Virus record (IMG/VR): IMGVR_UViG_3300032236_001503
Location: 1-64,000 of that record
Reading direction: 5' to 3' (one strand)
Length of the DNA stretch: 64,000 nt
DNA from: a virus
Shown here: positions 1-64,000 of the stretch, in pieces
How the letters are laid out: each line of letters starts with the position of its first letter
Numbering within the stretch: the first letter of the stretch is position 1
The notes under the pieces: model-generated
The model's input: the letters and a program-made list of their open reading frames with translations, nothing else
What the model was told of the DNA's origin: nothing
Database searches by the model: none
Made by a program: the position numbers and the translations under genes

Positions 1-900
1 ACTAAATACTGATGCATTATTAGCTGATGCTGATTGTAAGAATGAAATTGAATTCCAATTAGCAGAATTGGAGTTAACGTTAGTGAAAACTGATTGATCG
101 TTTGCTGAAATAGCCTGTAAGAAAGATATAGTATTCCAATTTGCACTACTTGAATTAACATTACTGAATACAGAAGCATTGTTAGCTGAATTGGAATTAA
201 CGTTACTATAAACTGATTTATCATTAGCGGATAAAGCCTGTAAAAAAGAAATACTATTCCAGTTTGCGGAATTAGAGTTTACATTACTGAATACTGAAGC
301 ATTATTAGCAGATTGAGATTGAAATCCACTACCTGAATTCCAACCACTACTTAAAGAAAATACCTGACTATAAACAGATTGGTCATTTGCTGATAATCCC
401 TGTAAGAATGAAATGCTGTTCCAATTGGCTGAGTTGGAATTTACATTACTGAATACTGAAGCATTATTAGCAGATTGAGATTGGAAACCACTGCCAGTAT
501 TCCAATTACCACTAAGATTAAATACTTGACTATAAACCGATTGATCATTTGTTGATAATGCTTGCAAGAAAGATATAGTATTCCAATTAGCACTACTTGA
601 ATTTACGTTACTGTAAACAGATTTATTATTTGCTGAAATAGCCTGTAAGAAAGATATGCTATTCCAGTTGGCACTACTTGAATTTACATTACTATAAACT
701 GATGCATTATTAGCTGATGCGGATTGTAAAAAAGATATTGTATTCCAGTTAGCACTATTTGAATTTACGTTACTATAAACTGATTTATCATTTGCTGATA
801 ATGCTTGTAAGAATGAAATACTATTCCAGTTTGCTGAATTAGAATTTACATAACTAAAAACACTTAGATTATTTGCACTTTGAGATTCAAAAAAATTAAT
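1..900 (-). repeat. Degenerate ~81-bp (27-aa) coding tandem repeat
   Basis: atttac recurs at 601 and 682; units encode SANxxSV[FY]SNVNSN-SANWN[ST]ISFLQ[AS][LIA]. Confidence 0.85.
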
Positions 901-1257
901 GTTATTCCAATTAGCAGAATTAGCGCAAACTGAACTAAAAACAGAATTCCAATTAGCTGAAGTTGAAAAAACAGAACTATAAACCGTATTCCATAATCCA
1001 GAATTAGAAGTGACTGAGCTATAAACAGAATTCCAATTGCCTGAAAGCGATCCTAGTGTTACAAGATTAGCGGAATTATTTTGAACCCATGTTGCATAAT
1101 CTAATGTTTCGGTATAACTCGCAAGATCAGTAAAAGCTGCCTTTTTAGTGACACCACCTTGTGAAAGAACGAATAATTCAGTACCAATAAAAGGCGTTGA
1201 TGCCTGTGTTAAATCGGTAATTAGTTTTATTCTATCTGAAGTGATATTGTCAGCCAT
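1..1257 (-). CDS. Fibre protein with Ser/Asn-rich SANW repeats (partial; 3' end runs off the left edge)
   Basis: Not in the ORF track. ATG at 1257; open frame to position 1 reads MADNITSDRIKLITDLTQASTPFIGTELFVLSQGGVTKKAAF then 13/14-aa repeats (SANNASVFSNVNSN / SANWNSISFLQAL). A GTAAATA box lies 6 nt upstream. Confidence 0.85.
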   Translation of the reverse strand, partial: MADNITSDRIKLITDLTQASTPFIGTELFVLSQGGVTKKAAFTDLASYTETLDYATWVQNNSANLVTLGSLSGNWNSVYSSVTSNSGLWNTVYSSVFSTSANWNSVFSSVCANSANWNNINFFESQSANNLSVFSYVNSNSANWNSISFLQALSANDKSVYSNVNSNSANWNTISFLQSASANNASVYSNVNSSSANWNSISFLQAISANNKSVYSNVNSSSANWNTISFLQALSTNDQSVYSQVFNLSGNWNTGSGFQSQSANNASVFSNVNSNSANWNSISFLQGLSANDQSVYSQVFSLSSGWNSGSGFQSQSANNASVFSNVNSNSANWNSISFLQALSANDKSVYSNVNSNSANNASVFSNVNSSSANWNTISFLQAISANDQSVFTNVNSNSANWNSISFLQSASANNASVFS

Positions 1258-1270
1258 ATAGTATATTTAC

Positions 1271-4200
1271 CTATAATTGATAGGTTTCTGTTGGTACATA
1301 ATACCAAGAGTTAGCATTACCCAATCCTAGTTGACCGTAGTTGTTCATACCACACATATATACTCTACCTTCTTGTGTTATTATTTGTAAGAATATTTGA
1401 TTTGAATAACCAACAATAGCAATACTTTGAGCATTTTGTTTAGGTAATTTTACTTGTGTTAATGTTGTTACATAAGGCTGTTCACTATCGAATGCCAAAC
1501 CACCCCAACCATTATATCCACATGTGAATACTCTTCCATCATTTGTTAATAGAGCAAATGCACCATCTGCTGCTGTGAAATCTTTAACCAATCCACTTGA
1601 CCAAGACCAATTTGGTACGGCTGCAACACCAGTTCTATATGTTGGATATACTGGATTGTGCATTGGAACAGGTGTTGGGTGAGCAGCCCCATCTGTTGTT
1701 CCGATACCTAATTCACCCCATGTATTTCGCCCCCAACTCCATAATTGACCATAACCATCTAATGCGTAACATGCGGTATGATCGCCTATTAAACTAAATG
1801 TTTCGAATTTTACAATATTACTAAGAGAAGTGATTTTTGTTGCATAATTTCTATTTGTTGTATCACCCAATCCTAATGCACCAATTCCATTATATCCAGT
1901 TGACCATAATGTTCCATCGTTACATAAGAAATATGTTGCACCAGTTCCTGATACGCCACCATTACTACCATAAACTGCTTTAACATTACCAATTGGTAAA
2001 TTCACACCACTCATTACGTTGCCGAATGTTGGTATATAAGAACCATATCCTGATGATCCTCTACCTAATTCACCATAATTAGTCCATCCACAACCCTGAA
2101 CTTGTCCATTATTAAATAGTATAAATAAACTTTGACTATTACTTGAGTCACCAGTATTTAATATTTGTTTTATTCCACTACTATTGGTCAATGATATCGG
2201 TATTGGTGTTGGGTGTGCAGAACCATCTGTTGAACCTATTCCAAGTTGTCCATAGCCATTATAACCCCATGTCCAAATTGTACCATCTGCTGTCATCGCA
2301 ATACATGTTATGTATGCTGCCTGATCTTCAGATTCATTTACTGCGAATTTAACAACCGCACGTTTTGGATTAATATTACCTTCTTGTCCACCGAAGTAAA
2401 CTTTATTCATGAATGTTTCATGTTCAGTGCTACCGTTTCCAAGATTTCCGTAATTGTTATAACCACTTGCCCATAAAACACCATTTGAATCTAATACATA
2501 TAAAGATAATCCTGCTTGCCAATATTCAACAGGTCTTCCATATGGAGTTGCCGAATCTGTTGGTGTTACTGATACTGGTGTGTATGAGTATATATCAGCA
2601 TAATATCCCATTGGAATGGTTCCATAATATGATCTACCTGCGCTAAACATTCTACCATCCCAATATAAAACAGCAGAAGTTTGTCCACCTCTTCCATACT
2701 TGTTTGGTAATGCCGAGTAATCAGCTAAAGCATATGCTATTGCACCAGATCCACTACCACCACTAATAGTTACATTGGGGTGTTGTAAATAACCTTTACC
2801 AGCGTTTGTTACGGTTATACTTGTAACAACTCCACCTGCAATATTCGCTACAGCAGTTGCTTGAATATTATTACCAATGATATCAGTTGGTGCATCTATT
2901 GTAACACTTGGTGGTGTTACATAACCACTTCCACCATTTCCCACGATGATATTTCTAACTGAACCGTTTACAACGGCTCTACTAACATTTGTAAGATCAC
3001 CTAATACATTAACGCTACCACTAATAACTACATTGTTAGTATAGATATTACCTGTTGTACTTAAATTATTAACATATGTAAAATTTGGTTGCGTTGCGGT
3101 AATATTTGAACCTAAAATAAAGGTATTAGTTTGATTATTTGTATTGTTACTAACACCACCTAAAATTGCTGAACAATTTCCGGATGCGATATTACTACTA
3201 CCACCAGCAACGGTTGACCAAGATCCAGATGCTGTATTGATAGCACCACCAGCAACGGTTGAATATATTCCCGAAGCAGTATTACTATTACCACCAGCAA
3301 CGGTTGAAATATTGCCATTAGCGATATTACCTGCTCCACCACCAACTGTTGATTCATATCCAGCTTGATTGTTACCACCACCAGCTATAGTTGATGCACG
3401 ACCTGATGCAGTATTACAAATACCACCGCCAACAGAAGAATATACACCGGATGCGGTATTGTTTAATCCACCATCAATATGTGAATAACATGCTGAAATT
3501 AAGTTACCAGCACCACCAGTGATTGATGAATCAACACCAGCCGAAGTGATTAAATTATTTTGTCCACCAAAAACCGATGAGAAGTTAGCACACGCACAAT
3601 TTCCACCATATACATATCTCAATGATGAAAGAGATGTGCCAGTTGTAAAGAAACTACCTGATGCAAGAACACCAGTTAAGTTTGAACCATTACCAATGTA
3701 ATTTCCATAAACGTAACCGCATGAACTTATATTATTAACATATGTAAAATTAGGTTGTCCTGCTGTGATATTTGAACCTAAAATAAATGTATTTGCTTGA
3801 TTATTTGTATTGTTGGCTGAACCAGCAGCTACGAATGAAACCAATCCATTTGTTGTATTACATGAACCACCAGCTACTGTGGAATATCTACCGGAAGCCG
3901 TGTTGCATGAACCACCGATTACAGTGGATGCAAAGTTACAAGCGTTATTAAATTGTCCACCTAAAACAGAAGCCGCAGTGCATGTTGCATTATTACAATA
4001 GCCTCCTCCGATATTTGAATATGCACCAGATGTTGTATTATATTGACCACCAGTAATGTTAGAATAACAATTACAAACATTGTTGCATCTTCCACCAACA
4101 ACACTTGAGAACGTACATGCTACTTGATTTGATGAACCACCTGTGATGCTGGAGCAATTAGCCGTTACGTTATTTGAAATACCACCAGCTACAACTGAAT

Positions 4201-5458
4201 AGTTTCCAGTTGCGGTATTATTATAACCACCAGTTATAACAGTATAACATGCTGATGCTGTGTTGTTTTTACCACCAACGACACTTGAGTAATTAGCAGA
4301 AGCGGTATTATTAACACCACCTAAAATATTCGCATAACCTGATATATTTGTATTGTTATTGGTTCCAATCGATATTGATTTATTGCCACTAATTTGACCA
4401 TTTACGGTAAGCGTTGCATTTGGAGTTGATGTATTAATACCAACATTTGCGTTTTGATCTATTGCAAATGCTGTGATTGATGGTGTATTACCAAATACTG
4501 AACTAATGTAATATTTGTTTTGTAATTCATCATAAGATGTAATGAAACCAGACATTGCGTATGTTCCGGTTCCATATTCACCAATAAAAAGAACAGGAGC
4601 TAAACCATCATTTGCAATACCATTTGTTAAATAAACATAACTTGTGGATAATACAGGTGTAAAAATATTACTTTGTGCGCTAATATTTCCTGCAACGGTT
4701 AAATTCGCATTTGGCTTTGATGTACCAATACCAACATAACCACTTGTTGAGCCATCAACATAAAAAGCAGTATTAGAATTAACAGTCGCTACGATAACTG
4801 GATACGGGCCAGTTTGCGTTAAATTTAATGTTGTTCTGGTTCCATTATTAATTATATCTAAACCTTGACTAGAGAGAACCGCTGTTGTATTTGTTATAAT
4901 TCCACCAGAAACATAGAAATTACCAGTTACACGCAAATTACCATTTGCATTGATGTCTCCAACGACATCCAATGGATAAACTGGGTGTGTATTACCAATA
5001 CCCACTTTACCACCCATGAATGTTGCTACTGGTACACCTGATGGTGATTGTACATATATACCATTGCCACCTGAAATCATACCAGTAACAGTTTGGTATC
5101 CTATTACCGTAGAATTACCACTTAATCCTAAATTTCCTGCTGCAAAAATATTACCATTTGTTACTAAATTGTTGATATTTAATGCACCATTTATATACTG
5201 ATCACCAGTTGAACTTATATTACCAACAACCGTTAATGCTGCATTTGGATGACCTGTACCAATACCAACATTACCACCCATGAATACGGCAGAATATGCA
5301 CTTGTGGGTGGAACTACAGCACTTAACCCACCCGATAAAACGAAATCACCATAAAAGGGAGCGTCAAAACTGGCTATCGGATCATGAGATGAATCAGGAT
5401 TTGTAGCTGATGCATAAGTGTGGTGATTCTGTCTATGATATTTGGAATTCGGTCTCAT
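1271..5458 (-). CDS. Tail fibre/adhesin: GNVGIGT repeats, Cys-containing YadA-head-like 14-aa repeats, C-terminal RCC1/BLIP-II beta-propeller
   Basis: GNVGIGTxxPxxxLTVxG motifs; NTASGxYSTVAGG repeats; RCC1-like units WTWGYNGYGQLGIG, WSWGRNTWGELGIG, MCGMNNYGQLGLG. Confidence 0.8.
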   Translation of the reverse strand: MRPNSKYHRQNHHTYASATNPDSSHDPIASFDAPFYGDFVLSGGLSAVVPPTSAYSAVFMGGNVGIGTGHPNAALTVVGNISSTGDQYINGALNINNLVTNGNIFAAGNLGLSGNSTVIGYQTVTGMISGGNGIYVQSPSGVPVATFMGGKVGIGNTHPVYPLDVVGDINANGNLRVTGNFYVSGGIITNTTAVLSSQGLDIINNGTRTTLNLTQTGPYPVIVATVNSNTAFYVDGSTSGYVGIGTSKPNANLTVAGNISAQSNIFTPVLSTSYVYLTNGIANDGLAPVLFIGEYGTGTYAMSGFITSYDELQNKYYISSVFGNTPSITAFAIDQNANVGINTSTPNATLTVNGQISGNKSISIGTNNNTNISGYANILGGVNNTASANYSSVVGGKNNTASACYTVITGGYNNTATGNYSVVAGGISNNVTANCSSITGGSSNQVACTFSSVVGGRCNNVCNCYSNITGGQYNTTSGAYSNIGGGYCNNATCTAASVLGGQFNNACNFASTVIGGSCNTASGRYSTVAGGSCNTTNGLVSFVAAGSANNTNNQANTFILGSNITAGQPNFTYVNNISSCGYVYGNYIGNGSNLTGVLASGSFFTTGTSLSSLRYVYGGNCACANFSSVFGGQNNLITSAGVDSSITGGAGNLISACYSHIDGGLNNTASGVYSSVGGGICNTASGRASTIAGGGNNQAGYESTVGGGAGNIANGNISTVAGGNSNTASGIYSTVAGGAINTASGSWSTVAGGSSNIASGNCSAILGGVSNNTNNQTNTFILGSNITATQPNFTYVNNLSTTGNIYTNNVVISGSVNVLGDLTNVSRAVVNGSVRNIIVGNGGSGYVTPPSVTIDAPTDIIGNNIQATAVANIAGGVVTSITVTNAGKGYLQHPNVTISGGSGSGAIAYALADYSALPNKYGRGGQTSAVLYWDGRMFSAGRSYYGTIPMGYYADIYSYTPVSVTPTDSATPYGRPVEYWQAGLSLYVLDSNGVLWASGYNNYGNLGNGSTEHETFMNKVYFGGQEGNINPKRAVVKFAVNESEDQAAYITCIAMTADGTIWTWGYNGYGQLGIGSTDGSAHPTPIPISLTNSSGIKQILNTGDSSNSQSLFILFNNGQVQGCGWTNYGELGRGSSGYGSYIPTFGNVMSGVNLPIGNVKAVYGSNGGVSGTGATYFLCNDGTLWSTGYNGIGALGLGDTTNRNYATKITSLSNIVKFETFSLIGDHTACYALDGYGQLWSWGRNTWGELGIGTTDGAAHPTPVPMHNPVYPTYRTGVAAVPNWSWSSGLVKDFTAADGAFALLTNDGRVFTCGYNGWGGLAFDSEQPYVTTLTQVKLPKQNAQSIAIVGYSNQIFLQIITQEGRVYMCGMNNYGQLGLGNANSWYYVPTETYQL

Positions 5459-5476
5459 TACTATTAATAATTATCC

Positions 5477-8400
5477 TTAAGAACTTGCATTAGGGTAAAA
5501 TGTATCATTACAACAATCTGATGATGCTTCACCCCATGTTTTTGTTAACTGTTGACTTGATGAAAATGAATATGAACTTGGGAAATTACTCTGTAATTCG
5601 GCATATGTTATTGGATTAATGTTACATATACGAATTACTGGTAATGTGAGATTGTAACACGACATGCCCTTCCAAGACCAACAGAATGGATTACTGCAAC
5701 CAGTATTAATACCAGAAAGGTTTCTGTTATCGGTAACTGTTAAATAACCTGCCAAGTAATTTAAAGCATTATATATTTTACCCAATTCTCTATTGAGAAC
5801 CTGTGGGATATTAAATTCATTTACGCCAACTTGAACATTTTCATTTTCTATATCATCAGCAAAAACTGGTCTACTTGAAACTAAAATTGGTGTTTTTGAA
5901 AAGTATTGAATTTGACCATAAGGTGTTGATTCCGTTACAATAACGAATTTTGAATTCATTGTATTTCTAAATGTTTTAATATTCTGAATCAATCGGGTAA
6001 ATGCACGATTGTAAACATTATCCATAGTAAATTCATCTCTTGATATTAGTATTTGATCCTTTGTCCAATATTGGTAAGGTAATCCTTCACCAACCTTAAA
6101 TAAGGTTACAATATCCTGACATTTTATAATACTATTTGATGTCGAAAATACTAGAGATTCACTATTTGAATATTTAGCGGAAGTAAAATTCAAAAATTCT
6201 ACACTTGGTATTTTATCAACATATGATATAAACGTTCCAGTTAATGTAAATTTGATTATTTCATTACTATATAAAACATACATGAAATTTCCATTTTTAT
6301 CAAAGATGATCTTAATTGGTTTTGCTTTAAGATTTATTCCATTTTGATCGGTTAATTGGAAACTGGTGATTAAATCACCCATAGTATCAAAAACATAAAT
6401 CTTATTACTGATTGTTAAAATATATGGAAATTCTGTCGTTGGGTGTACAGCAAAACATTCTGGATTATTTGTATAAATTGGTTTAATTGAAGTTCCCACA
6501 TTTATATCAAATTCTTCGTTATAATATGTATAAATCCAGTTTAAATCTTCAGTATAATGTTTTAAACAATGGTTTTGATAGTCTAAAACATAAACATTAT
6601 CATTTAAATAAATTAATTCTGTGGGAGAATTAAATTTATTTGGATCTTGTCTTCCACCATAGTTTCCAACCACTAATTGAATATTAATTTCGTTTATGTA
6701 ATCAAAACTTAAATTGAGTTTATATATTTTATTGTAATATTGATCTAAGACATATAAATTTTGACTCGGTTCATCGTAATCGATTGAAACCGGATTCACT
6801 AATAATTGATATACTTCATTTATATTATCAAAAAATATTTCCGTTGGATTTGCACCAGTTGTAAATGCTCTCGCACTCAAACCATCAAGTACAAATGTGT
6901 AGTAATCAGTTTGAACTAAATCTTTAATATTTGAAAATGATGGAGATACTGCATTTTGTGCAGAACTTACGGTTGCGTAATTTGGATGAACGTAATCACC
7001 TGATAAGAAATCCTGAGTATGCCACTGAATACCTCTGCCTACATTATTTTGACTAGTACCAAGCCACCCATAGAATAATGTTGGTGAATCAGTATTAATA
7101 GTTTGGGTATTGTATATTAAATATTCCAAATTATCATAGAGACGACTCATTGCGGTATTAAATATATCCGCATCAGCATATTCATTTGGTTGAATATCAA
7201 CTTGATCCACTGTCCAAGGAAGAGTTAAATATTCCTCGGTTAATAATCTTATTTTCGATTGATCATAAGTGGGCCATGTATTATAAACTGTAATCGCATG
7301 TGTATTAGGTAATTGAAAACTTAATGATGAACCATTGTTATAATTAACTTGATATGATAACGTGTATGTTCCCTCTGATTGATAAGAATGTTGTGTTATA
7401 TCATTGACTAAATGATAAGCTGATAAGCCATCTCCAAAATATATGTTATAAGAAGTTATTGCTACATTTGCTTCTGGTGTATTTTGTAGATAAGGTGTTT
7501 TGAATTGTATAAAAATATTATCGCCTGTTGTTGCGTAATAAGATGAAATATAAATTTCTGGCTTTACTGCTGTTGCATAAACAACAAATGATTCTGTTGC
7601 TGTTGTAAGTTTCTGTTCAATCACATTCCATGAATCATATGATCCAGTATAGCTAGTAGCTAAATTGTATGTAGTTGATGGGATGTAAGCTGAGAGTGTA
7701 GCCGATGCATTTAATAATAAATGATTTTGAACATAGTTATCAACCGTTAATGGTTGGGAACCATCTCCAATATTTAAGATAAACAAATCATAAAGACCAT
7801 TTACCATTGGCACATTTATCTGACTAACCCATCCACCCGAAAGCGACGATAATGAATATGTTACATATGAATTAGGGTTTTGTAATGCTCGTACAGGTGT
7901 ATTTGCTGTATTAGGAACAGTGAGTGTTTGTAAAACACCAACGAATATATTATTATCAAGATCGATTGATGTTACTGGTGTAAATTGTAAACCTAGTTGT
8001 GTTACTGTATTGTAATCAAAAACAACAGCTGTATCTACAGTTGAAAACTGTAATTGTAAAGTATCATAACCAACCAATTTAGGTGATTGATTAAATGCTG
8101 ATAATCCATTTTTTGAATATGTTAAATTATTAAAACTATTAGTGTTTGATGCAATTGAATAATTTCCTAGATATAAACCAGATGTAGAATTGTTTGAAGT
8201 TAACCCGATATAATTTAAAGAGTTAACTGATCTACGAGGGAAAAAATTATTGAATGCCGTTAGGTAAACAGTTAATCCTCTATTTGATGATAGATCGTTT
8301 ACATAAGGTAAATTAATTAAGTGATTATTGGTATTAAAAGTGGAAAATAATGATACCGATGGGTCATTTAAATTTGCATAACCGTATTGATATAACCCAC

Positions 8401-11400
8401 CTTTATTTGCTGAAACATAAAAATTCTGTGAATTTGTATTATTGTGAGCATAAGCAGTTGGTGCTTGTGATACTGTAAAATTATTATTATTAACAATAGT
8501 CAGATATCCACTATTTCCTTGATGCCAAGTATATGGTGGATATATTAAAAAGTTAGTTGGTGCAAAGAATTGTGCAGTTGGTAATGTGTATATAGTTTGT
8601 GTTGAAACTAAATTATGAGGAATTGTCCACCCAGCAATTGTTGCACTCAATGCACATAATGATACATTTGTTGATGTAACACTAGGTGAGGAGATTACAT
8701 AATTAAAGGTAGAAATACTACTGAGATTTGCTGATGTTGAACTCAGTGAATAATAATGCCCTGTATTATCCGTTATTACCCATTGAATAACAGGAGCAAC
8801 TAAATTGGATACGATTTCACCAGTTGAAAATTTAAAACTATTAAAATCTGTATTTGGTCTAGATAGTACATTATTCGCAGATGTATTTGCGATAAATGGT
8901 GAATTTTGAGGAGAATAAATTATATATTCTAATTGATAGAATTGATTTATATCATACCAAGAAATTTCCTGATTAACCACATTAGTTACAACACCATTGG
9001 TGACTGTTATTTGAACTGGAACCAATACGGGTCTAGGACCTAACCAAGGATATAATTGTATTATTGGTTGTGATTGGAAATATATGTTTACAACTTCTCC
9101 TGTAAAGTTATATGCTGTTCTAAAATATGTATTAAAAATGTTATCTGATGGATAATCTAAAACACTAATATTACTATTTCCTATGGTATATGGATTATTG
9201 TAATGCGATATCGCTGATACCGATAAATTGTGAATATTAAATGAGTTTAGAGATGAACTTAATTGTACATTTAAAACTATAGAGCTTAGATAATCAGAAA
9301 AATTAGTACTACCGTTACTATATGTATTTCCAATAAATGGTGTATTATTATAAAAAGCAGTAATTGGTAAATTAGTTGTTTTGTTATCGTAACTCCAAAC
9401 CCAATACATTGGAATGCCTGTTGGGATTTGATATGAATTTTGGTTGTATGGAACCGTTGCAGTTACGGTATATGATACAGTTTTTCCCAAAATTTGCGTA
9501 TTTGCGACACCAACATTAAATTTATTATGTGAGAGGATATTGAATAAATTTGGATTAGATGAAAGAGTTGCAGTTTGATTATATTTCTGAGAGGAAAGAG
9601 TTACGTTTACGGTGTTAGGACCGTATCCCGAAACCGAAACCGTCCAACTGTTACTATTAAATGGAATTGGTTGATTTATTGGAATTGCTGATAAAAATGT
9701 TCCATCTGGATTAACTGATTGTAAAGTGATATTACAATTTGGATTAACATTATTGGAATTAAAATTCCAACTTATTAAAGAATTACCTTGTAATGATGAA
9801 TTGGTATCACTTAATGTTAAAAGATTTTTTGATGGGAAATCTGGGTAAGATGTCAAGAATGAAGAATCTACTGTTATATTATCTGCTTCTTCATTTATTA
9901 CCTTTAATGATATAGGATAACCGAGTGCTGCCTTATATACATTATTTTGTCCTGATGCAAAATGTATAAATGTTGCATTATTTGATTCGGAAATATAATT
10001 AAAGATGCTACTACTTAAACGGGTTCTTAATGTTATATTAAAGGGTCCGTACGATGATAATGGATAAACTAAAAGGAATTGTGATCCTTCTGATGTTGGG
10101 ACAAACGGTGAATTTATAATATCATAAACCTGATCTAGATTAGATCCATAATAACAAAATATCTCATCTAATACATATGGTGTATTTTTTGGAAAATCAA
10201 TTACATTTAAAGAGATGAAATCATTTGGAGCATATGTTGGTAAGTCAACATTTAATATACCAAAATCACTAGCTAAACATGATGAAAGATAAACAAATTC
10301 GGTTTGTCCATATTGAGTAGCACCGGATGCGGTGTATTGTTTGGTTACACCACTTGATAAGTTAAATCTTAAACTATAAGTGTCACTTGGATTTGGGAAT
10401 GCATTATTGGTAAATGATGTTTTAAATGAATAATAATGCGGTGAATATGGAATAGTCCAAACCATAGTATCGAATGGTGTTGACCCATCACTAATCGGTA
10501 CGTTTAATGGAATTAAACCAGAATTACTTGTTACAAATGTAGTTGAGCCAACACTAGAAAGTGTATTGGATAAACTATTAAAATAGTAAGGAGATTCCGC
10601 TATATATTTTAATTTTAACGATTGACTTGCTGCGTTGAAATCAGGTTTACAATAAGGATATCTATTTCCGAAATTATCTTTATATGTAGCATTATTATAT
10701 CTGAAACTCGTAGGGGAATTACATGATAATGATATTGATAAAATACAATTGCTGAAATCTTGAAGTGGTGCGCTTGGGTTTATCGAACTCTGTGTTAATT
10801 GTAAAGTCTGATAATTTATTGAGTTTAAATTAAAATTATTAATGAATGATGAACGAAAATCATACCATAAAGTAGGTACTTCTTCTGGAAAGAACTGACC
10901 AAGTGGAATCATCTGATTCCATAGGTAGTTATAAGTTGTAATATTGTATTTTATATTAATTGAATTTGGTACAATATAAATGTTATTATCTTCCAATTGA
11001 ACATTGAAACTAAAAGGATTAAAATTAGGAGTATATGTTAAAACATTGTTTATTACGTTTTTTGATGCTGATAAACTATAAACCAAATTAACTGGTATAG
11101 AATTTCCTCTTATAGGATTAAAATATGGTTGATTGAATTTATAATTGGTATGTTTAACATAAGAATCGTGATCAACAACATTACTACCCACGAATAAAAC
11201 ATTAGTTGAAAGTAATACGGTTGAAGTTTGTAAATTAAACGTTCCGTTATTATTAGCTGAAAGTGAAATTGGTTTTAAAAATAATCTTTGTGGATACAAT
11301 AAATAAGCAGCATCAAATAGATTATTTGCAGTATTAGTTTGATTAATTGATGATAATACTGGATTTTGTGATGAATTATTATCAAATGAACTAATTGAAA

Positions 11401-11752
11401 GTATGAAATTGTTAAAAATATCTCCTATATTATAGGTTCTTAATGTTGATGGTTTCCAAGTAAAAGTGTTATTACTTGTTTTTGATGTGATTTGATAGGT
11501 ATCAGATTCTGGATCAACATAAGAATTTGCGTTTCCAAAATTAAAATCAATTTGATTATAAACATCAGTCACGTTGTTTATATCGTTGATCGGATTATCT
11601 ACAAATCTGAATAAGTTCAAATACTTCATTGAACTCAATCCTGCAACTTTACTGTTAAAGTATGTTGGTGTTATAAGATATTCTTCCATGGGCCAACTGC
11701 CGCTCATTGCTACAGTGTAATAACCATTTGAAGCTATGTTATAAGATGACAT
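5477..11752 (-). CDS. Very large virion structural protein (baseplate-associated; PKD-like and NHL/beta-propeller regions)
   Basis: 2091 aa, N/S/T-rich. PKD-like YNIYFGDG..HSYQSEGTYTLS; NHL-like NPVSIDYD..LYVLD and GGRQDPNKFNSPTELI..VYVLD. Lies in the baseplate gene run with a late box upstream. Confidence 0.6.
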   Translation of the reverse strand: MSSYNIASNGYYTVAMSGSWPMEEYLITPTYFNSKVAGLSSMKYLNLFRFVDNPINDINNVTDVYNQIDFNFGNANSYVDPESDTYQITSKTSNNTFTWKPSTLRTYNIGDIFNNFILSISSFDNNSSQNPVLSSINQTNTANNLFDAAYLLYPQRLFLKPISLSANNNGTFNLQTSTVLLSTNVLFVGSNVVDHDSYVKHTNYKFNQPYFNPIRGNSIPVNLVYSLSASKNVINNVLTYTPNFNPFSFNVQLEDNNIYIVPNSINIKYNITTYNYLWNQMIPLGQFFPEEVPTLWYDFRSSFINNFNLNSINYQTLQLTQSSINPSAPLQDFSNCILSISLSCNSPTSFRYNNATYKDNFGNRYPYCKPDFNAASQSLKLKYIAESPYYFNSLSNTLSSVGSTTFVTSNSGLIPLNVPISDGSTPFDTMVWTIPYSPHYYSFKTSFTNNAFPNPSDTYSLRFNLSSGVTKQYTASGATQYGQTEFVYLSSCLASDFGILNVDLPTYAPNDFISLNVIDFPKNTPYVLDEIFCYYGSNLDQVYDIINSPFVPTSEGSQFLLVYPLSSYGPFNITLRTRLSSSIFNYISESNNATFIHFASGQNNVYKAALGYPISLKVINEEADNITVDSSFLTSYPDFPSKNLLTLSDTNSSLQGNSLISWNFNSNNVNPNCNITLQSVNPDGTFLSAIPINQPIPFNSNSWTVSVSGYGPNTVNVTLSSQKYNQTATLSSNPNLFNILSHNKFNVGVANTQILGKTVSYTVTATVPYNQNSYQIPTGIPMYWVWSYDNKTTNLPITAFYNNTPFIGNTYSNGSTNFSDYLSSIVLNVQLSSSLNSFNIHNLSVSAISHYNNPYTIGNSNISVLDYPSDNIFNTYFRTAYNFTGEVVNIYFQSQPIIQLYPWLGPRPVLVPVQITVTNGVVTNVVNQEISWYDINQFYQLEYIIYSPQNSPFIANTSANNVLSRPNTDFNSFKFSTGEIVSNLVAPVIQWVITDNTGHYYSLSSTSANLSSISTFNYVISSPSVTSTNVSLCALSATIAGWTIPHNLVSTQTIYTLPTAQFFAPTNFLIYPPYTWHQGNSGYLTIVNNNNFTVSQAPTAYAHNNTNSQNFYVSANKGGLYQYGYANLNDPSVSLFSTFNTNNHLINLPYVNDLSSNRGLTVYLTAFNNFFPRRSVNSLNYIGLTSNNSTSGLYLGNYSIASNTNSFNNLTYSKNGLSAFNQSPKLVGYDTLQLQFSTVDTAVVFDYNTVTQLGLQFTPVTSIDLDNNIFVGVLQTLTVPNTANTPVRALQNPNSYVTYSLSSLSGGWVSQINVPMVNGLYDLFILNIGDGSQPLTVDNYVQNHLLLNASATLSAYIPSTTYNLATSYTGSYDSWNVIEQKLTTATESFVVYATAVKPEIYISSYYATTGDNIFIQFKTPYLQNTPEANVAITSYNIYFGDGLSAYHLVNDITQHSYQSEGTYTLSYQVNYNNGSSLSFQLPNTHAITVYNTWPTYDQSKIRLLTEEYLTLPWTVDQVDIQPNEYADADIFNTAMSRLYDNLEYLIYNTQTINTDSPTLFYGWLGTSQNNVGRGIQWHTQDFLSGDYVHPNYATVSSAQNAVSPSFSNIKDLVQTDYYTFVLDGLSARAFTTGANPTEIFFDNINEVYQLLVNPVSIDYDEPSQNLYVLDQYYNKIYKLNLSFDYINEINIQLVVGNYGGRQDPNKFNSPTELIYLNDNVYVLDYQNHCLKHYTEDLNWIYTYYNEEFDINVGTSIKPIYTNNPECFAVHPTTEFPYILTISNKIYVFDTMGDLITSFQLTDQNGINLKAKPIKIIFDKNGNFMYVLYSNEIIKFTLTGTFISYVDKIPSVEFLNFTSAKYSNSESLVFSTSNSIIKCQDIVTLFKVGEGLPYQYWTKDQILISRDEFTMDNVYNRAFTRLIQNIKTFRNTMNSKFVIVTESTPYGQIQYFSKTPILVSSRPVFADDIENENVQVGVNEFNIPQVLNRELGKIYNALNYLAGYLTVTDNRNLSGINTGCSNPFCWSWKGMSCYNLTLPVIRICNINPITYAELQSNFPSSYSFSSSQQLTKTWGEASSDCCNDTFYPNASS

Positions 11753-11787
11753 AATAATATTTATTATAAAAGGTTAAAAAATCCCCT

Positions 11788-14700
11788 TTAAATCAATCCA
11801 AATCCTTTATAAAGTTGATAGGTGAAGATAAATTCCATCATACCGTCACTATTATTCCAATTAAGGTAAGAATCTGGGTATGCTCCAGAAATTTGATTAG
11901 TTAAGGCTAACAGGTACTCGTCTTTATTAATGTTTGTAAATTGATTATTCCAATCTATAGTATTTTCCACGTATACTTCATTTGTAGCAGGTACAAATTC
12001 ATAAAATTCATATAATTGTGTCCAATCATAGGAGTTATTTTTTATACCAAGATAATAGGCAAGTTCATCCAAACTATAAGATGATACACCAGCAGTTGAT
12101 AAATTTGTAACCTTATCATCATAAAGTGGAACCTGTCCGGTTGGGATTAAGCGATATGAATTTAGAGATTTTGCTTTTAATACAACAGGGGTTCCAGCGG
12201 AAACCATATATGTATTTGTATCTAATAAATCACCCCTATTAAAATTATCATATTTACTAGGTGATGAGAAATTAAAGGAATCATTTAATACGCTACCAAA
12301 TAATCTACTTTGATTTATACTTAAAAGATCCATAGATCTTTGTATATCAATTGGATATTGTAATCTAAAATCATCAGTGTTTAAATCAACCGATTGAGCT
12401 AAATCATATAGATTATCAACATTACAAGTGTCTAAATCCATAATATTAGAAGTATAATTTGCAATTTTTTCGTATGATTTTACGCCTAAGTCGTCATGGG
12501 ACGATAATCCAAATATTGATGTGAAGAAATTAAAGAGATTTGTACTTTCTTGTAATGTTTGTTGGAAGGCAACAGATTTAAGTTGTCCTGACATATCAAA
12601 ATTTTCATTTATCTTATAAAGATCATAATAATTTTGAGGGTAAAAGGATATATAATTTGGTGCAGTCGTTCCAGATATATTTTTATATATGGTTCCTGTT
12701 GTATCACTTATATATGATGGATCATTATTATAAGCACTGAGGTAGTATTTGTTCGTCCATCTAAAGCCAGACCAATCCCCGTTTGCTTGCGCTGATTTAC
12801 TCCAAGGATTGTAATCATACATTGTTGCAGTATTAGCAGCACTAATATATGGAACTATACCCTTTGGATTTATATAAAAATTATCAATTATACTTTTAGA
12901 ATTTGAATCAATAACATATATTTTATTTTCTATGGAATTAATAACATATATTCTACCCAATAAATCACAACTTATACCTTCTAATGCTGTTTCATCTGCA
13001 TTTTTATTTGCATCGAACCATTGCGGTACGTTATTAGCGTAGTTGTCGCTTGATATAGCGAAGGTGACGGTGTTACCATTAGTAGGATTTATACTGCCAA
13101 CATAATGATAGCTATAAGTGAACCAAATATTCTGATTAATGTCGATTGTTATATCATTTATTGAATTGAAAGGACCGAATGATGTTAATAAAGCACCATT
13201 TGTGTTAATATATTGTAGATAACTTGAGTCAGTACCGGATGTTATGTGATTTGTTGATACCCATAAATTGTTATTGTTATCGCAAACTATTTCATAGGGT
13301 GAACTATAGTGATATCGAACTGATGTCAATAAATTACCATATGTATCATAATTAACTAACCATCCACTGAAAGGATTTGAATAAGTTACCCAAACATTAT
13401 TATTTAAATCTGTTTCAATGCATGTTGGTTGAATTGGATAACTGTCATCTGAATCATATGATAAATTATTTGATTTTACATTGGATTGATCTATCCATGA
13501 TTTTAAGAAATCTGGATTTTGTATTGGTGCAGCATCAAAGGTAACTGTTGTTATATAATTTCCTAAATTATCGAATTTAAATACATATGGTGTATCGAAA
13601 CATGCAACCCAAACATCTTGATTGCTATCTAAAGCAATCGACAATGGTGTTAATTGATTTGGAATTAAGAAACTTAATTGGGCAGTTGTATACTGAAGTA
13701 GCGTTAATAAACTGTTTAAGTTTACATTAATTAATATATCACCAACTGAATTTATTCTATATAAACTATTGAGTTCACTATCAGCTACCCATGCATGATA
13801 TGTTGGTTCCGGTAGTGCCGCAATCGCATTAATACCATGAATACCCGAAACTGCCATGACATCATTTTTGAATTCAACATTAAACGGTTGTATTGTTGGT
13901 ACGTCAAAAGCATTAACATGAACCTTATCTAAATAACCCAAAGAGACCGCAGAAAATGCTGGATTTGAATAATATTGAGCAGTTGCTAACATTCCTGCAT
14001 TTGGATTTGATATCCATAATATTGGATTTACATATTTTGTTGAAAGTGATGGAACTGGAAAATAACCACTACCTAATATTTCACAATCAACAGTACTTGT
14101 GTAATTTACAAAAGATCCTTTATAATAACCTCCAACTTTAAATCCATTAGAATCTTGAAATTTAAATTGTAAATTATCTGGTGTATAGGTAAAATTCAAT
14201 GGCGTACCATTTAAATCAAAAGCAGATAAACTAAATGGAATATTATTTGAACTGAATAGATTATAATATGTTGTATTATCAAAGGGAATATAGTGAATGA
14301 ATTCATTTTCATTAGCTATAACGGTTCCGTTTCCATCTATGAGATCATCCGCATAATAAGTTGGATTAACTTTCATGTTAACCAACATTGGATTATCCTG
14401 CCCAATAAATCTAAGTTTTGAGAATGGATTTATTCCGTTTTGCGTTATATTTAAATAATCTGGTTCCCTGAATGTAAAAATGTGTGGTAATGTAACCGAA
14501 GCAAGACTGTTTGAAAAACTTGGTGTTTTATTATCCTCATTAAATGAACCATTAAATGATCTTAATCCTGATGTTCTTAATGTTGCAATAATTGTACTGT
14601 AAGGATTTTCATTGAAATATAAATCCGTATTATACAAATCATCAACAAAATAAAATTCAGCAGTTCCGGAAACACCTACAACGTTTCCACTTGGATTTAA

Positions 14701-16797
14701 TTTACCAACTTCATCAATTGCAATTGGAGAATCTACTGTTTGAATGAAATCTATTTGATTACCACTTAAATCTAAGAATCTCCATTGTGGTCTTAAGAAA
14801 GACCAATTATTTTCAGGTTCTTGATAGCGATAAGATTTTGAAAATTGAGCACCCAAATCGATAAAATGAGGTTCGGTGCTTGATGATGTTATGTTTATTT
14901 TAAAAGGATATCTATTTAAGTGACCAGCAAATGTTGGTGGTGGTATTAAATCAAAATATAAAGATTCATTTAAATATAACTGTACGGGTATTACATTTGA
15001 ATCAGTAAAATATTCACCACTACTAGTATAAACTGTTAACGTTACATTATAGTTATTTGGTAATGTATATAAATGTTTTGGATTAGGTTCTCTGCTGCTA
15101 GAATAATCACCAAAATTCCAATAATATGTATTAATTCCTAGTGATGATAATTGAACGTCCGTTGTGAATTGAAAATTTGTAGCGTTTGCAAAACCACTAT
15201 TTAAATTTGTATTAAATAAACTTACTTTTACATTAGTATTAGCTATGGCTGTGTTGATGATAGTATAATCATCACCAACTACCTCATAAGCAGTCATTGA
15301 AACTGTATAATTGCCAGATGAATTATATATGTGATTTCCGGATATTTGATTTGTTAAGGTTCCATCACCTAAATCCCAATAAAAAAGATTATAATTTTGT
15401 GCAGTATAACTATCTGGAACGTATGTAAAATCAGTTGTTAAGGTATAACCGAAATTTGGGGGATTTAATACTATACTAGCTGGTGCTATAGTTGTACCAA
15501 TAGATAATGTACTATTTGTTGGTACTATAGTTGTAGTTTGTGTTGGTGAAGATGTAGCTTGATTTGATATAGTTAATAAATTAGGAACTTTTGGTGATCC
15601 AACACCTGTTACTAAATCATAACCCTTTGCTGATGCATAACCATTGCCACCATCAACGATATCATTAAAGTAATATGATGAATTTTGATTATATAAACTA
15701 TAAATTTGTTGATTTGCAAAAGATGAACTTTTGGTATATAACCCAGCACTGCATCTTCTAGCCATTATAGCAGCCCATTGTGGTGCGGCTGCACTGGTTC
15801 CAGCTAATGCTTGATAGTATGATATATTTGTATATGGATTTGTCCAAACTATCCATGCAGCTGCACCGGAATTATATGATACATCAGGAACACCTCTACC
15901 TGATAATGCAACATTATTTACGGTTAAATTTGCTTGATAAGATGGTACTGGATTTACTGATGCTACTGCTTCACCACCACCACTTCCACTCCATGAAACT
16001 TCACGGTACGGACCGGGTGAACCAGAATAATACAAATTATTTCCACCTAATAAAACAGTTCCACCTACACCCAATACATTTGGTGAAGATGCTGGGTAAT
16101 TTACTTGAGCACCAGAATCACCAGCCGCTGCAATAAAAATTGTATTTCTTGTGTTAAAGATATTATCAAATCCACTTTGATAAAAATACGATTGGTCAGG
16201 ACCGCAAGTAAAACTCATTGATACAACATCTGCGCTCAATGTGTTTACAGCGAAATTAACTAATGCTGGTAAATCAGCTACACTATTTTGGTAATCGGTA
16301 ATTAAAACCAAATTAGCAGATGGAGCCATCGCATAAGCATATTGTATGTCTAAACTTGTTTCTTGACTCCATCCAAAAGCATCCGCTGAAAGTGCTGGAT
16401 TATTCTTTAAACTTGTCCAATTAGTAGCACCAAGTGGTGCATATACTTGTATTGTCTTTTGGGGTAATCCCATAGCAGTACAAAAGAAATTAAGATCACT
16501 TTGTGCTGTTGGACTACCATAGAAATCTATGATAGCTATAGTTTTACCGGAACCGCTATTACTAAGAGTTGTTAATTGGTCAAATCCATAATAGCTTATA
16601 AAATTTTGAGGGATAAGAACACCATATCCACTTGGTGCTGATATCTCTTCTTGATTTAAATCAGATATACCAATACCATTTGAAAAGGAATCACCATTTC
16701 TGATGCTACCAGTTTGTCCATTTAAATCCCCATCGTTTTCAAGGTATTTCCAACTTAACAGGGGTGTAGCTTTTAATGCAGATAAATCCATATACAA
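11788..16797 (-). CDS. Baseplate wedge-like protein with N-terminal S53 (sedolisin/kumamolisin) peptidase, two PKD domains and a beta-propeller
   Basis: S53 motifs ETSLD, AAGDSG, YPASSPNVLGVGGT, RGVPDVS, AGTSAAAP, GYDLVTGVGSP; PKD motifs YWDLGDG and YWNFGD; directly downstream of gp6 (the gp7 position in T4). Confidence 0.8.
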   Translation of the reverse strand: MYMDLSALKATPLLSWKYLENDGDLNGQTGSIRNGDSFSNGIGISDLNQEEISAPSGYGVLIPQNFISYYGFDQLTTLSNSGSGKTIAIIDFYGSPTAQSDLNFFCTAMGLPQKTIQVYAPLGATNWTSLKNNPALSADAFGWSQETSLDIQYAYAMAPSANLVLITDYQNSVADLPALVNFAVNTLSADVVSMSFTCGPDQSYFYQSGFDNIFNTRNTIFIAAAGDSGAQVNYPASSPNVLGVGGTVLLGGNNLYYSGSPGPYREVSWSGSGGGEAVASVNPVPSYQANLTVNNVALSGRGVPDVSYNSGAAAWIVWTNPYTNISYYQALAGTSAAAPQWAAIMARRCSAGLYTKSSSFANQQIYSLYNQNSSYYFNDIVDGGNGYASAKGYDLVTGVGSPKVPNLLTISNQATSSPTQTTTIVPTNSTLSIGTTIAPASIVLNPPNFGYTLTTDFTYVPDSYTAQNYNLFYWDLGDGTLTNQISGNHIYNSSGNYTVSMTAYEVVGDDYTIINTAIANTNVKVSLFNTNLNSGFANATNFQFTTDVQLSSLGINTYYWNFGDYSSSREPNPKHLYTLPNNYNVTLTVYTSSGEYFTDSNVIPVQLYLNESLYFDLIPPPTFAGHLNRYPFKINITSSSTEPHFIDLGAQFSKSYRYQEPENNWSFLRPQWRFLDLSGNQIDFIQTVDSPIAIDEVGKLNPSGNVVGVSGTAEFYFVDDLYNTDLYFNENPYSTIIATLRTSGLRSFNGSFNEDNKTPSFSNSLASVTLPHIFTFREPDYLNITQNGINPFSKLRFIGQDNPMLVNMKVNPTYYADDLIDGNGTVIANENEFIHYIPFDNTTYYNLFSSNNIPFSLSAFDLNGTPLNFTYTPDNLQFKFQDSNGFKVGGYYKGSFVNYTSTVDCEILGSGYFPVPSLSTKYVNPILWISNPNAGMLATAQYYSNPAFSAVSLGYLDKVHVNAFDVPTIQPFNVEFKNDVMAVSGIHGINAIAALPEPTYHAWVADSELNSLYRINSVGDILINVNLNSLLTLLQYTTAQLSFLIPNQLTPLSIALDSNQDVWVACFDTPYVFKFDNLGNYITTVTFDAAPIQNPDFLKSWIDQSNVKSNNLSYDSDDSYPIQPTCIETDLNNNVWVTYSNPFSGWLVNYDTYGNLLTSVRYHYSSPYEIVCDNNNNLWVSTNHITSGTDSSYLQYINTNGALLTSFGPFNSINDITIDINQNIWFTYSYHYVGSINPTNGNTVTFAISSDNYANNVPQWFDANKNADETALEGISCDLLGRIYVINSIENKIYVIDSNSKSIIDNFYINPKGIVPYISAANTATMYDYNPWSKSAQANGDWSGFRWTNKYYLSAYNNDPSYISDTTGTIYKNISGTTAPNYISFYPQNYYDLYKINENFDMSGQLKSVAFQQTLQESTNLFNFFTSIFGLSSHDDLGVKSYEKIANYTSNIMDLDTCNVDNLYDLAQSVDLNTDDFRLQYPIDIQRSMDLLSINQSRLFGSVLNDSFNFSSPSKYDNFNRGDLLDTNTYMVSAGTPVVLKAKSLNSYRLIPTGQVPLYDDKVTNLSTAGVSSYSLDELAYYLGIKNNSYDWTQLYEFYEFVPATNEVYVENTIDWNNQFTNINKDEYLLALTNQISGAYPDSYLNWNNSDGMMEFIFTYQLYKGFGLI

Positions 16798-16803
16798 AAA
16801 CTA

Positions 16804-18603
16804 TTAAAAATCCGCAGCCTTGATCGAACCAGTTGTTTCTTGTATAGTAATTCTTGATGCTATATTTGAAACATTATTAAATACTGGATATTGGAAGTAA
16901 TCTAAATTTACGTTTTGAGTATAAACTTTAGCATAGTTATCAGGATAAACATAATCCCAGAATAATAAAGAAACACCTTCTACATATGTGTCTAAATCAG
17001 CACGATAAGTTTGTACTCTTTGAACTCCATCAACACTTAATATACTTGTTGATAATTGATAGATATCAATTGTTTGACCAAGAGTATTTTTTGATCTATC
17101 AAATGTATTAGTAAAGATAGTTTGAATATCGTTTAAAATGGCGGTATCGGCTCTTCTTGTGTTTGGGTTTTTTGTTATGACTAAACCTGAGTTACCAAGA
17201 TCACTTGGTGATGGTTTTATATATGGACTTGGTGTATAAAAATCAATATAAATGTATACAGGGTCCATTGGTACGATTTCAGCCGTAATAGTTTTATGTG
17301 AATTAATTCCATTTAATATAATTTCCTTTTGTGTGGAATTTAAATAATTCTGTAAAGGACTACTTGGTACTGAATATAAATAAAGATTATTAAAGTTACA
17401 AGCATTTGAAAAATTAACTTGATTAATTAAAATTCTATTTTCCAATTGTGGTGTATTTAATCCTATATCATACAAATAAGCAATATGACCTGCCAAGTAA
17501 TCATCATTACTAACAAGCTGAATATCGGTTAATAGATTGGAATAGTTTTGTTTAATAAATGTTACATAATCATTGGTTGTAACTAATCTATATTGTGATC
17601 TAAAGGCATTGGGTGAATTTTTACGAATTGAATCAACTGATTCTTCAGCAGTATAAACAGTTGAAGGATAGTCGTTGTTCAATGACACCTGACTTAATTG
17701 ATTAATTGTTAAATAATTTTGATTAATTGAAATGTCTTTTATAATTTGATTAAAAGTTACAGAATTATAAGGGACAAGTGATGAATTGTTTAAACCATTA
17801 GGTCCAATTCCCTGTGAATTTTGATCAATTTGTAAATAAAATATTTGAACCTGATCACCTGTACTTAATCCCTTACCATTAACATTATCACCAAATGTTA
17901 TTTCATAATTTTTATTTTGATTAAATCTTACCTCGTAAACCAAATCATTAGAACCATATAAAAATAAATCTGTTGCTCTTGTCCACTCTTGCCAAACTCC
18001 AGTTGCTGCTGGCTTAACATATACGAATATATTAAAGTGATCTAAAAATACATTTGTTGGCAATGTGATATAGGCTACTTCATTATCAATACCTAAAGCA
18101 GTATAAAGTGGATTTTCTTGAAACACTCCTTGATATGCCAAATACGTATCAGCTATATTAGAAATAACTTCCTCTTTATTTGTAAACTTGGTAAAGTTTA
18201 TATCTTGATTTACTGAATAAATTGTTCCACCAACGTTTAAATAACTATATCTTGGTATTGTATAATTTCCTAATGTGATTGCAGGAGAAACAGTCATGGT
18301 AAATGGAACATTTGCTCCCAATCTACCAATTGGATTATAATCCAAAAGTTTAACAATACGATTCATGTTTTCATAAAGCTGTGCTTCAGTGAACATGCTT
18401 TCTGATGATGTTTTATTAAGATAATATAATAGTGTACTAAAGGAATAACCAACAACGTCTATCAATGCTGATAAGTTAGAACCCTGATAGTTTTGATCAG
18501 TAAAAACTTTACCCTGATTTAATCTACTGATGATTAAATCACGAATACTTGTGCCATCGAAGGCAACATATGAACTTTGGTCGAAAACAGGATTGGTAGC
18601 CAT
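16804..18603 (-). CDS. gp6: Baseplate wedge subunit (T4 gp6-like)
   Basis: FTDQNYQGSNLSALIDV, ESMFTEAQLYEN, YEITFGDNVNGK, EESVDSIRKNSP..QYRLVTTNDY. Confidence 0.9.
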   Translation of the reverse strand: MATNPVFDQSSYVAFDGTSIRDLIISRLNQGKVFTDQNYQGSNLSALIDVVGYSFSTLLYYLNKTSSESMFTEAQLYENMNRIVKLLDYNPIGRLGANVPFTMTVSPAITLGNYTIPRYSYLNVGGTIYSVNQDINFTKFTNKEEVISNIADTYLAYQGVFQENPLYTALGIDNEVAYITLPTNVFLDHFNIFVYVKPAATGVWQEWTRATDLFLYGSNDLVYEVRFNQNKNYEITFGDNVNGKGLSTGDQVQIFYLQIDQNSQGIGPNGLNNSSLVPYNSVTFNQIIKDISINQNYLTINQLSQVSLNNDYPSTVYTAEESVDSIRKNSPNAFRSQYRLVTTNDYVTFIKQNYSNLLTDIQLVSNDDYLAGHIAYLYDIGLNTPQLENRILINQVNFSNACNFNNLYLYSVPSSPLQNYLNSTQKEIILNGINSHKTITAEIVPMDPVYIYIDFYTPSPYIKPSPSDLGNSGLVITKNPNTRRADTAILNDIQTIFTNTFDRSKNTLGQTIDIYQLSTSILSVDGVQRVQTYRADLDTYVEGVSLLFWDYVYPDNYAKVYTQNVNLDYFQYPVFNNVSNIASRITIQETTGSIKAADF

Positions 18604-18618
18604 TATATTATATTTATC

Positions 18619-19206
18619 TTATATTAAGATTTGTCCTCCCAATTGAGCAAAAATACTTAAGTTATCTTGTACGCTTAACGGAAGAATATCATATACTAAT
18701 GAAACAGCATAACCAGCACCTAGCGAATTGATATCCGATACCGACTGAAGCGTTAATTGTGTTCCATTTAAATTTATAACTGGTGTTGATGTTGGATTAG
18801 GTAAAACATACACACTTACAACACTCACTCTAGGTTCAAATTGAGTTATGGCATTATTAATATCGTTACCTATTGCATTTGCACCAAGAACCGAAACTGG
18901 TTCAAAAAGGTATTTTAATAAAGAACACCCAAAAGTTGGATTTAAGACCTTTTGACCCGGTATTGTGGTGAATAAATTTCTTAAAGAGTTTTTAATTGCT
19001 TGAATATCTGAATCGGATGCAATATCTCTTGATTCTACTGGATTTAAACCTATACCAACTGATTGATTTGGGGTTTCACTAGTAGTTAAATCTAAATGCA
19101 AATCGCTATAAATGGGTGTAGTTACCTGAACCTGTTTACTCACGGAAATACCAGATGAATTAACTTGTTTTGGTTGAATTAAATTATTTAAATCGATTAT
19201 TGCCAT
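18619..19206 (-). CDS. gp25: Baseplate wedge protein gp25-like
   Basis: YSDLHL..AIKNSLRNLFTTIPGQKVLNPTFGCSLLKYLFEP..ITQFEPRV. Confidence 0.9.
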   Translation of the reverse strand: MAIIDLNNLIQPKQVNSSGISVSKQVQVTTPIYSDLHLDLTTSETPNQSVGIGLNPVESRDIASDSDIQAIKNSLRNLFTTIPGQKVLNPTFGCSLLKYLFEPVSVLGANAIGNDINNAITQFEPRVSVVSVYVLPNPTSTPVINLNGTQLTLQSVSDINSLGAGYAVSLVYDILPLSVQDNLSIFAQLGGQILI

Positions 19207-19237
19207 GAAAAGGGTAAATAGTTATGTAAATATACTT

Positions 19238-19819
19238 ATGGCAAAGTTCAATAAATTTGATACACTTTTAGAAACAGCATTTTCACACTATTCAAATGGT
19301 GGATTTAGAGAAGGCTCACCAGTGAGAATTAAACCAGAATTCTTAAAGCATCCTTATTTCAAATCACATTACAGTGGTGACGAATTATTTTGTAATTGGT
19401 TAAAGGATTTAATGGAAAGAAAGTACTTCTTCTTCATTAAGAGAGTTGTTGGACATGGTGCTATGCAAGATGTTAAGGATTCTAATGATAACGAAGGTGC
19501 AGGAGATGCTTTCTTAATCCTTAAGCTTGATCCTAGAACAGTAAATGCACCAACGGAATTAGGTGAATTCACCGTTCCTGCTGATTTCGGTGTTGTTGAG
19601 GTATTAAATTTTGGAGGCAACTTGCCACCAGTTCAATCTGTTCCAAATAGATATGAATTACCAATTGGATATCAGAAGCCTCAACCAGTTCAGATTGATA
19701 TTACTATCAATAATCAACCAACCGATAAAGATTTAGCAAAAGGTAATACAGCGATACCAGCATCCCCTGCTCAAGCTGCTAAATTTGATAAGCCGCAGAA
19801 GCTTAAGTTAAGAAAGTAA
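19238..19819 (+). CDS. Hypothetical late protein (possible head-internal protein)
   Basis: Track start 19205 overlaps the gp25 start codon. ATG 19238 (MAKFNKFDTLLE) follows a GTAAATA box by 5 nt. Confidence 0.7.
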   Translation: MAKFNKFDTLLETAFSHYSNGGFREGSPVRIKPEFLKHPYFKSHYSGDELFCNWLKDLMERKYFFFIKRVVGHGAMQDVKDSNDNEGAGDAFLILKLDPRTVNAPTELGEFTVPADFGVVEVLNFGGNLPPVQSVPNRYELPIGYQKPQPVQIDITINNQPTDKDLAKGNTAIPASPAQAAKFDKPQKLKLRK

Positions 19820-20737
19820 GGCGTTCTCTATTGCTATAAGGCAACAGAAGAAATTAATTTCGTGATCAATCACGAAGTTATCCCTATACATATGTTCTCC
19901 TATCTCTAGGATAATCCTCTTCTTTGTTGCTTCTTTAATTTTGGTTGTATCGTAAAAGAAATCCAAAATACCTTTTAACAAGGTTTGATAATCCGCTGCA
20001 AACGTTCTCTCGTTTTCGATTACAATCTGTCTTATCTTTATTGAATCAACTTTTGATAACAATGCAGTATAAACATTCTCGGCAATGTTTTTAACATCAT
20101 TAGCCCGATTAATAATGAGAGTTCCAGTAATGGAGAATCTCTGAAGATCATTGATAATTCTCCTCATATCAGGAAAATTATTCTTTACAAATGTAATAAA
20201 TTCTCTTTGTGATCCTATATCAACATTCTCCAATTTCAGAATATTCAAACATCTCTTTGCACATTCGGCTAAATCGGGAATGATATTAAAGAGTAAGCAT
20301 CTGGATTGGATGGGTTCGATGATTTTGTTTATATAGTTCGACGTAAGAATGAATCTAGTTGTATCTGAATACTCTTCCATGACACTACGAAGGATTCTCT
20401 GGGCATCGTTTGTAGTGCCACAGAACTCGTCTAGAATGATTACTTTCTTCTTACCATCCAAAGATGAGGTTTGGGCAAATAAAGTTACCTTATTTCTAAT
20501 TGTATCAATACCGTTTTCATCGGATGCATTGATATAAAGAGATTGACATTTGAGAATATCATTTACGATGATCTTTGCTAGTGTAGTTTTACCTGTACCA
20601 GCATGACCATAGAGAAGAAGATGAGGTGTGTCCTCATTTATACCAGAAAAGAATTTCCTATTCTCTTCAGAAAGAACCAAATCCTGTAACTTCTTAGGGC
20701 GGTATTTCTCTACCCAAAGCTGATCATATAAACTCAT
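19808..20737 (-). CDS. gp44: Clamp loader AAA+ subunit (T4 gp44 / RFC small subunit-like)
   Basis: LWVEKYRP, Walker A GHAGTGKT, INASDENGIDTIR, VIILDE, IIEPIQSRC. Confidence 0.95.
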   Translation of the reverse strand: MSLYDQLWVEKYRPKKLQDLVLSEENRKFFSGINEDTPHLLLYGHAGTGKTTLAKIIVNDILKCQSLYINASDENGIDTIRNKVTLFAQTSSLDGKKKVIILDEFCGTTNDAQRILRSVMEEYSDTTRFILTSNYINKIIEPIQSRCLLFNIIPDLAECAKRCLNILKLENVDIGSQREFITFVKNNFPDMRRIINDLQRFSITGTLIINRANDVKNIAENVYTALLSKVDSIKIRQIVIENERTFAADYQTLLKGILDFFYDTTKIKEATKKRIILEIGEHMYRDNFVIDHEINFFCCLIAIENALLS

Positions 20738-20744
20738 ACCCTAT

Positions 20745-20772
20745 ATGATAGGGTATTTTGTCTATTTGTCAA
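20745..20772 (-). promoter_or_regulatory. Sigma70-like promoter TTGACA-N16-TATCAT, 7 nt before the gp44 ATG
   Basis: Read directly; the -10 box lies inside the inverted repeat ATACCCTAT-CAT-ATAGGGTAT. Confidence 0.7.
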
Positions 20773-20942
20773 CCATTAATAAGTGATCTACCATCCAAGT
20801 TAGGATTGTTACTGAGAACTTCTCTAACCTGCTGATGTGGTTGTTCAACAATCTTATATGCTTCTAAAAGAGAAACAATGTGTTGAACCTTATCATTAGG
20901 AATGGTATAATTTCTACCTTGAACTGTAATTGTAGTTGTCAT
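20769..20942 (-). CDS. Small hypothetical protein (57 aa)
   Basis: Likely start at MTTTITVQG (20942), which avoids overlap with the divergent gene at 20971. Confidence 0.6.
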   Translation of the reverse strand: MTTTITVQGRNYTIPNDKVQHIVSLLEAYKIVEQPHQQVREVLSNNPNLDGRSLING

Positions 20943-20956
20943 ATATAAATATATAG

Positions 20957-20968
20957 GTAAATATTTAC
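20957..20968. promoter_or_regulatory. Palindromic bidirectional late-promoter box GTAAATATTTAC
   Basis: Perfect palindrome giving GTAAATA on both strands between divergent ATGs at 20942 and 20971. Confidence 0.55.
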
Positions 20969-20970
20969 AC

Positions 20971-21459
20971 ATGTCAAGCGATAACGAAATAGATTCGATC
21001 ATAGAAGAATTAAAGGGTAGTGCTGTTCCAGCCGAACACGCAAAACCATATAAACCAGTTCCAACAGAAGAAATAACCGATGATAATGTTGGTGATTATG
21101 TTTATAAAAAATCAGCCGAATTAGTTGAATCAACTTTAGGTGCGGTTCAAAATTTAAAAGATAGTGTATTAACCGGAAGTGATCCAAGAGAAATTGCTGC
21201 GCTATCACAGCTTATAAATTCTGCTACAAAAGCATTGGATCAATTAAACAAAATCAATATACAGAATAAACAAAGTAAAAATAATATTGAGGTTAAGAAA
21301 ATGGAAATTGCAGCTAATGCAGATAGACCCCAATTACCTAATACAACAAATGTATTAATTGCAACAAGAGATGAAATTATGTCACAGATTTTTAATCCTA
21401 AAACACCAAAAAAACAACCATTAGAAATAGTTGATGCTGAGTTTAAAAAAGACAATTAA
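20971..21459 (+). CDS. Probable terminase small subunit (T4 gp16-like)
   Basis: Helical core DPREIAALSQLINSATKALDQL and C-terminal TNVLIATRDEIM resemble gp16; late box upstream. Confidence 0.6.
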   Translation: MSSDNEIDSIIEELKGSAVPAEHAKPYKPVPTEEITDDNVGDYVYKKSAELVESTLGAVQNLKDSVLTGSDPREIAALSQLINSATKALDQLNKINIQNKQSKNNIEVKKMEIAANADRPQLPNTTNVLIATRDEIMSQIFNPKTPKKQPLEIVDAEFKKDN

Positions 21460-21485
21460 TTTAGTCTGATATATTGAAAGCGAAG

Positions 21486-21512
21486 AAGGTTCACCACAAG
21501 TGAACCTTTTTT
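21486..21512 (+). terminator. Rho-independent terminator
   Basis: AAGGTTCAC-cacaa-GTGAACCTT then TTTT, just after the gp16-like gene. Confidence 0.85.
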
Positions 21513-21566
21513 GTTTGTAATGTACTATACACCTTATAGGTGTATTTCGATATACAAATCAATCTA

Positions 21567-21612
21567 AAAAAGGCAAAGAAATGCCCCCATGCCTAGCAAT
21601 CGACATGGGGGC
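21567..21612 (-). terminator. Terminator downstream of the major capsid gene
   Basis: GCCCCCATG/CATGGGGGC stem (21583-21612) followed on the minus strand by ATTTCTTTGCCTTTTT. Confidence 0.75.
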
Positions 21613-21637
21613 GAACTTTCTTTGGTTGAATTAACTC

Positions 21638-23104
21638 TTAGAGGTAGTTTGCAGCGACTGCATTACCTTGGAAGTTAGTTCCGAGACCCTTAACTATGAT
21701 AACGTGGTAGTATAAAGATGCACCGAAGATATGATCAACTACGCCGTAGCGAGTCATAAGACCTACACGTGGTGCAAAGTCATTAGGACCAACTGTGCGT
21801 TGGATCATAACTGGGATGTATGGGCAATATACAATACCTGTATCGTAGTATTCGGTTCCCTTATAACCTAAGAGGGCATACTCAAGCGGATTTGCTCTTT
21901 GACCTGAAAGATACTGCGCATCGGTACGTGTGTCACGGTAAACGGTGAAACGTCCACCAAGTGTTCCAACTTTGGCAATGCCTGTTGGCTGGGTGTTTAC
22001 GTTTCCATTTACTGGCATCCACTGAAACTCTGGCAACATTTCAAGAATTGCACAAACACGAGGTGTAGCGATAACGAAGTTAGCACTACCTCTACGGTTG
22101 CGGATAGCAACACGGTTTGCTTCTACAATAACCTTGGAATAGAAGTCACGGTTTCTCTCACCAAGCCAACGTGCGTCAGCTGATTGAGCGTACCAATATG
22201 TGTATCCGTTAGGTGTACCTGCATTGAGACATACTTGGATCATTCTCATGACCATTTCACGGTCGATTTCAGCCTGAATTTCATATGACATTGCATTTGT
22301 TAATTCAGAATCGATATCTAAACCGTTCATGTTCTTGAGATCCTGTTCAAGTTCAACTGACCAACGAGCAGCGAGGCGGCGTGTGCCAGCTTCAACTGCT
22401 GTTTTGCTGAACTCAACAACAACCTGTGGGATGTTGCCAGTTAATTCATAGTCACTTAAGAGTGCGGCAACACCCTGATCTTGACCGAGAACGGTGAAGT
22501 CAGCGGAGTTTGCACCAGTAATTCCTTGGAAATATGATGCTGCACTTGTGCCTGTGAATCGTGTATCTAAGTATTGATAGCCTAACTCCTGTGCGTCTGA
22601 GGATGTACGGTCGTAACCGTCACCTGTCTGCACAGTTCCTGGTCCGTACTGGGTAACACCTGGGGTGGCTACACCATCAAGACCATTTCCTGCTAAGCTG
22701 TCTGCCTCATAGCGGTAACGTAAAGCAAATGCAAGTCCGACTGGGCCGCTCATTGGCTGGACACCTACGATCTCGTTTGTGATAAGCTCTGGGAAAGTAC
22801 GGCGTACCATTGGGATGAGTACCTTTGGTAAGCGACTGTCTCCAGCAGCATAGTTATCACTGGAAAACTGATTGTATGATGCAGCTGTGCCGAAAACACC
22901 ACCCTGACCGGATGAGTTTGAGGCTTCTTCGATGCACCATCTTTCTTGGTTTTCCATGAGAATAGCAGTAGTTAAGCGTTGGTGCTCGTTTTCGATTGCT
23001 GCAACCTTATCGGATGAATAATCAAGAACTGGGGCCCACTTTTCAACTAACTGCTGAGCACGAGAACGATCAATGTAGCCTGTGGCTGGATTAACGTTTT
23101 TCAT
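21638..23104 (-). CDS. gp23: Major capsid protein
   Basis: KWAPVLD, LIPMVRR, EIVGVQPMSGPVGLAFALR, ELEQDLK, EIQAEIDRE, YCPYIP, GLMTRYG; AGGAG Shine-Dalgarno upstream. Confidence 0.97.
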   Translation of the reverse strand: MKNVNPATGYIDRSRAQQLVEKWAPVLDYSSDKVAAIENEHQRLTTAILMENQERWCIEEASNSSGQGGVFGTAASYNQFSSDNYAAGDSRLPKVLIPMVRRTFPELITNEIVGVQPMSGPVGLAFALRYRYEADSLAGNGLDGVATPGVTQYGPGTVQTGDGYDRTSSDAQELGYQYLDTRFTGTSAASYFQGITGANSADFTVLGQDQGVAALLSDYELTGNIPQVVVEFSKTAVEAGTRRLAARWSVELEQDLKNMNGLDIDSELTNAMSYEIQAEIDREMVMRMIQVCLNAGTPNGYTYWYAQSADARWLGERNRDFYSKVIVEANRVAIRNRRGSANFVIATPRVCAILEMLPEFQWMPVNGNVNTQPTGIAKVGTLGGRFTVYRDTRTDAQYLSGQRANPLEYALLGYKGTEYYDTGIVYCPYIPVMIQRTVGPNDFAPRVGLMTRYGVVDHIFGASLYYHVIIVKGLGTNFQGNAVAANYL

Positions 23105-23156
23105 TTGTTTGTTTACTCCTATGGATAGAATACTGTAAGTTTAAAAATTACCTAAA

Positions 23157-24074
23157 TTACTTCTTTGCAGAATAACTTTCGGTTTTCTTTAACTCACTCA
23201 GATATCCGCTAACTTGGGACGAACCCTCGTTAGAAATAGTTACTGATTCAGTAACTACTGAACTTGTAGGAACCTTGGCATCTCTGGTTTTAGCAGTAGC
23301 CTTGGCTTCACTAACAAGTTCAGACGCAGCTTCTGTTTCGCTACGTTCAAACATCTCAACAACATAGTTAAAATTCTCTTCAATATAAGAACTGTCTTTG
23401 TCGTTTAACAATTTAACAATAAAATCTTTTTTGCTTGATGGCATACCCTTGGTCTTTTGCTCAAGGATAATTGTTGCCTCAACAACTTTAAGCTTCTCTA
23501 AGAGAGCTTCATTATCTCTATAAGACTCATTGAGCTTCTCATTAAGAGAATCAATGGTCTTTTTACCTTCAGCAATTGTGGTCTTGATACCGGAGTCAAT
23601 AGCCTCCTGATCAATTCCGACAATCTGACGGATTTTGTCAAGCTGTGTACGAGCATATGTATTCTCTACAGCTTCTTGTAATTGTGCCTTTGGAAGAGCT
23701 TTATCCAAAGAGATATCAATGAAGTTTGAAACTTCATCAATCATAGAATTCTTGAAATTAGCAGCCTTTTCATTTAAGGCTTTGCGATAATATGAGGAAA
23801 GTTTTTCTAACTTGCTTGTGTGATCTTCATTAATCGCATCAACAACCTTTTGGAGTTTGTCGGTGTGATCGGTATCAATAGCTTCTAAAAGTTTTTCTAA
23901 CTTTGCAGCGTGATCAATGTCTTGCTGTGAAAGAGCACTCTCAACTTGAAGAGTTACTCTGGCTTCAACTTTTTCGTTTACTGCTGATTCAAATGCTTCA
24001 GCGATTGCTGTTGCAGTTTCTTCTGAGATTACACTCTTGTCTAAGTTTTCTAAGATTGCTTTGAAATTCTTCAT
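23157..24074 (-). CDS. gp22: Prohead core scaffold protein
   Basis: Acidic coiled-coil with AFESAVNEKV motif; lies between gp21 and gp23. Confidence 0.8.
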   Translation of the reverse strand: MKNFKAILENLDKSVISEETATAIAEAFESAVNEKVEARVTLQVESALSQQDIDHAAKLEKLLEAIDTDHTDKLQKVVDAINEDHTSKLEKLSSYYRKALNEKAANFKNSMIDEVSNFIDISLDKALPKAQLQEAVENTYARTQLDKIRQIVGIDQEAIDSGIKTTIAEGKKTIDSLNEKLNESYRDNEALLEKLKVVEATIILEQKTKGMPSSKKDFIVKLLNDKDSSYIEENFNYVVEMFERSETEAASELVSEAKATAKTRDAKVPTSSVVTESVTISNEGSSQVSGYLSELKKTESYSAKK

Positions 24075-24096
24075 ATTATGTATAATAACTTATCCT

Positions 24097-24342
24097 TTAT
24101 TTATTCCCTTTTGATGACTTTTTTTTAGTCTTTGCGGATTTAGGGAATTTTCCTTTCTTACCCTTGTCACCAAAGGCTGAATCTTTTTCTGACCAACCCT
24201 TTACTTTTTGACTAGGCATGGTCTTTTTTACTTTTTCCTTTGTCTTTGCTTCAACTACTTGTTCAAGTGTTGAATTGGCTTGTGCGTAATTCTTCTCACA
24301 AAGTTGTGTTATGAATTTTGAAATTAATTTGCGAATTTCCAT
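24097..24342 (-). CDS. Small head-assembly protein with basic tail (possibly gp67/68-like)
   Basis: Inside the head operon, own GATAAGTA box, Lys-rich C-terminus. Confidence 0.5.
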   Translation of the reverse strand: MEIRKLISKFITQLCEKNYAQANSTLEQVVEAKTKEKVKKTMPSQKVKGWSEKDSAFGDKGKKGKFPKSAKTKKKSSKGNK

Positions 24343-24376
24343 ATGTGTATTATTACTTATCTTTTATTTACTACAA

Positions 24377-25045
24377 TTAGTAAGATTTCAATGCATTAAT
24401 AAATGCAACAAATTGTTCACGGAGATAAGCGTCTTTATTTTTTAATGGTAATGTTGAAATTCTATTTTCAAAATTATCATAAAGTGCTTCAAGTTCACCA
24501 TTATCTTTTAATACCCACTGCTTGGATTCTAGGATACCATTAACAAAGGCTGTGGGGACTGATGGATCAGCAACAACGTCAATTGCAACTAAACGAAAAT
24601 CAGAAACTTTACCAACGCCATTTTCCTGATCAACACGACCAAGAGCACGACTTGATACACCGAGTTTAACACCATCCATAATTAATGAACGAACAACTTG
24701 TCCAACTGGTGTTGAAAGAATTTTTGATTTACCTTCGAAAATATTTCCATCCTGCTTTAATTCGGTAACAATATGACAGGCTCTTTCTAAATTAATTTCT
24801 GGTGATGTTGGGTGATTAAGTTCACCTGTTGCACGATTACCTTTAATCATTTCTTTATCGTAACGAGCAACCTCACGAACCATTTCTTCTAATGGATAAA
24901 CACGCTTGTTACGGTTAGCCTCATTAGCCATAAGGAACGGTCCCTTAATATACATGTTTGAAGGTGAATTACGGTTTTGTTCTTCAACCAAATATTTTAA
25001 TTCATAGGTAGGTTGCTCGACCAAAAGATTATAAACGTTACTCAT
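24377..25045 (-). CDS. gp21: Prohead protease
   Basis: NRNKRVYP, GELNHP (His), LGVSSRALG (Ser), DVVADPS. Confidence 0.95.
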   Translation of the reverse strand: MSNVYNLLVEQPTYELKYLVEEQNRNSPSNMYIKGPFLMANEANRNKRVYPLEEMVREVARYDKEMIKGNRATGELNHPTSPEINLERACHIVTELKQDGNIFEGKSKILSTPVGQVVRSLIMDGVKLGVSSRALGRVDQENGVGKVSDFRLVAIDVVADPSVPTAFVNGILESKQWVLKDNGELEALYDNFENRISTLPLKNKDAYLREQFVAFINALKSY

Positions 25046-25073
25046 ATATTAATTACTTAGTATTGTATTTACA

Positions 25074-25520
25074 CTAATTCAAATGTTTTTCATTAAGAAT
25101 TAAAAAAGTATATTCATTTTTTTTACACCATTGACGAGCAGCATCCCATTTAGCCTGATTAACTGCCCATGTTACCTTCTCATAAAGCATCGTTGATTGT
25201 TTTTTCTTAGCAGTAATGGTTGGTGGTCTTGTTTGCTTCTCTGGTTTTACTTCAATTAATAACTTTTGAATTTTTCCGGTTCTATCTTTTAATGAGGCAA
25301 CAATATCGACAAAGTATTTATGAACTTTACCATCTTTGGGTGATTGATATGGTATAACAACGGATTCGCTTCCCCATGTTAATATGTTGACATTATTATC
25401 AAGGTAGCGGAATGTTTTTAGTTCTAATCCTGAACGATATATTATAGGTGATGAACCTCTATATTTTTCTGGGTTTTTGGGTTGGTAAATCCCTTGTATG
25501 TAATTGCGGTTTTTTTTCAT
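25074..25520 (-). CDS. gp4: Head completion protein (T4 gp4, TnsA-like nuclease fold)
   Basis: PKNPEKYRG, YRSGLE, WGSESVVIPY, HKYFVD, LIEVKP, NQAKWDAA. Confidence 0.9.
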   Translation of the reverse strand: MKKNRNYIQGIYQPKNPEKYRGSSPIIYRSGLELKTFRYLDNNVNILTWGSESVVIPYQSPKDGKVHKYFVDIVASLKDRTGKIQKLLIEVKPEKQTRPPTITAKKKQSTMLYEKVTWAVNQAKWDAARQWCKKNEYTFLILNEKHLN

Positions 25521-25533
25521 AGATTGTTATGTC

Positions 25534-25571
25534 TGTTGCAATAAATGATGTAGTGGTCATTTATTGCGACA
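25534..25571. promoter_or_regulatory. 15-bp inverted repeat between gp13 and gp4
   Basis: TGTTGCAATAAATGA-N8-TCATTTATTGCGACA, one mismatch. Confidence 0.6.
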
Positions 25572-25587
25572 AAGATAATCAATAAGA

Positions 25588-26526
25588 TTATCCAAGATAG
25601 AAGTTGATTGGATCACGATCAACCATGTCAGTCATGATTTCTTTTTCCAATGCTTCTTTCTCTGCTTCACCCTGACGTTGAATGTCTTGGTAATTTACTG
25701 TTTGATTTCCAAATAAATTTGTTCCAGCATATTTGCCTCTGGTGTGACCCATTGTTATTTTACAAAGAGCCATTGTATATCTATAAACCCATAATTGACT
25801 TACGATATCTTTAATTGCTTTTTGAACTCTGCAACCAACTAATCCATAATAAGGAGTTAAAAGATAATTTGGTTCGGGTACAATTTTTAATATCTGGGTT
25901 TCTGGATAGAATCTAAGATATGGTTTTAATGCGAGGACTTTTTCTCTGGTATCAATCCAAGTTTTAAGAGCTTGCCATGTAACTAAATCATATCCCACAT
26001 TACCTAAAAGTTGACCAAAATATGCCTGTTGTGCAATTGTATTTTCAATTGTGAAAAGCGTATTAACACCAGAGTTATTTCCTTCTTCGTATGAGAATAC
26101 ATCAATAACTTTTCTATATTGATTCATGTCATAATCCCAACCAGCCGAATTTGGTAATGCACTAGGATTAGGTGTGAATGTGCCATAGTTACTAGGTGTT
26201 TGTATTGCGCTAGTAGCTGGTGCTTGCGTTGTTGAATTATACATATCTGGTGTTATGTTAATCAACTTGTCAATTCTTAAACCAACTCCATTTTGATATA
26301 AATCTGATCTAAAGATAAGATATTCTTCTGTTGTACCAGAAAACTTTGTGAACCATTCACAAGCTATATCTATGGCTTCGTATATTTGTTCGCTTGATAA
26401 TTCAATCTGAATTAATGGTTCACCTAATCCTCTTCTTATTCTTTGGGCTAATAAATCATATGTTGTGACCTTTGGTGAAAAGGTCATTGAGCCGTGGAAT
26501 TTATTTGGTAGTACTGAATTAGGCAT
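25588..26526 (-). CDS. gp13: Neck protein (T4 gp13-like)
   Basis: IRRGLGEPLIQIELSSEQI; WVYRYTMALCKITMG..KYAG..GEAEKEALE. Confidence 0.85.
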   Translation of the reverse strand: MPNSVLPNKFHGSMTFSPKVTTYDLLAQRIRRGLGEPLIQIELSSEQIYEAIDIACEWFTKFSGTTEEYLIFRSDLYQNGVGLRIDKLINITPDMYNSTTQAPATSAIQTPSNYGTFTPNPSALPNSAGWDYDMNQYRKVIDVFSYEEGNNSGVNTLFTIENTIAQQAYFGQLLGNVGYDLVTWQALKTWIDTREKVLALKPYLRFYPETQILKIVPEPNYLLTPYYGLVGCRVQKAIKDIVSQLWVYRYTMALCKITMGHTRGKYAGTNLFGNQTVNYQDIQRQGEAEKEALEKEIMTDMVDRDPINFYLG

Positions 26527-26552
26527 TTTAATTACTTATTCTTTTTATTACC

Positions 26553-27338
26553 TTATGGTATGTTATTGAGGTTTACTGGACTTGTATAGTTGGAATAAAG
26601 ATCATCAAAATCTTGTAATAATGATGGTTTAGTAGGTGGTGTATTTGACTCGACCGATCCATCAGATCCTAATAATAAGAATTCAGAATCAATATTATAT
26701 ATTTTCTTAACGACATCATTAAACGATTTAAACATCCAACCTTTAATTGTGAATTGAGTTGTTGCTGTTATTCTATATGGTTGAGTTCCATTTAAATCAT
26801 TTGGATATTGTAGTGCAATATTACCATTCCATAATACTTCACTTCTTATTTCATATGGTATAGTTGAATTTTTAAGATTTGGTAATTTCCAAGAAATAAC
26901 AATATATGGATCACAGTAAGGAATAAAATTAGTAAGAATCTGATCCATATCGGATTGATATCTTGTTACAATAGTCATATCAATTGCTATATTGACAGGA
27001 ACTGGTTGCAGTACTGGAAGAATATAGTCGCCACTTCCATTAGTTGAATCATATTCAACTCTAAATCCTTCTATTTTATTAACAACTCTGCTTTGATCTC
27101 TGGAGATTGATGCAAGGTTAACAGCTATTACTGGTACTGTTATACCACCTGCTGCTGGACTATTTAAATTACTAAATACTCTTTGTTTTGGTGAATATAC
27201 GAACAATACTTTATCACCACTGGTTGGTGGCATAACGGTTTCTGTGTTATCATATCTTTTAATAATAACATCATTGAAAGCCTGACAGAATTGCTCAATG
27301 AGCGTCTGGACTTCCCAATTAAACGTATAATTCTTCAT
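26553..27338 (-). CDS. gp15: Tail sheath stabilizer/terminator (T4 gp15-like)
   Basis: FNDVIIKR, YSPKQR, PVPVNI..DMDQILTNFIPY, FTIKGWMF. Confidence 0.8.
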   Translation of the reverse strand: MKNYTFNWEVQTLIEQFCQAFNDVIIKRYDNTETVMPPTSGDKVLFVYSPKQRVFSNLNSPAAGGITVPVIAVNLASISRDQSRVVNKIEGFRVEYDSTNGSGDYILPVLQPVPVNIAIDMTIVTRYQSDMDQILTNFIPYCDPYIVISWKLPNLKNSTIPYEIRSEVLWNGNIALQYPNDLNGTQPYRITATTQFTIKGWMFKSFNDVVKKIYNIDSEFLLLGSDGSVESNTPPTKPSLLQDFDDLYSNYTSPVNLNNIP

Positions 27339-27364
27339 TAATTAATACTTAGTATAAAACAAAC

Positions 27365-27399
27365 AAAAAAAGCCAGTGCTTTTAAACACTGGCTTTTTT
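27365..27399. terminator. Bidirectional rho-independent terminator
   Basis: AAAAAAAGCCAGTG-cttttaaa-CACTGGCTTTTTT. Confidence 0.9.
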
Positions 27400-27420
27400 G
27401 AAATTTAATTTAATTAAATC

Positions 27421-27657
27421 TTAGAATGCCCAAGGGATACTTGAAAGAGCAAGAACTGCTGATGCTTGTGCTGTTGCTGTTTCATTTGTCCAATTTCCAG
27501 CGGCGGCATACTGTTCTGCCCCACTCCAAAGAACGATTGGACGAGGAACATTCTTTATTTTAGAAACGATCTTTTGCTCGTGAAAAATATCTCTTACGAA
27601 CTCAATCACTACTGAATCAAGGGTTACTGTTTGTGCTGTTTGTACGGTAATTTGCAT
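27421..27657 (-). CDS. Small late protein (possible fibre accessory/chaperone)
   Basis: 78 aa, own GATAAGTA box, directly downstream of the adhesin genes. Confidence 0.6.
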   Translation of the reverse strand: MQITVQTAQTVTLDSVVIEFVRDIFHEQKIVSKIKNVPRPIVLWSGAEQYAAAGNWTNETATAQASAVLALSSIPWAF

Positions 27658-27702
27658 ATGTACTATTACTTATCTTTGTGATAATCCAATTTCAAATATT
27701 TT

Positions 27703-30700
27703 TTATGGTGCAAAATCTTGATTTGTTCTATGGTATGCAATGCCTTGCCAATTTGTAACATTTGTTTCACTGTTGCTACTATATCCAACGGTTAAGATAG
27801 CACCACCTGCGCCTTGACCATATTGTATTCTTATTGGGTAGTATTGACCACCTACTAATGATACAGGGGAACTAAATGAACCTTGGGTTCCGTGAGAACC
27901 ACCATTATTTACATTACAATTACTTGTTGTGAATCCACTTACAGCATTATTACCGATCCAAAGATAACTTGCATCATCAGAGTAGGTAAAGAATGTAAAA
28001 TTATCTGTATATGGAGCCTTAAAGTAACCTAAGAATTCCCAACTATAATTGTTTAATGTTGGACCGTATCCCTGATTGTAATTGAAATTTCCATAATTGT
28101 CCAAGTTTTGGATAGTACCACTATTATCAACATAGAAATTAAAAAGTTCTGTTGCTACATAATTTTGAGTTTTAAAATTGGTATTAGCTGCAAAGAACGT
28201 TGGATCGTTGGACATCGGTCCTGCACTAAATGAAGCATCTGAATTTCCATTATCATAATACATCCAACCGTATAACCCATTTTGATATGTTGATACTGGA
28301 ATTGTTGATCTTATAATCAATTTAGGATATACTTTTCCGAAAAAAGGATATGTTAAACCTCTACCATTATTATAAAGTTGTGTGATTTCATCTTGTGATA
28401 GTGCTCTACTCCAAATTCCAGCCTCATCCATTAAACCATTTAGTCCATTTCCATAATTTGGTTCATAACCAAAGAACATTTTACCAGAAAGATCATAAGG
28501 ATAATTTTGAGTAGATCCTTGTTGTTGACCATTTATATAACATGTAGCATTTCCTCCTTGTCTAACAAGAACCATATGATACCATGTACCAACATTTAAA
28601 GAAGGATATCCAAAGGAAGCATCATCTGTAACATATCTAGATATTTGTAATCCGTTTTCATTATACCCAAAATACATACTACCGGGATTTTGTCCACAGA
28701 AGAAGAAATAGTTATAATTTGTATCATTAAAGTTTACCCAGCAAGAAAGTGTGAAATCTCCTGATAAATCATAGTTATTATTGTTATATAAATAAACACC
28801 ATTATCTTGGAATGATGCTGCTTGGTTTACAATGCCATTTACATAAGATGTACCACCACTATCGGTTAAATCATTTCCATTACCAGAACTATCGGTTCCA
28901 TTTCCATCAAATTTCCAATATGCCTTTAAATCAGAAGTTAAATTAAATGGATGTGATAATGCATTACCACTATTATATAATGATGTTACTTCACTAGGAG
29001 ATAATACTCTATTCCAAATTTCAAATTCATCAATTTGTCCATAGAATATACCTGCTTGTCCATTAATACCATCTGGAAACGCATCATAATGACCTAATGT
29101 ATATTGACCATTACTGGATAATATCGCACCACTATATGAAAATTGTGCTATTTGATTACCATCATAATATGCGGTGCATATGCCATTACCAAATGTAGCA
29201 ACATAATGATGCCATTCATTAGCAGTTGGTATTATGTTATTACCAAGATTAATAGCCCAATGATTTTCACTATCAGTATTAAATAGCATATTTAAAGTGC
29301 TATTTCCTTCGATATATAAGACATTTAGTTCATCATAATCATGCCCTGTTCCTTGCATCGGACCAATAAACTGATAACCAATATTAGTTTCATTTAATTT
29401 AAACCAAATAGAAAATGATTTTTGATTTGAACCAACATCGCAAACTCCTGCTGGTAAGGTTAACCATGAATTATTGCCATTAGAGATATCGGCAGATTTA
29501 TCATTAATACCCAAAGTGCTACCAACTGATCCATTGGTTTCGGTCATCTGTTGATTGCTAACCGAATCATATCTGGTTCCACTTATTTCATCCATCTTCC
29601 AGTATGCTTGCAATCCTGTTTGTAATGGTGAAACAATGGTTCCTGATAAGGTATTTCCACTAAATAAAAGCTTACCAATTGTCGATGAAGTATTATAATA
29701 TTTTGATTTGAAATTATTATAATTTGTTAAAATTTCATCTGCATTTAATCCACTTGTATAGAATAATACATCATTAATTAATCCAGAATGATAAAAACCA
29801 GAAGGTGTATATTGATCACCATGCATTCCACCAATCCAGAAATTTTCTGTATTATCTAAAGCACCACCAGTTGCAAATGATCCACCTTCGGGTCTTCCAT
29901 CTACATATAAAACTGCATTTGAACCATCATTTGAAACAACTATATTATGCCACTTTCCATCATTTATTTTCGTTGTGGTTGAAAGATAATAATAGTCATC
30001 ATAACCCGTAGTATTAATTCCACCCCACATTCCAATGTAACCATTATTTGTGGTAATACCAAAATCACCAGTATCAACACCAGCACTACCTTTACCAATT
30101 AAGGATGGTTGTTGCCAGTATAAGTCACTTGTTCCGCTTTCTGTAGTATTAACCCATAATGAAATAGTAAATGTTGTTAACCCTGCACCATCAATTGTAC
30201 TAACATAATTTGATGACCCATCAAATGAAAGAAATTTATTATTATAGGTTGGTGATGGAATTGATAATGATGCATTGTTACCAACATTACTTAAATCGTT
30301 CCAACTTAAACTACCATTAGTATAACTTGATGGATTTGTCGAATCTAACCAAAGAACGAGATTATGAGGAATAGGTTTATTGGTCTTATATGGGAGGGCT
30401 TTTCCACTATTATAAAGTCTAGTCACATCAGCTTGTGATAATGCCCTATTCCAAATACCGACTTCATCAAATATGTTTGTTAACCCTTGACCGGAGCCAT
30501 TACCAGTATATGCACCAAGCGTAAAGGTGGAATTGGTTGCTTGAATTGGTGCTGCATAAGTTGATGTATTACTTAATAGTACACCATCTAAATATTGGCA
30601 AGCAGTTCCATTATTGACAACCGTAACGATGTGATGCCATTGGTTTGCTGTTGGTGATACGTTTGAATCTTGATCAGACCAACTGCTATTATTATCTAAT

Positions 30701-33285
30701 AATATATATGATAATCCAGAATTACCCTCAATGTATACTGGAACCCAATTGTATGCATCTTGACCATAATTTTGGCATATAATCCATTGATAACCAACAT
30801 CAGTTTGATTTAAATAAACCCAAACTGATACACTCATTGCCCCACTACCAACATCAAATAATCCAGCAGGAAATTGTAGATAATCACTACCACTTGTTAA
30901 TTGTGCGCCATTACCCAATATACCTTGCACTAATGTAGGTGATCCAACTGGTGTTAAATTGTTACCATTTCCTGTTATGTCCGTCCAGTTGGAATCATTT
31001 AAATCATAATATGCTATAGCTCCAGCAAAAACATTGCTAGATGCATTATAAAGTTCAGATACTTCCGTTTGTGTCAGAGATCTATTATATGCATAAAAGG
31101 ATCTTACCTTTCCTTGCAAGTAACTAGTAGTACCCATATTAGTAACCGAAGGGTATCCAATATAATACGATAAGCCAGCACTATTATTATACGGAGCATT
31201 TCTGTTTATATTTGTTGTTCCGACTATTTCACCATTTATATATGCAGTTAAAGTTGTTCCATCATAAGTGAATCCAACAAGATACCATTGATTAAATGCT
31301 CTTGGTGTTGATGATACCTTTTGTGAATAAGATCCATCATTATACCATGTACAAAAATTTATGGTTCCATCTTCTTCTATTTCAATTTGTGAATCAGTCC
31401 AACCCGAATTATAATAACCATGTTCAGAAATAATCTGACCAGCTTGTTGAGGATAAACCCACACAAAAATAGATTCAGATGTTGAACTATAATATTGTCC
31501 TAAATCTGGAGTTGTGGATATATATGCATTTGAACCATCTAAAATTATTTCTCCATTGTTACCAAAATTACCATTATTATTATATGACCAATTTCCATTT
31601 AACGCAGCATTATTTGCATTTATTGAAAGATCATTTATCAATGCACCACTACCAGAATAACTTGATGAATTTGAAACATCAAAATAATATATTAATCCAT
31701 TAGTAGGAATATTAACAGAACCCGAACTATTAAAATATAATCCTCCGGTTGTAATACCCGATAGCGCATAAAGACTTAATGTACTAGGTGTTAAATCTAT
31801 TGTTGTGTTAACAGGATGACCAGCTGTATTTCTTAAATATGAAACATCAAACTGGGATAGTGGTGTTTTTATGAATCTATAATTTACATTACTAGTTTGA
31901 TCGTTTGATGTATTAAATGATAAAACTTCTGCTGGAGAATTAACATCATTTGAATTTAAATATCCTCTGTATTCTACAATTTCGGGAGATCCTGCAATCC
32001 AATCCGCTACGTGTGTAACGGTTCCATCTTGCTCTGGTACAATTGAATAACCTCCTTGATACGGAGATTGTACACCATTAGATCCTTGATCTGAAAATAT
32101 CGAAGATCTGTGATAGAGAGTTCCACCAATTGGATCAACTTCATAGATAACACAACGTGCATTGGGTGCTGCCCCACTCTCATCATCATAGCACGATATC
32201 ATGAAATTACTTGCATTATAAATAGGCTCTAAATTTGGTTGCCATCTTGCATCGTGTTGAGCACATGTTCCACTGTATTGATATCCGTTATAATATGGCT
32301 CGTCTTGTATATTATTGTAACGATTTTCAAACCAAACGGTATTATTTAATTGTCCGTTTTGATTATTACCTATATCTTGTAATCTAGTTCCATAATATGG
32401 TTGTTGACCCTGAATAACCCATAGTATATTTTTTGTTGCATATTCGATACAAACTAAAGTTGAAGTGTGTCTGAAACTACAAAGTACATCACCTGTTGTT
32501 GGATGAACATCAACAGAATTTAAATGGAATGTATCTCCATCATAACCATCATTATTAAAACAACTATCACTATAAAAATCCCAAACAACATCACCTGATG
32601 GAGTTTGTTCTTGTAGATAGAATCCATCGTTAGTATAACATTCGGTGATGACATTACCAAATCTACTTGGTGTTTTTATTTGTTGAACTTCATGGACATC
32701 CCAACCATAATAAACTGGATTATTATTTGTATCATTATGAACATAATGACCTGTATAGTTAATAATATCATTTTGAATTTGAGCAACACCTTTAACCGAA
32801 TAGTTATTTGAATTTAATGCCAACCAATTAGTGTCACAACCTTGGTGTAGACTGAATGCCGCACCTGTATCATCTGTTGCATACCAAATTGGTACTGCAT
32901 TTTTATCATATATGAAATAATATGTGCCATCTCCTCCATTGTTTCCGTGTGCTGTTAAATAGTAACCAGAAATATAATTTTCGGTTGCAGGATAAGTTAC
33001 CGTAAGTGGCATTACACTTTGTGGTAAGAATCTTATGTAATAAGAAGAACTAAGGTTGTCGGTTAAACATACTAAATCATTTGCATGAATTTGAGCAACT
33101 TGATTGTTGGTATATTGGTTTCCATTTACATGGATATTCCAATTGTTGAGTTGAGATCCTACACTTGTTGTGGTTCTTACACAATAATCAGTAATAGTAG
33201 ACGAAAACGTAGGATAAAGAGTATTACTACCAACCGTTGATGTAATACTAGAAATCGGTACTGAAACTGTTATATTGTATAGCAT
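27703..33285 (-). CDS. Virion adhesin: N-terminal aryl-sulfotransferase (ASST)-like domain, five LamG/ConA-like domains, C-terminal PA14/GLEYA domain
   Basis: ASST motifs DVHE, FHLNSVD, CSFRH, AQHDAR; LamG ends such as DEVGIWNRALSQ; PA14 motifs GYFKAP..YSDDASYLWIG..YYPIRIQYG. Confidence 0.8.
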   Translation of the reverse strand: MLYNITVSVPISSITSTVGSNTLYPTFSSTITDYCVRTTTSVGSQLNNWNIHVNGNQYTNNQVAQIHANDLVCLTDNLSSSYYIRFLPQSVMPLTVTYPATENYISGYYLTAHGNNGGDGTYYFIYDKNAVPIWYATDDTGAAFSLHQGCDTNWLALNSNNYSVKGVAQIQNDIINYTGHYVHNDTNNNPVYYGWDVHEVQQIKTPSRFGNVITECYTNDGFYLQEQTPSGDVVWDFYSDSCFNNDGYDGDTFHLNSVDVHPTTGDVLCSFRHTSTLVCIEYATKNILWVIQGQQPYYGTRLQDIGNNQNGQLNNTVWFENRYNNIQDEPYYNGYQYSGTCAQHDARWQPNLEPIYNASNFMISCYDDESGAAPNARCVIYEVDPIGGTLYHRSSIFSDQGSNGVQSPYQGGYSIVPEQDGTVTHVADWIAGSPEIVEYRGYLNSNDVNSPAEVLSFNTSNDQTSNVNYRFIKTPLSQFDVSYLRNTAGHPVNTTIDLTPSTLSLYALSGITTGGLYFNSSGSVNIPTNGLIYYFDVSNSSSYSGSGALINDLSINANNAALNGNWSYNNNGNFGNNGEIILDGSNAYISTTPDLGQYYSSTSESIFVWVYPQQAGQIISEHGYYNSGWTDSQIEIEEDGTINFCTWYNDGSYSQKVSSTPRAFNQWYLVGFTYDGTTLTAYINGEIVGTTNINRNAPYNNSAGLSYYIGYPSVTNMGTTSYLQGKVRSFYAYNRSLTQTEVSELYNASSNVFAGAIAYYDLNDSNWTDITGNGNNLTPVGSPTLVQGILGNGAQLTSGSDYLQFPAGLFDVGSGAMSVSVWVYLNQTDVGYQWIICQNYGQDAYNWVPVYIEGNSGLSYILLDNNSSWSDQDSNVSPTANQWHHIVTVVNNGTACQYLDGVLLSNTSTYAAPIQATNSTFTLGAYTGNGSGQGLTNIFDEVGIWNRALSQADVTRLYNSGKALPYKTNKPIPHNLVLWLDSTNPSSYTNGSLSWNDLSNVGNNASLSIPSPTYNNKFLSFDGSSNYVSTIDGAGLTTFTISLWVNTTESGTSDLYWQQPSLIGKGSAGVDTGDFGITTNNGYIGMWGGINTTGYDDYYYLSTTTKINDGKWHNIVVSNDGSNAVLYVDGRPEGGSFATGGALDNTENFWIGGMHGDQYTPSGFYHSGLINDVLFYTSGLNADEILTNYNNFKSKYYNTSSTIGKLLFSGNTLSGTIVSPLQTGLQAYWKMDEISGTRYDSVSNQQMTETNGSVGSTLGINDKSADISNGNNSWLTLPAGVCDVGSNQKSFSIWFKLNETNIGYQFIGPMQGTGHDYDELNVLYIEGNSTLNMLFNTDSENHWAINLGNNIIPTANEWHHYVATFGNGICTAYYDGNQIAQFSYSGAILSSNGQYTLGHYDAFPDGINGQAGIFYGQIDEFEIWNRVLSPSEVTSLYNSGNALSHPFNLTSDLKAYWKFDGNGTDSSGNGNDLTDSGGTSYVNGIVNQAASFQDNGVYLYNNNNYDLSGDFTLSCWVNFNDTNYNYFFFCGQNPGSMYFGYNENGLQISRYVTDDASFGYPSLNVGTWYHMVLVRQGGNATCYINGQQQGSTQNYPYDLSGKMFFGYEPNYGNGLNGLMDEAGIWSRALSQDEITQLYNNGRGLTYPFFGKVYPKLIIRSTIPVSTYQNGLYGWMYYDNGNSDASFSAGPMSNDPTFFAANTNFKTQNYVATELFNFYVDNSGTIQNLDNYGNFNYNQGYGPTLNNYSWEFLGYFKAPYTDNFTFFTYSDDASYLWIGNNAVSGFTTSNCNVNNGGSHGTQGSFSSPVSLVGGQYYPIRIQYGQGAGGAILTVGYSSNSETNVTNWQGIAYHRTNQDFAP

Positions 33286-33291
33286 TAATAC

Positions 33292-33299
33292 TATTTATA
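33292..33299 (-). promoter_or_regulatory. T4-type late promoter TATAAATA
   Basis: Exact T4 gp55 consensus, 6 nt before ATG 33285. Confidence 0.8.
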
Positions 33300-33335
33300 G
33301 TTTAAATCAATTTACTCTATAGTATATTTTAAATA

Positions 33336-35744
33336 TTAAACTATACATGCACCATTCCAGTATAGATGCGTTCCATCACTTGTTAAGCAACCACCATTGA
33401 TGTTTATTGCGTTTACATAAGTGTAGTTTGAATTATTGGCGCAAATATTAGAACCTAATATAAAGACATTTGAATTTCCACAATCTTGGTTATTACATCC
33501 ACCTAGAATTGCAGAACAGTTGCCAGAAGCAGTATTACATGAACCACCAGATACAGTAGAAGCATATCCAGAGGCTGTATTATAACAACCGCCAACTACG
33601 CTTGCAAATCCAGAAATTGCACAATTATATCTACCGCTAACTACAAGTGGAGCAAATCCACCACCCGAATTACAAGCAAGATTATAAGCACCAGAAACTG
33701 TTGTTGCGGTATCACCAAGTGCTGCATTACACCATCCAGCAAGAACTGCTGCTGCATTGCTACCAATATTAAAAACAGTGGAATATGCAGAGTTACTATT
33801 ACCACCGCCAATAAAATCGTAATTACCACATGCTTTGTTATAATGACCACCAGTGATTGTTGAGCAATATCCAGCAGCGCAATTACAAGATCCTCCCCCT
33901 ATTATTGAATATGTGCCAGAAGCAGTATTGCATATACCACCAAGGATAGAACTACCATTACCACTGGCAATGTTGCAGTAACCACCACTTACGGTTGTGT
34001 CATATTCACCAGAAGCTGTATTGCAACCACCACCGAGAACTGCTGACCAACCAATAGTTGCAATTGCACTATTATGTCCACCACCAGCAACAACTGAGTT
34101 TGTACTAGAACAACCAGTTACGTTATTTACACCACCTAAAATTGATGAATGAGTACCACATGCTGTATTGTTACCACTTGATGGTTGTATTGAACAAACT
34201 CCACATCCAGCAACCAATACTCCACTTATACCACATCCGTATATGCAGCCACATACACATAAATTATTTTCAACGAAAACACCGCAACAGAAATTGAGAC
34301 TTAATGTTGCATCACCATGACCACATGTGTTGGTCCCATCGGTTAATACAACTTCACTACCTCCACCTATAATTGAAGAGGAATAAACCGAATTTGTTGT
34401 AGCAAGATTATTTACATATGTTGTATTATCTTGAGTTGATGTGATGTTTGCACCAATCGCAAAAGAACAATTGTTTTGAACATTATTGTTTACTCCACCT
34501 AAAACTCCAGAATGTGAACCACCGACATTATTTGACCCATCCTTTGCTTGTATTGATGCGCAGCCGCTACCATAACAATATGGTGTATTTGAATTATTAA
34601 ATGCATTACATAATGCACACCCAGTTGTTGCATCATAACATGCATAATTGGCATAATTGGTACTATAAGCGTATCCTGAATTTGATACACAACCTTGAGC
34701 ACAAAGACCATTTATGTATACTGAATTAGAGCTATAAATATTATTATAACATTGATTTATTAATGTATTATTATTTCCATAATTGGTAACATAACAAGAA
34801 TTTGTAAAATTATTGTTAGAACCATATGATGCTGTGTTACATGAATTAATAAATGTATTAGCATTATTAGGATCATAGTTATTATAACCACAAGTAGGAT
34901 ATCCAATTAGGCAAAATCCACGGCTGTCACATCCTGCACATTGAGCACAACCAGCACTATAAGCATATCCCGAATAAGTTGAACAATAAGCATATTCTGA
35001 ACAATAAGCATTATAAGCATTATAAGCATATCCTGAATTTGATACACAACCATTTGCAAAAAGTCCGTTTATGTATACCGAATTGGAATTATATATTGTG
35101 TTATTGCATTGATTTATTACGATTGTATTATCAACACCGTACCATGTAGTTACGCCATTTGAATTGATGAATGTATTTGTATTGTCACAATCATAATTGT
35201 TACCATATCCACTAGCGAACCCAGCTAAACAAAACCCACGGCTATCACATCCTGCGCATCCTGCGTATTGAGCACAACCTGAGTATTCAGAACCATAAGC
35301 GGCGTAAGCACTATTAGCATATCCTGAACATGTAGCACACCCAGCAGTATTGGCATTACCAGCGTTAATTGCATAACATGAGTTTGTAGCAGTTCCAGCG
35401 GTGCAAGCATATCCTGAGTTTGTAGCAGTTCCAGCGGTGCAAGCATATCCTGAGTTTGTAGCGGTTGCAGCTTCAGTAGAAAAATTAGCAGAAAGTGAAT
35501 TAACCGAATTTTTTACCGCACAACCATTATTTCCATTAATAAACCATGCTATACAATGATTAGCATCGTCACATTTTGCAGTATTGGCATTACTACTAGT
35601 TCCACCACCACCGATAGCTGAACTTACATATTTAGTAAATGTACAAGCATCTACACTGTAATTTGATCCACTTCTTACTATTGGTACTATATCTCCTGTT
35701 TGTAAGCAGCAGGATTCTGGTAGTTGGGAAAATTTGATTGACAT
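33336..35744 (-). CDS. Cysteine-rich fibre protein
   Basis: About 65 Cys in 802 aa (hand count); N-terminal MSIKFSQLP..GDIVPIV; AxxAxx repeats; YadA-like NTASG..SxxGG repeats. Confidence 0.75.
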   Translation of the reverse strand: MSIKFSQLPESCCLQTGDIVPIVRSGSNYSVDACTFTKYVSSAIGGGGTSSNANTAKCDDANHCIAWFINGNNGCAVKNSVNSLSANFSTEAATATNSGYACTAGTATNSGYACTAGTATNSCYAINAGNANTAGCATCSGYANSAYAAYGSEYSGCAQYAGCAGCDSRGFCLAGFASGYGNNYDCDNTNTFINSNGVTTWYGVDNTIVINQCNNTIYNSNSVYINGLFANGCVSNSGYAYNAYNAYCSEYAYCSTYSGYAYSAGCAQCAGCDSRGFCLIGYPTCGYNNYDPNNANTFINSCNTASYGSNNNFTNSCYVTNYGNNNTLINQCYNNIYSSNSVYINGLCAQGCVSNSGYAYSTNYANYACYDATTGCALCNAFNNSNTPYCYGSGCASIQAKDGSNNVGGSHSGVLGGVNNNVQNNCSFAIGANITSTQDNTTYVNNLATTNSVYSSSIIGGGSEVVLTDGTNTCGHGDATLSLNFCCGVFVENNLCVCGCIYGCGISGVLVAGCGVCSIQPSSGNNTACGTHSSILGGVNNVTGCSSTNSVVAGGGHNSAIATIGWSAVLGGGCNTASGEYDTTVSGGYCNIASGNGSSILGGICNTASGTYSIIGGGSCNCAAGYCSTITGGHYNKACGNYDFIGGGNSNSAYSTVFNIGSNAAAVLAGWCNAALGDTATTVSGAYNLACNSGGGFAPLVVSGRYNCAISGFASVVGGCYNTASGYASTVSGGSCNTASGNCSAILGGCNNQDCGNSNVFILGSNICANNSNYTYVNAININGGCLTSDGTHLYWNGACIV
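35379..35462. repeat. Exact 36-bp tandem repeat (~2.3 copies)
   Basis: tgagtttgtagc at 35379, 35415 and 35451; encodes ATNSGYACTAGT. Confidence 0.9.
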
Positions 35745-35753
35745 TACTAATAA

Positions 35754-36302
35754 TTATCCTTCGGATATGAAGAATATATTATTTTCTGTTATAAACTCTA
35801 ATCCCTGTTCGGTTACAAAGGAATTTATAGGGATAAATGATAAAGTATTATTAATATAAATACCAGATACACAAGGTCTTTGTATATCCGTTGCACCAAC
35901 CCACGAACTAGTAAATGGAACCCTACTATCTTGTGAAAGAATGCCAAAACCTGCTTCATTTTGGAAAATTATGTCGAAAAATCCAGAATCTTGAAAAATT
36001 TCAGGTAAGTTTAAAACTGCATATTTTTCAGAGCTAAAATCAACATATTCTGTTACATCTACACCACTGAAACCTATGTTTGTACTGGAAAGTTTTTCAG
36101 AATTATAAAATGGATTTATATATTCTTTATCTAATGAAAATAAAGAAGGATTATTTGAACTTAAGTAAACATTTGTTATATTGTAAAAAGATCTACCCAC
36201 CAATACCAATGCTGGTAAGCTTGAATTGGTTTGATTTAATGTAAAAGCATAGAAGTTTACATCAAATGGTTGAGGTCTGGCATTTTTTACAAAATGATCC
36301 AT
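35754..36302 (-). CDS. Hypothetical structural protein (Ig/IPT-like) with C-terminal TE-repeat motif
   Basis: Directly follows the portal gene; ends FVTEQGLEFITENNIFFISEG. Confidence 0.55.
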   Translation of the reverse strand: MDHFVKNARPQPFDVNFYAFTLNQTNSSLPALVLVGRSFYNITNVYLSSNNPSLFSLDKEYINPFYNSEKLSSTNIGFSGVDVTEYVDFSSEKYAVLNLPEIFQDSGFFDIIFQNEAGFGILSQDSRVPFTSSWVGATDIQRPCVSGIYINNTLSFIPINSFVTEQGLEFITENNIFFISEG

Positions 36303-36305
36303 ACA

Positions 36306-38177
36306 TTATGCAGTTGGTGCTGGTGTAGCCTGTGCTGCTGCACCAGTTTCTGGTGTTTCGGTTGCTGCTTGAGCTTCTGGCGTTTCGGTTGTTGCTCCAG
36401 CTGCCCCACCACCTCCAAATTCGGGGATTTCAGATGCAGTTGGTGCTCCACCGCCACCACCTGCGGCTGGGGCTGCTCCACCTGCACCGAGAGCACCTGC
36501 TGCTTGTTCTGCTGCTTCGATGTGTTCACGCCAGTTCGGTCCTGTCTGTGCAATCTGATCCAATTCCCACTTGAGGGCTGCATCTTTTCTGAGCCATTCC
36601 ATGTTTTCGGATATTTTAGCATCATTTAAACCAAGGTAATGTCTTTGGGCAAATGTCTTGGAAATTGATTCATTCTGAGACATGTTGTTAAAGTTATTAT
36701 ACTTTAATTCAAATTCCTGATTCTTTCTTATTGCAAAATAATTGGAAGGTGGGTTGAAATGTATATCGAAATATGACTCATGCATTCCATATTCTTTCCA
36801 CCATCCACGGAGTTTTAAGTGTGTTACGAATGCTTCCTTTAATCCGGTTGAAAATTGATTCTGAACACGGACAATAAACTTAGCAAAGCGTAATTCTTCT
36901 CTTAAAATCTCTGCACCATCCTTGTATCCTTCGTCTGGATTCATTCTTGTTAATGGTACTTTGAGACTCTTGTAGAGTTTGTTTACGAAATAGGTTAAAT
37001 CTTCAATTTTACCAAGATTTGCTCCACCTTGCATTAATTCAACATCACTTCCACTTTCACCTTGACGTTTTGCAAACCAATATGAATCTAACATGGACTG
37101 CGGATCATAGATATTTCCTGCGCCCTTGCCTGATTGTGAGTCATAGGTCTTTTTTGACCAGTATGATTGCATGAGTTGTTTTAAATATGCCTCTGCTTTT
37201 GCTGGTGGCATGTTACCAACGTCAATTTTAAATTTTAAACGCTCTGGAGCACGTACCATTCTATAGATAACGACAGCATCTTCAAGTAATGAAACCTGTT
37301 TATATGCACGACGAGCATTTTCAAGGAAAGGAACCTTGATCGACATGTCTTCGTTCCACATTCCTGAGTTAATATAGGTAATCTGATTGCCTTGGAACGT
37401 GATTAATTGCTGTTGTAATGAATTAGAATTGTTTTGTGATGGTGGCGGTGCGGATGGGCTATTTGGACTATTAGCATTTTGTTGTAAGCTAATTGGTTTT
37501 TGGAATATAAAGTTTTCAATTACATTATTTTGAACATTATCATAGACAGGGTTAATGAGTTCACCGGGTATGTTAAGTACACCAATAATACCTAATTCCT
37601 TTTTTCTTTCATGAACAACATTTTCAAAGAAAATTTCACCTTCAATTAATAATTGACGACAATATCCCCATCCTTTGTGTTCTAAATCAAAAACCTGAAT
37701 GAATTTATAGAATTCTTTTTCTATTTCACTTCTTTCGGTTGATTCCAACTTACCAAATGTTGAAAATCCAATTCTTAAGAACTTATCTTCATCATCTTTA
37801 TTTAAAAATTCATCACAAATTTCATCTAAACAATCTGAAATTTCAGCATATGAACCCATTCTGCGATATTCTGCAATTCTACGAACCTTATCAACGTCAA
37901 CGCTGGCATAAATGTACTTGTGATAAGCATGATCTGATGTAAAAGAACCTGCACCATATTGATCTGTATTCTGGCGCATGGCAGGACCGGTAATAACGGA
38001 CTGCTGCATAACACGATATTCGTGTCTTTTAGCTAAACGATCAAAGAGTTCATATCGTGGATTACCAATATCTGCATCGACTGCATCTTGGATGTAGGGT
38101 AATCTTGAAAGAATATTGGATATAAAATTTCTACCGTTATCAGGCTGTCTATTCGGTGTTGGTAATACGTCAGGCAT
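36306..38177 (-). CDS. gp20: Portal vertex protein
   Basis: LLEDAVVIYRMVRAPER, IDVGNMPPAKAEAYL, KLYKSLKVP, EILREELRFAKFI. Confidence 0.97.
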   Translation of the reverse strand: MPDVLPTPNRQPDNGRNFISNILSRLPYIQDAVDADIGNPRYELFDRLAKRHEYRVMQQSVITGPAMRQNTDQYGAGSFTSDHAYHKYIYASVDVDKVRRIAEYRRMGSYAEISDCLDEICDEFLNKDDEDKFLRIGFSTFGKLESTERSEIEKEFYKFIQVFDLEHKGWGYCRQLLIEGEIFFENVVHERKKELGIIGVLNIPGELINPVYDNVQNNVIENFIFQKPISLQQNANSPNSPSAPPPSQNNSNSLQQQLITFQGNQITYINSGMWNEDMSIKVPFLENARRAYKQVSLLEDAVVIYRMVRAPERLKFKIDVGNMPPAKAEAYLKQLMQSYWSKKTYDSQSGKGAGNIYDPQSMLDSYWFAKRQGESGSDVELMQGGANLGKIEDLTYFVNKLYKSLKVPLTRMNPDEGYKDGAEILREELRFAKFIVRVQNQFSTGLKEAFVTHLKLRGWWKEYGMHESYFDIHFNPPSNYFAIRKNQEFELKYNNFNNMSQNESISKTFAQRHYLGLNDAKISENMEWLRKDAALKWELDQIAQTGPNWREHIEAAEQAAGALGAGGAAPAAGGGGGAPTASEIPEFGGGGAAGATTETPEAQAATETPETGAAAQATPAPTA

Positions 38178-38215
38178 TTGAATTATTTAGTATAATAATA
38201 TACTTATCAAGATAC

Positions 38216-38243
38216 TTGACTTAAAATTACTTTATAGTAAATT
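38216..38243 (+). promoter_or_regulatory. Sigma70-like promoter TTGACT-N16-TAAATT, 6 nt before the GT9-like ATG
   Basis: Same geometry as five other promoters in the window. Confidence 0.6.
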
Positions 38244-38249
38244 TAAAAT

Positions 38250-39188
38250 ATGGACAAATACGTTATCTTTCACATTGATGGTGGTTGTGGTAAAAACATA
38301 GTCGCTACTTCTGTTGTTAAATCAATCAAAGCCGCTTACCCTGAACACAAATTAATCGTAGTAACCGCATGGCCCGATGTCTTCGTTCATAATCCAAACA
38401 TTTACAGGGTTTATAGATTTGGAAATATTCCTTATTTTTATGATGATTACATTAATGGTAAGGATTCTGTCATTTTAAGATATGAACCCTATCATTCTGG
38501 TGATCTTCTTTATCGTAAAAAGTCATTGGCTGAAATTTGGTGTGATGTTTTCAATATACCTTGCGTAGATGTTAAGCCAGAAATAGTTTTAACCGAAAGA
38601 GAGCTTCTATTTGCTCAAAAACAGCTTCAAAAGGACGGACCCGTTCTCCTCATACAATCCTCTGGTGGAGCGGAACAACAAGGTCATCCTTATTCTTGGT
38701 CAAGAGACCTTCCTCCATCACTTGCACAGGAAATTGTTTATTCAGTTAGGGATAAATTCAGTAAAATCCTCCATGTTAGAAGAGAAAATCAACCAGCATT
38801 GGATGGAACCATTCATGTAAGTGATTCCTTTAGAAATCTCTTCTGTTATATTGCACTTTCAGATAAAATTCTTGGAATTGACTCGTTTGCTCAACATGCA
38901 GCTGCTGCTTTTGATAAAAAAGCAACGGTTGGTTGGATTTCTAACTCTCCTGTTGTTTTTGGACATAAAATTCATGACAATATTCTAGCAACTGGTGCAG
39001 AATCATTCCGTCATCGTATTGATTCTTACCTTGAAGAGGATGATTGGACAGGTGGAAGATTCCATGAGTGTCCTTATGACAATATTTCTAATCTTTTCAA
39101 TAAAGATCAGTTTATTGAATCGATTTTAGGTTCAAAAACCGATTTAACTTTTGAAATTGCCGATCAACCAACTATTAAATTTAACTAA
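38250..39188 (+). CDS. GT-B glycosyltransferase, GT9/heptosyltransferase-like
   Basis: N-terminal GGCGKNIVAT..AAYPEHKLIVVT..NPNI and C-terminal LGIDSFAQHAAAAFDKK match the GT9 pattern (GD..; G.DSG..H.A.A). Confidence 0.8.
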   Translation: MDKYVIFHIDGGCGKNIVATSVVKSIKAAYPEHKLIVVTAWPDVFVHNPNIYRVYRFGNIPYFYDDYINGKDSVILRYEPYHSGDLLYRKKSLAEIWCDVFNIPCVDVKPEIVLTERELLFAQKQLQKDGPVLLIQSSGGAEQQGHPYSWSRDLPPSLAQEIVYSVRDKFSKILHVRRENQPALDGTIHVSDSFRNLFCYIALSDKILGIDSFAQHAAAAFDKKATVGWISNSPVVFGHKIHDNILATGAESFRHRIDSYLEEDDWTGGRFHECPYDNISNLFNKDQFIESILGSKTDLTFEIADQPTIKFN

Positions 39189-40012
39189 TGAAAAACATAT
39201 TCTTTAATTCATCGATGCCTCGTAGTATGAGTACACTTTTGCAGTGTATTTTAAATCAACACCCTGAAATACAGGCTACACAAACCGATCCGGTTTTAGA
39301 ATATCTTTATGGTGCAAGAGTGAATTTCACCAATACACCAGAAGTTAAGGCAATGGATCAAGAACTTGCTTTAAAGACTTGGAGAGGTTTCTGTAAGGGT
39401 GGCTTAGAGGGATATGCAAATTCATATACTGATAAACCAAATCTTTGCATTAAGACTCGTGGTGGAACTATTCATTACAAGTGGTTTGAATCATTCATGC
39501 CTTATAAGCCAAAAATGATTTGTATGGTTAGAAATTTAAAAAGTGTTTTTTCTTCGATGGAAAAACTTTATAGAAAGAGTCAGGAATACCATCAGGAAAT
39601 CCAAAATCACTCAGAAATGAAAGGTACATCAACCGCAAAGAGAATTGATGCTTGGGTTGCTTCACCTCCTGTTGGTATGGCTCTTGAAAGACTTCAGCAA
39701 ACCTTCTTGGAGGGTATTAATAAGGAAGTTCTTTATGTAAGAGCAGAAGATTTAACAAGTTATCCACAAAGAGAAATGGATAAGGTTTATACCTATCTTG
39801 GTATAGAAGGATTTAAGCACGATTTTGATAATGTTGAACAAACAATCAAGGAAGATGATTCGGTTTATGGTTTAACCAAGGATCTTCATACAATCAAAAG
39901 AAAAGTTCAACCTTTAACTCCCGATTATACGGAAGTTTTAGGAAAACAAGTCTGTGATTGGATTGATAGCAATTTTGCTTGGTATCAAAAGGGATTTGGT
40001 TATACCAAATAA
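39188..40012 (+). CDS. PAPS-dependent sulfotransferase family protein
   Basis: 5'-PSB-like PRSMSTLL..ILNQHP; 3'-PB-like MICMVRNLKSVFSS; VRAEDLTSYP; start overlaps the GT9 stop (TAATG). Confidence 0.85.
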   Translation: MKNIFFNSSMPRSMSTLLQCILNQHPEIQATQTDPVLEYLYGARVNFTNTPEVKAMDQELALKTWRGFCKGGLEGYANSYTDKPNLCIKTRGGTIHYKWFESFMPYKPKMICMVRNLKSVFSSMEKLYRKSQEYHQEIQNHSEMKGTSTAKRIDAWVASPPVGMALERLQQTFLEGINKEVLYVRAEDLTSYPQREMDKVYTYLGIEGFKHDFDNVEQTIKEDDSVYGLTKDLHTIKRKVQPLTPDYTEVLGKQVCDWIDSNFAWYQKGFGYTK

Positions 40013-43000
40013 TTAGTTAATCTTATAGATTTCTACCTTTGTCCAATTGCCATCAGATGTGCCAATTATCTGTTGACCTGATACACTACTGTATCCTGAG
40101 AAGTTAACGGAATCGGTTGTTCCATTGAAATATAATATAGCAGTTGATGTTTGTGATTGTGATGCACCAGTTCCAGTATACAATGGCATTTGTACAAGAG
40201 ATTTTGTATTAGATCCATTTAAGCGAATCTGTGAATTGTTTTGACCTGTACCCGTAGTTGAACCCCATGCTATTTGATATGTAACCATGTAGTAGCCGGG
40301 TATTTTTGGTGTTATCACACCAGATAATGCTGGATATGTTCCAAGATTTGATACCCATCCATTTGGATCATTTTTAACTGTTAATGGCAACCAATAATCA
40401 AGATTAGCTGATGAATTTATATTAGCCGAAACGTAAGCGGTTGCTGTATAGTTTGTATTAGTTGAAAGGTTTCCAGTTGCACTAATACTACCATTAACTG
40501 TTAATGTTGTATTTGGTGTTGATGTTGCAATACCAACGTTACCATTGTTGAGTATACGCATTCTTTCAGCACCTGCACCGATTATTACGGTGTTTGATAC
40601 ATCAGAACCTGCTGCAAGTCCAGTACCTAAAATTGTGTTATTTGAACCATAAACAATATTAGCACCAGAATTTATACCTAATACTACGTTATTACAACCA
40701 CCGATTGAATTACCTAAACTACCTGCACCTAAAACTGTGTTTCCGCAACCAGAAACAGATGCATACATTGTTCTGCAACCAAATGATATGTTAGAAGAAC
40801 CACAGGTGTTAACCTGCATGGCTTGATAACCCATTGAGAAATTATTAGTACCCGTAGTTGTAACTGGCTGACTTGAATACCCAAGTGATATGTTGTTATT
40901 ACCTGAAGTTAAGCCGTATAAATTACCTCTACCTAAAGCTATATTGTAGCCACCAGAAACCGTACCCGGTATGTTCAAGCAACCAATAGCAATGTTTTGA
41001 CAACCAGTAGTATTTGCTAAATAACCATTTATATTTCCAGATCCAATTGCAATGTTTCCATTGGAAACACCATAACAACTTGAAAGATTGTTACAACCAA
41101 TACCAATATTAACACAGTTATCAACACGGATTTTTTCTCCACCTGCACCGAGAATCAATGAATTACATACATCAGTATTAGGAGAAACACTAGCACCCAA
41201 AATTGTATTAGAGCACCCATTTATTATATTGGCTCCTGAACCGCAACCAATTGAGATGTTAGCACAACCAGTTGTTAAAACTCCTATTGCTCCATAACCA
41301 AGACCTATATTATGATTTCCTGATAGGTTATTGTTTAATGATCTATAACCAACTGCGAAGTTGTGTCCACCAGATGTATTGTTATATAATGTCTGATAAC
41401 CAAATGCAATGTTACAACTTCCTACTATATTTCTATATAAACTATTTGTACCAATTGCAATATTCATCCCAGCAGTAGTGACAGATCCCAACATGCTAGT
41501 ACCAATAGCAATGTTTTGATAGGCTGAACTTGTACTACCACCATAAAGGTTTACACCAAGACCTATATTATTACTACCTGTTACATTGGGTGGAATTGAA
41601 TTAACACCTATACCGATATTAGAATTACCTGTTATATTACAAATAGCACCACGACCGACTTGATTACCAATAGCAACATTATAACAACAATCAACACGCA
41701 TTTTTTCTACGCCACCAGCACCAAGAATTAAAGTATTGTTTAAGCAACTATTTCCATTTGCACCACTTCCTAAAAATGTATTGCTACAACCACAATAAAA
41801 AGAACCACCAGCATTTGTTCCAATTGCAGTATTATTACATCCTGAAATTGCACCCTGTAATGTTTGAATACCTATAGCAACATTTTGACAACCACATGTG
41901 TTGGAATTCATGGAATAACCACCAAAGGCAACGTTATCATTACCACATGTATTATTTCTCATTGTAACATAGCCAAATGCAAAGTTATTACTTCCTGAAG
42001 TATTACTTTGAAGAGTAAATGAACCCATTCCAAAATTACTTGATCCACAACCACCACCATTAATAAATGAACCCAATGCAACGTTACCACTTCCGGTTGT
42101 CATTGATTGAAGGTTATTTGAACCAACCGAGAAGTTGTTTGAGCCACAATTATAACCCATTGCAGCACCACCTAGAGCAACGTTATTTGAAGAATCAATT
42201 TGTAATCTTTGATAACCAGCGTTAATCGATAATAAGCAACTAACGTTGTTATAACTTGTTCCTGCTCCAGCACCAAGAAATGTATTATAGCAACCACACT
42301 GTGAATTTGATCCTGCGTTGTTACCAATGGCAACATTGCAACAACCCGAAAGATTACTATATAAACTAAGTTGTCCAATTGCCACGTTAAAACAGCCACA
42401 TGTGTTGCTTTGCATACTACATGCACCTATTGCAGTATTGTAACAACCGCATGCATTAGTTAATAATGAATTAATTCCAATTGCTTGATTGCAAGTTCCT
42501 ATTGTATTATTTCTTAAAGTTGATTGACCTAACGCAATGTTATCACTACTAGTAGTATTACAACATAAAGCACTATTTCCAATTGCTATATTATTACCAC
42601 CTGTACTATTACATTGAAGCGATGCTTGACCTAATGCAATGTTTTGTGATCCGGTTGTATTTCCAAGTAAAGAATTTCCACCAAATGCAAAATTACAATT
42701 TCCTGTTGTATTATTTAAAAGATTTGAACCACCATGAGAAACGTTATTGCAACAATCGATACGCATTTTTTCTGAACCAGCACCAAGAATTAATGTGTTA
42801 TTTAAACATGTATTTCCAATGATACCAGTTCCTAAAAATGTATTGCAACATCCATATTGTAACGATCCACCACTACCATTTCCGATGGCTGTGTTATAGC
42901 AACCAGAAACAGCAGCAAATAAACTACCTGCTCCTATTGAAACGTTATTAGAACCACAGGTTGTTGCATAAAGACTATTTGTACCCATTGATATATTGGA

Positions 43001-46000
43001 ACATCCACAAACATTATGATTTTGTCCATAAATTGCAATATTTTGATTACCAGATAGATTTTGAGCAAGTGAATATATACCTATTGCGATATTTTGACAT
43101 GCTATATAATTTGCATTACAGATATTACCACCAAGCATACCTATATTACAATGATATCCATCAATACGCATTGATTCACTACCTGCACCAAGAGCCAATG
43201 TATTGTTTAGTGTAGCATTACCAGCAACACCTGAACCTATAAATGTGTTATTAGATCCATATTGTAATGCACCACCTGCTTGTTTACCAATAGCCACGTT
43301 GTTGTTTCCTGATATAGAATTAGCTAATGCACAATAACCACTGGCTGTATTATCACTGCCGCAAGTATTGCAATATAATGCTTGAACACCGTGAGCAATA
43401 TTTCTTGCACCACATGTATTAAGTGCCAATGAGTAATATCCTAAAGAAATATTAGATGAACCCGATACATTAGTATTTAAAGTACCAGCACCTATTCCGA
43501 TATTACCAGAACCGATTCCACCGACCGTTTGTGAAATAATAGCAACATTATTATTTCCTGTAGTTGTTGCATTGCCTCCTAATGCAACGTTGCCACAACC
43601 AGTGGTAATGGAGCCACCTGCTCCACAACCTATAGCAATGTTACTAGTACCAGTTGTAACGTTCTGTAATGCACCATAACCAATAGCATGATTAACACTT
43701 GCTGTACTGCTATTTCTTAATGCATTAAAACCTATTGCTACGTTATTTGAACCAGTTGTATTGCAACCTAAAGCCGCCCATCCAATAGCCTGATTATAAC
43801 TACCTGTACTATTACATTGAAGAGCACCAGAACCAATCGCCTGATTGTGATTTCCTGAAATGTTACATTGTAATGCTGAACCACCAAGTGCTTGGTTATT
43901 TGCGCCAGTTGTATTATATTGTAATGCTCCAGATCCAATTGCTTGGTTATTATTTCCGGTTGTATTTGATGCAAGAGCCGAATTGCCACCGATAGATGTA
44001 TTGGTAGTACAATTGTTTGCACCTGTTGATGTTACATATTGTGAACATAACATACCTCCAGTAGAAAGATTATTAACATATGTGGTATTTGCTGCACCTG
44101 CTGTTATATTAGATCCTAAAATAAATGTATTTGATTGATTATTTGTATTATTTGAACAACCACCAGCAATAAAAGTATAAATTCCCGAATTTGTATTTGT
44201 TCCAAAATTAGGATTTACGCAATTTCCTATTAATTTATATGGTTGACTAGAAAGTTTTGCAAATGTTGTGACATTGTATGTTGGGTTATTTGTTGCACTA
44301 TTAGAGTTTACATAACTATAAACTGAAGCATTATTAGCAGATTGAGATTGGAAACCACTACCTGAACTCCAACCACCACTTAATGAAAACACTTGAGAAT
44401 AAACTGATTTATCATTTGCTGATAGTGCTTGTAAGAACGAAATACTGTTCCAGTTTGCGGAATTAGAATTAACATTACTAAATACAGAAAGATTATTAGC
44501 TGATTGGGATTGTAAAGTTGTATACGCACTGTTATCTTTAATCCAATTAGCTGAATTAGAATTAACACTACTATAAACTGATGCATTATTAGCTGAATTA
44601 GAATTTACATTACTGAATACAGAAAGATTATTAGCTGAATTAGAATTTACATTACTGAATACAGAAAGATTATTAGCTGATTGGGATTGTAATGTTGTAT
44701 ATGCACTATTTCCACCATTCCAAGTAGCTACTTGTGAACCAACTACGGTTCCAGCATTACAAGCATATCCTGAATATGTAGCATTATCAGCATAACACGC
44801 ATGATATGAATTATAAGAATATCCCGAATTTGTAGCGCACCCAGCATTTGAAGCATATCCTGAATTGGTAGCATAATTTGCATTACCTGCATTTGAAGCA
44901 TATCCTGAACATGTAGCGCACCCAGCATAATTCGCATTACCTGCATTTGAAGCATATCCTGAATTAGTAGCACATGCAGCATTACAAGCATATCCTGCAT
45001 TTGTAGAATAATCCGCAGTACCATGTAAATTACCAACTACGGTTCCGCTTAACGAACCTAATACATTAGCTCTTAATGTATCGATAGTAAATGTTGGATC
45101 ACTATACATTAAATTTGGGTAATCTAATGGTTCTGTTGTTAAACCACTAAATAAACTCCAAACTCCACTTACAGCTGATCGAATCAAGCCAGTGTGTTGA
45201 TATCCTGATGTTCCGTTATCTAAATTACCGATAAAGTGACCAACAAGACCCATATCGTAGACATTTCCTTGTCCAGAAAGTGATTCAGCAATATAAAGTA
45301 TAGGTGAAGATACTTGAAATGTTGTTGTATTTAAAACAATCCCAGAACCAGCAACATATAAGTTACCAGTAATGTTTAAATCACCCGGCGTGGTTATCGA
45401 TGGAGTAAATCCAACTGTAACTACACCATTGTTTACCGATGTGTTAATTTGATTTGGTGTACCTTGGACTGATGTAACTGCCAAATATAATGAACTTAAA
45501 CTGCTTACATTATTATAGGTGTTATTCCAAATATCAGAGCTTAAACCACCAACAACTGTTTCATAAGCAAATTGCCAATCTGAACTTAATGCATTAGTTA
45601 GATTATAATTGGAAATCCAGTTAGCAGAATTGGATTGTAGTGTTGTATTTTCACCACCCATGTTCCAAATGGCTGAATTTGCAAAAACTGATGAATATAC
45701 ACTATCCCAATTTGAACTTAACGAATTAACCGTAATTGTTACATCATTCCATGAACCAAAATTACTAGTTACAAGATTATTTAATGTGTTAAAAAGGGAT
45801 AAATCGGTTTTTAAAAGTAAAGCACTTAATGTTGCATTAGAAATTGGTTTATTTAAATCACTAGTATTATCAACTTGATCTAACCCTAAGTCGGATTTCG
45901 TAATTGTTACATATCCACCTTTACCATTAACAGAAATAACACCTCCGCTTCCTATTACGTTAACGTTATTACTTGGTATATTCGTAGTTATTGTTACTTG

Positions 46001-46009
46001 TTGTTCCAT
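40013..46009 (-). CDS. Long cysteine-rich fibre with SAN repeats, YadA-like NIAIG repeats and C-terminal C1q-like domain
   Basis: VISVNGKGG..LGLDQVDNTSDLNKPIS; dozens of N[IV]A[IL]G..L..NT[TC]G units with Cys; terminal TPKIPGYYMV..LYFNGTTDSV. Confidence 0.8.
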   Translation of the reverse strand: MEQQVTITTNIPSNNVNVIGSGGVISVNGKGGYVTITKSDLGLDQVDNTSDLNKPISNATLSALLLKTDLSLFNTLNNLVTSNFGSWNDVTITVNSLSSNWDSVYSSVFANSAIWNMGGENTTLQSNSANWISNYNLTNALSSDWQFAYETVVGGLSSDIWNNTYNNVSSLSSLYLAVTSVQGTPNQINTSVNNGVVTVGFTPSITTPGDLNITGNLYVAGSGIVLNTTTFQVSSPILYIAESLSGQGNVYDMGLVGHFIGNLDNGTSGYQHTGLIRSAVSGVWSLFSGLTTEPLDYPNLMYSDPTFTIDTLRANVLGSLSGTVVGNLHGTADYSTNAGYACNAACATNSGYASNAGNANYAGCATCSGYASNAGNANYATNSGYASNAGCATNSGYSYNSYHACYADNATYSGYACNAGTVVGSQVATWNGGNSAYTTLQSQSANNLSVFSNVNSNSANNLSVFSNVNSNSANNASVYSSVNSNSANWIKDNSAYTTLQSQSANNLSVFSNVNSNSANWNSISFLQALSANDKSVYSQVFSLSGGWSSGSGFQSQSANNASVYSYVNSNSATNNPTYNVTTFAKLSSQPYKLIGNCVNPNFGTNTNSGIYTFIAGGCSNNTNNQSNTFILGSNITAGAANTTYVNNLSTGGMLCSQYVTSTGANNCTTNTSIGGNSALASNTTGNNNQAIGSGALQYNTTGANNQALGGSALQCNISGNHNQAIGSGALQCNSTGSYNQAIGWAALGCNTTGSNNVAIGFNALRNSSTASVNHAIGYGALQNVTTGTSNIAIGCGAGGSITTGCGNVALGGNATTTGNNNVAIISQTVGGIGSGNIGIGAGTLNTNVSGSSNISLGYYSLALNTCGARNIAHGVQALYCNTCGSDNTASGYCALANSISGNNNVAIGKQAGGALQYGSNNTFIGSGVAGNATLNNTLALGAGSESMRIDGYHCNIGMLGGNICNANYIACQNIAIGIYSLAQNLSGNQNIAIYGQNHNVCGCSNISMGTNSLYATTCGSNNVSIGAGSLFAAVSGCYNTAIGNGSGGSLQYGCCNTFLGTGIIGNTCLNNTLILGAGSEKMRIDCCNNVSHGGSNLLNNTTGNCNFAFGGNSLLGNTTGSQNIALGQASLQCNSTGGNNIAIGNSALCCNTTSSDNIALGQSTLRNNTIGTCNQAIGINSLLTNACGCYNTAIGACSMQSNTCGCFNVAIGQLSLYSNLSGCCNVAIGNNAGSNSQCGCYNTFLGAGAGTSYNNVSCLLSINAGYQRLQIDSSNNVALGGAAMGYNCGSNNFSVGSNNLQSMTTGSGNVALGSFINGGGCGSSNFGMGSFTLQSNTSGSNNFAFGYVTMRNNTCGNDNVAFGGYSMNSNTCGCQNVAIGIQTLQGAISGCNNTAIGTNAGGSFYCGCSNTFLGSGANGNSCLNNTLILGAGGVEKMRVDCCYNVAIGNQVGRGAICNITGNSNIGIGVNSIPPNVTGSNNIGLGVNLYGGSTSSAYQNIAIGTSMLGSVTTAGMNIAIGTNSLYRNIVGSCNIAFGYQTLYNNTSGGHNFAVGYRSLNNNLSGNHNIGLGYGAIGVLTTGCANISIGCGSGANIINGCSNTILGASVSPNTDVCNSLILGAGGEKIRVDNCVNIGIGCNNLSSCYGVSNGNIAIGSGNINGYLANTTGCQNIAIGCLNIPGTVSGGYNIALGRGNLYGLTSGNNNISLGYSSQPVTTTGTNNFSMGYQAMQVNTCGSSNISFGCRTMYASVSGCGNTVLGAGSLGNSIGGCNNVVLGINSGANIVYGSNNTILGTGLAAGSDVSNTVIIGAGAERMRILNNGNVGIATSTPNTTLTVNGSISATGNLSTNTNYTATAYVSANINSSANLDYWLPLTVKNDPNGWVSNLGTYPALSGVITPKIPGYYMVTYQIAWGSTTGTGQNNSQIRLNGSNTKSLVQMPLYTGTGASQSQTSTAILYFNGTTDSVNFSGYSSVSGQQIIGTSDGNWTKVEIYKIN
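44585..44680. repeat. 42-bp coding tandem repeat
   Basis: attattagctga at 44585, 44627 and 44669; encodes SANNLSVFSNVNSN. Confidence 0.9.
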
Positions 46010-46014
46010 TTTAT

Positions 46015-46350
46015 TTAAATAAGTTTGATGATTGGCAATGTTCCAGCAGCAAATGTATCAATTTCACCTGATGATAAAGTTACAGTTACTACCCATGTAT
46101 AATTAGCAGGTGGAACGTCTATAACTGTTGGTGTAACTTGTAATACACCAGCTGAAGCAGGTTGGAGTATAGTGACACCACCCTGAATGGTATCAAAATA
46201 TATCATTGTTGGTGCATCAAGTTGAGTTTTTGCCCTAAAATCGGCAAAAGCACCTGTGAGGTCTACAGCAGAGCCGTCTCTTGCTATAGTTACAGTAAGA
46301 CCTTCCCAAGTATCACCAGCAATATATTGAGCTAAATTGAATAATTCCAT
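46015..46350 (-). CDS. BppU-N-like fibre adaptor protein
   Basis: GDTW..DGSAVDLTGA..Y..V..G pattern; directly upstream of the long fibre, with a late box. Confidence 0.6.
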   Translation of the reverse strand: MELFNLAQYIAGDTWEGLTVTIARDGSAVDLTGAFADFRAKTQLDAPTMIYFDTIQGGVTILQPASAGVLQVTPTVIDVPPANYTWVVTVTLSSGEIDTFAAGTLPIIKLI

Positions 46351-46372
46351 TCATAATATTTACTCTTTAATA

Positions 46373-46639
46373 TTAAAGTTTGGAAAAATCTATCTTATCA
46401 CCTATGCTTTTCTTGATTTCTTCTACGTCGAGCACCTTTCTAACGCAATTGCAGATTTGATAACTTAAAGTTTGATTATCTCTACCAATGTGACCTTTAC
46501 CAAAGCATTTTTTGCAATTTGAAGCTGGGTATTTTAGTAATGGGAGTTGTCCCATGTCTAAAAGTGAAAAATCCTTCTCAGGAATACTATAGAATGTCCC
46601 AGAAAAGGCACTGAATATGATTTTAGTCGTTGTTTCCAT
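46373..46639 (-). CDS. Small Zn-ribbon protein
   Basis: CKKCFGKG...CNC. Confidence 0.6.
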   Translation of the reverse strand: METTTKIIFSAFSGTFYSIPEKDFSLLDMGQLPLLKYPASNCKKCFGKGHIGRDNQTLSYQICNCVRKVLDVEEIKKSIGDKIDFSKL

Positions 46640-46994
46640 ATTTAATAGTTGAAATTGTAAGGATAGTATCCCAAAATTTGTTTCCTGCGACCTTTGTTGG
46701 ATAAATCATCAAATTATTTTCTATTTCAGGTGCATGTTTTGATAATGTTTTGATTCGGTAATCAAAATATACCAAATCATCTTCTTCATGGAGTTCTACA
46801 TCAAACGGAATTGGTATTTCTATCTTTTCCTTTGCTTTTTTAGCTGTATCCATTATGAATGTAAGATAAAAATTCTTTTGATAGAAAAGAATTAACTTTC
46901 CTTGTTTGTGTTGCTTTTTTCCAAGTTCTAATGTGATGTTTTTTTGTAATAAAAACTTGCAAACTTCTTCTAATTTTGTTCCGTATATAGTCAT
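46623..46994 (-). CDS. Hypothetical protein
   Basis: 123-aa ORF in a tightly packed operon. Confidence 0.7.
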   Translation of the reverse strand: MTIYGTKLEEVCKFLLQKNITLELGKKQHKQGKLILFYQKNFYLTFIMDTAKKAKEKIEIPIPFDVELHEEDDLVYFDYRIKTLSKHAPEIENNLMIYPTKVAGNKFWDTILTISTIKYGNND

Positions 46995-47375
46995 TTATTT
47001 TTTCATGAATTGCTCTTTCTGTTTAGCACTCATTGGTCTTATAATCTTATCAAAATACAATAAAAACTGCTTAAATGGTTTGGTTGGTACTACTGATACA
47101 ACTTCAACCGATTCCGTTGGAACATTTCGCCAATCTTGCAATAATATATCCCATAATGTGCAAAGATTTTTAGCCTTTGCATTATATGGTGGTCTACCAG
47201 TTGGTTTTCTATAATTTAAAATTTCTTTTCCGAAAACCGACTTAAACAAACTTTGATCGTTTGTACAAAGCATTCGTCTAGTGTTGGGATTTACACGCTT
47301 ATTCCTTCTAACAAATCTTAATTCAACAAGATTGCTAGAACAAAGAGCATATAAACCTTCAACACTAATTGCCAT
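46995..47375 (-). CDS. SH3/Sm-like (DUF2693/WYL_2-like) protein
   Basis: VELRFVRR..RRMLCT..WDILLQDWRNV. Confidence 0.55.
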   Translation of the reverse strand: MAISVEGLYALCSSNLVELRFVRRNKRVNPNTRRMLCTNDQSLFKSVFGKEILNYRKPTGRPPYNAKAKNLCTLWDILLQDWRNVPTESVEVVSVVPTKPFKQFLLYFDKIIRPMSAKQKEQFMKK

Positions 47376-47794
47376 TACTTTTTAATCTTAGTTTTATTTG
47401 TTTGAGAATCTGTTTTTGGTTCACATACACCAAAAATTCTGGATTCATTTAAGAAAACAATATGTTTAAGGTTATTAAAGTTTTGAACCGTAATGCCCTT
47501 GTCGGAAGGGTGAACAATAATGTCTCCTTCTTTAACGGTTTTACAATCCGGACCCGCTAAAAGCACTTTGGCTAATCTCCATGTGAAATTAACCGTATTA
47601 ATTGGAACCCAAATACTACCTCTTTTGATTTCTGTACCATCTTCGTTTACGTCAATATATTGACACATTAAAATGTCATCTAACACCTTGGTTAAATTCC
47701 ATCCATCTAGGTTGAATTCGTTTCCGATGTAATTGTCTAACTGAACTTTTCCACCAATTAGATCTTCTTGTTTGGGTCTTGGTATAATTGCCAT
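47375..47794 (-). CDS. groES: Co-chaperonin GroES/gp31-like
   Basis: VLDDILM..GSIWVP..AKVLLAGPDCKTVKEGDII..FLNESRIFG. Confidence 0.8.
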   Translation of the reverse strand: MAIIPRPKQEDLIGGKVQLDNYIGNEFNLDGWNLTKVLDDILMCQYIDVNEDGTEIKRGSIWVPINTVNFTWRLAKVLLAGPDCKTVKEGDIIVHPSDKGITVQNFNNLKHIVFLNESRIFGVCEPKTDSQTNKTKIKK

Positions 47795-47804
47795 ATATGT
47801 GTTT

Positions 47805-48182
47805 TTATTTAGGTGTTAGATTTAATTCTTCAAGTGTTTTTTGGTATTCTTCAATCTCTTTTCTGGATAACTCCATTAAATTAGAATAAAATTCAATATT
47901 TTCATTCATTTCTTCATCCTCTTTGGGTGATTTTTTAATGTAATTTATCTTTCTTGCAAATTTAGGAATCAATGTCCTGTAAATTTTACTATTAGTTTCA
48001 TCATCAAAACTAAATTGACAATTATTCCATCTATTTGATGTAGAATTAACAATCTGTGCAATTGGTTTACTTGCCATTGACAACCATCTATTACTTAGAA
48101 ATCCTACATTTTTAGGAATCTCTGGTTTACTTGAACTGGATTTTAAAATCCATTGCAAATATGGGAAAAATATATTCTTCAT
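47805..48182 (-). CDS. Clamp loader A subunit (T4 gp62-like)
   Basis: FLSNRWLSM, LIPK..YIKK, ELSRKEIEEY. Confidence 0.6.
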   Translation of the reverse strand: MKNIFFPYLQWILKSSSSKPEIPKNVGFLSNRWLSMASKPIAQIVNSTSNRWNNCQFSFDDETNSKIYRTLIPKFARKINYIKKSPKEDEEMNENIEFYSNLMELSRKEIEEYQKTLEELNLTPK

Positions 48183-48871
48183 CTTTTTAATGGACTATTA
48201 ATACCATAAAAATTATTAAATGCAATTGAACTTGTCTGCCAATCTTGCGTATTCATAGAATCACCAAGACCAAAATGAATAACCCTGATAGGAGTAACAC
48301 CCATTTTTAATTTATGATAATTAGCATTTAAGCAAAAGGTAATATCGTAATGATGAAAATTAAAATTCTCATCGAATTTCAAAGGTGTTTGTAAAACCTT
48401 TTCCATATTAACTGCTAGGAAAAGTCCATCCATTACTAATGCACGAGATTCAGATTTACCAAAAACAGTTGTCCATACGTTTTTCTGGTGACAATGACCA
48501 ACTTCACCTACATGATCTTGTCTATCACTCATTAAATGCCAAGCAGGTGGCTTTGTGATATCACATTTCTTAGATCCAGCTAAACCAACAATATCGTATT
48601 TTTCAAATGCGAGATTAAGTTTTTCTTCCCAAAACAAATCTTCAATTAAAACATCATCATGAACAAAAATAATTCTTTTTAATTTGTTTTTTTCAATAAA
48701 AAATTGATTGTATATCTTAGGCAAACCTTCTTTATTTTCAAAAAACACTGTACAGTTATTTCTATAACCAGCTTTCTCTAAGAAAATAGCAATTTGAGAT
48801 TTTTCCCAGAAATCTTCTTCGTTTAACTGGGTTGCAATAACAAAATGATAATTACTTGGTAGATTTGACAT
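48179..48871 (-). CDS. GT-A (GT2-like) glycosyltransferase
   Basis: GLPKIYN, IFVHDDV, DGLFLAV, FDENFNFHHYD. Confidence 0.75.
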   Translation of the reverse strand: MSNLPSNYHFVIATQLNEEDFWEKSQIAIFLEKAGYRNNCTVFFENKEGLPKIYNQFFIEKNKLKRIIFVHDDVLIEDLFWEEKLNLAFEKYDIVGLAGSKKCDITKPPAWHLMSDRQDHVGEVGHCHQKNVWTTVFGKSESRALVMDGLFLAVNMEKVLQTPLKFDENFNFHHYDITFCLNANYHKLKMGVTPIRVIHFGLGDSMNTQDWQTSSIAFNNFYGINSPLKR

Positions 48872-48901
48872 AAAACAGGATAAATAGTTGTAATTATAAT
48901 A

Positions 48902-49543
48902 ATGAATACTAACAAGAAAGTCAAGAAGTTAAAACCTTTAAAGGCAGTAAAGAAAACTGGCATTAAAAGTACTATCCCTAAACCATGTTGCTGCGAAAAG
49001 AAGGCTGGTGAGATTATTCAAGCTAGAAATATGAAGGGTGATGTTAAATTTAACAAATTAGAAGAAGCAGCTGACTATCTTTTTGCTAAAAGCTTTTTAG
49101 TTGCATTATTAAAGGAACAAGAAGAAGTTCAAGAGTTGCCACCTGCACCGACAGAAGAAGCTTCTCCTGAAGATTTTACCCCTGAAAAAAATCAAGCTGA
49201 TTTTGAAAACTCCTTAGAACCAGAAACTGATGGTTCACAATTTGATGTTGAAGGTATTTCTCCCGATGTAACAATGGAAACCATTAAAAAGGTTAAAGAG
49301 TGGGCGATTAAACTTAATGAGTTTGAAAAGTTTTTAAATAACCCTTCCGATGATTCACTTCACCGCATTTTATCCGATAACGATAGAGCAGGAAGTCTAT
49401 TAAGAGGTATTACTCGTAAGGCTTCTGATTCAATTACTCGTATTGCTGGTGAAATCGCCAAACTTAAGGAAGTTCTTAACACATTCGTTAATACTGCCCC
49501 TAAAAAGATTCGTGATCTTGAACAAAATAACGTTGCTCAGTAA
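48902..49543 (+). CDS. Hypothetical late protein (possible head-internal protein)
   Basis: GATAAATA box upstream; basic N-terminus, LLKE motif, acidic linker, helical C-terminus. Confidence 0.65.
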   Translation: MNTNKKVKKLKPLKAVKKTGIKSTIPKPCCCEKKAGEIIQARNMKGDVKFNKLEEAADYLFAKSFLVALLKEQEEVQELPPAPTEEASPEDFTPEKNQADFENSLEPETDGSQFDVEGISPDVTMETIKKVKEWAIKLNEFEKFLNNPSDDSLHRILSDNDRAGSLLRGITRKASDSITRIAGEIAKLKEVLNTFVNTAPKKIRDLEQNNVAQ

Positions 49544-49887
49544 TGAACGATAAAGATTCTAGATTATTACAAGAAGCATATGATAGTATCTTAAATAATG
49601 ATACTAGTAATGTTTATGTTATAAACGGAATTGAAACTCATTACGATCCAGAGATTGACGAGGAAGAAGATAATAGAAAAATTTGGCATTTCTTTAGAGA
49701 TAAAGAAGGTAAAGAAGTAGCAGATATGGATTGGAGTCCTTATAGTCACCCAAGTCCAGACGTAATTAGATTTTGGATTAAATTGGGATGTCCAAGTAGA
49801 TCAGATATTAGAAATTCTGGCGCAGGACATGGTACAGGACCAATTGATCTTAAAGATTTGCAAAATTACGCAAAATCCAAAATTTAA
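49543..49887 (+). CDS. Hypothetical protein
   Basis: Coupled by TAATG; starts MNDKDSRLLQEAY. Confidence 0.65.
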   Translation: MNDKDSRLLQEAYDSILNNDTSNVYVINGIETHYDPEIDEEEDNRKIWHFFRDKEGKEVADMDWSPYSHPSPDVIRFWIKLGCPSRSDIRNSGAGHGTGPIDLKDLQNYAKSKI

Positions 49888-50852
49888 CTATAACAGTTAT
49901 CTAGTATTCCTTGATAAGGGATTTCATCAAGGTCTTCAAAAAGACACCATTCATTAAAATCTTTATATCCTTTACCAATTCCCCAATTAAAGACCTTCTC
50001 GCCTTTAACTAACAATTCTTTAACCTTATCCTTTGCTGTTTCATCATGTTGAGGATTATCCAAAACCCAAATTCTTTGATGAAATGGGAATTCAGCAAGT
50101 TGAATTGATTGAGTTTTGGTTAAAGATATACCAGCAACACCGACTCCATTTTTAACAAACATTGAATCGATAGGTCCCTCAAACAAAAAGATATAAGGGA
50201 TATCCGAATTAACCCTATCTATACCGAATACTGTCTTTTCATATCCTGCTTTACCTAGATATCTTGGCTCCGTCTTATCCAATGCTCTAGTTTGATAAAA
50301 AACTACTTTTTTATTTCTATCGTAGAATGGAATACATAGTCTGTTAGCATGAATATTATCCGTTAAACTTATAAAAAGATTTGGGGATTTGTTTATGGCA
50401 GTATCCAATCTTCTATCCTTTGCATATTGTAATGCTTTTTGAAATTCTTTACTCTTTTGATAATATTGTTGCTGAACTTGATCGTATATATTAATAGAGT
50501 CGTAAGGTAGATCGGGTATATCCTTTCTCTTAAATGTTACTGTTCCGGTTTCTTTCTTGAACACATCTAGTGAAATATCATTAGTTGACAATTCAACCTG
50601 AATATCTTCATATGACATACCAGTTGTCTTTTTTATCCAATTAAGTGCAGACCATGTTTGATTACAATTAAAACAATGAAATGTATTTGAGTGTGGATAA
50701 TACCAAAGTCTTTTTTTCTTGCCGAGACTTTTGCCTTCCTTGCATATAGGGCAAGCTGCATTGTATTGACCAGTATGTTTTTTAAACTCTGGTTCAATAG
50801 CATAACTCATGAACTTATTCATGACATAACTTTCAGGAAGACGGTACTTCAT
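49884..50852 (-). CDS. gp61: DNA primase
   Basis: Zn finger CPIC..FHCFNC; TOPRIM FEGPIDSMF, LDN, KDFNE. Confidence 0.92.
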   Translation of the reverse strand: MKYRLPESYVMNKFMSYAIEPEFKKHTGQYNAACPICKEGKSLGKKKRLWYYPHSNTFHCFNCNQTWSALNWIKKTTGMSYEDIQVELSTNDISLDVFKKETGTVTFKRKDIPDLPYDSINIYDQVQQQYYQKSKEFQKALQYAKDRRLDTAINKSPNLFISLTDNIHANRLCIPFYDRNKKVVFYQTRALDKTEPRYLGKAGYEKTVFGIDRVNSDIPYIFLFEGPIDSMFVKNGVGVAGISLTKTQSIQLAEFPFHQRIWVLDNPQHDETAKDKVKELLVKGEKVFNWGIGKGYKDFNEWCLFEDLDEIPYQGILDNCYS

Positions 50853-50858
50853 CCTCCT

Positions 50859-50886
50859 ATGGTAACAGTTATTTTAACACTGTCAA
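50859..50886 (-). promoter_or_regulatory. Sigma70-like promoter TTGACA-N16-TACCAT (extended -10 TG), 6 nt before the primase ATG
   Basis: Read directly from the sequence. Confidence 0.7.
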
Positions 50887-50890
50887 CAAA

Positions 50891-51376
50891 TTAAAATTCG
50901 TCTTCTTCATCTTCCTCTTCTGGAAGATCGGTATACTGCTCTCTTTCTTTTGGTTCATGATCAAACCACTCGCCAGTTTCCTTTGAAACTGGTTCTTTAT
51001 TCTCAACCGACTCGTGTTCTTTGCTTTCTTCGTCTTCTGATTCAACATCATCATTGGTATAATCACCAAGAGGTGATTCATCATGGTTTTTCAACCAATC
51101 ATAGAAAATTGTTGCATATCCATCAGCAATTTCACCTTTTTTAAGTTGTTTGAAAATTAAAGAGATTGCATTCTTGAATGTTTTAGGTGTATAAAAATCC
51201 TTTTCTTTTAACTTTGATACAATTGATCTAAAATGACCTTTATGTTCATCTTCAGCATCTAAATCTTCTACTAATTTCTTAACAGAATCAAGATCAAACT
51301 TAAATTTTTTAAGTTCATCCTTTTTTCTGCCTTCATTTAAGAGACTTTCTACTAAAACATCATATTTTCTAAACAT
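50891..51376 (-). CDS. Hypothetical late protein with acidic tail
   Basis: GATAAGTA box 5 nt upstream; starts MFRKYDVLVESLLNE. Confidence 0.7.
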   Translation of the reverse strand: MFRKYDVLVESLLNEGRKKDELKKFKFDLDSVKKLVEDLDAEDEHKGHFRSIVSKLKEKDFYTPKTFKNAISLIFKQLKKGEIADGYATIFYDWLKNHDESPLGDYTNDDVESEDEESKEHESVENKEPVSKETGEWFDHEPKEREQYTDLPEEEDEEDEF

Positions 51377-51384
51377 ATTACTAC

Positions 51385-52074
51385 TTATCCTGTAATAATA
51401 CCCATATCTTTTTCTATTCTCTTTAAATCACTTTCCGTTGCTCCGATAATATCACTGAGAAGACTTTCATCACCTCCGTACATATTACCATCTTCTCCTA
51501 TATAGAGTTCGCATATTTTAATTCTCTCATCTCTATTACCAAATACTTCAATCCATGCTGGTGAATCTTCCTTTGGAAAAATTCTACCATCTCCTTGATT
51601 ATAAGATTGACCAAATGCTTTGAAAATATTATCAATCTCCTCTCTGAAAACTTCATCAATTTCTCTGAATCCATCATTCTCAATTGGTACATCAGCAACT
51701 TTTGTTAATGGTGTGAAGAAAATGATATCATAAAGTTTCATGGTCTCTCTAACTAATATTCTTTGTTCATCTAAGAATTTATCAGAAACCACACCATTGA
51801 TATTAAGCCATGCGGAATATGCCAAGCAATCTAATACACATCTATCAGATATTACATTTTCCTTTGTTGAGTTTTGAATCGCCTGATCAGTAAGAAAATC
51901 CATGATAACTCTTTGTGTCTCCTCCGTTGCTTGCTTACTATGCGGAAGATTTTTTTCGATTAAGATGTCACGATATGTTTTTTCTGATGTTTCATACATT
52001 GACCACTTTTTAATAAAGTCCTTTACAAAGGTGGACTTACCCATATTGGTTGAACCTGAAATGCAAATTTTCAT
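51385..52074 (-). CDS. P-loop NTPase / nucleotide-kinase-like (AAA_28-type)
   Basis: Walker A GSTNMGKST; ISDRCVLDCLAY. Confidence 0.75.
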   Translation of the reverse strand: MKICISGSTNMGKSTFVKDFIKKWSMYETSEKTYRDILIEKNLPHSKQATEETQRVIMDFLTDQAIQNSTKENVISDRCVLDCLAYSAWLNINGVVSDKFLDEQRILVRETMKLYDIIFFTPLTKVADVPIENDGFREIDEVFREEIDNIFKAFGQSYNQGDGRIFPKEDSPAWIEVFGNRDERIKICELYIGEDGNMYGGDESLLSDIIGATESDLKRIEKDMGIITG

Positions 52075-52076
52075 AA

Positions 52077-52379
52077 TTACTTTGTAATAACCTCTTCTAG
52101 AACTTCGGGAAAGAACTTAACGATATCGGCGGTGTGTTCATCATGAAAAACTTCTTCGCCATTTTCATCAACTACTGGTGTGATGTTAATGTCATCTAAT
52201 AAAACATCTGGAAACATTGAGCGTATTTTTTTAGCAACATCGAACATTTCAAGTGCTTCTTCTTTATAAAAAGAACCAGATACATCACATGATGATGCAA
52301 ATAATAAGCTCTCTAAGATTGTTTTAACTTCTTCTCTTGATAGAGAATTTATGCTAAATGTTTCATTGATGTTTTTCAT
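52077..52379 (-). CDS. Hypothetical protein
   Basis: 100-aa ORF with its own sigma70-like promoter. Confidence 0.7.
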   Translation of the reverse strand: MKNINETFSINSLSREEVKTILESLLFASSCDVSGSFYKEEALEMFDVAKKIRSMFPDVLLDDINITPVVDENGEEVFHDEHTADIVKFFPEVLEEVITK

Positions 52380-52386
52380 TAATACT

Positions 52387-52414
52387 ATTTTAATAGTATT
52401 TGATGAAAAGTCAA
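52387..52414 (-). promoter_or_regulatory. Sigma70-like promoter TTGACT-N16-TAAAAT, 7 nt before ATG 52379
   Basis: The -10 box lies inside the inverted repeat AATACTATT-N2-AATAGTATT (52381-52400). Confidence 0.7.
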
Positions 52415-52415
52415 C

Positions 52416-52796
52416 TTATAATGTGGAATCAGAATCCTTTACCATTTTGTTAGTCTTATACTGATTAACAAATTCGGTTATATTATTTTCTAAATTTTCC
52501 TTATCACTTGTATCTAATAAATTTAAAAGTTGATTTGGATTACTGATACCACTGCTATTACTTGCAATAGAGTTTTTTAGTATATTAATTAAAGAAATGA
52601 TATTATCATTACTGACTAATTGCTGAGCAGAATCATTAGTTTCGGATGTTTCGATATTTTGAGCTTCAACTTCTGGTTGTTGCGTAGCTACATTAGGATC
52701 TTGATTGGCAACATTTGGATCTTGTGTTGGTGCAACTTGATCTGCTTCACTTAAAAGACCATTATATCTACTGATTAGATTTAAAAATTTACTCAT
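52416..52796 (-). CDS. Hypothetical late protein (possible head-internal protein)
   Basis: GATAAATA box; MSKFLNLISRYNGLLSEAD; QDPNVA x2. Confidence 0.65.
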   Translation of the reverse strand: MSKFLNLISRYNGLLSEADQVAPTQDPNVANQDPNVATQQPEVEAQNIETSETNDSAQQLVSNDNIISLINILKNSIASNSSGISNPNQLLNLLDTSDKENLENNITEFVNQYKTNKMVKDSDSTL

Positions 52797-52813
52797 ATTA
52801 GACTATTTATCCT

Positions 52814-53425
52814 TTATGCACAGCTTTCAACCAAATTTGCTTCAGCATCTCTTCTTTCAAGTAACCCATCTAAGCCTTGACCTTGCCAAATTCTTTTCAT
52901 ATTTCTTATCTGTTGAGCAATTCCTTTATAATCTTTTTTAGGAACTAAGTCTCTTATGTTTCTCATTTCTGTTCTACTTTCACCTTCTAATGAACCACCT
53001 CTATTAAAAACGAGTGATACTAATGCACCATATGCATTGTCACATAATTCCTCCGCATGCGGAAAAGTCTTTTCGGTGAGTTGTGCGAATTTGGGCCACG
53101 TTAATCGGTCGAATATATCAATTGCTTGATCATAACTAACTGTTATACCTAATGGTTTAACTTGCTCCACATATTCCTTCCCAAGTTGCCCAGTTTTACC
53201 TGAAGCTTGTTTAACTGCATCAAGTTGTTTTTGTGGTAAAAAATAAAATATTTTTTGTAACTCATTGGGATTATAATAACCACAATCAACACCAATGCCA
53301 AGGGTTAGTCCGCTGTGACCCCCGGGCCACGTAGGATGAGATAGAAATTTATCGTAATAAGATTTTCCACCACCAATTTCATATTCTAAAATTAAACTTA
53401 ATGCTTTTGGACTTGGTTGTTTCAT
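52814..53425 (-). CDS. Endolysin, lysozyme (GH24-like) fold
   Basis: ILEYE..SGLTLGIGVD, GALVSLVFNRG, GLLERRDAEA. Confidence 0.85.
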   Translation of the reverse strand: MKQPSPKALSLILEYEIGGGKSYYDKFLSHPTWPGGHSGLTLGIGVDCGYYNPNELQKIFYFLPQKQLDAVKQASGKTGQLGKEYVEQVKPLGITVSYDQAIDIFDRLTWPKFAQLTEKTFPHAEELCDNAYGALVSLVFNRGGSLEGESRTEMRNIRDLVPKKDYKGIAQQIRNMKRIWQGQGLDGLLERRDAEANLVESCA

Positions 53426-53898
53426 AATTCAGTTATATTATAATCTTGTTCTTTTGCGTTATTTGTAAGAATTTCTTCAATAATATTTTCAGCTTTTTGT
53501 TCATTTGAATTTGAATTTAAAGTTTGGTCTACCGATTGTGCATCACCCGATACGCTTACACTTGATGAACTATTATATTTTAAATCAACTAATCCTTGCG
53601 CACCTAAATAAACAGATATAACAAGAGCAATTTGCTCCATGATTTTTGTAAAAATTGTAGCATAGGTTGTAATAACGATGTCATGATCTTTAGGAATTAC
53701 AAAAAGAATACCAACAGCAATAAAAAACATTGTGACAATTATAAGCAAAGAAGTCATAATGATAAAAAACTTCTTTGATGCCAAATGATTTGTTTGCTCC
53801 ATCTGTTTCTCGTATTCAGGTGGAGTATTGGGTGGTGCTTTTCCATTTGTAAGAAAAGCAGCAGCGGTTTGAGCTATTGTAACTATATGTTGCCACAT
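53422..53898 (-). CDS. Holin-like membrane protein
   Basis: Two hydrophobic segments (SKKFFIIMTSLLIIV..; IALVISVYLGAQG); overlaps the endolysin start. Confidence 0.6.
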   Translation of the reverse strand: MWQHIVTIAQTAAAFLTNGKAPPNTPPEYEKQMEQTNHLASKKFFIIMTSLLIIVTMFFIAVGILFVIPKDHDIVITTYATIFTKIMEQIALVISVYLGAQGLVDLKYNSSSSVSVSGDAQSVDQTLNSNSNEQKAENIIEEILTNNAKEQDYNITEL

Positions 53899-53919
53899 AT
53901 AGCTACTTATTCAAGTGGC

Positions 53920-54123
53920 TTAAACTAAAGTACCTAAAATAAATCCAACTATAAAACCAATTATTGCAGCCGTTTTAACTGGATGGGTTTTACCCCATGC
54001 ATAAAGAGCCGTTATAATGTTAAATGTTTCTTGTTTAACAATTGGTGCTTCTGTTTCAATTTTTGAAACATATTGATTAATATATTTTTCAGTTGATGAT
54101 ACTGTTTGCGTTAATGTTGTCAT
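53920..54123 (-). CDS. Small tail-anchored membrane protein (ElaB/DUF883-like C-terminus)
   Basis: KTHPVKTAAIIGFIVGFILGTLV. Confidence 0.55.
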   Translation of the reverse strand: MTTLTQTVSSTEKYINQYVSKIETEAPIVKQETFNIITALYAWGKTHPVKTAAIIGFIVGFILGTLV

Positions 54124-54701
54124 AAGAAGAATAAACCATTTGCTTTAGCGTAGAAATAAAGTGCAATCAAAGCAAGAAGACTAACTATGATAACGTTTCT
54201 CCAAAGAATTGCTAAATCTTTTTTAACTAAAAGTTTTTCATCAGCATTCAACTTGTCGATAATTTTACTATTATTATTTTTAAGGGTTGCAATTTCCTTT
54301 GTTGTATTTTCTTTATCCTTTAAAAGATTTTTATTATCATTTGTCAATTGTTGCTTGGTAGCACGATCTTTTAATAAATCCTGATACTCATTAGAACCAA
54401 CAACTACAACCTTTGAACCTTGATATTGTTTTGGTACAAGAATAACTTCCGTTTTATCACCTTGTTTTGAGTTTTTAGCAACCGTACCAGCTTCATAGAC
54501 TGATGCAATCGGAATTCTATGTTTTGGTGGCTTTACAATTCGTGTTGCTTGATCAGAATAATAATAAGCAAGGTCAATTCTTCCTTTATTTACGGAATCA
54601 TTGGTAGCGTATGTGTTCTGACTCAACATTTCAGTCTGTTTTTCAGTATAAACAGTACATGAAGCTAATAATAGTGCTAAAAATACAAATAATTTTCTCA
54701 T
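54120..54701 (-). CDS. Lipoprotein with C-terminal TM segment; unimolecular spanin candidate
   Basis: Lipobox LLASC at residue 15, coiled-coil stretch, C-terminal VIIVSLLALIALYFY; lies in the lysis cluster. Confidence 0.65.
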   Translation of the reverse strand: MRKLFVFLALLLASCTVYTEKQTEMLSQNTYATNDSVNKGRIDLAYYYSDQATRIVKPPKHRIPIASVYEAGTVAKNSKQGDKTEVILVPKQYQGSKVVVVGSNEYQDLLKDRATKQQLTNDNKNLLKDKENTTKEIATLKNNNSKIIDKLNADEKLLVKKDLAILWRNVIIVSLLALIALYFYAKANGLFFL

Positions 54702-55144
54702 AATTCTACCATATTTAAATGATTCTTTTTATTTTTCAATAGATGTCCAAATAAATCCCATTTAAATGATTCTTTATCATATGTTCCTTTGGTTTTTAAA
54801 TGTAAATCACCAAAAATCTTTTTAACATCATCAGTTTGATATATTCTTTCTTTAGTTGGATCTAAAGTTAAAAGATCTGTAATCGTTGGATCAGTTTTAG
54901 TGAAATCATTAGCAAAAGAAGTTTCGAATAATTTTCCTTTATATTTGTCCGATACCCTGTTCTTAACTCGTTTGGTATAAGCTAAAAATTGACTATCCAG
55001 ATAACATCCCACATTAAAAACAAAACTAAAAAATAAATCTTCAATTTTATAAATTAATTTCTTAGAAATTTTTGGTTTATAGATCTTTCTATAAGAATCC
55101 ATTATTGCACCATCTTCTTTTGGTTGTGCATATATATTTCTCAT
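54698..55144 (-). CDS. Hypothetical protein
   Basis: 148-aa ORF overlapping the next gene by ATGA-type coupling. Confidence 0.65.
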   Translation of the reverse strand: MRNIYAQPKEDGAIMDSYRKIYKPKISKKLIYKIEDLFFSFVFNVGCYLDSQFLAYTKRVKNRVSDKYKGKLFETSFANDFTKTDPTITDLLTLDPTKERIYQTDDVKKIFGDLHLKTKGTYDKESFKWDLFGHLLKNKKNHLNMVEL

Positions 55145-55155
55145 ATTTTTAATTA

Positions 55156-55452
55156 TTAATACAAATCCTTTGTCAAGTCTTCAGTATATGTTTTATAACT
55201 ATCATACCAATTTGGTGCATCTGGCTTCTTATACAAGACATCTTTTTCACAATAAGGTGTATTTGTATTGGTATTAGGTAAAGGTGTACCTTGATTACCT
55301 ACGCAATTTATAGGTGTACGTGACCATATTGGACTTTCTATACCTTTTGGTTTATTTCTTTCTTCTAGTGCTGAAGCTATTCTTTCTAAAGCATTAACGG
55401 TCTCATCTAATCTCATGCTGATCTTGTTTAGTAATTGTTTTTTCGTTTCCAT
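55156..55452 (-). CDS. Hypothetical protein
   Basis: 98-aa ORF with a promoter directly upstream. Confidence 0.65.
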   Translation of the reverse strand: METKKQLLNKISMRLDETVNALERIASALEERNKPKGIESPIWSRTPINCVGNQGTPLPNTNTNTPYCEKDVLYKKPDAPNWYDSYKTYTEDLTKDLY

Positions 55453-55458
55453 ATAAAA

Positions 55459-55486
55459 ACCTTAACCCATCTTTGCCAAAAGTCAA
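55459..55486 (-). promoter_or_regulatory. Sigma70-like promoter TTGACT-N16-TAAGGT, 6 nt before ATG 55452
   Basis: Read directly from the sequence. Confidence 0.6.
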
Positions 55487-55601
55487 CTCTCGCCAAGAAA
55501 AATTATAAGTATTAGAGTATATTAAAGTACTTTAAGTATTTAAATTAATAATATAGTTAACTTAAAAGAACTATAAGAATTAAAAAGGATGACATCCTAT
55601 T

Positions 55602-56111
55602 TTACCCAATTGAGTGATACTTGTCAATAGGGTGTTTCAATCTTTTTTTAACTTTTGTTAAAAATTCTTCATCTTCTCCTGTAGGGATAACACAAGGAAT
55701 GTGGTTGAAAGTACCTTTAATGGACTGAAACATAGGGTTTTCACTTTCATGTTCAATAAAATTAGGTAATCTTTGCTTTAATTGTTTTTTAGCAATTTTT
55801 ATAAAATTCAAAGGTTCTTCAAAGTATGATGACCATACATTAAAATTTTTCTTTTGACTGTAAAAACATAAAATCCTACAATTTGACTTGCTGGCTTTAT
55901 CATTAATGCTAATTACAGCATCTGAAATCCATAGTTGAACGAATTCCTTGATTCTTAAATTTTTAGCTGATACTTTATTTTCTTTTATAAAACCCCATTC
56001 ATGGGCATAATCTACATAATCAGCTGCTAGTTCTTCAATGTAATCAAAAACATCAAAGATAAGAATGTTATCTTTAATATGGTAACAAAAATACTGTTTA
56101 GACGTTCTCAT
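55602..56111 (-). CDS. Hypothetical protein
   Basis: 169-aa ORF overlapping the upstream gene. Confidence 0.65.
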   Translation of the reverse strand: MRTSKQYFCYHIKDNILIFDVFDYIEELAADYVDYAHEWGFIKENKVSAKNLRIKEFVQLWISDAVISINDKASKSNCRILCFYSQKKNFNVWSSYFEEPLNFIKIAKKQLKQRLPNFIEHESENPMFQSIKGTFNHIPCVIPTGEDEEFLTKVKKRLKHPIDKYHSIG

Positions 56112-56643
56112 CCCTGTTAGATATTATAACATCTAATAGGATTTGTTCAACTAATTCTTGTGGTAAAGCAGTATTTGCATACTTTACACTTTCGTTGATA
56201 TCTTTATACTGCTTTTTAAGTCTTTCTTTAAGTTCAAAAGCTAAAACGTTCTGTTCTCTGGAGAGATTCTCGTATGATGGTGTTTGTTGAAGTTGTAATG
56301 CCTCCAGTAATGGTTCACCAGCATTTGCAATAATACCAGCTAGTCTCTTGTAAAAACGATTTAAAGGGGAAATTACAGGTGTATTCTTTAACTTTGAAAG
56401 ATTTTCATAAAGATAGCTTAAAATTGTTGATTTTTCAACCTGCTCCTTTACGTTTGCAAGAAATTCCGGTCCCTTGATATGGATTTTACCATAAGGATTA
56501 AATGGGCAACCTGATCCTGTTACCTTTGAACCACAAAAAATACACTTATTTGGTGCATCAAAGTGAACATGGGTTTTTGTTGGGCTATAAAGGCATGGTC
56601 TACCATAATATCTTGAGCCACAATATATGCATTTTGAATCCAT
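56098..56643 (-). CDS. Protein with two tandem CxxC-x8-C..H Zn-finger-like repeats
   Basis: KCIYCGSRYYGRPCLYSPTKTH and KCIFCGSKVTGSGCPFNPYGKIH. Confidence 0.65.
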   Translation of the reverse strand: MDSKCIYCGSRYYGRPCLYSPTKTHVHFDAPNKCIFCGSKVTGSGCPFNPYGKIHIKGPEFLANVKEQVEKSTILSYLYENLSKLKNTPVISPLNRFYKRLAGIIANAGEPLLEALQLQQTPSYENLSREQNVLAFELKERLKKQYKDINESVKYANTALPQELVEQILLDVIISNRDENV

Positions 56644-56653
56644 TATCTAATAT

Positions 56654-57085
56654 TTAGTCTAAAATACCGAATTTTTCTAGCTCTTGTTTGGGTGCTTTAC
56701 CAATTCTCAGGTTCAAAATACCATTATAGTAGTCTTTTCGGAATAAAACATCCTTTTCCATCTGCTCTTTTGCTTCAAAGTAAGCTAATGCCCATTTTGA
56801 ATCACATGTTCTCAATATTTTAAAAATAAACTTATCCTTTCCGTATTTTTTAACATCTTCGATTAGTTCATTAGAAGAGCTTGTGTAGGATTTCCAATCC
56901 GATTCCTTGGAATCAATACGATTTCTAGTTTTGCCCTTTAATGGTTTTCTTTTAATACGAGAAAAACATTGCTTTTTACCAATATACTTTTTATTTGTAA
57001 CAGTATTGGTTATTTCGTATATAAAGCCGAAAGTTTCTTCTGTTAAATGAACAGATTCATTTAAAATCCAATGTCCAGTATCCAT
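56654..57085 (-). CDS. GIY-YIG nuclease (T4 endonuclease II-like)
   Basis: FGFIYEIT..KKYIGKK, ESDWKSYTSS, YYNG. Confidence 0.8.
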   Translation of the reverse strand: MDTGHWILNESVHLTEETFGFIYEITNTVTNKKYIGKKQCFSRIKRKPLKGKTRNRIDSKESDWKSYTSSSNELIEDVKKYGKDKFIFKILRTCDSKWALAYFEAKEQMEKDVLFRKDYYNGILNLRIGKAPKQELEKFGILD

Positions 57086-57324
57086 TATTTCTTTTTACGT
57101 TTAACTTTACGTTTACGTTTATTTGATTTAGTAATTAATTCTGGAAAATTTCTTTTTGTAACTCCACCTATACCTTGAGCTAAACGATTATCGTTAGGAT
57201 TCCAAACATTAGGACCACTAAATTGACTAGAAACGCCAGAAGAACTACCGAGTGCTCCACCATTTCCAGCAAAATTGCCCATTTCTAACAAAATATCCTT
57301 AATAATAATTTGCAATTTATTCAT
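57085..57324 (-). CDS. Small hypothetical late protein with basic C-terminus
   Basis: MNKLQIIIKDILLEM; ends KRKRKVKRKKK. Confidence 0.6.
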   Translation of the reverse strand: MNKLQIIIKDILLEMGNFAGNGGALGSSSGVSSQFSGPNVWNPNDNRLAQGIGGVTKRNFPELITKSNKRKRKVKRKKK

Positions 57325-57348
57325 AATATGTTATATTGATAAATACTT

Positions 57349-57747
57349 ATGGAGCTATTCGATAAATTTCAGCAAGAAATTAAAGAAGATACTAAGATTG
57401 ATCAATTAAATCTTATGGATCGCCAGTTAATGCTCCCTGCAATTAAACATAAATGGGTAGCTCGTTTAATTGAACAAAAAAGAAATAGAAACAATTTAGA
57501 AAAAAAGAAAAAGGTCTTAAGAGAAGAAGTTCTTAAGAAATTGGAAAGTGGTGGTATACCAACTGGCGTTCCAAAAGCATCCATTAAGGAAAAAGTTGAC
57601 GCATCCGATACCATTAAGAAAATAAACGAAGAAATAGATGATGTTAATCTTTTAATAGAATATCTTGAAAAGGTAGAAGGTATATTTCGTAGTATGACTT
57701 ATGATATTAAAAATATTACCGAAATATCCAAACTCGAAACCACATGA
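57349..57747 (+). CDS. uvsY: Recombination mediator UvsY-like
   Basis: EDTKIDQLNL..LPAIKHKW..YLEKV..YDIKNI; directly upstream of UvsW. Confidence 0.75.
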   Translation: MELFDKFQQEIKEDTKIDQLNLMDRQLMLPAIKHKWVARLIEQKRNRNNLEKKKKVLREEVLKKLESGGIPTGVPKASIKEKVDASDTIKKINEEIDDVNLLIEYLEKVEGIFRSMTYDIKNITEISKLETT

Positions 57748-59168
57748 TCGAATTAACATTAACACCTAGCGAAAAACAAGGTCAGATTAATGCTGATCCA
57801 ACTACGCTTGCGTTAATTAGAGAAAAATTTTCAATTGCTAATCCAGCACACCGAAGAAATACAAGATTCGTTCCAGCAAGACTCTATGCAATAACACCTG
57901 CTGGAAAATTTGAAATAGGTATGTTAAAAGATATATGTGCTTATTGCGATTCAAAACAATATCTTTATAAAATAACTGAAAATTTAAAAAATAAATTTCA
58001 TGTAGGGTTTTTAGACCCAATAATTAAAAAATATTGTTTAACATATAGAGATCACCAAGATAAATCAATTAATCTTGCGGTAAAAAATGGAAGAGGCGTT
58101 ATATGTATTCCAACTGCTGGTGGTAAAACATTAATCATGTCAGGAATTATTGAAAGTATGAGACTTTCAATGTATAAGCCGAATGCAAAGGCACTCGTTT
58201 TGGTTCCAAATATTCAACTTGTTGAGCAAACTTCAAAGGACTTTGAGGAATATGGCATGGAAAAAGTAACTAAATGGTCAGGTGACAACATTCCTAACCC
58301 AGAAGCAACAACTATCGTTGCTGGAACGCAAATTTTATTAAGTGAAAAAACAGATTTATCAATTTTAAATGAAATTGATTTGTTACTTGTTGATGAAACT
58401 CATGGTTTAAGAAAAGGTAATGAAATTAATAAAGTTCTTCAACTTGTAAATACCAATTATAGGTTTGGATTTACTGGTACGATGCCGACATCATTAATTG
58501 ATCAATGGAACATCATCGGTAAGATCGGTCCCATCATATATCAGGAAAAAACCCAAGATTTAAAAGAAAAAAATTACGTTTCAGATTTTAAAATTTTTAT
58601 ATTAAACATTCTCCATAAAGACATACCCAAAATAGAACATAATCCACATAGACCAAGTGAAGCTTTTGAAAAAGAATTGGAATTTTTAACAAATAATGCA
58701 AGAAGAAATGAAATAATATGTAATCTTGCTTTAAAATTAAAAAATAACACCATTATAATGGCTGATAGAATTCAACATGGTGAAACATTAGAAAAAATGT
58801 TAAAGGATAAAAGCGGAGATGATAAATTAATTTATTTTATAAGAGGTTCTACAGAAATGGAAGATCGTGAGAGTATTAGAAAATTAATGGATGGTAGAGA
58901 TGATGTTATAGTCGTAGCAATATCAAAAATTTTCAGTACTGGTATCAATATACCTAATCTTCACAACATAATATTCGCTTCAGCAGGAAAAGCAAAAATA
59001 AAAATTATGCAGTCTATTGGTAGAGCACTCAGATTGCATCCCACAAAAACAATGGCTAATATTTTCGATATTTCCGATAATACAAAGTATGGCAAAAGAC
59101 ATATAGCCGAAAGAGAAGCATTATATTTAAATGAAAACTACAATTATGAAAAAACAAACATACAATAA
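57744..59168 (+). CDS. uvsW: SF2 DNA helicase UvsW-like
   Basis: RDHQ, PTAGGKT, VDETH, FGFTGT, FSTGINIPNLHNIIFA, QSIGRALR. Confidence 0.93.
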   Translation: MIELTLTPSEKQGQINADPTTLALIREKFSIANPAHRRNTRFVPARLYAITPAGKFEIGMLKDICAYCDSKQYLYKITENLKNKFHVGFLDPIIKKYCLTYRDHQDKSINLAVKNGRGVICIPTAGGKTLIMSGIIESMRLSMYKPNAKALVLVPNIQLVEQTSKDFEEYGMEKVTKWSGDNIPNPEATTIVAGTQILLSEKTDLSILNEIDLLLVDETHGLRKGNEINKVLQLVNTNYRFGFTGTMPTSLIDQWNIIGKIGPIIYQEKTQDLKEKNYVSDFKIFILNILHKDIPKIEHNPHRPSEAFEKELEFLTNNARRNEIICNLALKLKNNTIIMADRIQHGETLEKMLKDKSGDDKLIYFIRGSTEMEDRESIRKLMDGRDDVIVVAISKIFSTGINIPNLHNIIFASAGKAKIKIMQSIGRALRLHPTKTMANIFDISDNTKYGKRHIAEREALYLNENYNYEKTNIQ

Positions 59169-59826
59169 AAGAAAAAAGCGAATAAAGAAGGAAGATTCAT
59201 ATGATGATTTAATTTATCATGATGTTATAGATGAAGATCATGATTTAAGAGATGATCACGAAGAAGAATTAGCAATAAATGAAGATGAAATTGATTTGGT
59301 CGAAAATGCTTTAGATGATGAAGAATTATTGACTACTATTGTTTCAGTAGAAACGGTGGATGTTATTGTTAACGAAGATAAACCAAAGGGTAGACGTAAA
59401 GGAAATCCTGACAAAACGAAATTCTATGTAGATCCGAAGGAATTTGATCAAGAAATTATGAATTATTATAAATCAGGTAAAATGTCTAATAACTTGGCAG
59501 AAATGGTTAGTAAGATTTCTCATAAGTTAAGCTATGCTCCTAATTTCATCAATTATACATACAGAGAAGAAATGGTTGGTGATGGAGTTATAAGAATGAT
59601 GAAGGCATTAATGGCTAAAAAGTATAATCATGAGAAGGGAACAAATCCATTTAGTTATTTTACCAGAATTGCTTTCAATGCATTCAGAAACAGGATCAAA
59701 AAAGAGAAACATATGGCTGAAACTCATGAAAAATATCAAAATGAACTCATGATGATGTCTCAAAATTACAATGTTCTCATGAAAAACAATAATATCAGAA
59801 TCAATAAAGAAAGAGAAAGACATTGA
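59131..59826 (+). CDS. gp55: Late-transcription sigma factor (T4 gp55-like) with acidic N-terminal extension
   Basis: YVDPKEF, PNFINYTYREEM, NPFSYFTRIAFNAF..RIKKEK; start could be 59146. Confidence 0.88.
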   Translation: MKTTIMKKQTYNKRKKRIKKEDSYDDLIYHDVIDEDHDLRDDHEEELAINEDEIDLVENALDDEELLTTIVSVETVDVIVNEDKPKGRRKGNPDKTKFYVDPKEFDQEIMNYYKSGKMSNNLAEMVSKISHKLSYAPNFINYTYREEMVGDGVIRMMKALMAKKYNHEKGTNPFSYFTRIAFNAFRNRIKKEKHMAETHEKYQNELMMMSQNYNVLMKNNNIRINKERERH

Positions 59827-59850
59827 TATATTGTAAAAAACTGTTAGAGT
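59823..59850 (+). promoter_or_regulatory. Sigma70-like promoter TTGATA-N16-TAGAGT (extended -10 TG), 7 nt before the gp47 ATG
   Basis: Read directly from the sequence. Confidence 0.6.
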
Positions 59851-59857
59851 AGTTGTA

Positions 59858-60904
59858 ATGAAGATTAAGAGTAAAAAGATAGGATGTTTTTCTGATATCC
59901 ATATTGGGTTAGGTCAGGATAGCAAACAATGGCATGATATTGCTTTAAATTTTGCTAAATGGGCATCTGAATATTACAAAGATCAGGGTATTGATGAAAT
60001 ATTGATACCCGGTGACATCTTTCACAACAGAAGTGAGATCGGTGTTAACACCCTAGCAGTCGCAAAACAGTTTTTTGATTACTTTAAGGATTTTACAATT
60101 TATATTTCTAGTGGTAATCATGATTGTTTCTATAAAAACAACAGCACAGTCAATTCTATATCTATTTTAGGTGGTTGGGGTAACATTCATATCATTGATA
60201 ATGAATGTGAGACGATTAAAACACCATATAAAGATATAATCATGGTTCCTTGGGGCGTTGAATATGATCAAATACCAAAAACTGACGGAATAATCTTTGG
60301 ACACTTCGAAATTAGTTCATTTTACATGAATTCTTACAAGGTTTGTGAGCATGGTATGGAGTCAAAACAATTATTTAAGAAAGCACCATTAATTGTATCT
60401 GGTCACTTTCATAAAAAAGATGATAGAAAATACGATAAAGGTAGAATTGTCTATTTAGGTAGCCCATTCCAACATAATTTCGGTGATGCTGGTGATATTA
60501 GAGGTATCTACATTCTTGATTTAGAGAAAAATGAGTTTGAGTTTATTGAAAATGAAATTTCACCCAAACATATCAAAGTTTCAACTAAAGCAATTTTAGA
60601 AAATGATGTAGACATCGAAAATTACTTATTAAAGGATAATATTGTAAGTTTGATTGTCGATATGGAAATTGAGCAAGAAGAACTTGCACAATTAACTTTA
60701 AAAATTAACAAAAATTCACCTTTATCGGTTAGAACTGATTATCTTGCTGAAAATTCCAATATCGAAACGTTTGATGACACTAAAGAATTTGATTCTGGTA
60801 ATCTTCTTAAAGATATAGAGGATTTCGTCAACAATCTTGATATAGAAAACAAAAAAGAGGTAATTGAATATCTAACAGATTCTTATAATTTATTAACAAA
60901 ATGA
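59858..60904 (+). CDS. gp47: Recombination endonuclease subunit (gp47/SbcD/Mre11-like)
   Basis: SDIHIG, GDIFHNR, GNHD, FGHFEI, SGHFH, YLGSP. Confidence 0.92.
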   Translation: MKIKSKKIGCFSDIHIGLGQDSKQWHDIALNFAKWASEYYKDQGIDEILIPGDIFHNRSEIGVNTLAVAKQFFDYFKDFTIYISSGNHDCFYKNNSTVNSISILGGWGNIHIIDNECETIKTPYKDIIMVPWGVEYDQIPKTDGIIFGHFEISSFYMNSYKVCEHGMESKQLFKKAPLIVSGHFHKKDDRKYDKGRIVYLGSPFQHNFGDAGDIRGIYILDLEKNEFEFIENEISPKHIKVSTKAILENDVDIENYLLKDNIVSLIVDMEIEQEELAQLTLKINKNSPLSVRTDYLAENSNIETFDDTKEFDSGNLLKDIEDFVNNLDIENKKEVIEYLTDSYNLLTK

Positions 60905-61680
60905 ACAACGAAATAGGAATAGGCATTCTTGACCTTTATACTCAAGAGGATTTACAAAACTGTTGGGATTCAATCCCACAACAATATAAAAATCACGATG
61001 ATTTACTGACTCGTGTATTTGTTGTCAGTAATAACAAGAATAAACCATTGCCTGATGCTCAAACCAAGCAATATACTACCGCAGTTCAACTCGCAACAAT
61101 GAGAAACTATCTTATTTCTCAGATGAGACTTCGTGGATGCAAATATTATTTCTTATTACATTCGAATCAGGTTATTAAAGACCCACAAATTTTTGAAAAG
61201 ACTCTTAAATTAGCAGATACATTTGGTACTTGGGTTATTATGGGAGCATCAACCGATAACATTCCCCTTGAAGACGATGAAAAAGGAGTAACCCTTAATT
61301 TATCAAAGCATTTAAATAGTGAATTTATGTTTTTATTCTCAGGAATAGTAAAAACTTTTGGATATTTTGATGAAAGATACTTTAATAGTTTGCAACTTGA
61401 TGTTTTAGACTACGTTACGAAGGTAAGAGGTAAGAATGCTTATCCACCAAACAACTATCATCCAACAATACCTAATGATTGGTTAGAAAGCGGTATAGGA
61501 AATATCAATAAGCTTGGATTAAAGGACATTCCGGACGAATCAAGAGATGTTCAATTGAGTTATGCTCATTTTATGAATCAACATAGATATTTGCCAACAC
61601 AAAATGATCCAGTTCATGTATCTCAGGATGAATTACTCAAAGCAATGGAAGTAATTCAGACTAATTATGCAAAAAAATAA
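60901..61680 (+). CDS. GT2-like glycosyltransferase, possibly degenerate
   Basis: EIGIGILD start and GYFDERY motif shared with its neighbours, but LHSN replaces the EDD motif. Confidence 0.55.
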   Translation: MNNEIGIGILDLYTQEDLQNCWDSIPQQYKNHDDLLTRVFVVSNNKNKPLPDAQTKQYTTAVQLATMRNYLISQMRLRGCKYYFLLHSNQVIKDPQIFEKTLKLADTFGTWVIMGASTDNIPLEDDEKGVTLNLSKHLNSEFMFLFSGIVKTFGYFDERYFNSLQLDVLDYVTKVRGKNAYPPNNYHPTIPNDWLESGIGNINKLGLKDIPDESRDVQLSYAHFMNQHRYLPTQNDPVHVSQDELLKAMEVIQTNYAKK

Positions 61681-62494
61681 AATCGGTGTTGGTCTAATCA
61701 CATGTGATAGGCAAGACTTTTTTACAAAGGCTATAAAAAGTCTTATTAATGCATTAGAAGATTATCCATATCATGAATTGATTGTTGTTAATGACGGATT
61801 AACTGCTATACATAGTGAAGATTACCATGTTGTTAATACTGGTGGTAAAATTGGAGTTGGTAGAGCTAAAAACGTAGCATTAAATTACCTTTTGAATAAA
61901 AATCGTAAATGTGAACACATATTTTTAATGGAAGATGATATCGAAATATCAGATCCATATGTTTTTAAAGAATACATCAAAACTGCAAGCGTTACAGGCA
62001 TTAAACATTTAAATTATGCTTTACACGGTAATCACAATAGAGATAATTACGGTAATGCACTCGTAAGAAAGACTGTTAACTATCCAGACAATACAAAAGT
62101 AGATTTATATCCAAATTTACTTGGTGCATTTAGTTATTTTCATAATAGCTGCTTAGATGAAATTGGATTAATCGATCCCGATTATTATAATGCTATGGAA
62201 CACGTAGATCATACATATAGAGCGATTAAAGCAGCATATCACCCACCCTTTAGGTGGTTTGCTGATGTTCATGGTTCGGATAAAATGCTTAAAGATATAG
62301 TTCCAGACCATCAACAAAGTAAAATTAGAAATGAGGCTAATTTTCAAGAAACTTTTAAGAAAGGTGTTGATCTTTTTATCGAAAAGCAAGGGTTTAGTGT
62401 TATTGGTGGGTACGGACCACCAGAAAAACACTATACCGAAGAGGAATGCCTAAAATCATTACAAGATATATGGAAAAAGAGAAAATCGGAGTAG
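61667..62494 (+). CDS. GT2 family glycosyltransferase
   Basis: KIGVGLIT, VVNDG, GVGRAKN, HIFLMEDD, IGLID..EHVD. Confidence 0.85.
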   Translation: MQKNKIGVGLITCDRQDFFTKAIKSLINALEDYPYHELIVVNDGLTAIHSEDYHVVNTGGKIGVGRAKNVALNYLLNKNRKCEHIFLMEDDIEISDPYVFKEYIKTASVTGIKHLNYALHGNHNRDNYGNALVRKTVNYPDNTKVDLYPNLLGAFSYFHNSCLDEIGLIDPDYYNAMEHVDHTYRAIKAAYHPPFRWFADVHGSDKMLKDIVPDHQQSKIRNEANFQETFKKGVDLFIEKQGFSVIGGYGPPEKHYTEEECLKSLQDIWKKRKSE

Positions 62495-63246
62495 GAATAG
62501 TTACATATAACTCAGAAGAATACTTTAAAACTCTTTATGAGTCACTTCCGCTTGCAAAAATTGATGAATTGGTTGTGATTAACGGTGGAAATCACTATAG
62601 GGAAAATTATGCATGTCATTGGGTTCAACATAATACAAATTGTTACCCATCAGTTTGCAGAAATGATGCTGTAAGCTTCCTTTTAAATCGAAATTGTGAG
62701 CATATTTTTATAATTGAAGATGATATGATAATAAAAAGACCTGATATTTTTGATGCATATATTAATGCTTCAAAAGAATCAGGTTTAAAGTATCTTTGCT
62801 TTACTAGTATGGCTTGGGAATCGGGTTCTATTGGTAATAGGACACCACGATTAACCGTAAACTACAAAAATGATGTAAAAATATCTCTTTATAAGAATAT
62901 GTGTAATGAATTTACATATCATCATAAATCATGTTTTGAAAAAGTTGGATTATATGACACACAATTTAGAGATCCATTTGATATTGATATGGCTTATAGA
63001 GAATCGCAACAAGACTACGCCGCACCATTCTGGTGGTTTGCTGATATAGCTGACGCAGATTTATATATTGAAAATAACCCAAATGCCACTAGCCGTTTAC
63101 AAGCTGAAAGACCAGATGGATCAAGAGAAACTAGAATACAAGAGCAATGGCAACTGTTTATTAAAAAACATGGGTTACAAGTAAATCAAATACCGGATAT
63201 TTCACAAATAGACGTAGTTGATAAGTTAAAAAATATTAAACCATGA
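62470..63246 (+). CDS. GT2 family glycosyltransferase
   Basis: Likely start MEKEKIGVGIVT (62470); HIFIIEDD; VGLYD. Confidence 0.8.
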   Translation: MEKEKIGVGIVTYNSEEYFKTLYESLPLAKIDELVVINGGNHYRENYACHWVQHNTNCYPSVCRNDAVSFLLNRNCEHIFIIEDDMIIKRPDIFDAYINASKESGLKYLCFTSMAWESGSIGNRTPRLTVNYKNDVKISLYKNMCNEFTYHHKSCFEKVGLYDTQFRDPFDIDMAYRESQQDYAAPFWWFADIADADLYIENNPNATSRLQAERPDGSRETRIQEQWQLFIKKHGLQVNQIPDISQIDVVDKLKNIKP

Positions 63247-64000
63247 AAATAGCAATAGGAATCAATATTTTTGGTTATTATACCAGACAAGATCAATGTA
63301 TAGAAGTTTTAAACCGTTTTGTGTCAAAACATTCAAATATTTCTCTCTATAATATAACATTTGAAAATGAAAAAAACTACACTTTAGGTTTTAAACATCT
63401 ACCGATCTTAAAAAGAAGAGCAAAAGATATAATTCAAGGGTCAGTTTCGGACAAACCAATAGCCAAAGATTTTTTCGATGCATTATCTACGGTTGATTGT
63501 GATTATTTTTTATTTTTAAACAGTGATATATTAATAACCGAAAAATTAATCAAGTTGATAGAAAAGGGAGAATATGAAACCTATTCCTTTTCAAGACATG
63601 ATTGCTATAAGATCGAATCCCTGAGTAATATTATTCCATTTAGGATAGAAATAGCAGGATTTGACGCATGGTGCGTTAAAAAAGATTGGTGGATTGAAAA
63701 TAGAGATTATTTCAATGATTATGTTTATGCTGAACACTTATGGGATGTTGCTTTTACGGTAGAAATGTACAATCGAAGCAATTCATTCATTGGTAACAAA
63801 GAAGTTTATCTTTGTCACGAAAAACATGAACTAAAGTGGAATGAATTTTCACCTGAAGCAACTCATAATTCAAAATTATGGGAAAATACACCATATCATA
63901 AGAGATGGCACGAGTTTATCTACTCATACCTAGTAAAAAGAATGCCATACGGTCAATTTTTATATGCTTTACCTGACGAGCAACAAAAAGAAAAGGAATA
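63243..64000 (+). CDS. GT-A-like glycosyltransferase (partial; runs off the right edge)
   Basis: Not in the ORF track. ATG 63243 MKIAIGINIF..; DYFLFLNSDILI (DxD-like), AGFDAW, WD. Confidence 0.65.
   Translation, partial: MKIAIGINIFGYYTRQDQCIEVLNRFVSKHSNISLYNITFENEKNYTLGFKHLPILKRRAKDIIQGSVSDKPIAKDFFDALSTVDCDYFLFLNSDILITEKLIKLIEKGEYETYSFSRHDCYKIESLSNIIPFRIEIAGFDAWCVKKDWWIENRDYFNDYVYAEHLWDVAFTVEMYNRSNSFIGNKEVYLCHEKHELKWNEFSPEATHNSKLWENTPYHKRWHEFIYSYLVKRMPYGQFLYALPDEQQKEKE

What the first reader, a model, noticed from the sequence alone, without database searches (positions are those of the whole stretch)
15570..16630. Sedolisin (S53) protease fused to the N-terminus of a baseplate wedge protein
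Seen: the complete S53 catalytic set (ExxxD in ETSLD, oxyanion Asp in AGDSG, Ser in GTSAAAP, Ca-site GYDLVTGVGSP), followed by a Thr-rich linker, two PKD domains and the baseplate body, next to gp6. Only ~55 aa precede the catalytic domain, so the usual long activation prodomain seems absent. Known: S53 enzymes are typically acid-active. Inference: a baseplate-mounted protease that cuts an S-layer or protein coat; it may hint at an acidic habitat.
Basis: partly seen in the sequence, partly recalled or inferred. Interest (0 to 1): 0.75.

Follow-up and report, generated by a model that had tools for sequence, protein, structure and literature searches.

The report
Sedolisin protease head on phage baseplate-cluster protein
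An uncultured T4-like phage has an apparently working acid-type (S53) protease joined to the front of the large protein encoded next to baseplate protein gp6. About 85 related phages lack this addition, so the virus probably carries a protein-cutting enzyme on its tail, which has not been described for a cultured phage.

Summary
The gene at window 11788-16791 (-) encodes a 1667-aa protein. Residues ~56-411 are a full sedolisin (S53) catalytic domain (kumamolisin-As E=1.3e-16; AF2 model pLDDT 88.8; the 17 best PDB fold matches are all S53). Glu146, Asp150, Asp227, Ser335 and the Ca-site Asp379/Asp394 are intact.

There is no prodomain and no signal peptide. A Thr-rich linker, two PKD domains and a conserved 1061-aa core follow.

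About 85 orthologues always lie beside gp6 and start at the PKD domains or the core. The protease module was inserted exactly between the gp6 stop and the ancestral start codon, which is now ATA.

Assembly chimera is unlikely. Codon use matches the neighbouring genes, and an independent 21.5-kb Logan contig is identical, although it probably comes from the source sample.

The module belongs to a signal-less lineage that heads other giant proteins in four sister phage genomes. No S53 domain was found in 50,697 GenBank phages.

'Baseplate wedge (gp7)' rests on gene position only. Substrate, pH dependence and presence in the virion are untested.

First-stage notes of this scan report separate S53 genes in phage tail regions of six or more other genomes, none as this fusion. 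I rate it a new variant of a known kind.

The parts
16633..16791 (-). Short N-terminal extension (aa 3-55) carrying the 'SWKY..DG....G' motif. It is neither a signal peptide nor a classical S53 prodomain.
   Evidence: Maximum Kyte-Doolittle hydropathy is 1.0, against more than 2 in bacterial relatives that have signal peptides. The motif is shared with bacterial members (e.g. P0127, P0134) and with some phage members, but it is missing from P0122-P0124, so it is optional. It is modelled with pLDDT about 70-90. No Pro-kuma_activ hit was found.
15565..16632 (-). Sedolisin (MEROPS S53) catalytic domain, aa 56-411. Catalytic residues are Glu146, Asp150 and Ser335, the oxyanion residue is Asp227, and the Ca2+ site is Asp379/Asp394.
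   Evidence: Kumamolisin-As E=1.3e-16. AF2 pLDDT is 88.8 and pTM 0.89. The top 17 Foldseek PDB hits are all S53 (1t1e E=1.2e-20). The catalytic residues are invariant in 17 close relatives and invariant or nearly invariant in 60 homologues. Coordinates were checked.
15490..15564 (-). Thr/Ser/Pro-rich flexible linker (aa 412-436) that ends at the fusion junction.
   Evidence: Sequence NQATSSPTQTTTIVPTNSTLSIGTT. pLDDT is below 50. Relatives carry much longer PT linkers at the same place.
15487..15489 (-). Former start codon of the ancestral gene, now ATA (Ile437).
   Evidence: The DNA alignment with L002 places ATA GCA opposite ATG GCA (MASSYIILNPP against IAPASIVLNPP). There is no Met between residues 345 and 501.
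14974..15489 (-). Two PKD domains (aa 437-608). These are accessory modules whose number varies among orthologues (0 to 3).
   Evidence: Pfam PF18911/PF00801 with two stretches. The profile matches the PKD domains of ColH collagenase. Orthologues carry 0 (P0076, G004), 1 (P0083, P0046), 2 (most) or 3 (P0017) PKD domains.
11791..14973 (-). Conserved 1061-aa core (aa 609-1669). It has an N-terminal conserved region, an NHL/'Pizza'-like beta-propeller and a conserved helix-rich C-terminal region. By position it is the candidate gp7 analogue.
   Evidence: There are 83 homologues at 36-79% identity. The propeller matches Pizza/NHL proteins (E down to 3.7e-11). The core lies directly next to gp6 in L002, L005 and G001-G004. 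No sequence or fold match to gp7 was found.
16804..18603 (-). gp6-like baseplate wedge subunit. Its stop codon lies 12 nt before the ATG of the fusion gene.
   Evidence: phrog_219 E=2.4e-38. PF21379 Gp6-like_1st gives a weak match. tblastn matches T4-type and cyanophage gp6.
18619..19206 (-). gp25-like baseplate wedge subunit, the first gene of the gp25-gp6-fusion row.
   Evidence: PF04965 GPW_gp25 2.7e-15; phrog_261 1.8e-26.

Best explanation
The gene makes one polypeptide. Its conserved C-terminal core is built into the tail baseplate next to gp6, and its N-terminal modules point outward. At the tip sits a prodomain-less sedolisin (S53) serine-carboxyl protease on a flexible Thr-rich tether, followed by two PKD binding domains.

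During adsorption the tethered protease cleaves a proteinaceous layer or a surface protein of the unknown host, such as an S-layer, sheath, fimbrial or glycoprotein coat. This would clear the way for the baseplate, in the way glycan depolymerases and tail lysozymes act on other barriers.

Shown here:
- The domain is an intact S53 fold with all catalytic residues.
- It is an in-frame insertion at the 5' end of a conserved gene that always follows gp6.
- The module comes from a phage-type, signal-less sedolisin lineage that is also placed at the N-terminus of other giant proteins in sister phages.

Inferred:
- The core is a baseplate (gp7-position) protein.
- The protease stays on the virion.
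- The protease is active, and its substrate is on the host surface.
For: 1. The protease domain is intact. Kumamolisin-As gives E=1.3e-16. The AF2 model has pLDDT 88.8, and its 17 best PDB fold matches are all S53. E146, D150, D227, S335 and D394 are invariant in the 17 closest relatives.

2. The fusion is real and specific.
- The ORF is continuous.
- The insertion lies exactly between the gp6 stop (TAATAG) and the ancestral ATG, which is now ATA.
- GC3 (0.163) and codon preference (0.347) match the neighbouring late genes (0.16-0.18; 0.29-0.35).
- A separately assembled Logan contig of 21.5 kb at depth 30 covers 13500-18500 with no differences.
- The exact protein is on two contigs, one of 226,568 bp.

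3. The orthologues lack the module. 83 homologues align only to the C-terminal 34-74% of the query. The closest (79% and 71% identity) start at 'M..S.I.LNPP.FGYT'. Synteny (clamp loader, gp25, gp6, body) is the same in L002 and L005 and in G001-G004.

4. The N-terminus of the family accepts different modules. Orthologues carry 0 to 3 PKD domains, and LamG, YHYH or 960-aa inserts occur elsewhere in the protein. This fits an exposed position.

5. The module belongs to a signal-less lineage. 21 signal-less sedolisins, four of them on IMG/VR phage contigs, lie on one side of a branch (SH-aLRT 96). In four phage genomes of the same clade (gp6 51-55% identical) the module heads proteins of 647 to 3337 aa that carry LamG/pentaxin-like lectin domains.

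6. There is a precedent for clan-SB proteases in T4-like virions. Cyanophage S-SCSM1 gene SSCSM1_228 (1411 aa, GenBank note 'baseplate wedge subunit (virion protein)') has an S8 domain with Asp, His and Ser motifs. The paper on that phage reports a mass-spectrometry virion proteome (PMC9602691).
Against: - No data show that the protein, or its N-terminal part, is in virions. The host is unknown.
- The core has no detectable sequence or fold similarity to T4 gp7, P2 gpI-type proteins or the cyanophage protein in the gp7 position. 'Baseplate' therefore rests on position only.
- Characterised S53 enzymes have acidic pH optima (PMC2635056). Activity in ordinary natural water would need either an acidic setting or an atypical enzyme.
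- In sister genome G004 the sedolisin gene lies among nucleotide-metabolism genes, and some relatives are free-standing proteins of 370-500 aa. The lineage as a whole therefore need not be virion-bound.
- Only one sequencing run holds the sequence, and it is probably the source sample.
Confidence: 0.5

Rival explanations
1. The sedolisin is an assembly or maturation protease. It works inside the infected cell or during tail assembly, processing the phage's own fibre or baseplate proteins or cutting itself off at the Thr-rich linker. It is not present, or not active, on the mature virion.
For: - The flexible linker sits exactly at the junction and could be a cleavage site.
- Classical S53 enzymes process themselves autocatalytically (PMC2635056).
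- Unchecked first-stage notes of this scan describe separate S53 genes inside tail operons of other phages, some coupled to collagen-like fibre genes.
- Some lineage members are free-standing or lie outside structural gene blocks.
Against: - About 85 orthologous phages assemble the same gp6-adjacent protein without any such protease. G006-G008 show no S8/S53 domain in the parts available. The protease is therefore not needed for assembly of this protein.
- The partners in relatives are lectin-like target-binding modules (LamG, pentaxin-like, PKD), as in secreted enzymes.
- The cytoplasm is near neutral, where known S53 enzymes are poorly active.
Confidence: 0.2
2. The domain is a binding module and not an enzyme. 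The sedolisin fold would serve as an adhesin or receptor-binding head that grips a host surface protein or peptide, with little or no turnover at ambient pH.
For: - It sits at the N-terminal tip, ahead of PKD domains in a protein family with variable binding modules.
- S53 chemistry needs low pH, so at neutral pH the cleft might bind without cutting (inference from PMC2635056).
Against: - All four catalytic residues and the Ca site are invariant in the 17 closest relatives, at only 38-49% overall identity to the window domain. That pattern is expected for an enzyme under selection, whereas pseudo-enzymes usually lose at least one catalytic residue.
Confidence: 0.1
3. The protein is a soluble lysis-time enzyme that is not part of the virion. 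The whole fusion would be released at lysis and digest proteinaceous matrix or debris around the cells. Its place next to gp6 would then say nothing about function.
For: - There is no signal peptide, so release would depend on lysis.
- A follow-up note of this scan places a prodomain-less S53 in a phage lysis cassette (unchecked).
- Free-standing relatives exist.
Against: - The conserved core is a universal neighbour of gp25-gp6, with intergenic gaps of about 6-35 nt, in at least 7 genomes of the clade. It occupies the slot that holds gp7 in T4-type phages and a giant virion protein in cyanophages.
Confidence: 0.1
4. The fusion is an assembly chimera or a sequencing artefact joining two unrelated genomes.
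For: Only one public run holds the sequence, and it may be the source sample.
Against: - An independent assembler (Logan) gives an identical 21.5-kb contig at depth 30.5 across both junctions.
- The exact protein is on two contigs.
- GC3 and codon preference of the module equal those of the flanking genes.
- The junction is in frame and sits exactly at the old start codon.
Confidence: 0.03

Closest known systems
Kumamolisin / kumamolisin-As, sedolisin (PSCP) and human TPP1 (MEROPS family S53; PDB 1t1e, 1sio, 1ga1, 3edy)
   Same: They share the subtilisin-like fold, the Ser-Glu-Asp triad, the oxyanion Asp and the Ca2+ site. Sequence identity is 21-30%.
   Different: The window domain has no prodomain of about 190 aa and no secretion signal. 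It has a short optional 'WKY' extension and is fused to a phage structural-cluster protein of about 1230 aa. Its pH optimum and specificity are unknown.
Uncharacterised prodomain-less S53 peptidases of bacteria (e.g. Legionella fallonii P0226, Prosthecobacter P0188, Verrucomicrobiota P0127, and Planctomycetes-type giants P0093/P0100)
   Same: They have the same subfamily architecture: a catalytic domain that starts 30-80 aa after the N-terminus, often followed by PT linkers and binding domains. Identity is 35-41%.
   Different: The bacterial members carry signal peptides or export motifs. The window domain and its 20 nearest relatives do not, and they form a separate branch.
Signal-less sedolisin heads on giant proteins of sister phages (IMG/VR loci L024 1574 aa, L025 3337 aa, L026 1567 aa, L027 647 aa; also P0242-P0251)
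   Same: The sedolisin lineage is the same (41-51% identity). The module is always at the extreme N-terminus, followed by a Thr/Pro linker. The phage clade is the same (gp6 51-55% identical).
   Different: In those phages the module is on other proteins, 33 to over 100 kb from gp6, and their gp6-adjacent orthologue lacks it. Only the window's phage has it on the gp6-adjacent protein.
Cyanophage S-SCSM1 SSCSM1_228, 1411 aa, 'baseplate wedge subunit (virion protein)', with a Peptidase_S8 domain
   Same: It is a T4-like phage tail-region giant protein with a clan-SB protease domain near the N-terminus and intact catalytic motifs. The GenBank note marks it as a virion protein, and the paper reports a virion proteome (PMC9602691).
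   Different: It is an S8 enzyme (Asp-His-Ser, neutral/alkaline type) and not S53. The rest of the protein is unrelated, and the gene is not next to gp6. The paper does not discuss a protease.
T4 gp7 and the giant proteins in the gp7 position of cyanomyoviruses (P-TIM40 gp099, 7351 aa; S-SCSM1_15, 4120 aa)
   Same: The gene lies directly after gp25-gp6. It is large and modular with peripheral domains.
   Different: There is no detectable sequence or fold similarity.
Virion-borne tail enzymes in general (tailspike glycan depolymerases, the T4 gp5 lysozyme, tail peptidoglycan endopeptidases)
   Same: The design is the same: a hydrolase carried on a tail protein to breach a host surface layer. 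This comparison draws on established knowledge and was not tested here.
   Different: Those enzymes cut polysaccharide or peptidoglycan. A general protein-cutting S53 enzyme on a baseplate-cluster protein was found in none of 50,697 GenBank phage records, in no PHROG family and in none of the papers searched.

Membership tests
MEROPS S53 (sedolisin family) | Subtilisin-like alpha/beta fold of the peptidase unit | tested here: met
   AF2 model pLDDT 88.8. Foldseek PDB ranks 1-17 are all S53 (1t1e E=1.2e-20, TM by target 0.54-0.78).
MEROPS S53 (sedolisin family) | Ser-Glu-Asp catalytic triad (kumamolisin E78/D82/S278) | tested here: met
   E146, D150 and S335 align with the catalytic residues. 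They are invariant in alignments A2 and A4.
MEROPS S53 (sedolisin family) | Oxyanion-hole Asp (kumamolisin D164) in place of the subtilisin Asn | tested here: met
   AAGDSG is identical to the kumamolisin-As motif. D227 is invariant in A2 and at least 90% conserved in A4.
MEROPS S53 (sedolisin family) | Octahedral Ca2+ site with two Asp ligands near the C-terminus | tested here: met
   D379 (NDI) and D394 (GYD) are conserved. D394, G398 and G400 are invariant.
MEROPS S53 (sedolisin family) | N-terminal activation prodomain (Pro-kuma_activ, about 190 aa) removed autocatalytically. This is typical of characterised members but is not part of the peptidase unit. | tested here: not met
   Only about 55 aa precede the domain. 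No PF09286 hit at E<=10. The same holds for thousands of homologues.
MEROPS S53 (sedolisin family) | Acidic pH optimum of catalysis | not testable with these tools
   This needs an enzyme assay. Computed pI values (4.1-5.5) do not differ from bacterial relatives or from other virion proteins.
T4 gp7-type baseplate wedge protein | Gene directly downstream of gp6 in the wedge gene row | tested here: met
   gp25-gp6-X is found in the window and in L002, L005 and G001-G004. The slot is the same in T4-type and cyano-myoviruses.
T4 gp7-type baseplate wedge protein | Sequence homology to gp7 or P2 gpI-type proteins | tested here: not met
   hhalign of the family profile against T4-type gp7 gives probability 0.4%, and against the C-terminus of P-TIM40 gp099 0.1%. 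The PDB profile search returned no baseplate chains. There are no Pfam or PHROG hits.
T4 gp7-type baseplate wedge protein | Helical core-bundle / trifurcation fold that pairs with two gp6 chains | tested here: inconclusive
   The monomer model of the last 370 aa is poor (pLDDT 60.8). Foldseek gives nothing below E=0.1. VIA-align gives at best Z 3.4. Among these noise-level rows, a helical hairpin matches the N-terminal helices of small baseplate chains (9ndy_M, 7yfz_C, 9cuy_P; Z 2.7-3.3).
Virion-associated tail enzyme (depolymerase-type receptor-destroying protein) | Hydrolase domain covalently joined to a tail structural protein | tested here: inconclusive
   The covalent fusion is shown. The structural role of the partner is inferred from position only.
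Virion-associated tail enzyme (depolymerase-type receptor-destroying protein) | Presence in purified virions and activity on a host surface polymer | not testable with these tools
   The phage is uncultured, the host is unknown, and there are no proteome data.
PKD domain (PF00801/PF18911) | Profile match above the curated cut-off | tested here: met
   59.3 and 53.1 bits against cut-offs of 27 and 23.5, with two stretches.

The most novel reading that the evidence does not exclude
The fusion is one case of a phage-specific class of pH-gated 'enzyme heads'. These would be prodomain-less, signal-less sedolisins that need no inhibitor because they are silent at the neutral pH of the infected cytoplasm. 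They would switch on only outside the cell, in acid water or in the acidified wall zone of an energised host. The baseplate would then carry a protease that both clears a protein coat and reports that the particle has reached a suitable surface. In this uncultured T4-like clade the module is moved between fibre-like giants and the gp6-adjacent baseplate protein as a host-range cassette.
Probability: 0.15. Interest if true: 0.8.

Novelty: new variant of a known kind. Interest (0 to 1): 0.55.

Why it matters
Tail-borne enzymes that breach host envelopes are central to phage host range and to phage-derived enzymes. The known ones cut sugars or peptidoglycan.

A catalytically complete S53 protease mounted on a baseplate-cluster protein would add protein-cutting to that set. 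It would also point to hosts whose first barrier is proteinaceous.

It further exposes a large uncharacterised branch of S53 enzymes that apparently fold without the prodomain thought to act as their folding helper and inhibitor. That is of interest for protease enzymology and for enzyme engineering.

The natural comparison, in which about 85 orthologues lack the module and four sister phages carry it on other proteins, gives a clean system for studying how phages shuffle enzymatic modules.

Tried and rejected
The contigs of P0002 and P0003 and of the nearest sedolisin relatives (P0242 and others) could not be inspected. Context came from IMG/VR loci only.
- tblastn of the whole protein and megablast of the region against 50,697 GenBank phages found no match. 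The N-terminal domain alone at E<=1 also found none.
- PHROGs gave no family for the whole protein, none for the sedolisin part, and only insignificant hits for the core.
- A single-sequence pattern search of IMG/VR with the sedolisin domain found nothing. The alignment-based search did find loci.
- gp7 tests all gave nothing usable:
  - PDB profile search;
  - Pfam at E<=10;
  - hhalign against T4-type gp7 and the P-TIM40 giant;
  - T4-type gp7 against the window's own genome;
  - AF2 of the last 370 aa (pLDDT 60.8), followed by Foldseek and VIA-align;
  - ESM Atlas.
- The promoter and terminator scan of 11000-20000 was at chance level (57 found against 59 expected). The T4 late-promoter word TATAAATA is not enriched (8 found against 15.8 expected) and is absent upstream of gp25.
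- pI and charge, tried as a hint of acid adaptation, were uninformative.
- Habitat could not be established. IMG sample numbers appear in one paper without a habitat for these samples. Run and sample names are coded. Runs X2 and X3 hold next to none of the sampled words, which is no evidence of absence.
- Literature searches for sedolisin/S53 or subtilisin-like domains in phage tails or baseplates found no relevant paper.
- A search of the scan's notes by sequence found no look-alike stretch.
Full report
**What is there**

The window belongs to a 163-kb IMG/VR virus record, estimated 73% complete. It is a deeply divergent T4-like phage.
- It encodes a gp23 major capsid protein (PF07068 4e-91, at most 35% identical to any cultured phage).
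- It also encodes a gp22-like scaffold, a gp21 prohead protease, gp15 and a gp44 clamp loader.

On the minus strand, gp25-like (18619-19206), gp6-like (16804-18603) and one long ORF (11788-16797) follow each other with gaps of 6-15 nt. The long ORF has 1669 codons from a TTG. The database form of 1667 aa starts at the ATG at 16791.

**The protease domain is real and complete**

- Residues 81-419 align with kumamolisin-As over its whole catalytic domain (E=1.3e-16). TPP1 is also found.
- An AlphaFold2 model built on 60 homologues has mean pLDDT 88.8 and pTM 0.89. Its 17 best matches among solved structures are all S53 enzymes: pro-kumamolisin, kumamolisin-As, Pseudomonas sedolisin and TPP1. Subtilisins follow only at E values about 1e-11 and weaker.
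- Glu146 and Asp150 (ETSLD), Asp227 (AAGDSG), Ser335 (GTSAAAP) and the calcium ligands Asp379 and Asp394 sit at the aligned catalytic positions. They are invariant or nearly so in the alignments of 17 and 60 homologues.
- Pfam sees only Peptidase_S8 (1e-8) and no Pro-kuma_activ prodomain. About 55 residues precede the start of the mature-type domain, and they are not hydrophobic.

**The missing prodomain is a subfamily trait**

An exhaustive search found 10,548 homologues. Many are bacterial S53 peptidases of 370-460 aa with a signal peptide and no room for a prodomain, for example in Legionella, Prosthecobacter, Verrucomicrobiota and Thermoplasmata.

A short motif (P.L.WKYGW.DG) after the signal peptide of some bacterial members recurs in the window's residues 12-35. 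Several close relatives lack it, so it cannot be an obligatory folding helper.

**The module is an insertion specific to this phage**

- 83 homologues (36-79% identical) match only the C-terminal 34-74% of the query.
- The two nearest (79% and 71% identity) begin MESSSIVLNPPDFGYT and MASSYIILNPPNFGYT. These align with window residues 437 onward.
- In related IMG/VR contigs the order clamp loader, gp25, gp6 (598-599 aa), body (1225-1234 aa) is the same. The body gene starts 6-7 nt after gp6.
- At the DNA level the window keeps the gp6 stop TAATAG. About 1.3 kb of extra sequence follows, and homology resumes at ATA GCA opposite the relatives' ATG GCA. The old start codon is therefore gone, and there is no Met between residues 345 and 501.

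**Chimera test**

- The module's GC3 (0.163) and codon preference (0.347) equal those of the flanking late genes.
- Logan's independent assembly of the one run that holds the sequence gives a 21.5-kb contig at depth 30.5. It is identical across 13500-18500.
- The exact protein is recorded on two contigs, one of 226,568 bp.
- The run is probably the source sample, so this is independence of assembler and not of sample.

**Where the module came from**

- The 17 closest proteins (38-49% identity to the window domain) have the sedolisin at the extreme N-terminus, no hydrophobic leader and long Pro/Thr linkers. Varied C-terminal parts follow, such as LamG and repeated beta modules.
- An alignment-based search of IMG/VR found five viral loci. 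Four lie on large contigs whose gp6 is 51-55% identical to the window's.
- In those four contigs the sedolisin heads proteins of 1574, 3337, 1567 and 647 aa, located 33 to over 100 kb from gp6.
- In the same four contigs the gp6-adjacent orthologue starts at the conserved core without any protease.
- In a maximum-likelihood tree the 21 signal-less sequences lie on one side of a branch (SH-aLRT 96), apart from 43 other, mostly signal-peptide-bearing relatives. The window is sister to P0242 (SH-aLRT 94).
- Caveats on the tree: the rows were chosen by similarity, the root is a midpoint, and the viral origin of the non-IMG/VR rows is inferred from their lack of a leader.

The simplest reading is that the module is shuffled within this phage clade. 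A fresh capture from a bacterium is less likely.

**The partner protein**

The conserved core (aa 609-1669) has three parts:
- an N-terminal conserved region;
- an NHL/'Pizza'-like propeller (E down to 3.7e-11 to designed Pizza proteins);
- a helix-rich C-terminal region.

Orthologues differ in the number of N-terminal PKD domains (0 to 3). They also differ in internal inserts: LamG in P0007 and P0017, YHYH in P0083, and about 960 aa in P0076. The N-terminus is thus a permissive, probably exposed, site.

The 'baseplate wedge' label rests on position. The gene follows gp25-gp6 in every genome examined. That slot holds gp7 in a T4-type phage and giant virion proteins in cyanophages P-TIM40 and S-SCSM1. 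All direct tests of gp7 homology were negative or inconclusive.

**Mechanism**

I consider a tethered, virion-borne protease acting on a host surface protein layer the most likely function (about 0.5). The grounds are:
- an enzyme under clear purifying selection;
- its place at the free end of a modular protein of the baseplate gene row;
- a flexible linker and neighbouring PKD domains, as in secreted collagenases, whose PKD domains are the best PDB matches;
- partner modules in relatives that are lectin-like.

A cultured T4-like cyanophage offers an unremarked parallel. S-SCSM1 gene 228 carries an S8 subtilase domain with Asp, His and Ser motifs. Its GenBank note reads 'baseplate wedge subunit (virion protein)', and the paper reports a virion proteome but never mentions a protease.

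Several points count against certainty:
- Known S53 enzymes work at acid pH (PMC2635056).
- The host and habitat are unknown.
- Some lineage members are free-standing or lie among metabolic genes.
- Nothing shows that the N-terminal part stays on the particle.

The rivals are a maturation or self-removing protease (0.2), a non-catalytic binding head (0.1), a soluble lysis-time enzyme (0.1) and an artefact (0.03).

**Novelty**

- No S53 domain was found in 50,697 GenBank phage records at tblastn E<=1.
- No PHROG family matches the domain.
- The searched literature holds no paper on sedolisin or subtilisin-like domains in phage tails.
- Among predicted viral structures, the S53-like matches are from giant viruses (23-27% identity). 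Phage entries there are only weaker, S8-like matches.
- First-stage notes of this scan report separate S53 genes in tail regions of six or more other phage genomes, and one follow-up describes a prodomain-less S53 in a lysis cassette (unchecked). A search of those notes by sequence found no look-alike of the window domain.

This finding is therefore one more, architecturally distinct, case of an emerging pattern: a new variant of a known kind (tail-borne enzymes), not a new category.

Noticed in passing
L040:9577-13812 (Synechococcus phage S-SCSM1, MK867354.2 189576-193811): A cultured T4-like cyanophage encodes a 1411-aa protein whose GenBank note reads 'baseplate wedge subunit (virion protein)'. 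It has a Peptidase_S8 domain (E=1.6e-28) with DTG, HGSH and GTSMAAP motifs. The paper on this phage does not mention a protease.
   Followed up: partly
window 5477-11752 (-) and 1271-5458 (-): Two more giant genes follow the fusion gene. One encodes a 2091-aa protein with weak PKD and NHL matches. The other encodes a 1395-aa protein with RCC1 repeats (PF25390 1.4e-48) and a weak match to a head-closure PHROG. They are probably further baseplate or fibre components.
   Followed up: no
P0134 / P0141 (705 aa; one on a 421-kb contig): These bacterial-type, prodomain-less sedolisins carry a signal peptide and are fused to RCC1-repeat propellers. The same repeat type occurs in the window's 1395-aa protein.
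   Followed up: no
L027:6532-8475 (G004, 169.8-kb contig): In this sister phage the 647-aa sedolisin protein lies among nucleotide-metabolism genes (adenylosuccinate-synthetase-like, deoxyribonucleotidase, ribonucleotide reductase) and not among tail genes.
   Followed up: partly
L024:4470-8960 and L026:4497-8981: A protein of about 1495 aa with a von Willebrand factor A domain lies directly upstream of the sedolisin-headed giant in two sister phages. A Gly-rich 'virion structural protein'-like gene lies downstream.
   Followed up: no
P0076 (2036 aa, G002:C1 about 48240-54320): The orthologue of the core in the complete 225.8-kb sister genome has no PKD domains. It carries an insert of about 960 aa between the conserved helix-rich region and the last 100 residues. 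This is a second permissive insertion site in the family.
   Followed up: partly
BFVD hits A0A3G4ZQN5, A0A3G5A7D9, A0A3G4ZQ87, A0A3G5AIP2: Metagenomic giant viruses (Terrestrivirus, Homavirus, Barrevirus, Sylvanvirus) hold the best S53-like structures among predicted viral proteins (E 1e-22 to 1e-28, 23-27% identity).
   Followed up: no
window 21638-23104 (-): The gp23 capsid gene has a much higher GC (0.46) and GC3 (0.38) than the tail genes (GC3 about 0.17). The clamp loader and scaffold genes are also higher. Codon use thus differs by gene class within the window.
   Followed up: no

Follow-up and report, generated by a model that had tools for sequence, protein, structure and literature searches.

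A sulfotransferase-type module fused to a lectin array in the structural gene cluster of a T4-like phage

The virus studied here, an uncultured T4-like phage, encodes a late-type protein of 1860 aa in its structural module. Residues 1–495 of this protein form a complete arylsulfate sulfotransferase (ASST) module of the Cpz4-like branch, in which a β-sandwich and a β-propeller are combined with all five catalytic residues. The clade of the module is specific to viruses, and its members are repeatedly joined to scaffolds of phage fibres or receptor-binding proteins. As judged by its sequence, the N-terminal head is a complete and apparently working copy of the bacterial cofactor-independent sulfate-transfer enzyme, so that this virus probably reads or alters sulfate groups of a cell surface.

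Gene and domain architecture

The ASST–LamG gene is a single ORF at positions 27703–33285 on the minus strand of the window—the whole stretch of 64,000 nucleotides that was analysed—as judged by the ORF list and the translation. Its product consists, by Pfam, of the ASST module, five LamG_3 domains, and a PA14/GLEYA domain; all parts of the gene described below lie on the minus strand as well. The ASST module is composed of an N-terminal segment (33001–33285), for which the AF2 model features a sandwich of seven strands in aa 2–87, and of the ASST-type β-propeller catalytic domain at aa 100–495 (31801–32988; PF05935 and PF14269, AF2 model, and the fold comparison VIA). The coordinates 31815–32975, where an earlier note on this DNA had placed an ASST domain, correspond to aa 104–490, namely the propeller.

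The same note had predicted a lectin array of five LamG domains and a PA14 domain behind the ASST domain, and Pfam indeed finds five LamG_3 domains followed by PA14/GLEYA. Laminin_G_3 matches five stretches of the 1860-aa protein with 313 bits, and the boundaries of the LamG domains were placed by the C-terminal motif YNRSLTQTEV. LamG_3 domain 1 covers about aa 530–750 (31036–31698) and is matched in addition by PF22925, the trans-sialidase C-terminal lectin domain. LamG_3 domain 2 covers about aa 755–965 (30391–31023; Pfam and the C-terminal motif), LamG domain 3 about aa 975–1200 (29686–30363; Pfam, also as Laminin_G_1 and Laminin_G_2), LamG_3 domain 4 about aa 1225–1445 (28951–29613; Pfam, also as Pentaxin), and LamG_3 domain 5 about aa 1450–1650 (28336–28938; Pfam and the C-terminal motif). 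The C-terminal PA14/GLEYA carbohydrate-binding domain at aa 1725–1839 (27769–28113) matches PF07691 with 48.7 bits and PF10528 with 68.1 bits. Pfam recognises no virion-anchor domain in the 1860-aa protein, and a hydrophobicity heuristic finds no signal-peptide-like segment at its N-terminus.

The gene is located between gp15 and the portal region, flanked by the genes of gp15, gp20, gp21, and gp23, and its LamG part matches PHROG entries annotated as virion structural protein. The octamer TATAAATA, a T4-late-type box, occurs as an exact match at 33292–33299 (minus strand) and ends 6 nt before the ATG; between box and ATG, a Shine–Dalgarno sequence is absent, and a leaderless start is predicted. 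The earlier note had described this box as an exact late promoter. The octamer stands at the claimed position but is not enriched, the window holding 8 exact copies versus 15.8 expected; an enriched late promoter of the exact sequence was therefore rejected, and the box is late-type only as a degenerate positional motif. This degenerate late box is found 5–7 nt before the ATG of the ASST–LamG gene, of gp15, gp20, and gp21, and of a gp6-like gene—the motif having been picked after viewing the data, so that its statistics are generous. A terminator-like hairpin of 15 pairs with a T run (27366–27399, minus strand) is located downstream of the ASST–LamG gene and a 78-aa ORF, just before gp15.

Fold and catalytic residues of the ASST module

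The assignment of the module to the ASST family, made in the earlier note from short motifs, holds in profile searches with Pfam: PF14269 scores 38.3 bits versus a cut-off of 27 and PF05935 30.5 bits versus a cut-off of 24.2, the latter family being matched by 40/40 aligned homologues. NCBIfam yields no match, and a single-sequence phmmer search of the PDB yields zero matches for the ASST protein, so that a homologue profile is required; this profile matches Cpz4 with an E-value of 1.5e-43 and E. coli AssT with an E-value of 4e-19. The AF2 model of the module has a pLDDT of 90.9 and a pTM of 0.91; a single-sequence AlphaFold prediction has a pLDDT of 34. In the AF2 model, the seven-stranded sandwich is followed by about 26 strands, which form the β-propeller that had been anticipated for this protein. 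The fold comparison (VIA) gives Cpz4 as the best match with a Z-score of 33.0 and an rmsd of 2.8 Å over 328 aa, followed by E. coli AssT with a Z-score of 26.9 over about 340 aa—sandwich included, the alignment beginning at residue 28 of the model—whereas unrelated or generic propellers score 20.9 at most. Among the viral structures of BFVD, only generic propellers are found, with a TM-score of 0.40 or less.

Cpz4 belongs to the caprazamycin biosynthesis of Streptomyces sp. MK730-62F2 (PDB 9KF4 and 9KF6) and is the best match to the phage module by both profile and fold. The motifs DxH, HxNS, SxR, and QHD are common to the two, with only 18–19% identity over the structural alignment. Cpz4 has short loops above the active site, and those of the AssT-related Salmonella ASST are reported to be longer (bioRxiv 10.64898/2026.10.08.757629). 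Cpz4 stands alone as an enzyme of 472 aa and serves a small-molecule pathway, whereas in the phage the module is joined to lectin domains, encoded in a structural gene cluster, and part of a separate virus-specific clade. AssT of E. coli CFT073 (PDB 3ELQ, 3ETS, and 3ETT) features the same two-domain build as the phage module, that is, a 7-stranded sandwich and a 6-bladed propeller, and works by a ping-pong mechanism via sulfo-His436 and further active-site residues (PMC13426309). AssT is, however, a periplasmic homodimer, whereas the phage module is without signal peptide; the identity is about 15%, and AssT carries extra residues relative to the phage module in the HMMER alignment to 3ELQ.

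All four motifs that had been read from the sequence are present in the translation: DVHE (aa 196–199), FHLNSVD (aa 253–259), CSFRH (aa 269–273), and AQHDAR (aa 342–347). H252, H356, N358, R374, and QH436 of AssT correspond to H198, H254, N256, R272, and QH344 of the phage protein, and the claimed complete E. coli catalytic set is intact. H198 in DVHE (32692–32694) is aligned to His252 of 3ELQ and is His in 100/102 filled rows of the homologue alignment, and H254 and N256 in FHLNSVD (32518–32526) are aligned to His356 and Asn358 of 3ELQ, each conserved in 103/104 filled rows. R272 in CSFRH (32470–32472) corresponds to Arg374 in the 3ELQ and homologue alignments and follows H254 by 18 residues—the claimed spacing, equal to the distance from H356 to R374 as counted along 3ELQ in its HMMER alignment. 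Each of these four residues is conserved in at least 96% of the filled rows. H344 in AQHDARW (32254–32256), the predicted sulfuryl-carrying nucleophile corresponding to His436, is His in 101/102 filled rows. Since HMMER places the His436 loop of 3ELQ about 10 residues out of register, this correspondence leans on the QH motif, which reads TQH436TAW in E. coli AssT, and on the alignment to the QHD motif of Cpz4. T501–S502 of AssT, with the active-site residue Thr501, aligns near G411–G412, a pair that reads G–S in most homologues, the second column being Ser in 89/107 homologues and Gly in the phage protein. As judged by superposition on Cpz4 and AssT alone, the five catalytic residues would share one pocket.

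A virus-specific clade and its genomic setting

The viral ASST clade forms one branch with an SH-like support of 95. Signal-peptide-like N-termini occur in 53/79 of the distant cellular relatives versus 0/45 of the viral-clade members. In the viral relatives, the module is usually the C-terminal tip of the protein, with Mtd_N, BppL_N, or PA14 upstream, and the genes adjoin tail-fibre, portal, and LamG structural genes; unlike this usual arrangement, the module of the window's protein is N-terminal. A search for related loci with the single protein as query returned zero loci. As clues to the host, psbA was not found, and a scan of a genome collection returned only one MAG contig of 2.1 kb and two distant actinobacterial matches.

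Phage tailspikes and fibres are known to carry enzymes, namely endosialidases, O-antigen deacetylases or esterases, and depolymerases. These systems have a glycan-acting catalytic module within a virion fibre protein, and the ASST relatives are built similarly, with the module at the fibre tip. No sulfuryl-transfer enzyme was found among them, however: A search of 50,697 cultured-phage records returned no ASST module, and the literature search found no paper linking ASST with tail fibres. Neither for a cultured phage nor in a paper did we find a description of a sulfate-transfer head on a lectin protein. A comparable design is known from trypanosomal and bacterial trans-sialidases and sialidases, which combine a propeller with a ConA-like lectin domain. 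Both trans-sialidases and the phage protein feature a β-propeller catalytic domain followed by a lectin domain of the LamG/ConA type, and LamG domain 1 matches the Pfam family TS_C with 40.4 bits versus a cut-off of 27. Trans-sialidases and ASSTs, in addition, both pass on their group in a ping-pong reaction with a covalent enzyme intermediate. Their catalytic families are unrelated, though, and a different group is transferred, so that the likeness is one of design and not of catalytic-domain homology.

A second, mechanistically unrelated sulfotransferase had been proposed within about 7 kb, and such a gene is located 5.9 kb from the ASST gene, adjoining a GT9-like gene: a PAPS-type sulfotransferase of 274 aa (39188–40012, plus strand; Sulfotransfer_3 PF13469 with 45 bits, Sulfotransfer_1 PF00685 with 32 bits, and phrog_27463). 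Its matches to tyrosylprotein sulfotransferases are nonsignificant (E 0.4–0.8) and were not used as evidence. The phage genome also has a gene for an APS kinase (180.5 bits); none for an ATP sulfurylase was found.

Proposed function and alternative readings

The reading to which we give about an even chance is that of a virion-carried protein whose LamG and PA14 domains would grip a host glycan and whose ASST head would edit sulfate by PAPS-independent chemistry. Display on the virion is suggested by the position of the gene, the PHROG matches of the LamG part, and the fibre anchors of the relatives; the protein may act on a sulfated host surface. The LamG and PA14 modules would keep the protein on the surface glycan of the host, and the ASST head would perform ping-pong sulfuryl chemistry that requires no PAPS: H344 would accept the sulfuryl group from a sulfate ester, with H198, H254, N256, and R272 holding the sulfuryl, and would then hand it on, either a hydroxyl or water serving as the acceptor. 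By trans-sulfation or desulfation, the head may hence edit the sulfate esters or sugar hydroxyls that it would recognise on the envelope of the host, much as the esterase and depolymerase heads on other phage fibres modify receptors. Cofactor-free enzymes are of a type able to work outside cells.

Against this reading, ASSTs require activated, typically aryl, sulfate donors, sugar sulfates serving only poorly, and the module is N-terminal in a protein in which no virion anchor is recognised. There is no evident source of aryl sulfate outside the cell, which favours a head that only binds: a lectin-like, receptor-binding ASST module whose old active site would serve as a sulfate or anion pocket without turnover. 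In keeping with this, most relatives carry the module at the C-terminal tip, downstream of an Mtd_N or BppL_N anchor, which is the place of receptor-binding heads, and three of the five catalytic residues are missing from the representative P0043, which retains the fold, so that loss of catalytic residues is possible. The nucleophilic His and the four sulfuryl-holding residues are, however, preserved in 14/14 related viral loci at only 30–44% identity and in nearly all of the 107 homologues, and a complete catalytic set is rarely needed for binding alone; a head without turnover is therefore rather unlikely. It is also unlikely, to a somewhat higher degree, that the module works inside the cell as the last step of a two-step relay, in which APS kinase would raise PAPS, the PAPS-type enzyme would produce an aryl sulfate, and the ASST would pass the group to the phage's own fibre glycans. 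The two auxiliary enzymes are encoded in the same genome, and the nearest solved relative of the module fits such a relay, as Cpz4 acts downstream of the PAPS-dependent Cpz8 (PMC4257720) and prefers the sugar hydroxyls of glycosides as acceptors, which it sulfates (PMC13426309). Like the Cpz8/Cpz4 pair, the phage window encodes a PAPS-dependent sulfotransferase and an ASST together. Against the relay, neither a PAPS-type sulfotransferase (positive control included) nor an APS kinase above the cut-off was found in five further virus records with an ASST, of which two are 97–100% complete; the 73%-complete record contains no type III polyketide synthase (PF02797) or other phenol-making gene; and the fusion to a lectin array suggests an external glycan as target. 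A sulfation line of the virus's own is quite unlikely in the form in which APS kinase would provide PAPS, the PAPS-type enzyme would load an aryl carrier, possibly tyrosine or a phenol, and a virion-linked ASST would sulfate fibre or receptor glycans. If true, viruses would have their own version of the Cpz8/Cpz4 relay, and a sulfate-editing enzyme would for the first time be known from a virus particle.

The lack of a recognised N-terminal anchor domain, together with the gene's own promoter-like box and a terminator-like hairpin further downstream, would suit a protein that is no virion component but a late soluble product, acting in or on the infected cell or freed at lysis. Such a protein might remodel the envelope against superinfection or prevent progeny from sticking to debris, by analogy with receptor-destroying enzymes. 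Its gene, however, lies inside the structural module, between gp15 and the portal region, its LamG array matches PHROG virion structural proteins, and its relatives are fused to fibre anchors, which makes a soluble role very unlikely.

ASSTs are known as bacterial enzymes of the periplasm or of secondary metabolism, and to our knowledge the natural substrates of most of them are unknown. The viral modules fold in the cytoplasm without signal peptide or PAPS and, hence, may serve as cofactor-free sulfation catalysts. A virus-specific ASST clade in proteins of the fibre and lectin type would widen the range of surface bonds that phages are known to read or edit from acetyl, sialyl, and glycosidic bonds to sulfate esters. 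The clade would also suggest that phages of aquatic microbes use sulfated glycans as receptors.

The ASST module and its predicted active site

The ASST-LamG gene is one open reading frame (27703-33285, minus strand) encoding a protein of 1860 aa. Its N-terminal 490 residues score above the cut-off with both Pfam ASST models—PF14269 with 38.3 bits (cut-off 27) and PF05935 with 30.5 bits (cut-off 24.2)—in agreement with the earlier note, which had placed an ASST domain at 31815-32975 (aa 104-490). The remainder has five stretches that match Laminin_G_3 (313 bits) and, at the C-terminus, a PA14/GLEYA domain, the array that had been read there; in Pfam, the first LamG domain is also a match for the C-terminal lectin domain of trans-sialidases. 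The structure predicted from a 107-sequence alignment (pLDDT 90.9, pTM 0.91) consists of a seven-stranded sandwich at aa 2-87 followed by the expected β-propeller. As judged by VIA-align, its best match is the reaction intermediate of Cpz4, the ASST-type enzyme of caprazamycin biosynthesis (Z 33.0, rmsd 2.8 Å, 328 aa); the alignment with E. coli AssT spans ~340 aa and begins in the sandwich (Z 26.9), and unrelated propellers reach Z 20.9 at most. Among the BFVD viral structures, only generic propellers were matched. Membership of the ASST family is well supported.

The active site of E. coli AssT comprises His252, His356, Asn358, and Arg374, with His436 as the sulfuryl carrier of a ping-pong mechanism (PMC13426309). 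The motifs DVHE, FHLNSVD, CSFRH, and AQHDAR are all present (aa 196-199, 253-259, 269-273, and 342-347). A profile built from 40 homologues matches Cpz4 (9KF6, 9KF4) at E 1.5e-43 and AssT (3ELQ) at E 4e-19; along the 3ELQ chain, H198, H254, N256, and R272 fall on His252, His356, Asn358, and Arg374, and in both proteins the Arg lies 18 residues after the His, as had been counted. The HMMER alignment to 3ELQ shifts the H344/His436 loop by ~10 residues; H344 (AQHDARW) aligns with the QHD of Cpz4, and its motif matches TQH436TAW of AssT. The three histidines of Cpz4 are reported to superpose on those of a Salmonella ASST (bioRxiv preprint 10.64898/2026.10.08.757629). The H-H-N-R-H set is kept in nearly all of the 107 homologues, and the module is, from its sequence, likely to be catalytically competent. 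P0043 (825 aa), a viral-clade member that keeps the fold, reads S-G-N-G-H, with S, G, and G replacing H198, H254, and R272. By sequence it is likely a pseudo-enzyme variant, useful as a natural control: catalytic loss does occur, so retention in the other members is informative.

Relatives and domain order

HMMER, run against all 1.84 billion representatives, yielded 186 relatives, 49 of them at E < 1e-30 and followed by a score gap from 124 to 81 bits. The 23 close sequences group together in a FastTree computed on the propeller columns, set apart from the rest by a branch of SH-like support 95, and make up a virus-specific clade. Signal-peptide-like N-termini, called by a rough hydrophobicity rule, occur in none of 45 close proteins vs 53 of 79 distant ones, which gives the distant set the look of exported cellular ASSTs. 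A pattern search through 185,579 species, each represented by one genome, turned up one close copy, which lies on a MAG contig of 2.1 kb; tblastn against 50,697 cultured-phage records gave no ASST-module match at E up to 0.1, and a literature search found no paper connecting ASST with tail fibres.

The module is carried by 14 IMG/VR loci; in most of them it makes up the last 450-500 residues of a protein of 750-1640 aa. The N-terminal parts contain Mtd_N (L008, L012, L014) or BppL_N (L002, L004), with PA14/GLEYA at L002. Tail-fibre, portal, and LamG structural genes are the neighbours. The nearest relative, P0004 (L003), adjoins a portal gene and has the order of the query—ASST first, LamG after. 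The closest representative, P0002 (1093 aa; ENA metagenome, longest contig 208 kb), carries two tandem modules from residue 1 (aa 1-510 and 529-995), both complete with the catalytic set, the second reading NHDARW in place of QHDARW. L007, L010, L011, and L013 lie on contigs of GC 23-25% in bins labelled giant virus (GVMAG); here the module is the C-terminal half of 817-846-aa proteins, Pfam matches nothing in the first 370 residues of these proteins, and the neighbouring genes code for IMPDH, RNase H1 with a Cauli_VI domain, RNB exonuclease, and aspartate-semialdehyde dehydrogenase.

Genome context and the proposed role of the module

The virus, known from a 163-kb IMG/VR record (73% complete by CheckV estimate), is a distant T4-like myovirus with genes for the gp23 major capsid protein (E 4e-91; only ~34% identical to cyanomyovirus gp23), gp20 portal (E 2e-97), gp21-type prohead protease, gp15 sheath stabiliser, gp25-like and gp6-like baseplate proteins, and gp44 clamp loader. 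Between the ASST-LamG gene and gp15 lie a 78-aa ORF of no assigned function (27421-27657, minus) and, 3' of it, a strong terminator-like hairpin of 15 pairs (27366-27399, minus). The neck genes are separated from the gp21 protease gene by one for a nuclease, TnsA-like or endonuclease I-like (25074-25520, minus; PF08722, 69 bits), which may represent an insertion of the homing type. Two more giant structural-module proteins (1271-5458 and 5477-11752, both minus) are one of 1395 aa with an RCC1-repeat propeller and one of 2091 aa with weak PKD and NHL matches.

This context makes display of the ASST-LamG protein on the virion probable, with a host glycan as the presumed target. The favoured reading is a virion-borne, cofactor-free sulfate-editing head, which the lectin array would hold on the glycan. 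One main rival, a head that only binds and edits no sulfate, is at odds with retention of H-H-N-R-H in 14 of 14 viral loci at only 30-44% identity to the query.

The other main rival is an intracellular sulfate relay. The phage encodes a PAPS-type sulfotransferase 5.9 kb from the ASST-LamG gene—the second sulfotransferase that had been noticed within ~7 kb—and, outside the window, the APS kinase CysC (G000:C1:120388-121029, equal to L019:8389-9030 of the phage's own record; minus; PF01583, 180.5 bits). This sulfur context recalls the Cpz8-to-Cpz4 relay of caprazamycin biosynthesis (PMC4257720), which likewise joins a PAPS-type sulfotransferase to an ASST; neither the type III PKS of that relay nor an ATP sulfurylase was found in the 73%-complete phage record. 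The kinase gene sits among early and nucleotide-metabolism genes, near ribonucleotide reductase subunits, and its product could raise the PAPS supply for the phage's PAPS-type sulfotransferase. Against a relay, five other ASST-bearing virus records (two 97-100% complete) yielded no PAPS-type sulfotransferase, with a positive control run, and no APS kinase above the cut-off; the PAPS/ASST partnership is thus not general.

A box upstream of structural genes

The exact TATAAATA, proposed earlier as a late promoter, is present at 33292-33299 (minus), ending 6 nt upstream of the ASST-LamG ATG; as an octamer it is not enriched in the window (8 copies vs 15.8 expected). The looser, late-promoter-like box [AC]TAA[AGT]TA, a motif picked after viewing the data, occurs in the -28 to -5 interval at 18 of the 48 gene starts, vs 0.5 expected at random positions and 2.7 in shuffled upstream regions. 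In 12 genes, the ASST-LamG gene, gp15, gp20 portal, the gp6-like gene, and large fibres among them, the end of the box is 5-7 nt ahead of the ATG, with no Shine-Dalgarno sequence between box and ATG; examples lie at 33292-33299 (minus) and upstream of 27338, 38177, 18603, 11752, and 35744. If the box works like the T4 late -10 element, the late mRNAs of these genes would be leaderless or nearly so.

Follow-up and report, generated by a model that had tools for sequence, protein, structure and literature searches.

A glycosyltransferase and sulfotransferase cassette beside Cys-rich fibre genes of a T4-like phage as a candidate fibre-modification system

Glycocin S-glycosyltransferases (sublancin, glycocin F and thurandacin type) are, to our knowledge, the sole well-established case of enzymatic Cys S-glycosylation in bacteria. 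These enzymes, of the SunS/ThuS/GccA type, belong to a family other than GT9-like, and we know of no GT9 enzyme that acts on Cys. TibC and AAH are GT9-fold O-heptosyltransferases whose acceptors are Ser residues of beta-helical adhesins encoded alongside, and TibC builds a dodecamer by means of a four-Cys iron finger and a beta-barrel insertion (PMC4358343). In mycobacteriophages, virion glycans are described on the C-terminal ends of the subunits that form the capsid and the tail tube (Freeman et al. 2023, as cited in PMC12619734). The heads of trimeric autotransporter adhesins, in turn, consist of 14-15-residue layers of the G-x-x-N-x-A-x-G type (PMC9543794). Here we describe a two-gene phage cassette that combines features of these systems, and we consider the chances evenly balanced that it is a phage-encoded system modifying the phage's own receptor-binding fibres, with Cys as a candidate acceptor and the sulfotransferase adding sulfate.

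A two-gene cassette in a structural module

The window (the whole 64,000-nucleotide stretch analysed) derives from an uncultured T4-like water phage and carries a glycosyltransferase (GT) and sulfotransferase (ST) cassette amid tail-fibre genes. The coordinates of the two fibre ORFs and the two cassette ORFs given in a preliminary description were reproduced exactly (Table 1), and so was the layout it reported. The GT and ST genes overlap by a single base, the stop codon TAA of the one running into the start codon ATG of the other (TAATG, 39186-39190), the ST stop codon (40010-40012) directly adjoins that of the 1998-aa fibre (40013-40015), and the cassette occupies the plus strand of a minus-strand region, all other long ORFs between 27703 and 48871 lying on the minus strand. 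The early promoter proposed for the cassette did not hold up: TTGACT-N16-TAAATT matches the consensus at 9/12 positions, and sigma-70-like matches of this type are no more frequent than chance (9 found vs 8.8 expected in a consensus scan against shuffled sequence). The portal gene, of the T4 gp20 type, identifies the region as a T4-like myovirus structural module; the portal protein shares 28-32% identity with cyanomyovirus portals. P0006, a fibre-like neighbour in which Pfam places an ASST-like segment, five LamG-like domains and a PA14/GLEYA domain, has only 1.0% Cys and is not Cys-rich.

Table 1. Features of the cassette region, with positions in the window
Feature	Position	Strand	Basis or content
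P0006, 1860-aa virion-type protein	27703..33285	-	Pfam
P0003, 802-aa fibre	33336..35744	-	translation; UspA1-like by phmmer
T4 gp20-type portal protein	36306..38177	-	PF07230, E 2.4e-97
Divergent intergenic region between portal and GT genes	38178..38249	.	72 bp; sigma-70-like match TTGACT-N16-TAAATT
P0001, 312-aa GT-B glycosyltransferase, GT9-like fold	38250..39188	+	AF2 model and Foldseek
P0002, 274-aa PAPS-dependent sulfotransferase, translationally coupled to GT	39188..40012	+	PF13469, PF00685
P0004, 1998-aa fibre	40013..46009	-	PHROG tail spike / virion structural families, E 1e-80 to 1e-85

Predicted enzymes and their gene context

P0001 is a GT-B glycosyltransferase of GT9-like fold, which probably transfers sugar from a nucleotide-activated donor. 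For the AF2 model (pLDDT 88.2, pTM 0.86), the first 12 Foldseek matches are without exception GT9 enzymes (3TOV, 1PSW, 4RB4, 2H1F, 6DFE, 2GT1 and 4RAP) at TM of about 0.5-0.66, with E 1e-11 to 6e-8 for 3TOV, 1PSW, 4RB4 and 2H1F. The earlier label "GT9-like" is thus upheld by fold but not by Pfam, since PF01075 did not match P0001 even at E up to 10 and no Pfam family did so at E<0.1. PF01075 also gave no match in a six-frame search of the genome, and the sole family-model match of P0001 was TIGR02201 (E 0.0046, 16 bits vs a cut-off of 170). The conserved motifs are an N-terminal loop H-x-[DE]-G-G-x-G-K (H8 and K15 invariant, D/E at position 10 in the alignment of relatives), K206 and I-D-S-x-x-Q-H-x-A-A-A, in which D211, S212, Q215 and H216 are invariant across 22 aligned relatives. 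By hhalign, the segment I-D-S-F-A-Q-H-A-A-A-A pairs with the corresponding segments of WaaC and WaaF, and P0001 carries the GT9 C-terminal donor-binding motif D-(S/T)-G-x-x-H-x-x-A-A; the alignment leaves uncovered the N-terminal domain, which holds the catalytic Asp in WaaC (D13) and TibC (D110). Invariance of the donor motif D-S-x-x-Q-H, K206 and the glycine-rich loop down to 36% identity is typical of an active enzyme. Only two Cys (C98 and that of E-C-P) are well conserved among the relatives, and the alignment contains no four-Cys cluster.

The identification of P0002 as a PAPS sulfotransferase was borne out by PF13469 (2.1e-11, 45 bits vs a cut-off of 27) and PF00685 (1.1e-7), and its AF2 model has a pLDDT of 90.4. 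Its 5'-phosphosulfate loop has the sequence PRSMST, where relatives have PRSGST or PRAGST, and the invariance of R115 and S123 fits a 3'-phosphate site. Its closest solved relatives are protein-tyrosine sulfotransferases rather than carbohydrate ones: a profile search of the PDB places TPST1 (2e-11) and TPST2 (2e-8) above everything else, and Foldseek ranks 1-13 are all TPST1/TPST2 (E 7e-10). In a weak stretch of the HMMER alignment, TPST1 G-E-E-T lies opposite P0002 T-P-T-S; T31 is nearly invariant and T33 invariant. The coupling of the ST to the GT suggests a glycan acceptor, and the APS kinase and small nucleotidyltransferase that extend the cassette in relatives point to sulfation as a genuine pathway.

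The surrounding genes speak for a protein as the target of the GT. In HTVC111P and HTVC112P, two cultured phages of Pelagibacter, the start of the GT gene overlaps the end of a 17-residue-repeat fibre gene, and in distant relatives (L030, L031, L039, L042) the GT stands in line between fibre genes. Moreover, SET-domain and radical-SAM/SPASM genes lie inside some related cassettes, which likewise points to a protein substrate; in some relatives the radical-SAM/SPASM genes are found 3' of the ST.

Fibre cysteines and their association with the glycosyltransferase

As the preliminary description had stated, both fibres are rich in Cys, with 65/802 residues (8.1%) in P0003 and 73/1998 (3.7%) in P0004, compared with 0-3.3%, mostly about 1%, in the window's other 48 ORFs. 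P0003 (7.1% Tyr) carries hexapeptide-like A-x-N-S-G-Y repeats in its N-terminal half, and its residues 568-773 correspond to a left-handed beta-roll homologous to the UspA1 head (phmmer vs PDB 3PR7, E 2.8e-14). No close orthologue of P0003 was found among 5.8 billion proteins, the best matches reaching 35-38% identity. P0004 contains some 60 seventeen-residue beta-solenoid rungs, which group into some six modules with lengths of about 135-190 residues, each ending with an NNTLILGAGxEKMRID-like segment, and its Cys all fall between about residues 330 and 1790; this repeat family is common to fibres of HTVC111P, Venkman, CRP-7 and P-SSM2. The spacing of the Cys is irregular, with no dominant period and no recurring metal motif (CxxC occurs six times in P0003 and twice in P0004), again in agreement with what had been noticed before.

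The 17-residue repeat has the consensus N-[TVI]-A-[IVL]-G-x-x-[AS]-L-x-x-N-T-T-G-x-x. Within it, Cys was found only at positions 6, 7, 10, 11, 14, 16 and 17, and never at the conserved positions, which confirms the earlier remark that it takes sites filled by S, T or N in sibling repeats. Furthermore, the per-position frequency of Cys correlated with that of charged residues in fibres from GT-less records (rho 0.81, p 9e-5). Since Cys is limited to variable, charge-tolerating positions, the fibre Cys are probably surface-exposed, judging from the repeat alignment. Cys in adjacent rungs stacked above expectation at (16,16) (z 3.0), (14 to 16) (z 3.8) and (11,11) (z 2.7), a pattern that either disulfide staples or duplication of repeats could produce.

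The preliminary description had named in advance a co-occurrence check across phages, and its outcome was positive: GT homologues accompany Cys-rich fibres in several phage lineages and fibre families. The GT was carried by at least 572 viral contigs, and 101 GT loci were examined for fibre-like ORFs. These ORFs had a median of 2.06% Cys, with 52% reaching at least 2%, compared with a median of 0.33% in 79 same-family fibres from GT-less records, which were chosen by criteria other than those used at the GT loci (Mann-Whitney p 1e-16, uncorrected for shared ancestry or habitat). The enrichment was seen in 9 of the 10 GT sequence clusters having a fibre-like ORF, affected 17-residue-repeat and UspA1-like fibres, and was weaker in fibre-like ORFs matching neither. 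A fibre-like ORF lay no more than 3 kb from the GT in 64/101 loci, and 20 of the 23 located within 300 bp had at least 2% Cys. The enrichment tracked the GT whether the ST was present or absent.

The GT-less fibres came from a sample of 81 fibres chosen without regard to Cys or GT, with 77 searchable records. Only two of these records contained the GT, and their fibres ranked 2nd and 5th of the 81 for Cys (probability by chance 10/3240 = 0.003). Among UspA1-like homologues, an adjacent GT and ST pair was found at 3/5 high-Cys fibres vs 0/3 low-Cys ones; one of the low-Cys fibres lies about 9 kb from an ST and a truncated 313-aa ORF. The correspondence has exceptions in both directions, with Cys-poor fibres near the GT in some loci (L037, at 0.1-0.6%, L009, L066 and L243) and Cys-rich fibres lacking a GT in the available sequence of L169 (6.7%) and L237, both of which are fragmentary records. 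It is this link of the GT to fibre Cys that is the new element.

Possible fibre modification and related systems

Taken together, the co-occurrence, the exposed-type positions of Cys and an enrichment that follows the GT rather than the ST make fibre decoration the best reading, and we regard it as a little more probable than not that the fibre is the GT substrate. In the infected cell, the GT9-fold enzyme would transfer sugar from a nucleotide-activated donor to side chains exposed along the beta-solenoid fibres, by analogy with the hyperglycosylation of adjacent-encoded beta-helical adhesins by TibC and AAH. The fibres of GT-bearing phages would have gained Cys at those variable sites of the repeat that are exposed, which makes the Cys thiols the most economical acceptor to propose. 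Such an S-linked glycan would also cap otherwise reactive surface thiols; we put forward Cys as the acceptor only tentatively. The sulfotransferase may place sulfate on this glycan or, since it resembles tyrosylprotein sulfotransferases, on the fibre tyrosines themselves. The S-glycan and sulfation reading first proposed is supported in part, by the co-occurrence, by the probable exposure of the Cys and, as regards a protein target, by gene context; an S-link to Cys is plausible. The proposed order of glycan first and sulfate second is doubtful, as the ST is nearest to protein-tyrosine sulfotransferases and Cys enrichment follows the GT regardless of the ST. It is possible, although we would not call it probable, that in many aquatic phages this GT9-fold enzyme is a protein S-glycosyltransferase acting on dozens of beta-solenoid surface Cys, which the fibres would have evolved at exposed repeat positions as sugar acceptors, with a TPST-like enzyme adding sulfate. 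Were this so, it would provide the first example of a virion carrying S-linked glycans and of a GT9-fold enzyme directed at thiols.

The GT could instead O-glycosylate Ser/Thr of the fibres, the ST sulfating Tyr or the glycan, and Cys being a separate adaptation that oxidises after lysis to inter-rung or inter-chain disulfides stiffening the fibres in oxic water. TibC and AAH, as Ser O-heptosyltransferases with beta-helical adhesins alongside (PMC4358343), provide a precedent, and Ser and Thr make up 20-25% of the fibres, with T13/T14 forming a ladder along the 17-residue repeat. The over-representation of adjacent-rung Cys pairs (z 2.7-3.8) and the Cys-poor fibres of the GT-bearing L037 and L243 agree with this as well. 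However, this explanation leaves the tracking of Cys with the GT over lineages and fibre families without a reason, 181/233 Cys-bearing rungs have a single Cys, and the Cys totals are odd (65 and 73); we judge it rather unlikely.

We also consider it unlikely that the cassette alters the host envelope (LPS core, O-chain or capsule) for superinfection exclusion or against re-adsorption of progeny, its fibre neighbourhood reflecting only a mosaic "host recognition cluster". Glycosyltransferases in the host recognition cluster of pelagimyophages have been interpreted in this way (PMC7029224), classical GT9 enzymes target the LPS inner core, and GT8 and GT25 "LPS-type" genes accompany the cassette in some loci. 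The window's cassette also lies on the strand opposite the late structural genes, an observation that counts against fibre decoration. An envelope target nevertheless explains neither the link to Cys-rich fibres nor the overlap of GT and fibre genes in small Pelagibacter phages and the in-line position in distant relatives, nor the SET and radical-SAM/SPASM neighbours and the TPST-like ST. Very unlikely, in our view, is that the GT-fold protein serves as a fibre assembly factor or small-molecule enzyme, the Cys binding metal or forming thioether cross-links through other enzymes. GT9-like folds are reused as non-enzymatic subunits, as illustrated by NDH-PSI supercomplex chains among the Foldseek matches of P0001, and the radical-SAM/SPASM family, whose genes follow the ST in some relatives, includes Cys-thioether-forming enzymes. 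Nevertheless, the donor-site motif D-S-x-x-Q-H of P0001, its K206 and its glycine-rich loop near the N-terminus do not vary among relatives down to 36% identity, no radical-SAM gene occurs in the available 163 kb of the window's genome, and a recurring metal-binding Cys motif is absent from P0003 and P0004.

As a fibre-decorating system, the cassette would resemble TibC/AAH with their adhesins TibA/AIDA-I (4RB4, 4RAP). P0001 shares the GT-B fold of GT9 type (Foldseek E 1.5e-8), many acceptor sites would be expected along the repeat, and, as in the BAHT context, the gene stands beside, and is often co-transcribed with, that of a long beta-helical repeat protein, with beta-solenoid fibre genes adjoining it in the window, HTVC111P/112P and many viral contigs. 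P0001 is shorter than TibC (312 vs about 406 aa) and has neither the four-Cys iron finger nor the beta-barrel insertion, and its suspected acceptor is Cys rather than Ser, in the fibre of a phage and not in an adhesin destined for secretion. WaaC, WaaF and 3TOV are its best structural matches (E 1e-11 to 5e-8) and have the C-terminal D-S/T-G-x-x-H-x-x-A-A in common with it, whereas P0001 has no PF01075 match, an N-terminal acceptor domain unalignable by profile methods, and a genomic context of fibres instead of LPS genes. P0002 has TPST1/TPST2 (5WRJ, 3AP1) and PF13469 enzymes as its top profile and structural matches and shares their PAPS-binding loops; unlike TPST, it is coupled to a GT, and the TPST catalytic Glu seems to lie opposite an invariant Thr of P0002, with low confidence given the weak alignment. 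Residues 568-773 of P0003 are homologous to the UspA1 head and resemble the left-handed beta-rolls of UspA1, YadA and BpaC, but P0003 has no membrane anchor, and Cys replaces the aromatic or polar residue found before the conserved Asn in UspA1. In the mycobacteriophages, too, phage glycosyltransferases encoded beside structural genes decorate virion proteins; in the present phage, decoration is suspected at many internal sites of the fibres, with sulfation and a linked Cys enrichment in addition. Finally, P0001 would perform the same chemistry as the glycocin S-glycosyltransferases, which act at single sites of small peptides, but at dozens of sites along virion fibres.

Organization of the cassette and fold of its enzymes

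The two cassette genes, encoding a 312-aa glycosyltransferase (GT) and a 274-aa sulfotransferase (ST), are the sole plus-strand genes from 27703 to 48871 of the window, which comes from a T4-like myovirus that is uncultured and represented by a 163-kb record (~73% complete, ~32% G+C). The ORF positions of the preliminary description were all recovered exactly. The GT stop and the ST start have one common base (TAATG), and the ST stop adjoins that of the convergent gene encoding a 1998-aa fibre. The sigma-70 early promoter proposed for the cassette could not be upheld, as it is a 9/12 match whose frequency is no higher than in shuffled sequence. No tRNA genes were found in the window, and the curli gene CsgG, used as a pelagimyophage marker, was not found for its phage. 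A nearby 1860-aa virion-type protein carries five LamG-like domains, a PA14/GLEYA domain and an ASST-like segment; the segment represents a second, PAPS-independent sulfotransferase fold type adjoining the cassette, and phmmer found no match to it among PDB sequences.

Coordinates of features in the window, its source record and related viral loci (L-numbers)
Feature	Source	Coordinates	Details
1860-aa virion-type protein	window	27703-33285 (-)	ASST-like segment, PF05935, E 4e-7
802-aa fibre	window	33336-35744 (-)	
gp20-type portal	window	36306-38177	PF07230, E 2e-97
GT	window	38250-39188 (+)	312 aa
ST	window	39188-40012 (+)	274 aa
1998-aa fibre	window	40013-46009 (-)	
APS-kinase-like match	163-kb record, outside window	120667-120954	34% identity over 98 aa to L032 APS kinase
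Fuller cassette	L239	7348-10246	GT, SET-domain protein (PF00856), ST, APS kinase, small CTP_transf_like nucleotidyltransferase
Variant cassette	L004	11760-12755	
Variant cassette	L006	10933-11559 (-)	
Variant cassette	L027	11174-13804	
HlyC-like gene	L044	1240-1647	
HlyC-like gene	L045	2453-2839	
UspA1-like fibre and sugar genes	L244	12434-15632	
CsgF and CsgG homologues	L238	1933-3208	

The GT belongs to no Pfam family, and its profile matched no PDB sequence; the sole family-model match was N-terminal, at 16 bits, to a heptosyltransferase model. Given 22 aligned relatives (A1), AlphaFold returned a confident two-domain model (pLDDT 88, pTM 0.86), whose first twelve Foldseek matches were all GT9 enzymes (3TOV, WaaF, TibC and WaaC; E 1e-11 to 6e-8). 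With hhalign, the invariant I-D-S-x-x-Q-H-x-A-A-A aligned to the WaaC and WaaF donor-site motif; this C-terminal motif alone aligned, the N-terminal acceptor domain giving no alignment to either enzyme.

ST belongs to the PAPS sulfotransferases (PF13469), and the canonical PRSGST loop is present in its relatives. By both sequence profile and structure, its closest solved relatives are tyrosylprotein sulfotransferases, far ahead of carbohydrate sulfotransferases: the profile gave E 2e-11 for TPST1 versus 0.05 for heparan 3-OST, and tyrosylprotein sulfotransferases occupied Foldseek ranks 1-13 for the structure model (pLDDT 90). Sulfate on a sugar is no more likely than direct sulfation of tyrosine, and the order first envisaged, a sugar followed by sulfate on that sugar, is without support. 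Fibre-like proteins of loci that also hold an ST gene are low in Asp/Glu (medians 2.3% and 0.95%, GT loci L002-L116), the medians being 4.6% and 2.1% in GT-only loci and 4.5% and 2.3% in GT-less controls, with phylogenetic kinship ignored; it looks as if sulfate gave the negative charge.

Association of the glycosyltransferase with cysteine-rich fibres

Cys makes up 8.1% of the 802-aa fibre and 3.7% of the 1998-aa fibre; the 48 other ORFs of the window contain 0-3.3%, mostly about 1%, and in four other giant structural proteins that this phage encodes Cys is 0.5-1.6%. Relatives of the GT are present on at least 572 IMG/VR contigs. We took 101 loci around the gene and scored as fibre-like any ORF of at least 250 aa with at least 38% N+G+S+T. 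Across these loci, ST adjoins GT in most close relatives, and a fibre-like ORF lies within 3 kb of GT in 64. Among the 23 fibre-like ORFs at most 300 bp away, 20 contain at least 2% Cys. Furthermore, the GT gene of four distant relatives (L030, L031, L039 and L042) stands in line between giant fibre genes with no ST, and in phages HTVC111P and HTVC112P its start overlaps the end of a fibre gene.

Comparison fibres came from a scan of the viral collection in which the query was a degenerate DNA pattern encoding a single consensus rung and neither Cys nor GT entered the selection; four loci recovered from one fibre fragment via Cys-containing patterns were left out as a biased sample. The 81 fibres of the blind sample had a median of 0.33% Cys, with five reaching 2% or more. 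A GT was found in two of its 77 searchable records, and their fibres rank second (3.6%) and fifth (2.2%) for Cys, for which the chance is 10/3240 = 0.003; the remaining three high-Cys fibres come from records estimated to be just 7-24% complete. The co-occurrence of GT and Cys-rich fibres predicted in the preliminary description was thus borne out, with median Cys contents of 2.06% in fibre-like ORFs of GT loci versus 0.33% in controls (Mann-Whitney p 1e-16, for sets defined by different criteria and with shared ancestry ignored) and enrichment in 9 of the 10 GT sequence clusters having a fibre-like ORF. There are exceptions such as L037, L009 and L243, where Cys-poor fibres lie next to GT or ST.

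This enrichment tracks GT irrespective of ST (2.6% Cys without ST, 1.9% with it) and is seen in both 17-residue-repeat and UspA1-like fibres, being weaker in fibre-like ORFs of neither type. Among cultured phages, fibres of the GT-bearing HTVC111P and HTVC112P contain 1.5-1.9% Cys, and those of the GT-less Venkman, CRP-1, CRP-7 and a Manatee Spring phage 0.1-0.7%. Three of five high-Cys UspA1-like homologues have GT and ST adjacent, and a fourth is probably on the same contig as a GT; GT adjoins no low-Cys homologue among the three for which DNA was available. Beside one of these, about 9 kb off, lie an ST and a 313-aa ORF that is cut off.

Fibre architecture and cysteine positions

The 802-aa fibre contains, at residues 568-773, a homologue of the UspA1 adhesin head, a left-handed beta-roll (E 2.8e-14); close orthologues of the fibre, wanted for Cys turnover, were not found in the protein database, where the best match had 35-38% identity. 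Rungs of 17 residues with the consensus N-[TVI]-A-[IVL]-G-x-x-[AS]-L-x-x-N-T-T-G-x-x make up the 1998-aa fibre and are grouped in about six modules that each end in an NNTLILGAGxEKMRID-like segment. This repeat is shared by fibres of HTVC111P and HTVC112P (Pelagibacter), Venkman (Methylophilales), CRP-1 and CRP-7 (Roseobacter) and P-SSM2 (Prochlorococcus). Between residues about 620 and 1830 of the 1998-aa fibre, the modules are in tandem and roughly 135-190 residues each; Cys positions repeat from one to another, and a CC pair often follows the closing segment.

Across 357 rungs taken from GT-linked fibres, Cys accounts for 3-16% at positions 6, 7, 10, 11, 14, 16 and 17 and is essentially absent from the conserved positions 1-5, 8, 9, 12 and 15; in 1458 control rungs, it is at most 2.2% at every position. 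Moreover, positions richer in Cys are those at which GT-less fibres are richer in charged residues (per-position correlation, rho 0.81, p 9e-5). Since Cys avoids conserved positions and tracks charged ones, it would substitute surface and not core residues, and the repeat alignment thus places the fibre Cys probably at the surface rather than in the core. For the 17-residue repeat, we rejected both a ladder of buried Cys and internal disulfides of the TmAFP-like kind, since the conserved core positions are never Cys. The N-x-C variant of the N-glycosylation sequon was also rejected as a general explanation, with just 13 of 65 and 13 of 73 Cys standing two residues past Asn. Same-position Cys in neighbouring rungs exceeds expectation (z about 3-4); these adjacent residues could be disulfide staples on the surface or the mere outcome of repeat duplication.

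Target of the cassette

In related loci, the cassette is extended to GT-ST-APS kinase-small nucleotidyltransferase. In L239, a 3.1% Cys fibre is followed some 2 kb downstream by the fuller version, whose SET domain hints that a protein target is methylated on lysine. Among close relatives of the window phage, a radical-SAM/SPASM enzyme follows ST (L004) and a GT25 gene stands between GT and ST; directly downstream of GT, two DUF1501 proteins are encoded in another lineage, and some cassettes include GT8 genes. The 163-kb record holds none of the SET-domain, radical-SAM, GT8, GT25 or DUF1501 extras, and a search that also covered PAPS and heptose supply genes returned only the weak APS-kinase-like match, at most a possible source of PAPS.

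In HTVC111P (L044) and HTVC112P (L045), a gene annotated as an HlyC-like RTX-toxin lysine acyltransferase lies directly upstream of a large tail protein, hinting at a second tail-protein modification (acylation) in phages pairing GT with a fibre. In another myovirus (L244), a Cys-free (0.0%) UspA1-like fibre is followed by a nucleotidyltransferase and two epimerase/dehydratase genes for NDP-sugar synthesis, with no GT9-like gene after the fibre; this may represent a different type of sugar pathway beside a fibre gene. The L238 contig carries a 4.5% Cys fibre with adjacent ST-GT as well as homologues of the curli-secretion proteins CsgF and CsgG, which are typical of pelagimyophages (PMC7029224) and point to SAR11-type hosts for part of the GT-bearing group.

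We consider the cassette best read, with somewhat better than even confidence, as a fibre-decorating system, and the protein-modifying neighbours in related loci and the TPST-like ST favour a protein substrate. Its target could instead be host surface glycans, given that GT8 and GT25 genes accompany it in some loci and that glycosyltransferases of the pelagimyophage host recognition cluster have been read as modifiers of the host O-chain (PMC7029224); the co-occurrence of Cys and GT argues for a target other than the O-chain. As for fibre decoration, the S-linkage of the sugar to Cys put forward in the preliminary description is plausible but tentative, and on balance less likely than not; it survived the comparison of GT with Cys content. 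S-linkage alone among the readings predicts that GT and Cys occur together, and we give it a low prior, since GT9 enzymes are not known to use thiols.

The quantitative link between GT and Cys-rich fibres and the positional pattern of Cys are new, and our literature search found no paper treating phage tail fiber, virion, sulfotransferase and glycosyltransferase together. Tail fibres determine which cells a phage can infect. If those of abundant aquatic phages bear enzyme-added glycans and sulfate, their receptor binding, stability and recognition would be unreadable from sequence alone; cultured Pelagibacter phages are among the GT carriers, and HTVC111P and HTVC112P offer a test system for fibre decoration. 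Should the bond be to Cys, S-glycosylation, so far seen in a few small bacteriocins, would reach large virion proteins, and the GT9 fold would gain a new acceptor chemistry of possible use for hydrolysis-resistant glycoconjugates. In mode of action, the cassette can be likened to TibC/AAH with their adhesins. However, its GT falls outside the TibC/AAH family, as it has neither the iron finger nor the insertion by which that family is defined (PMC4358343).
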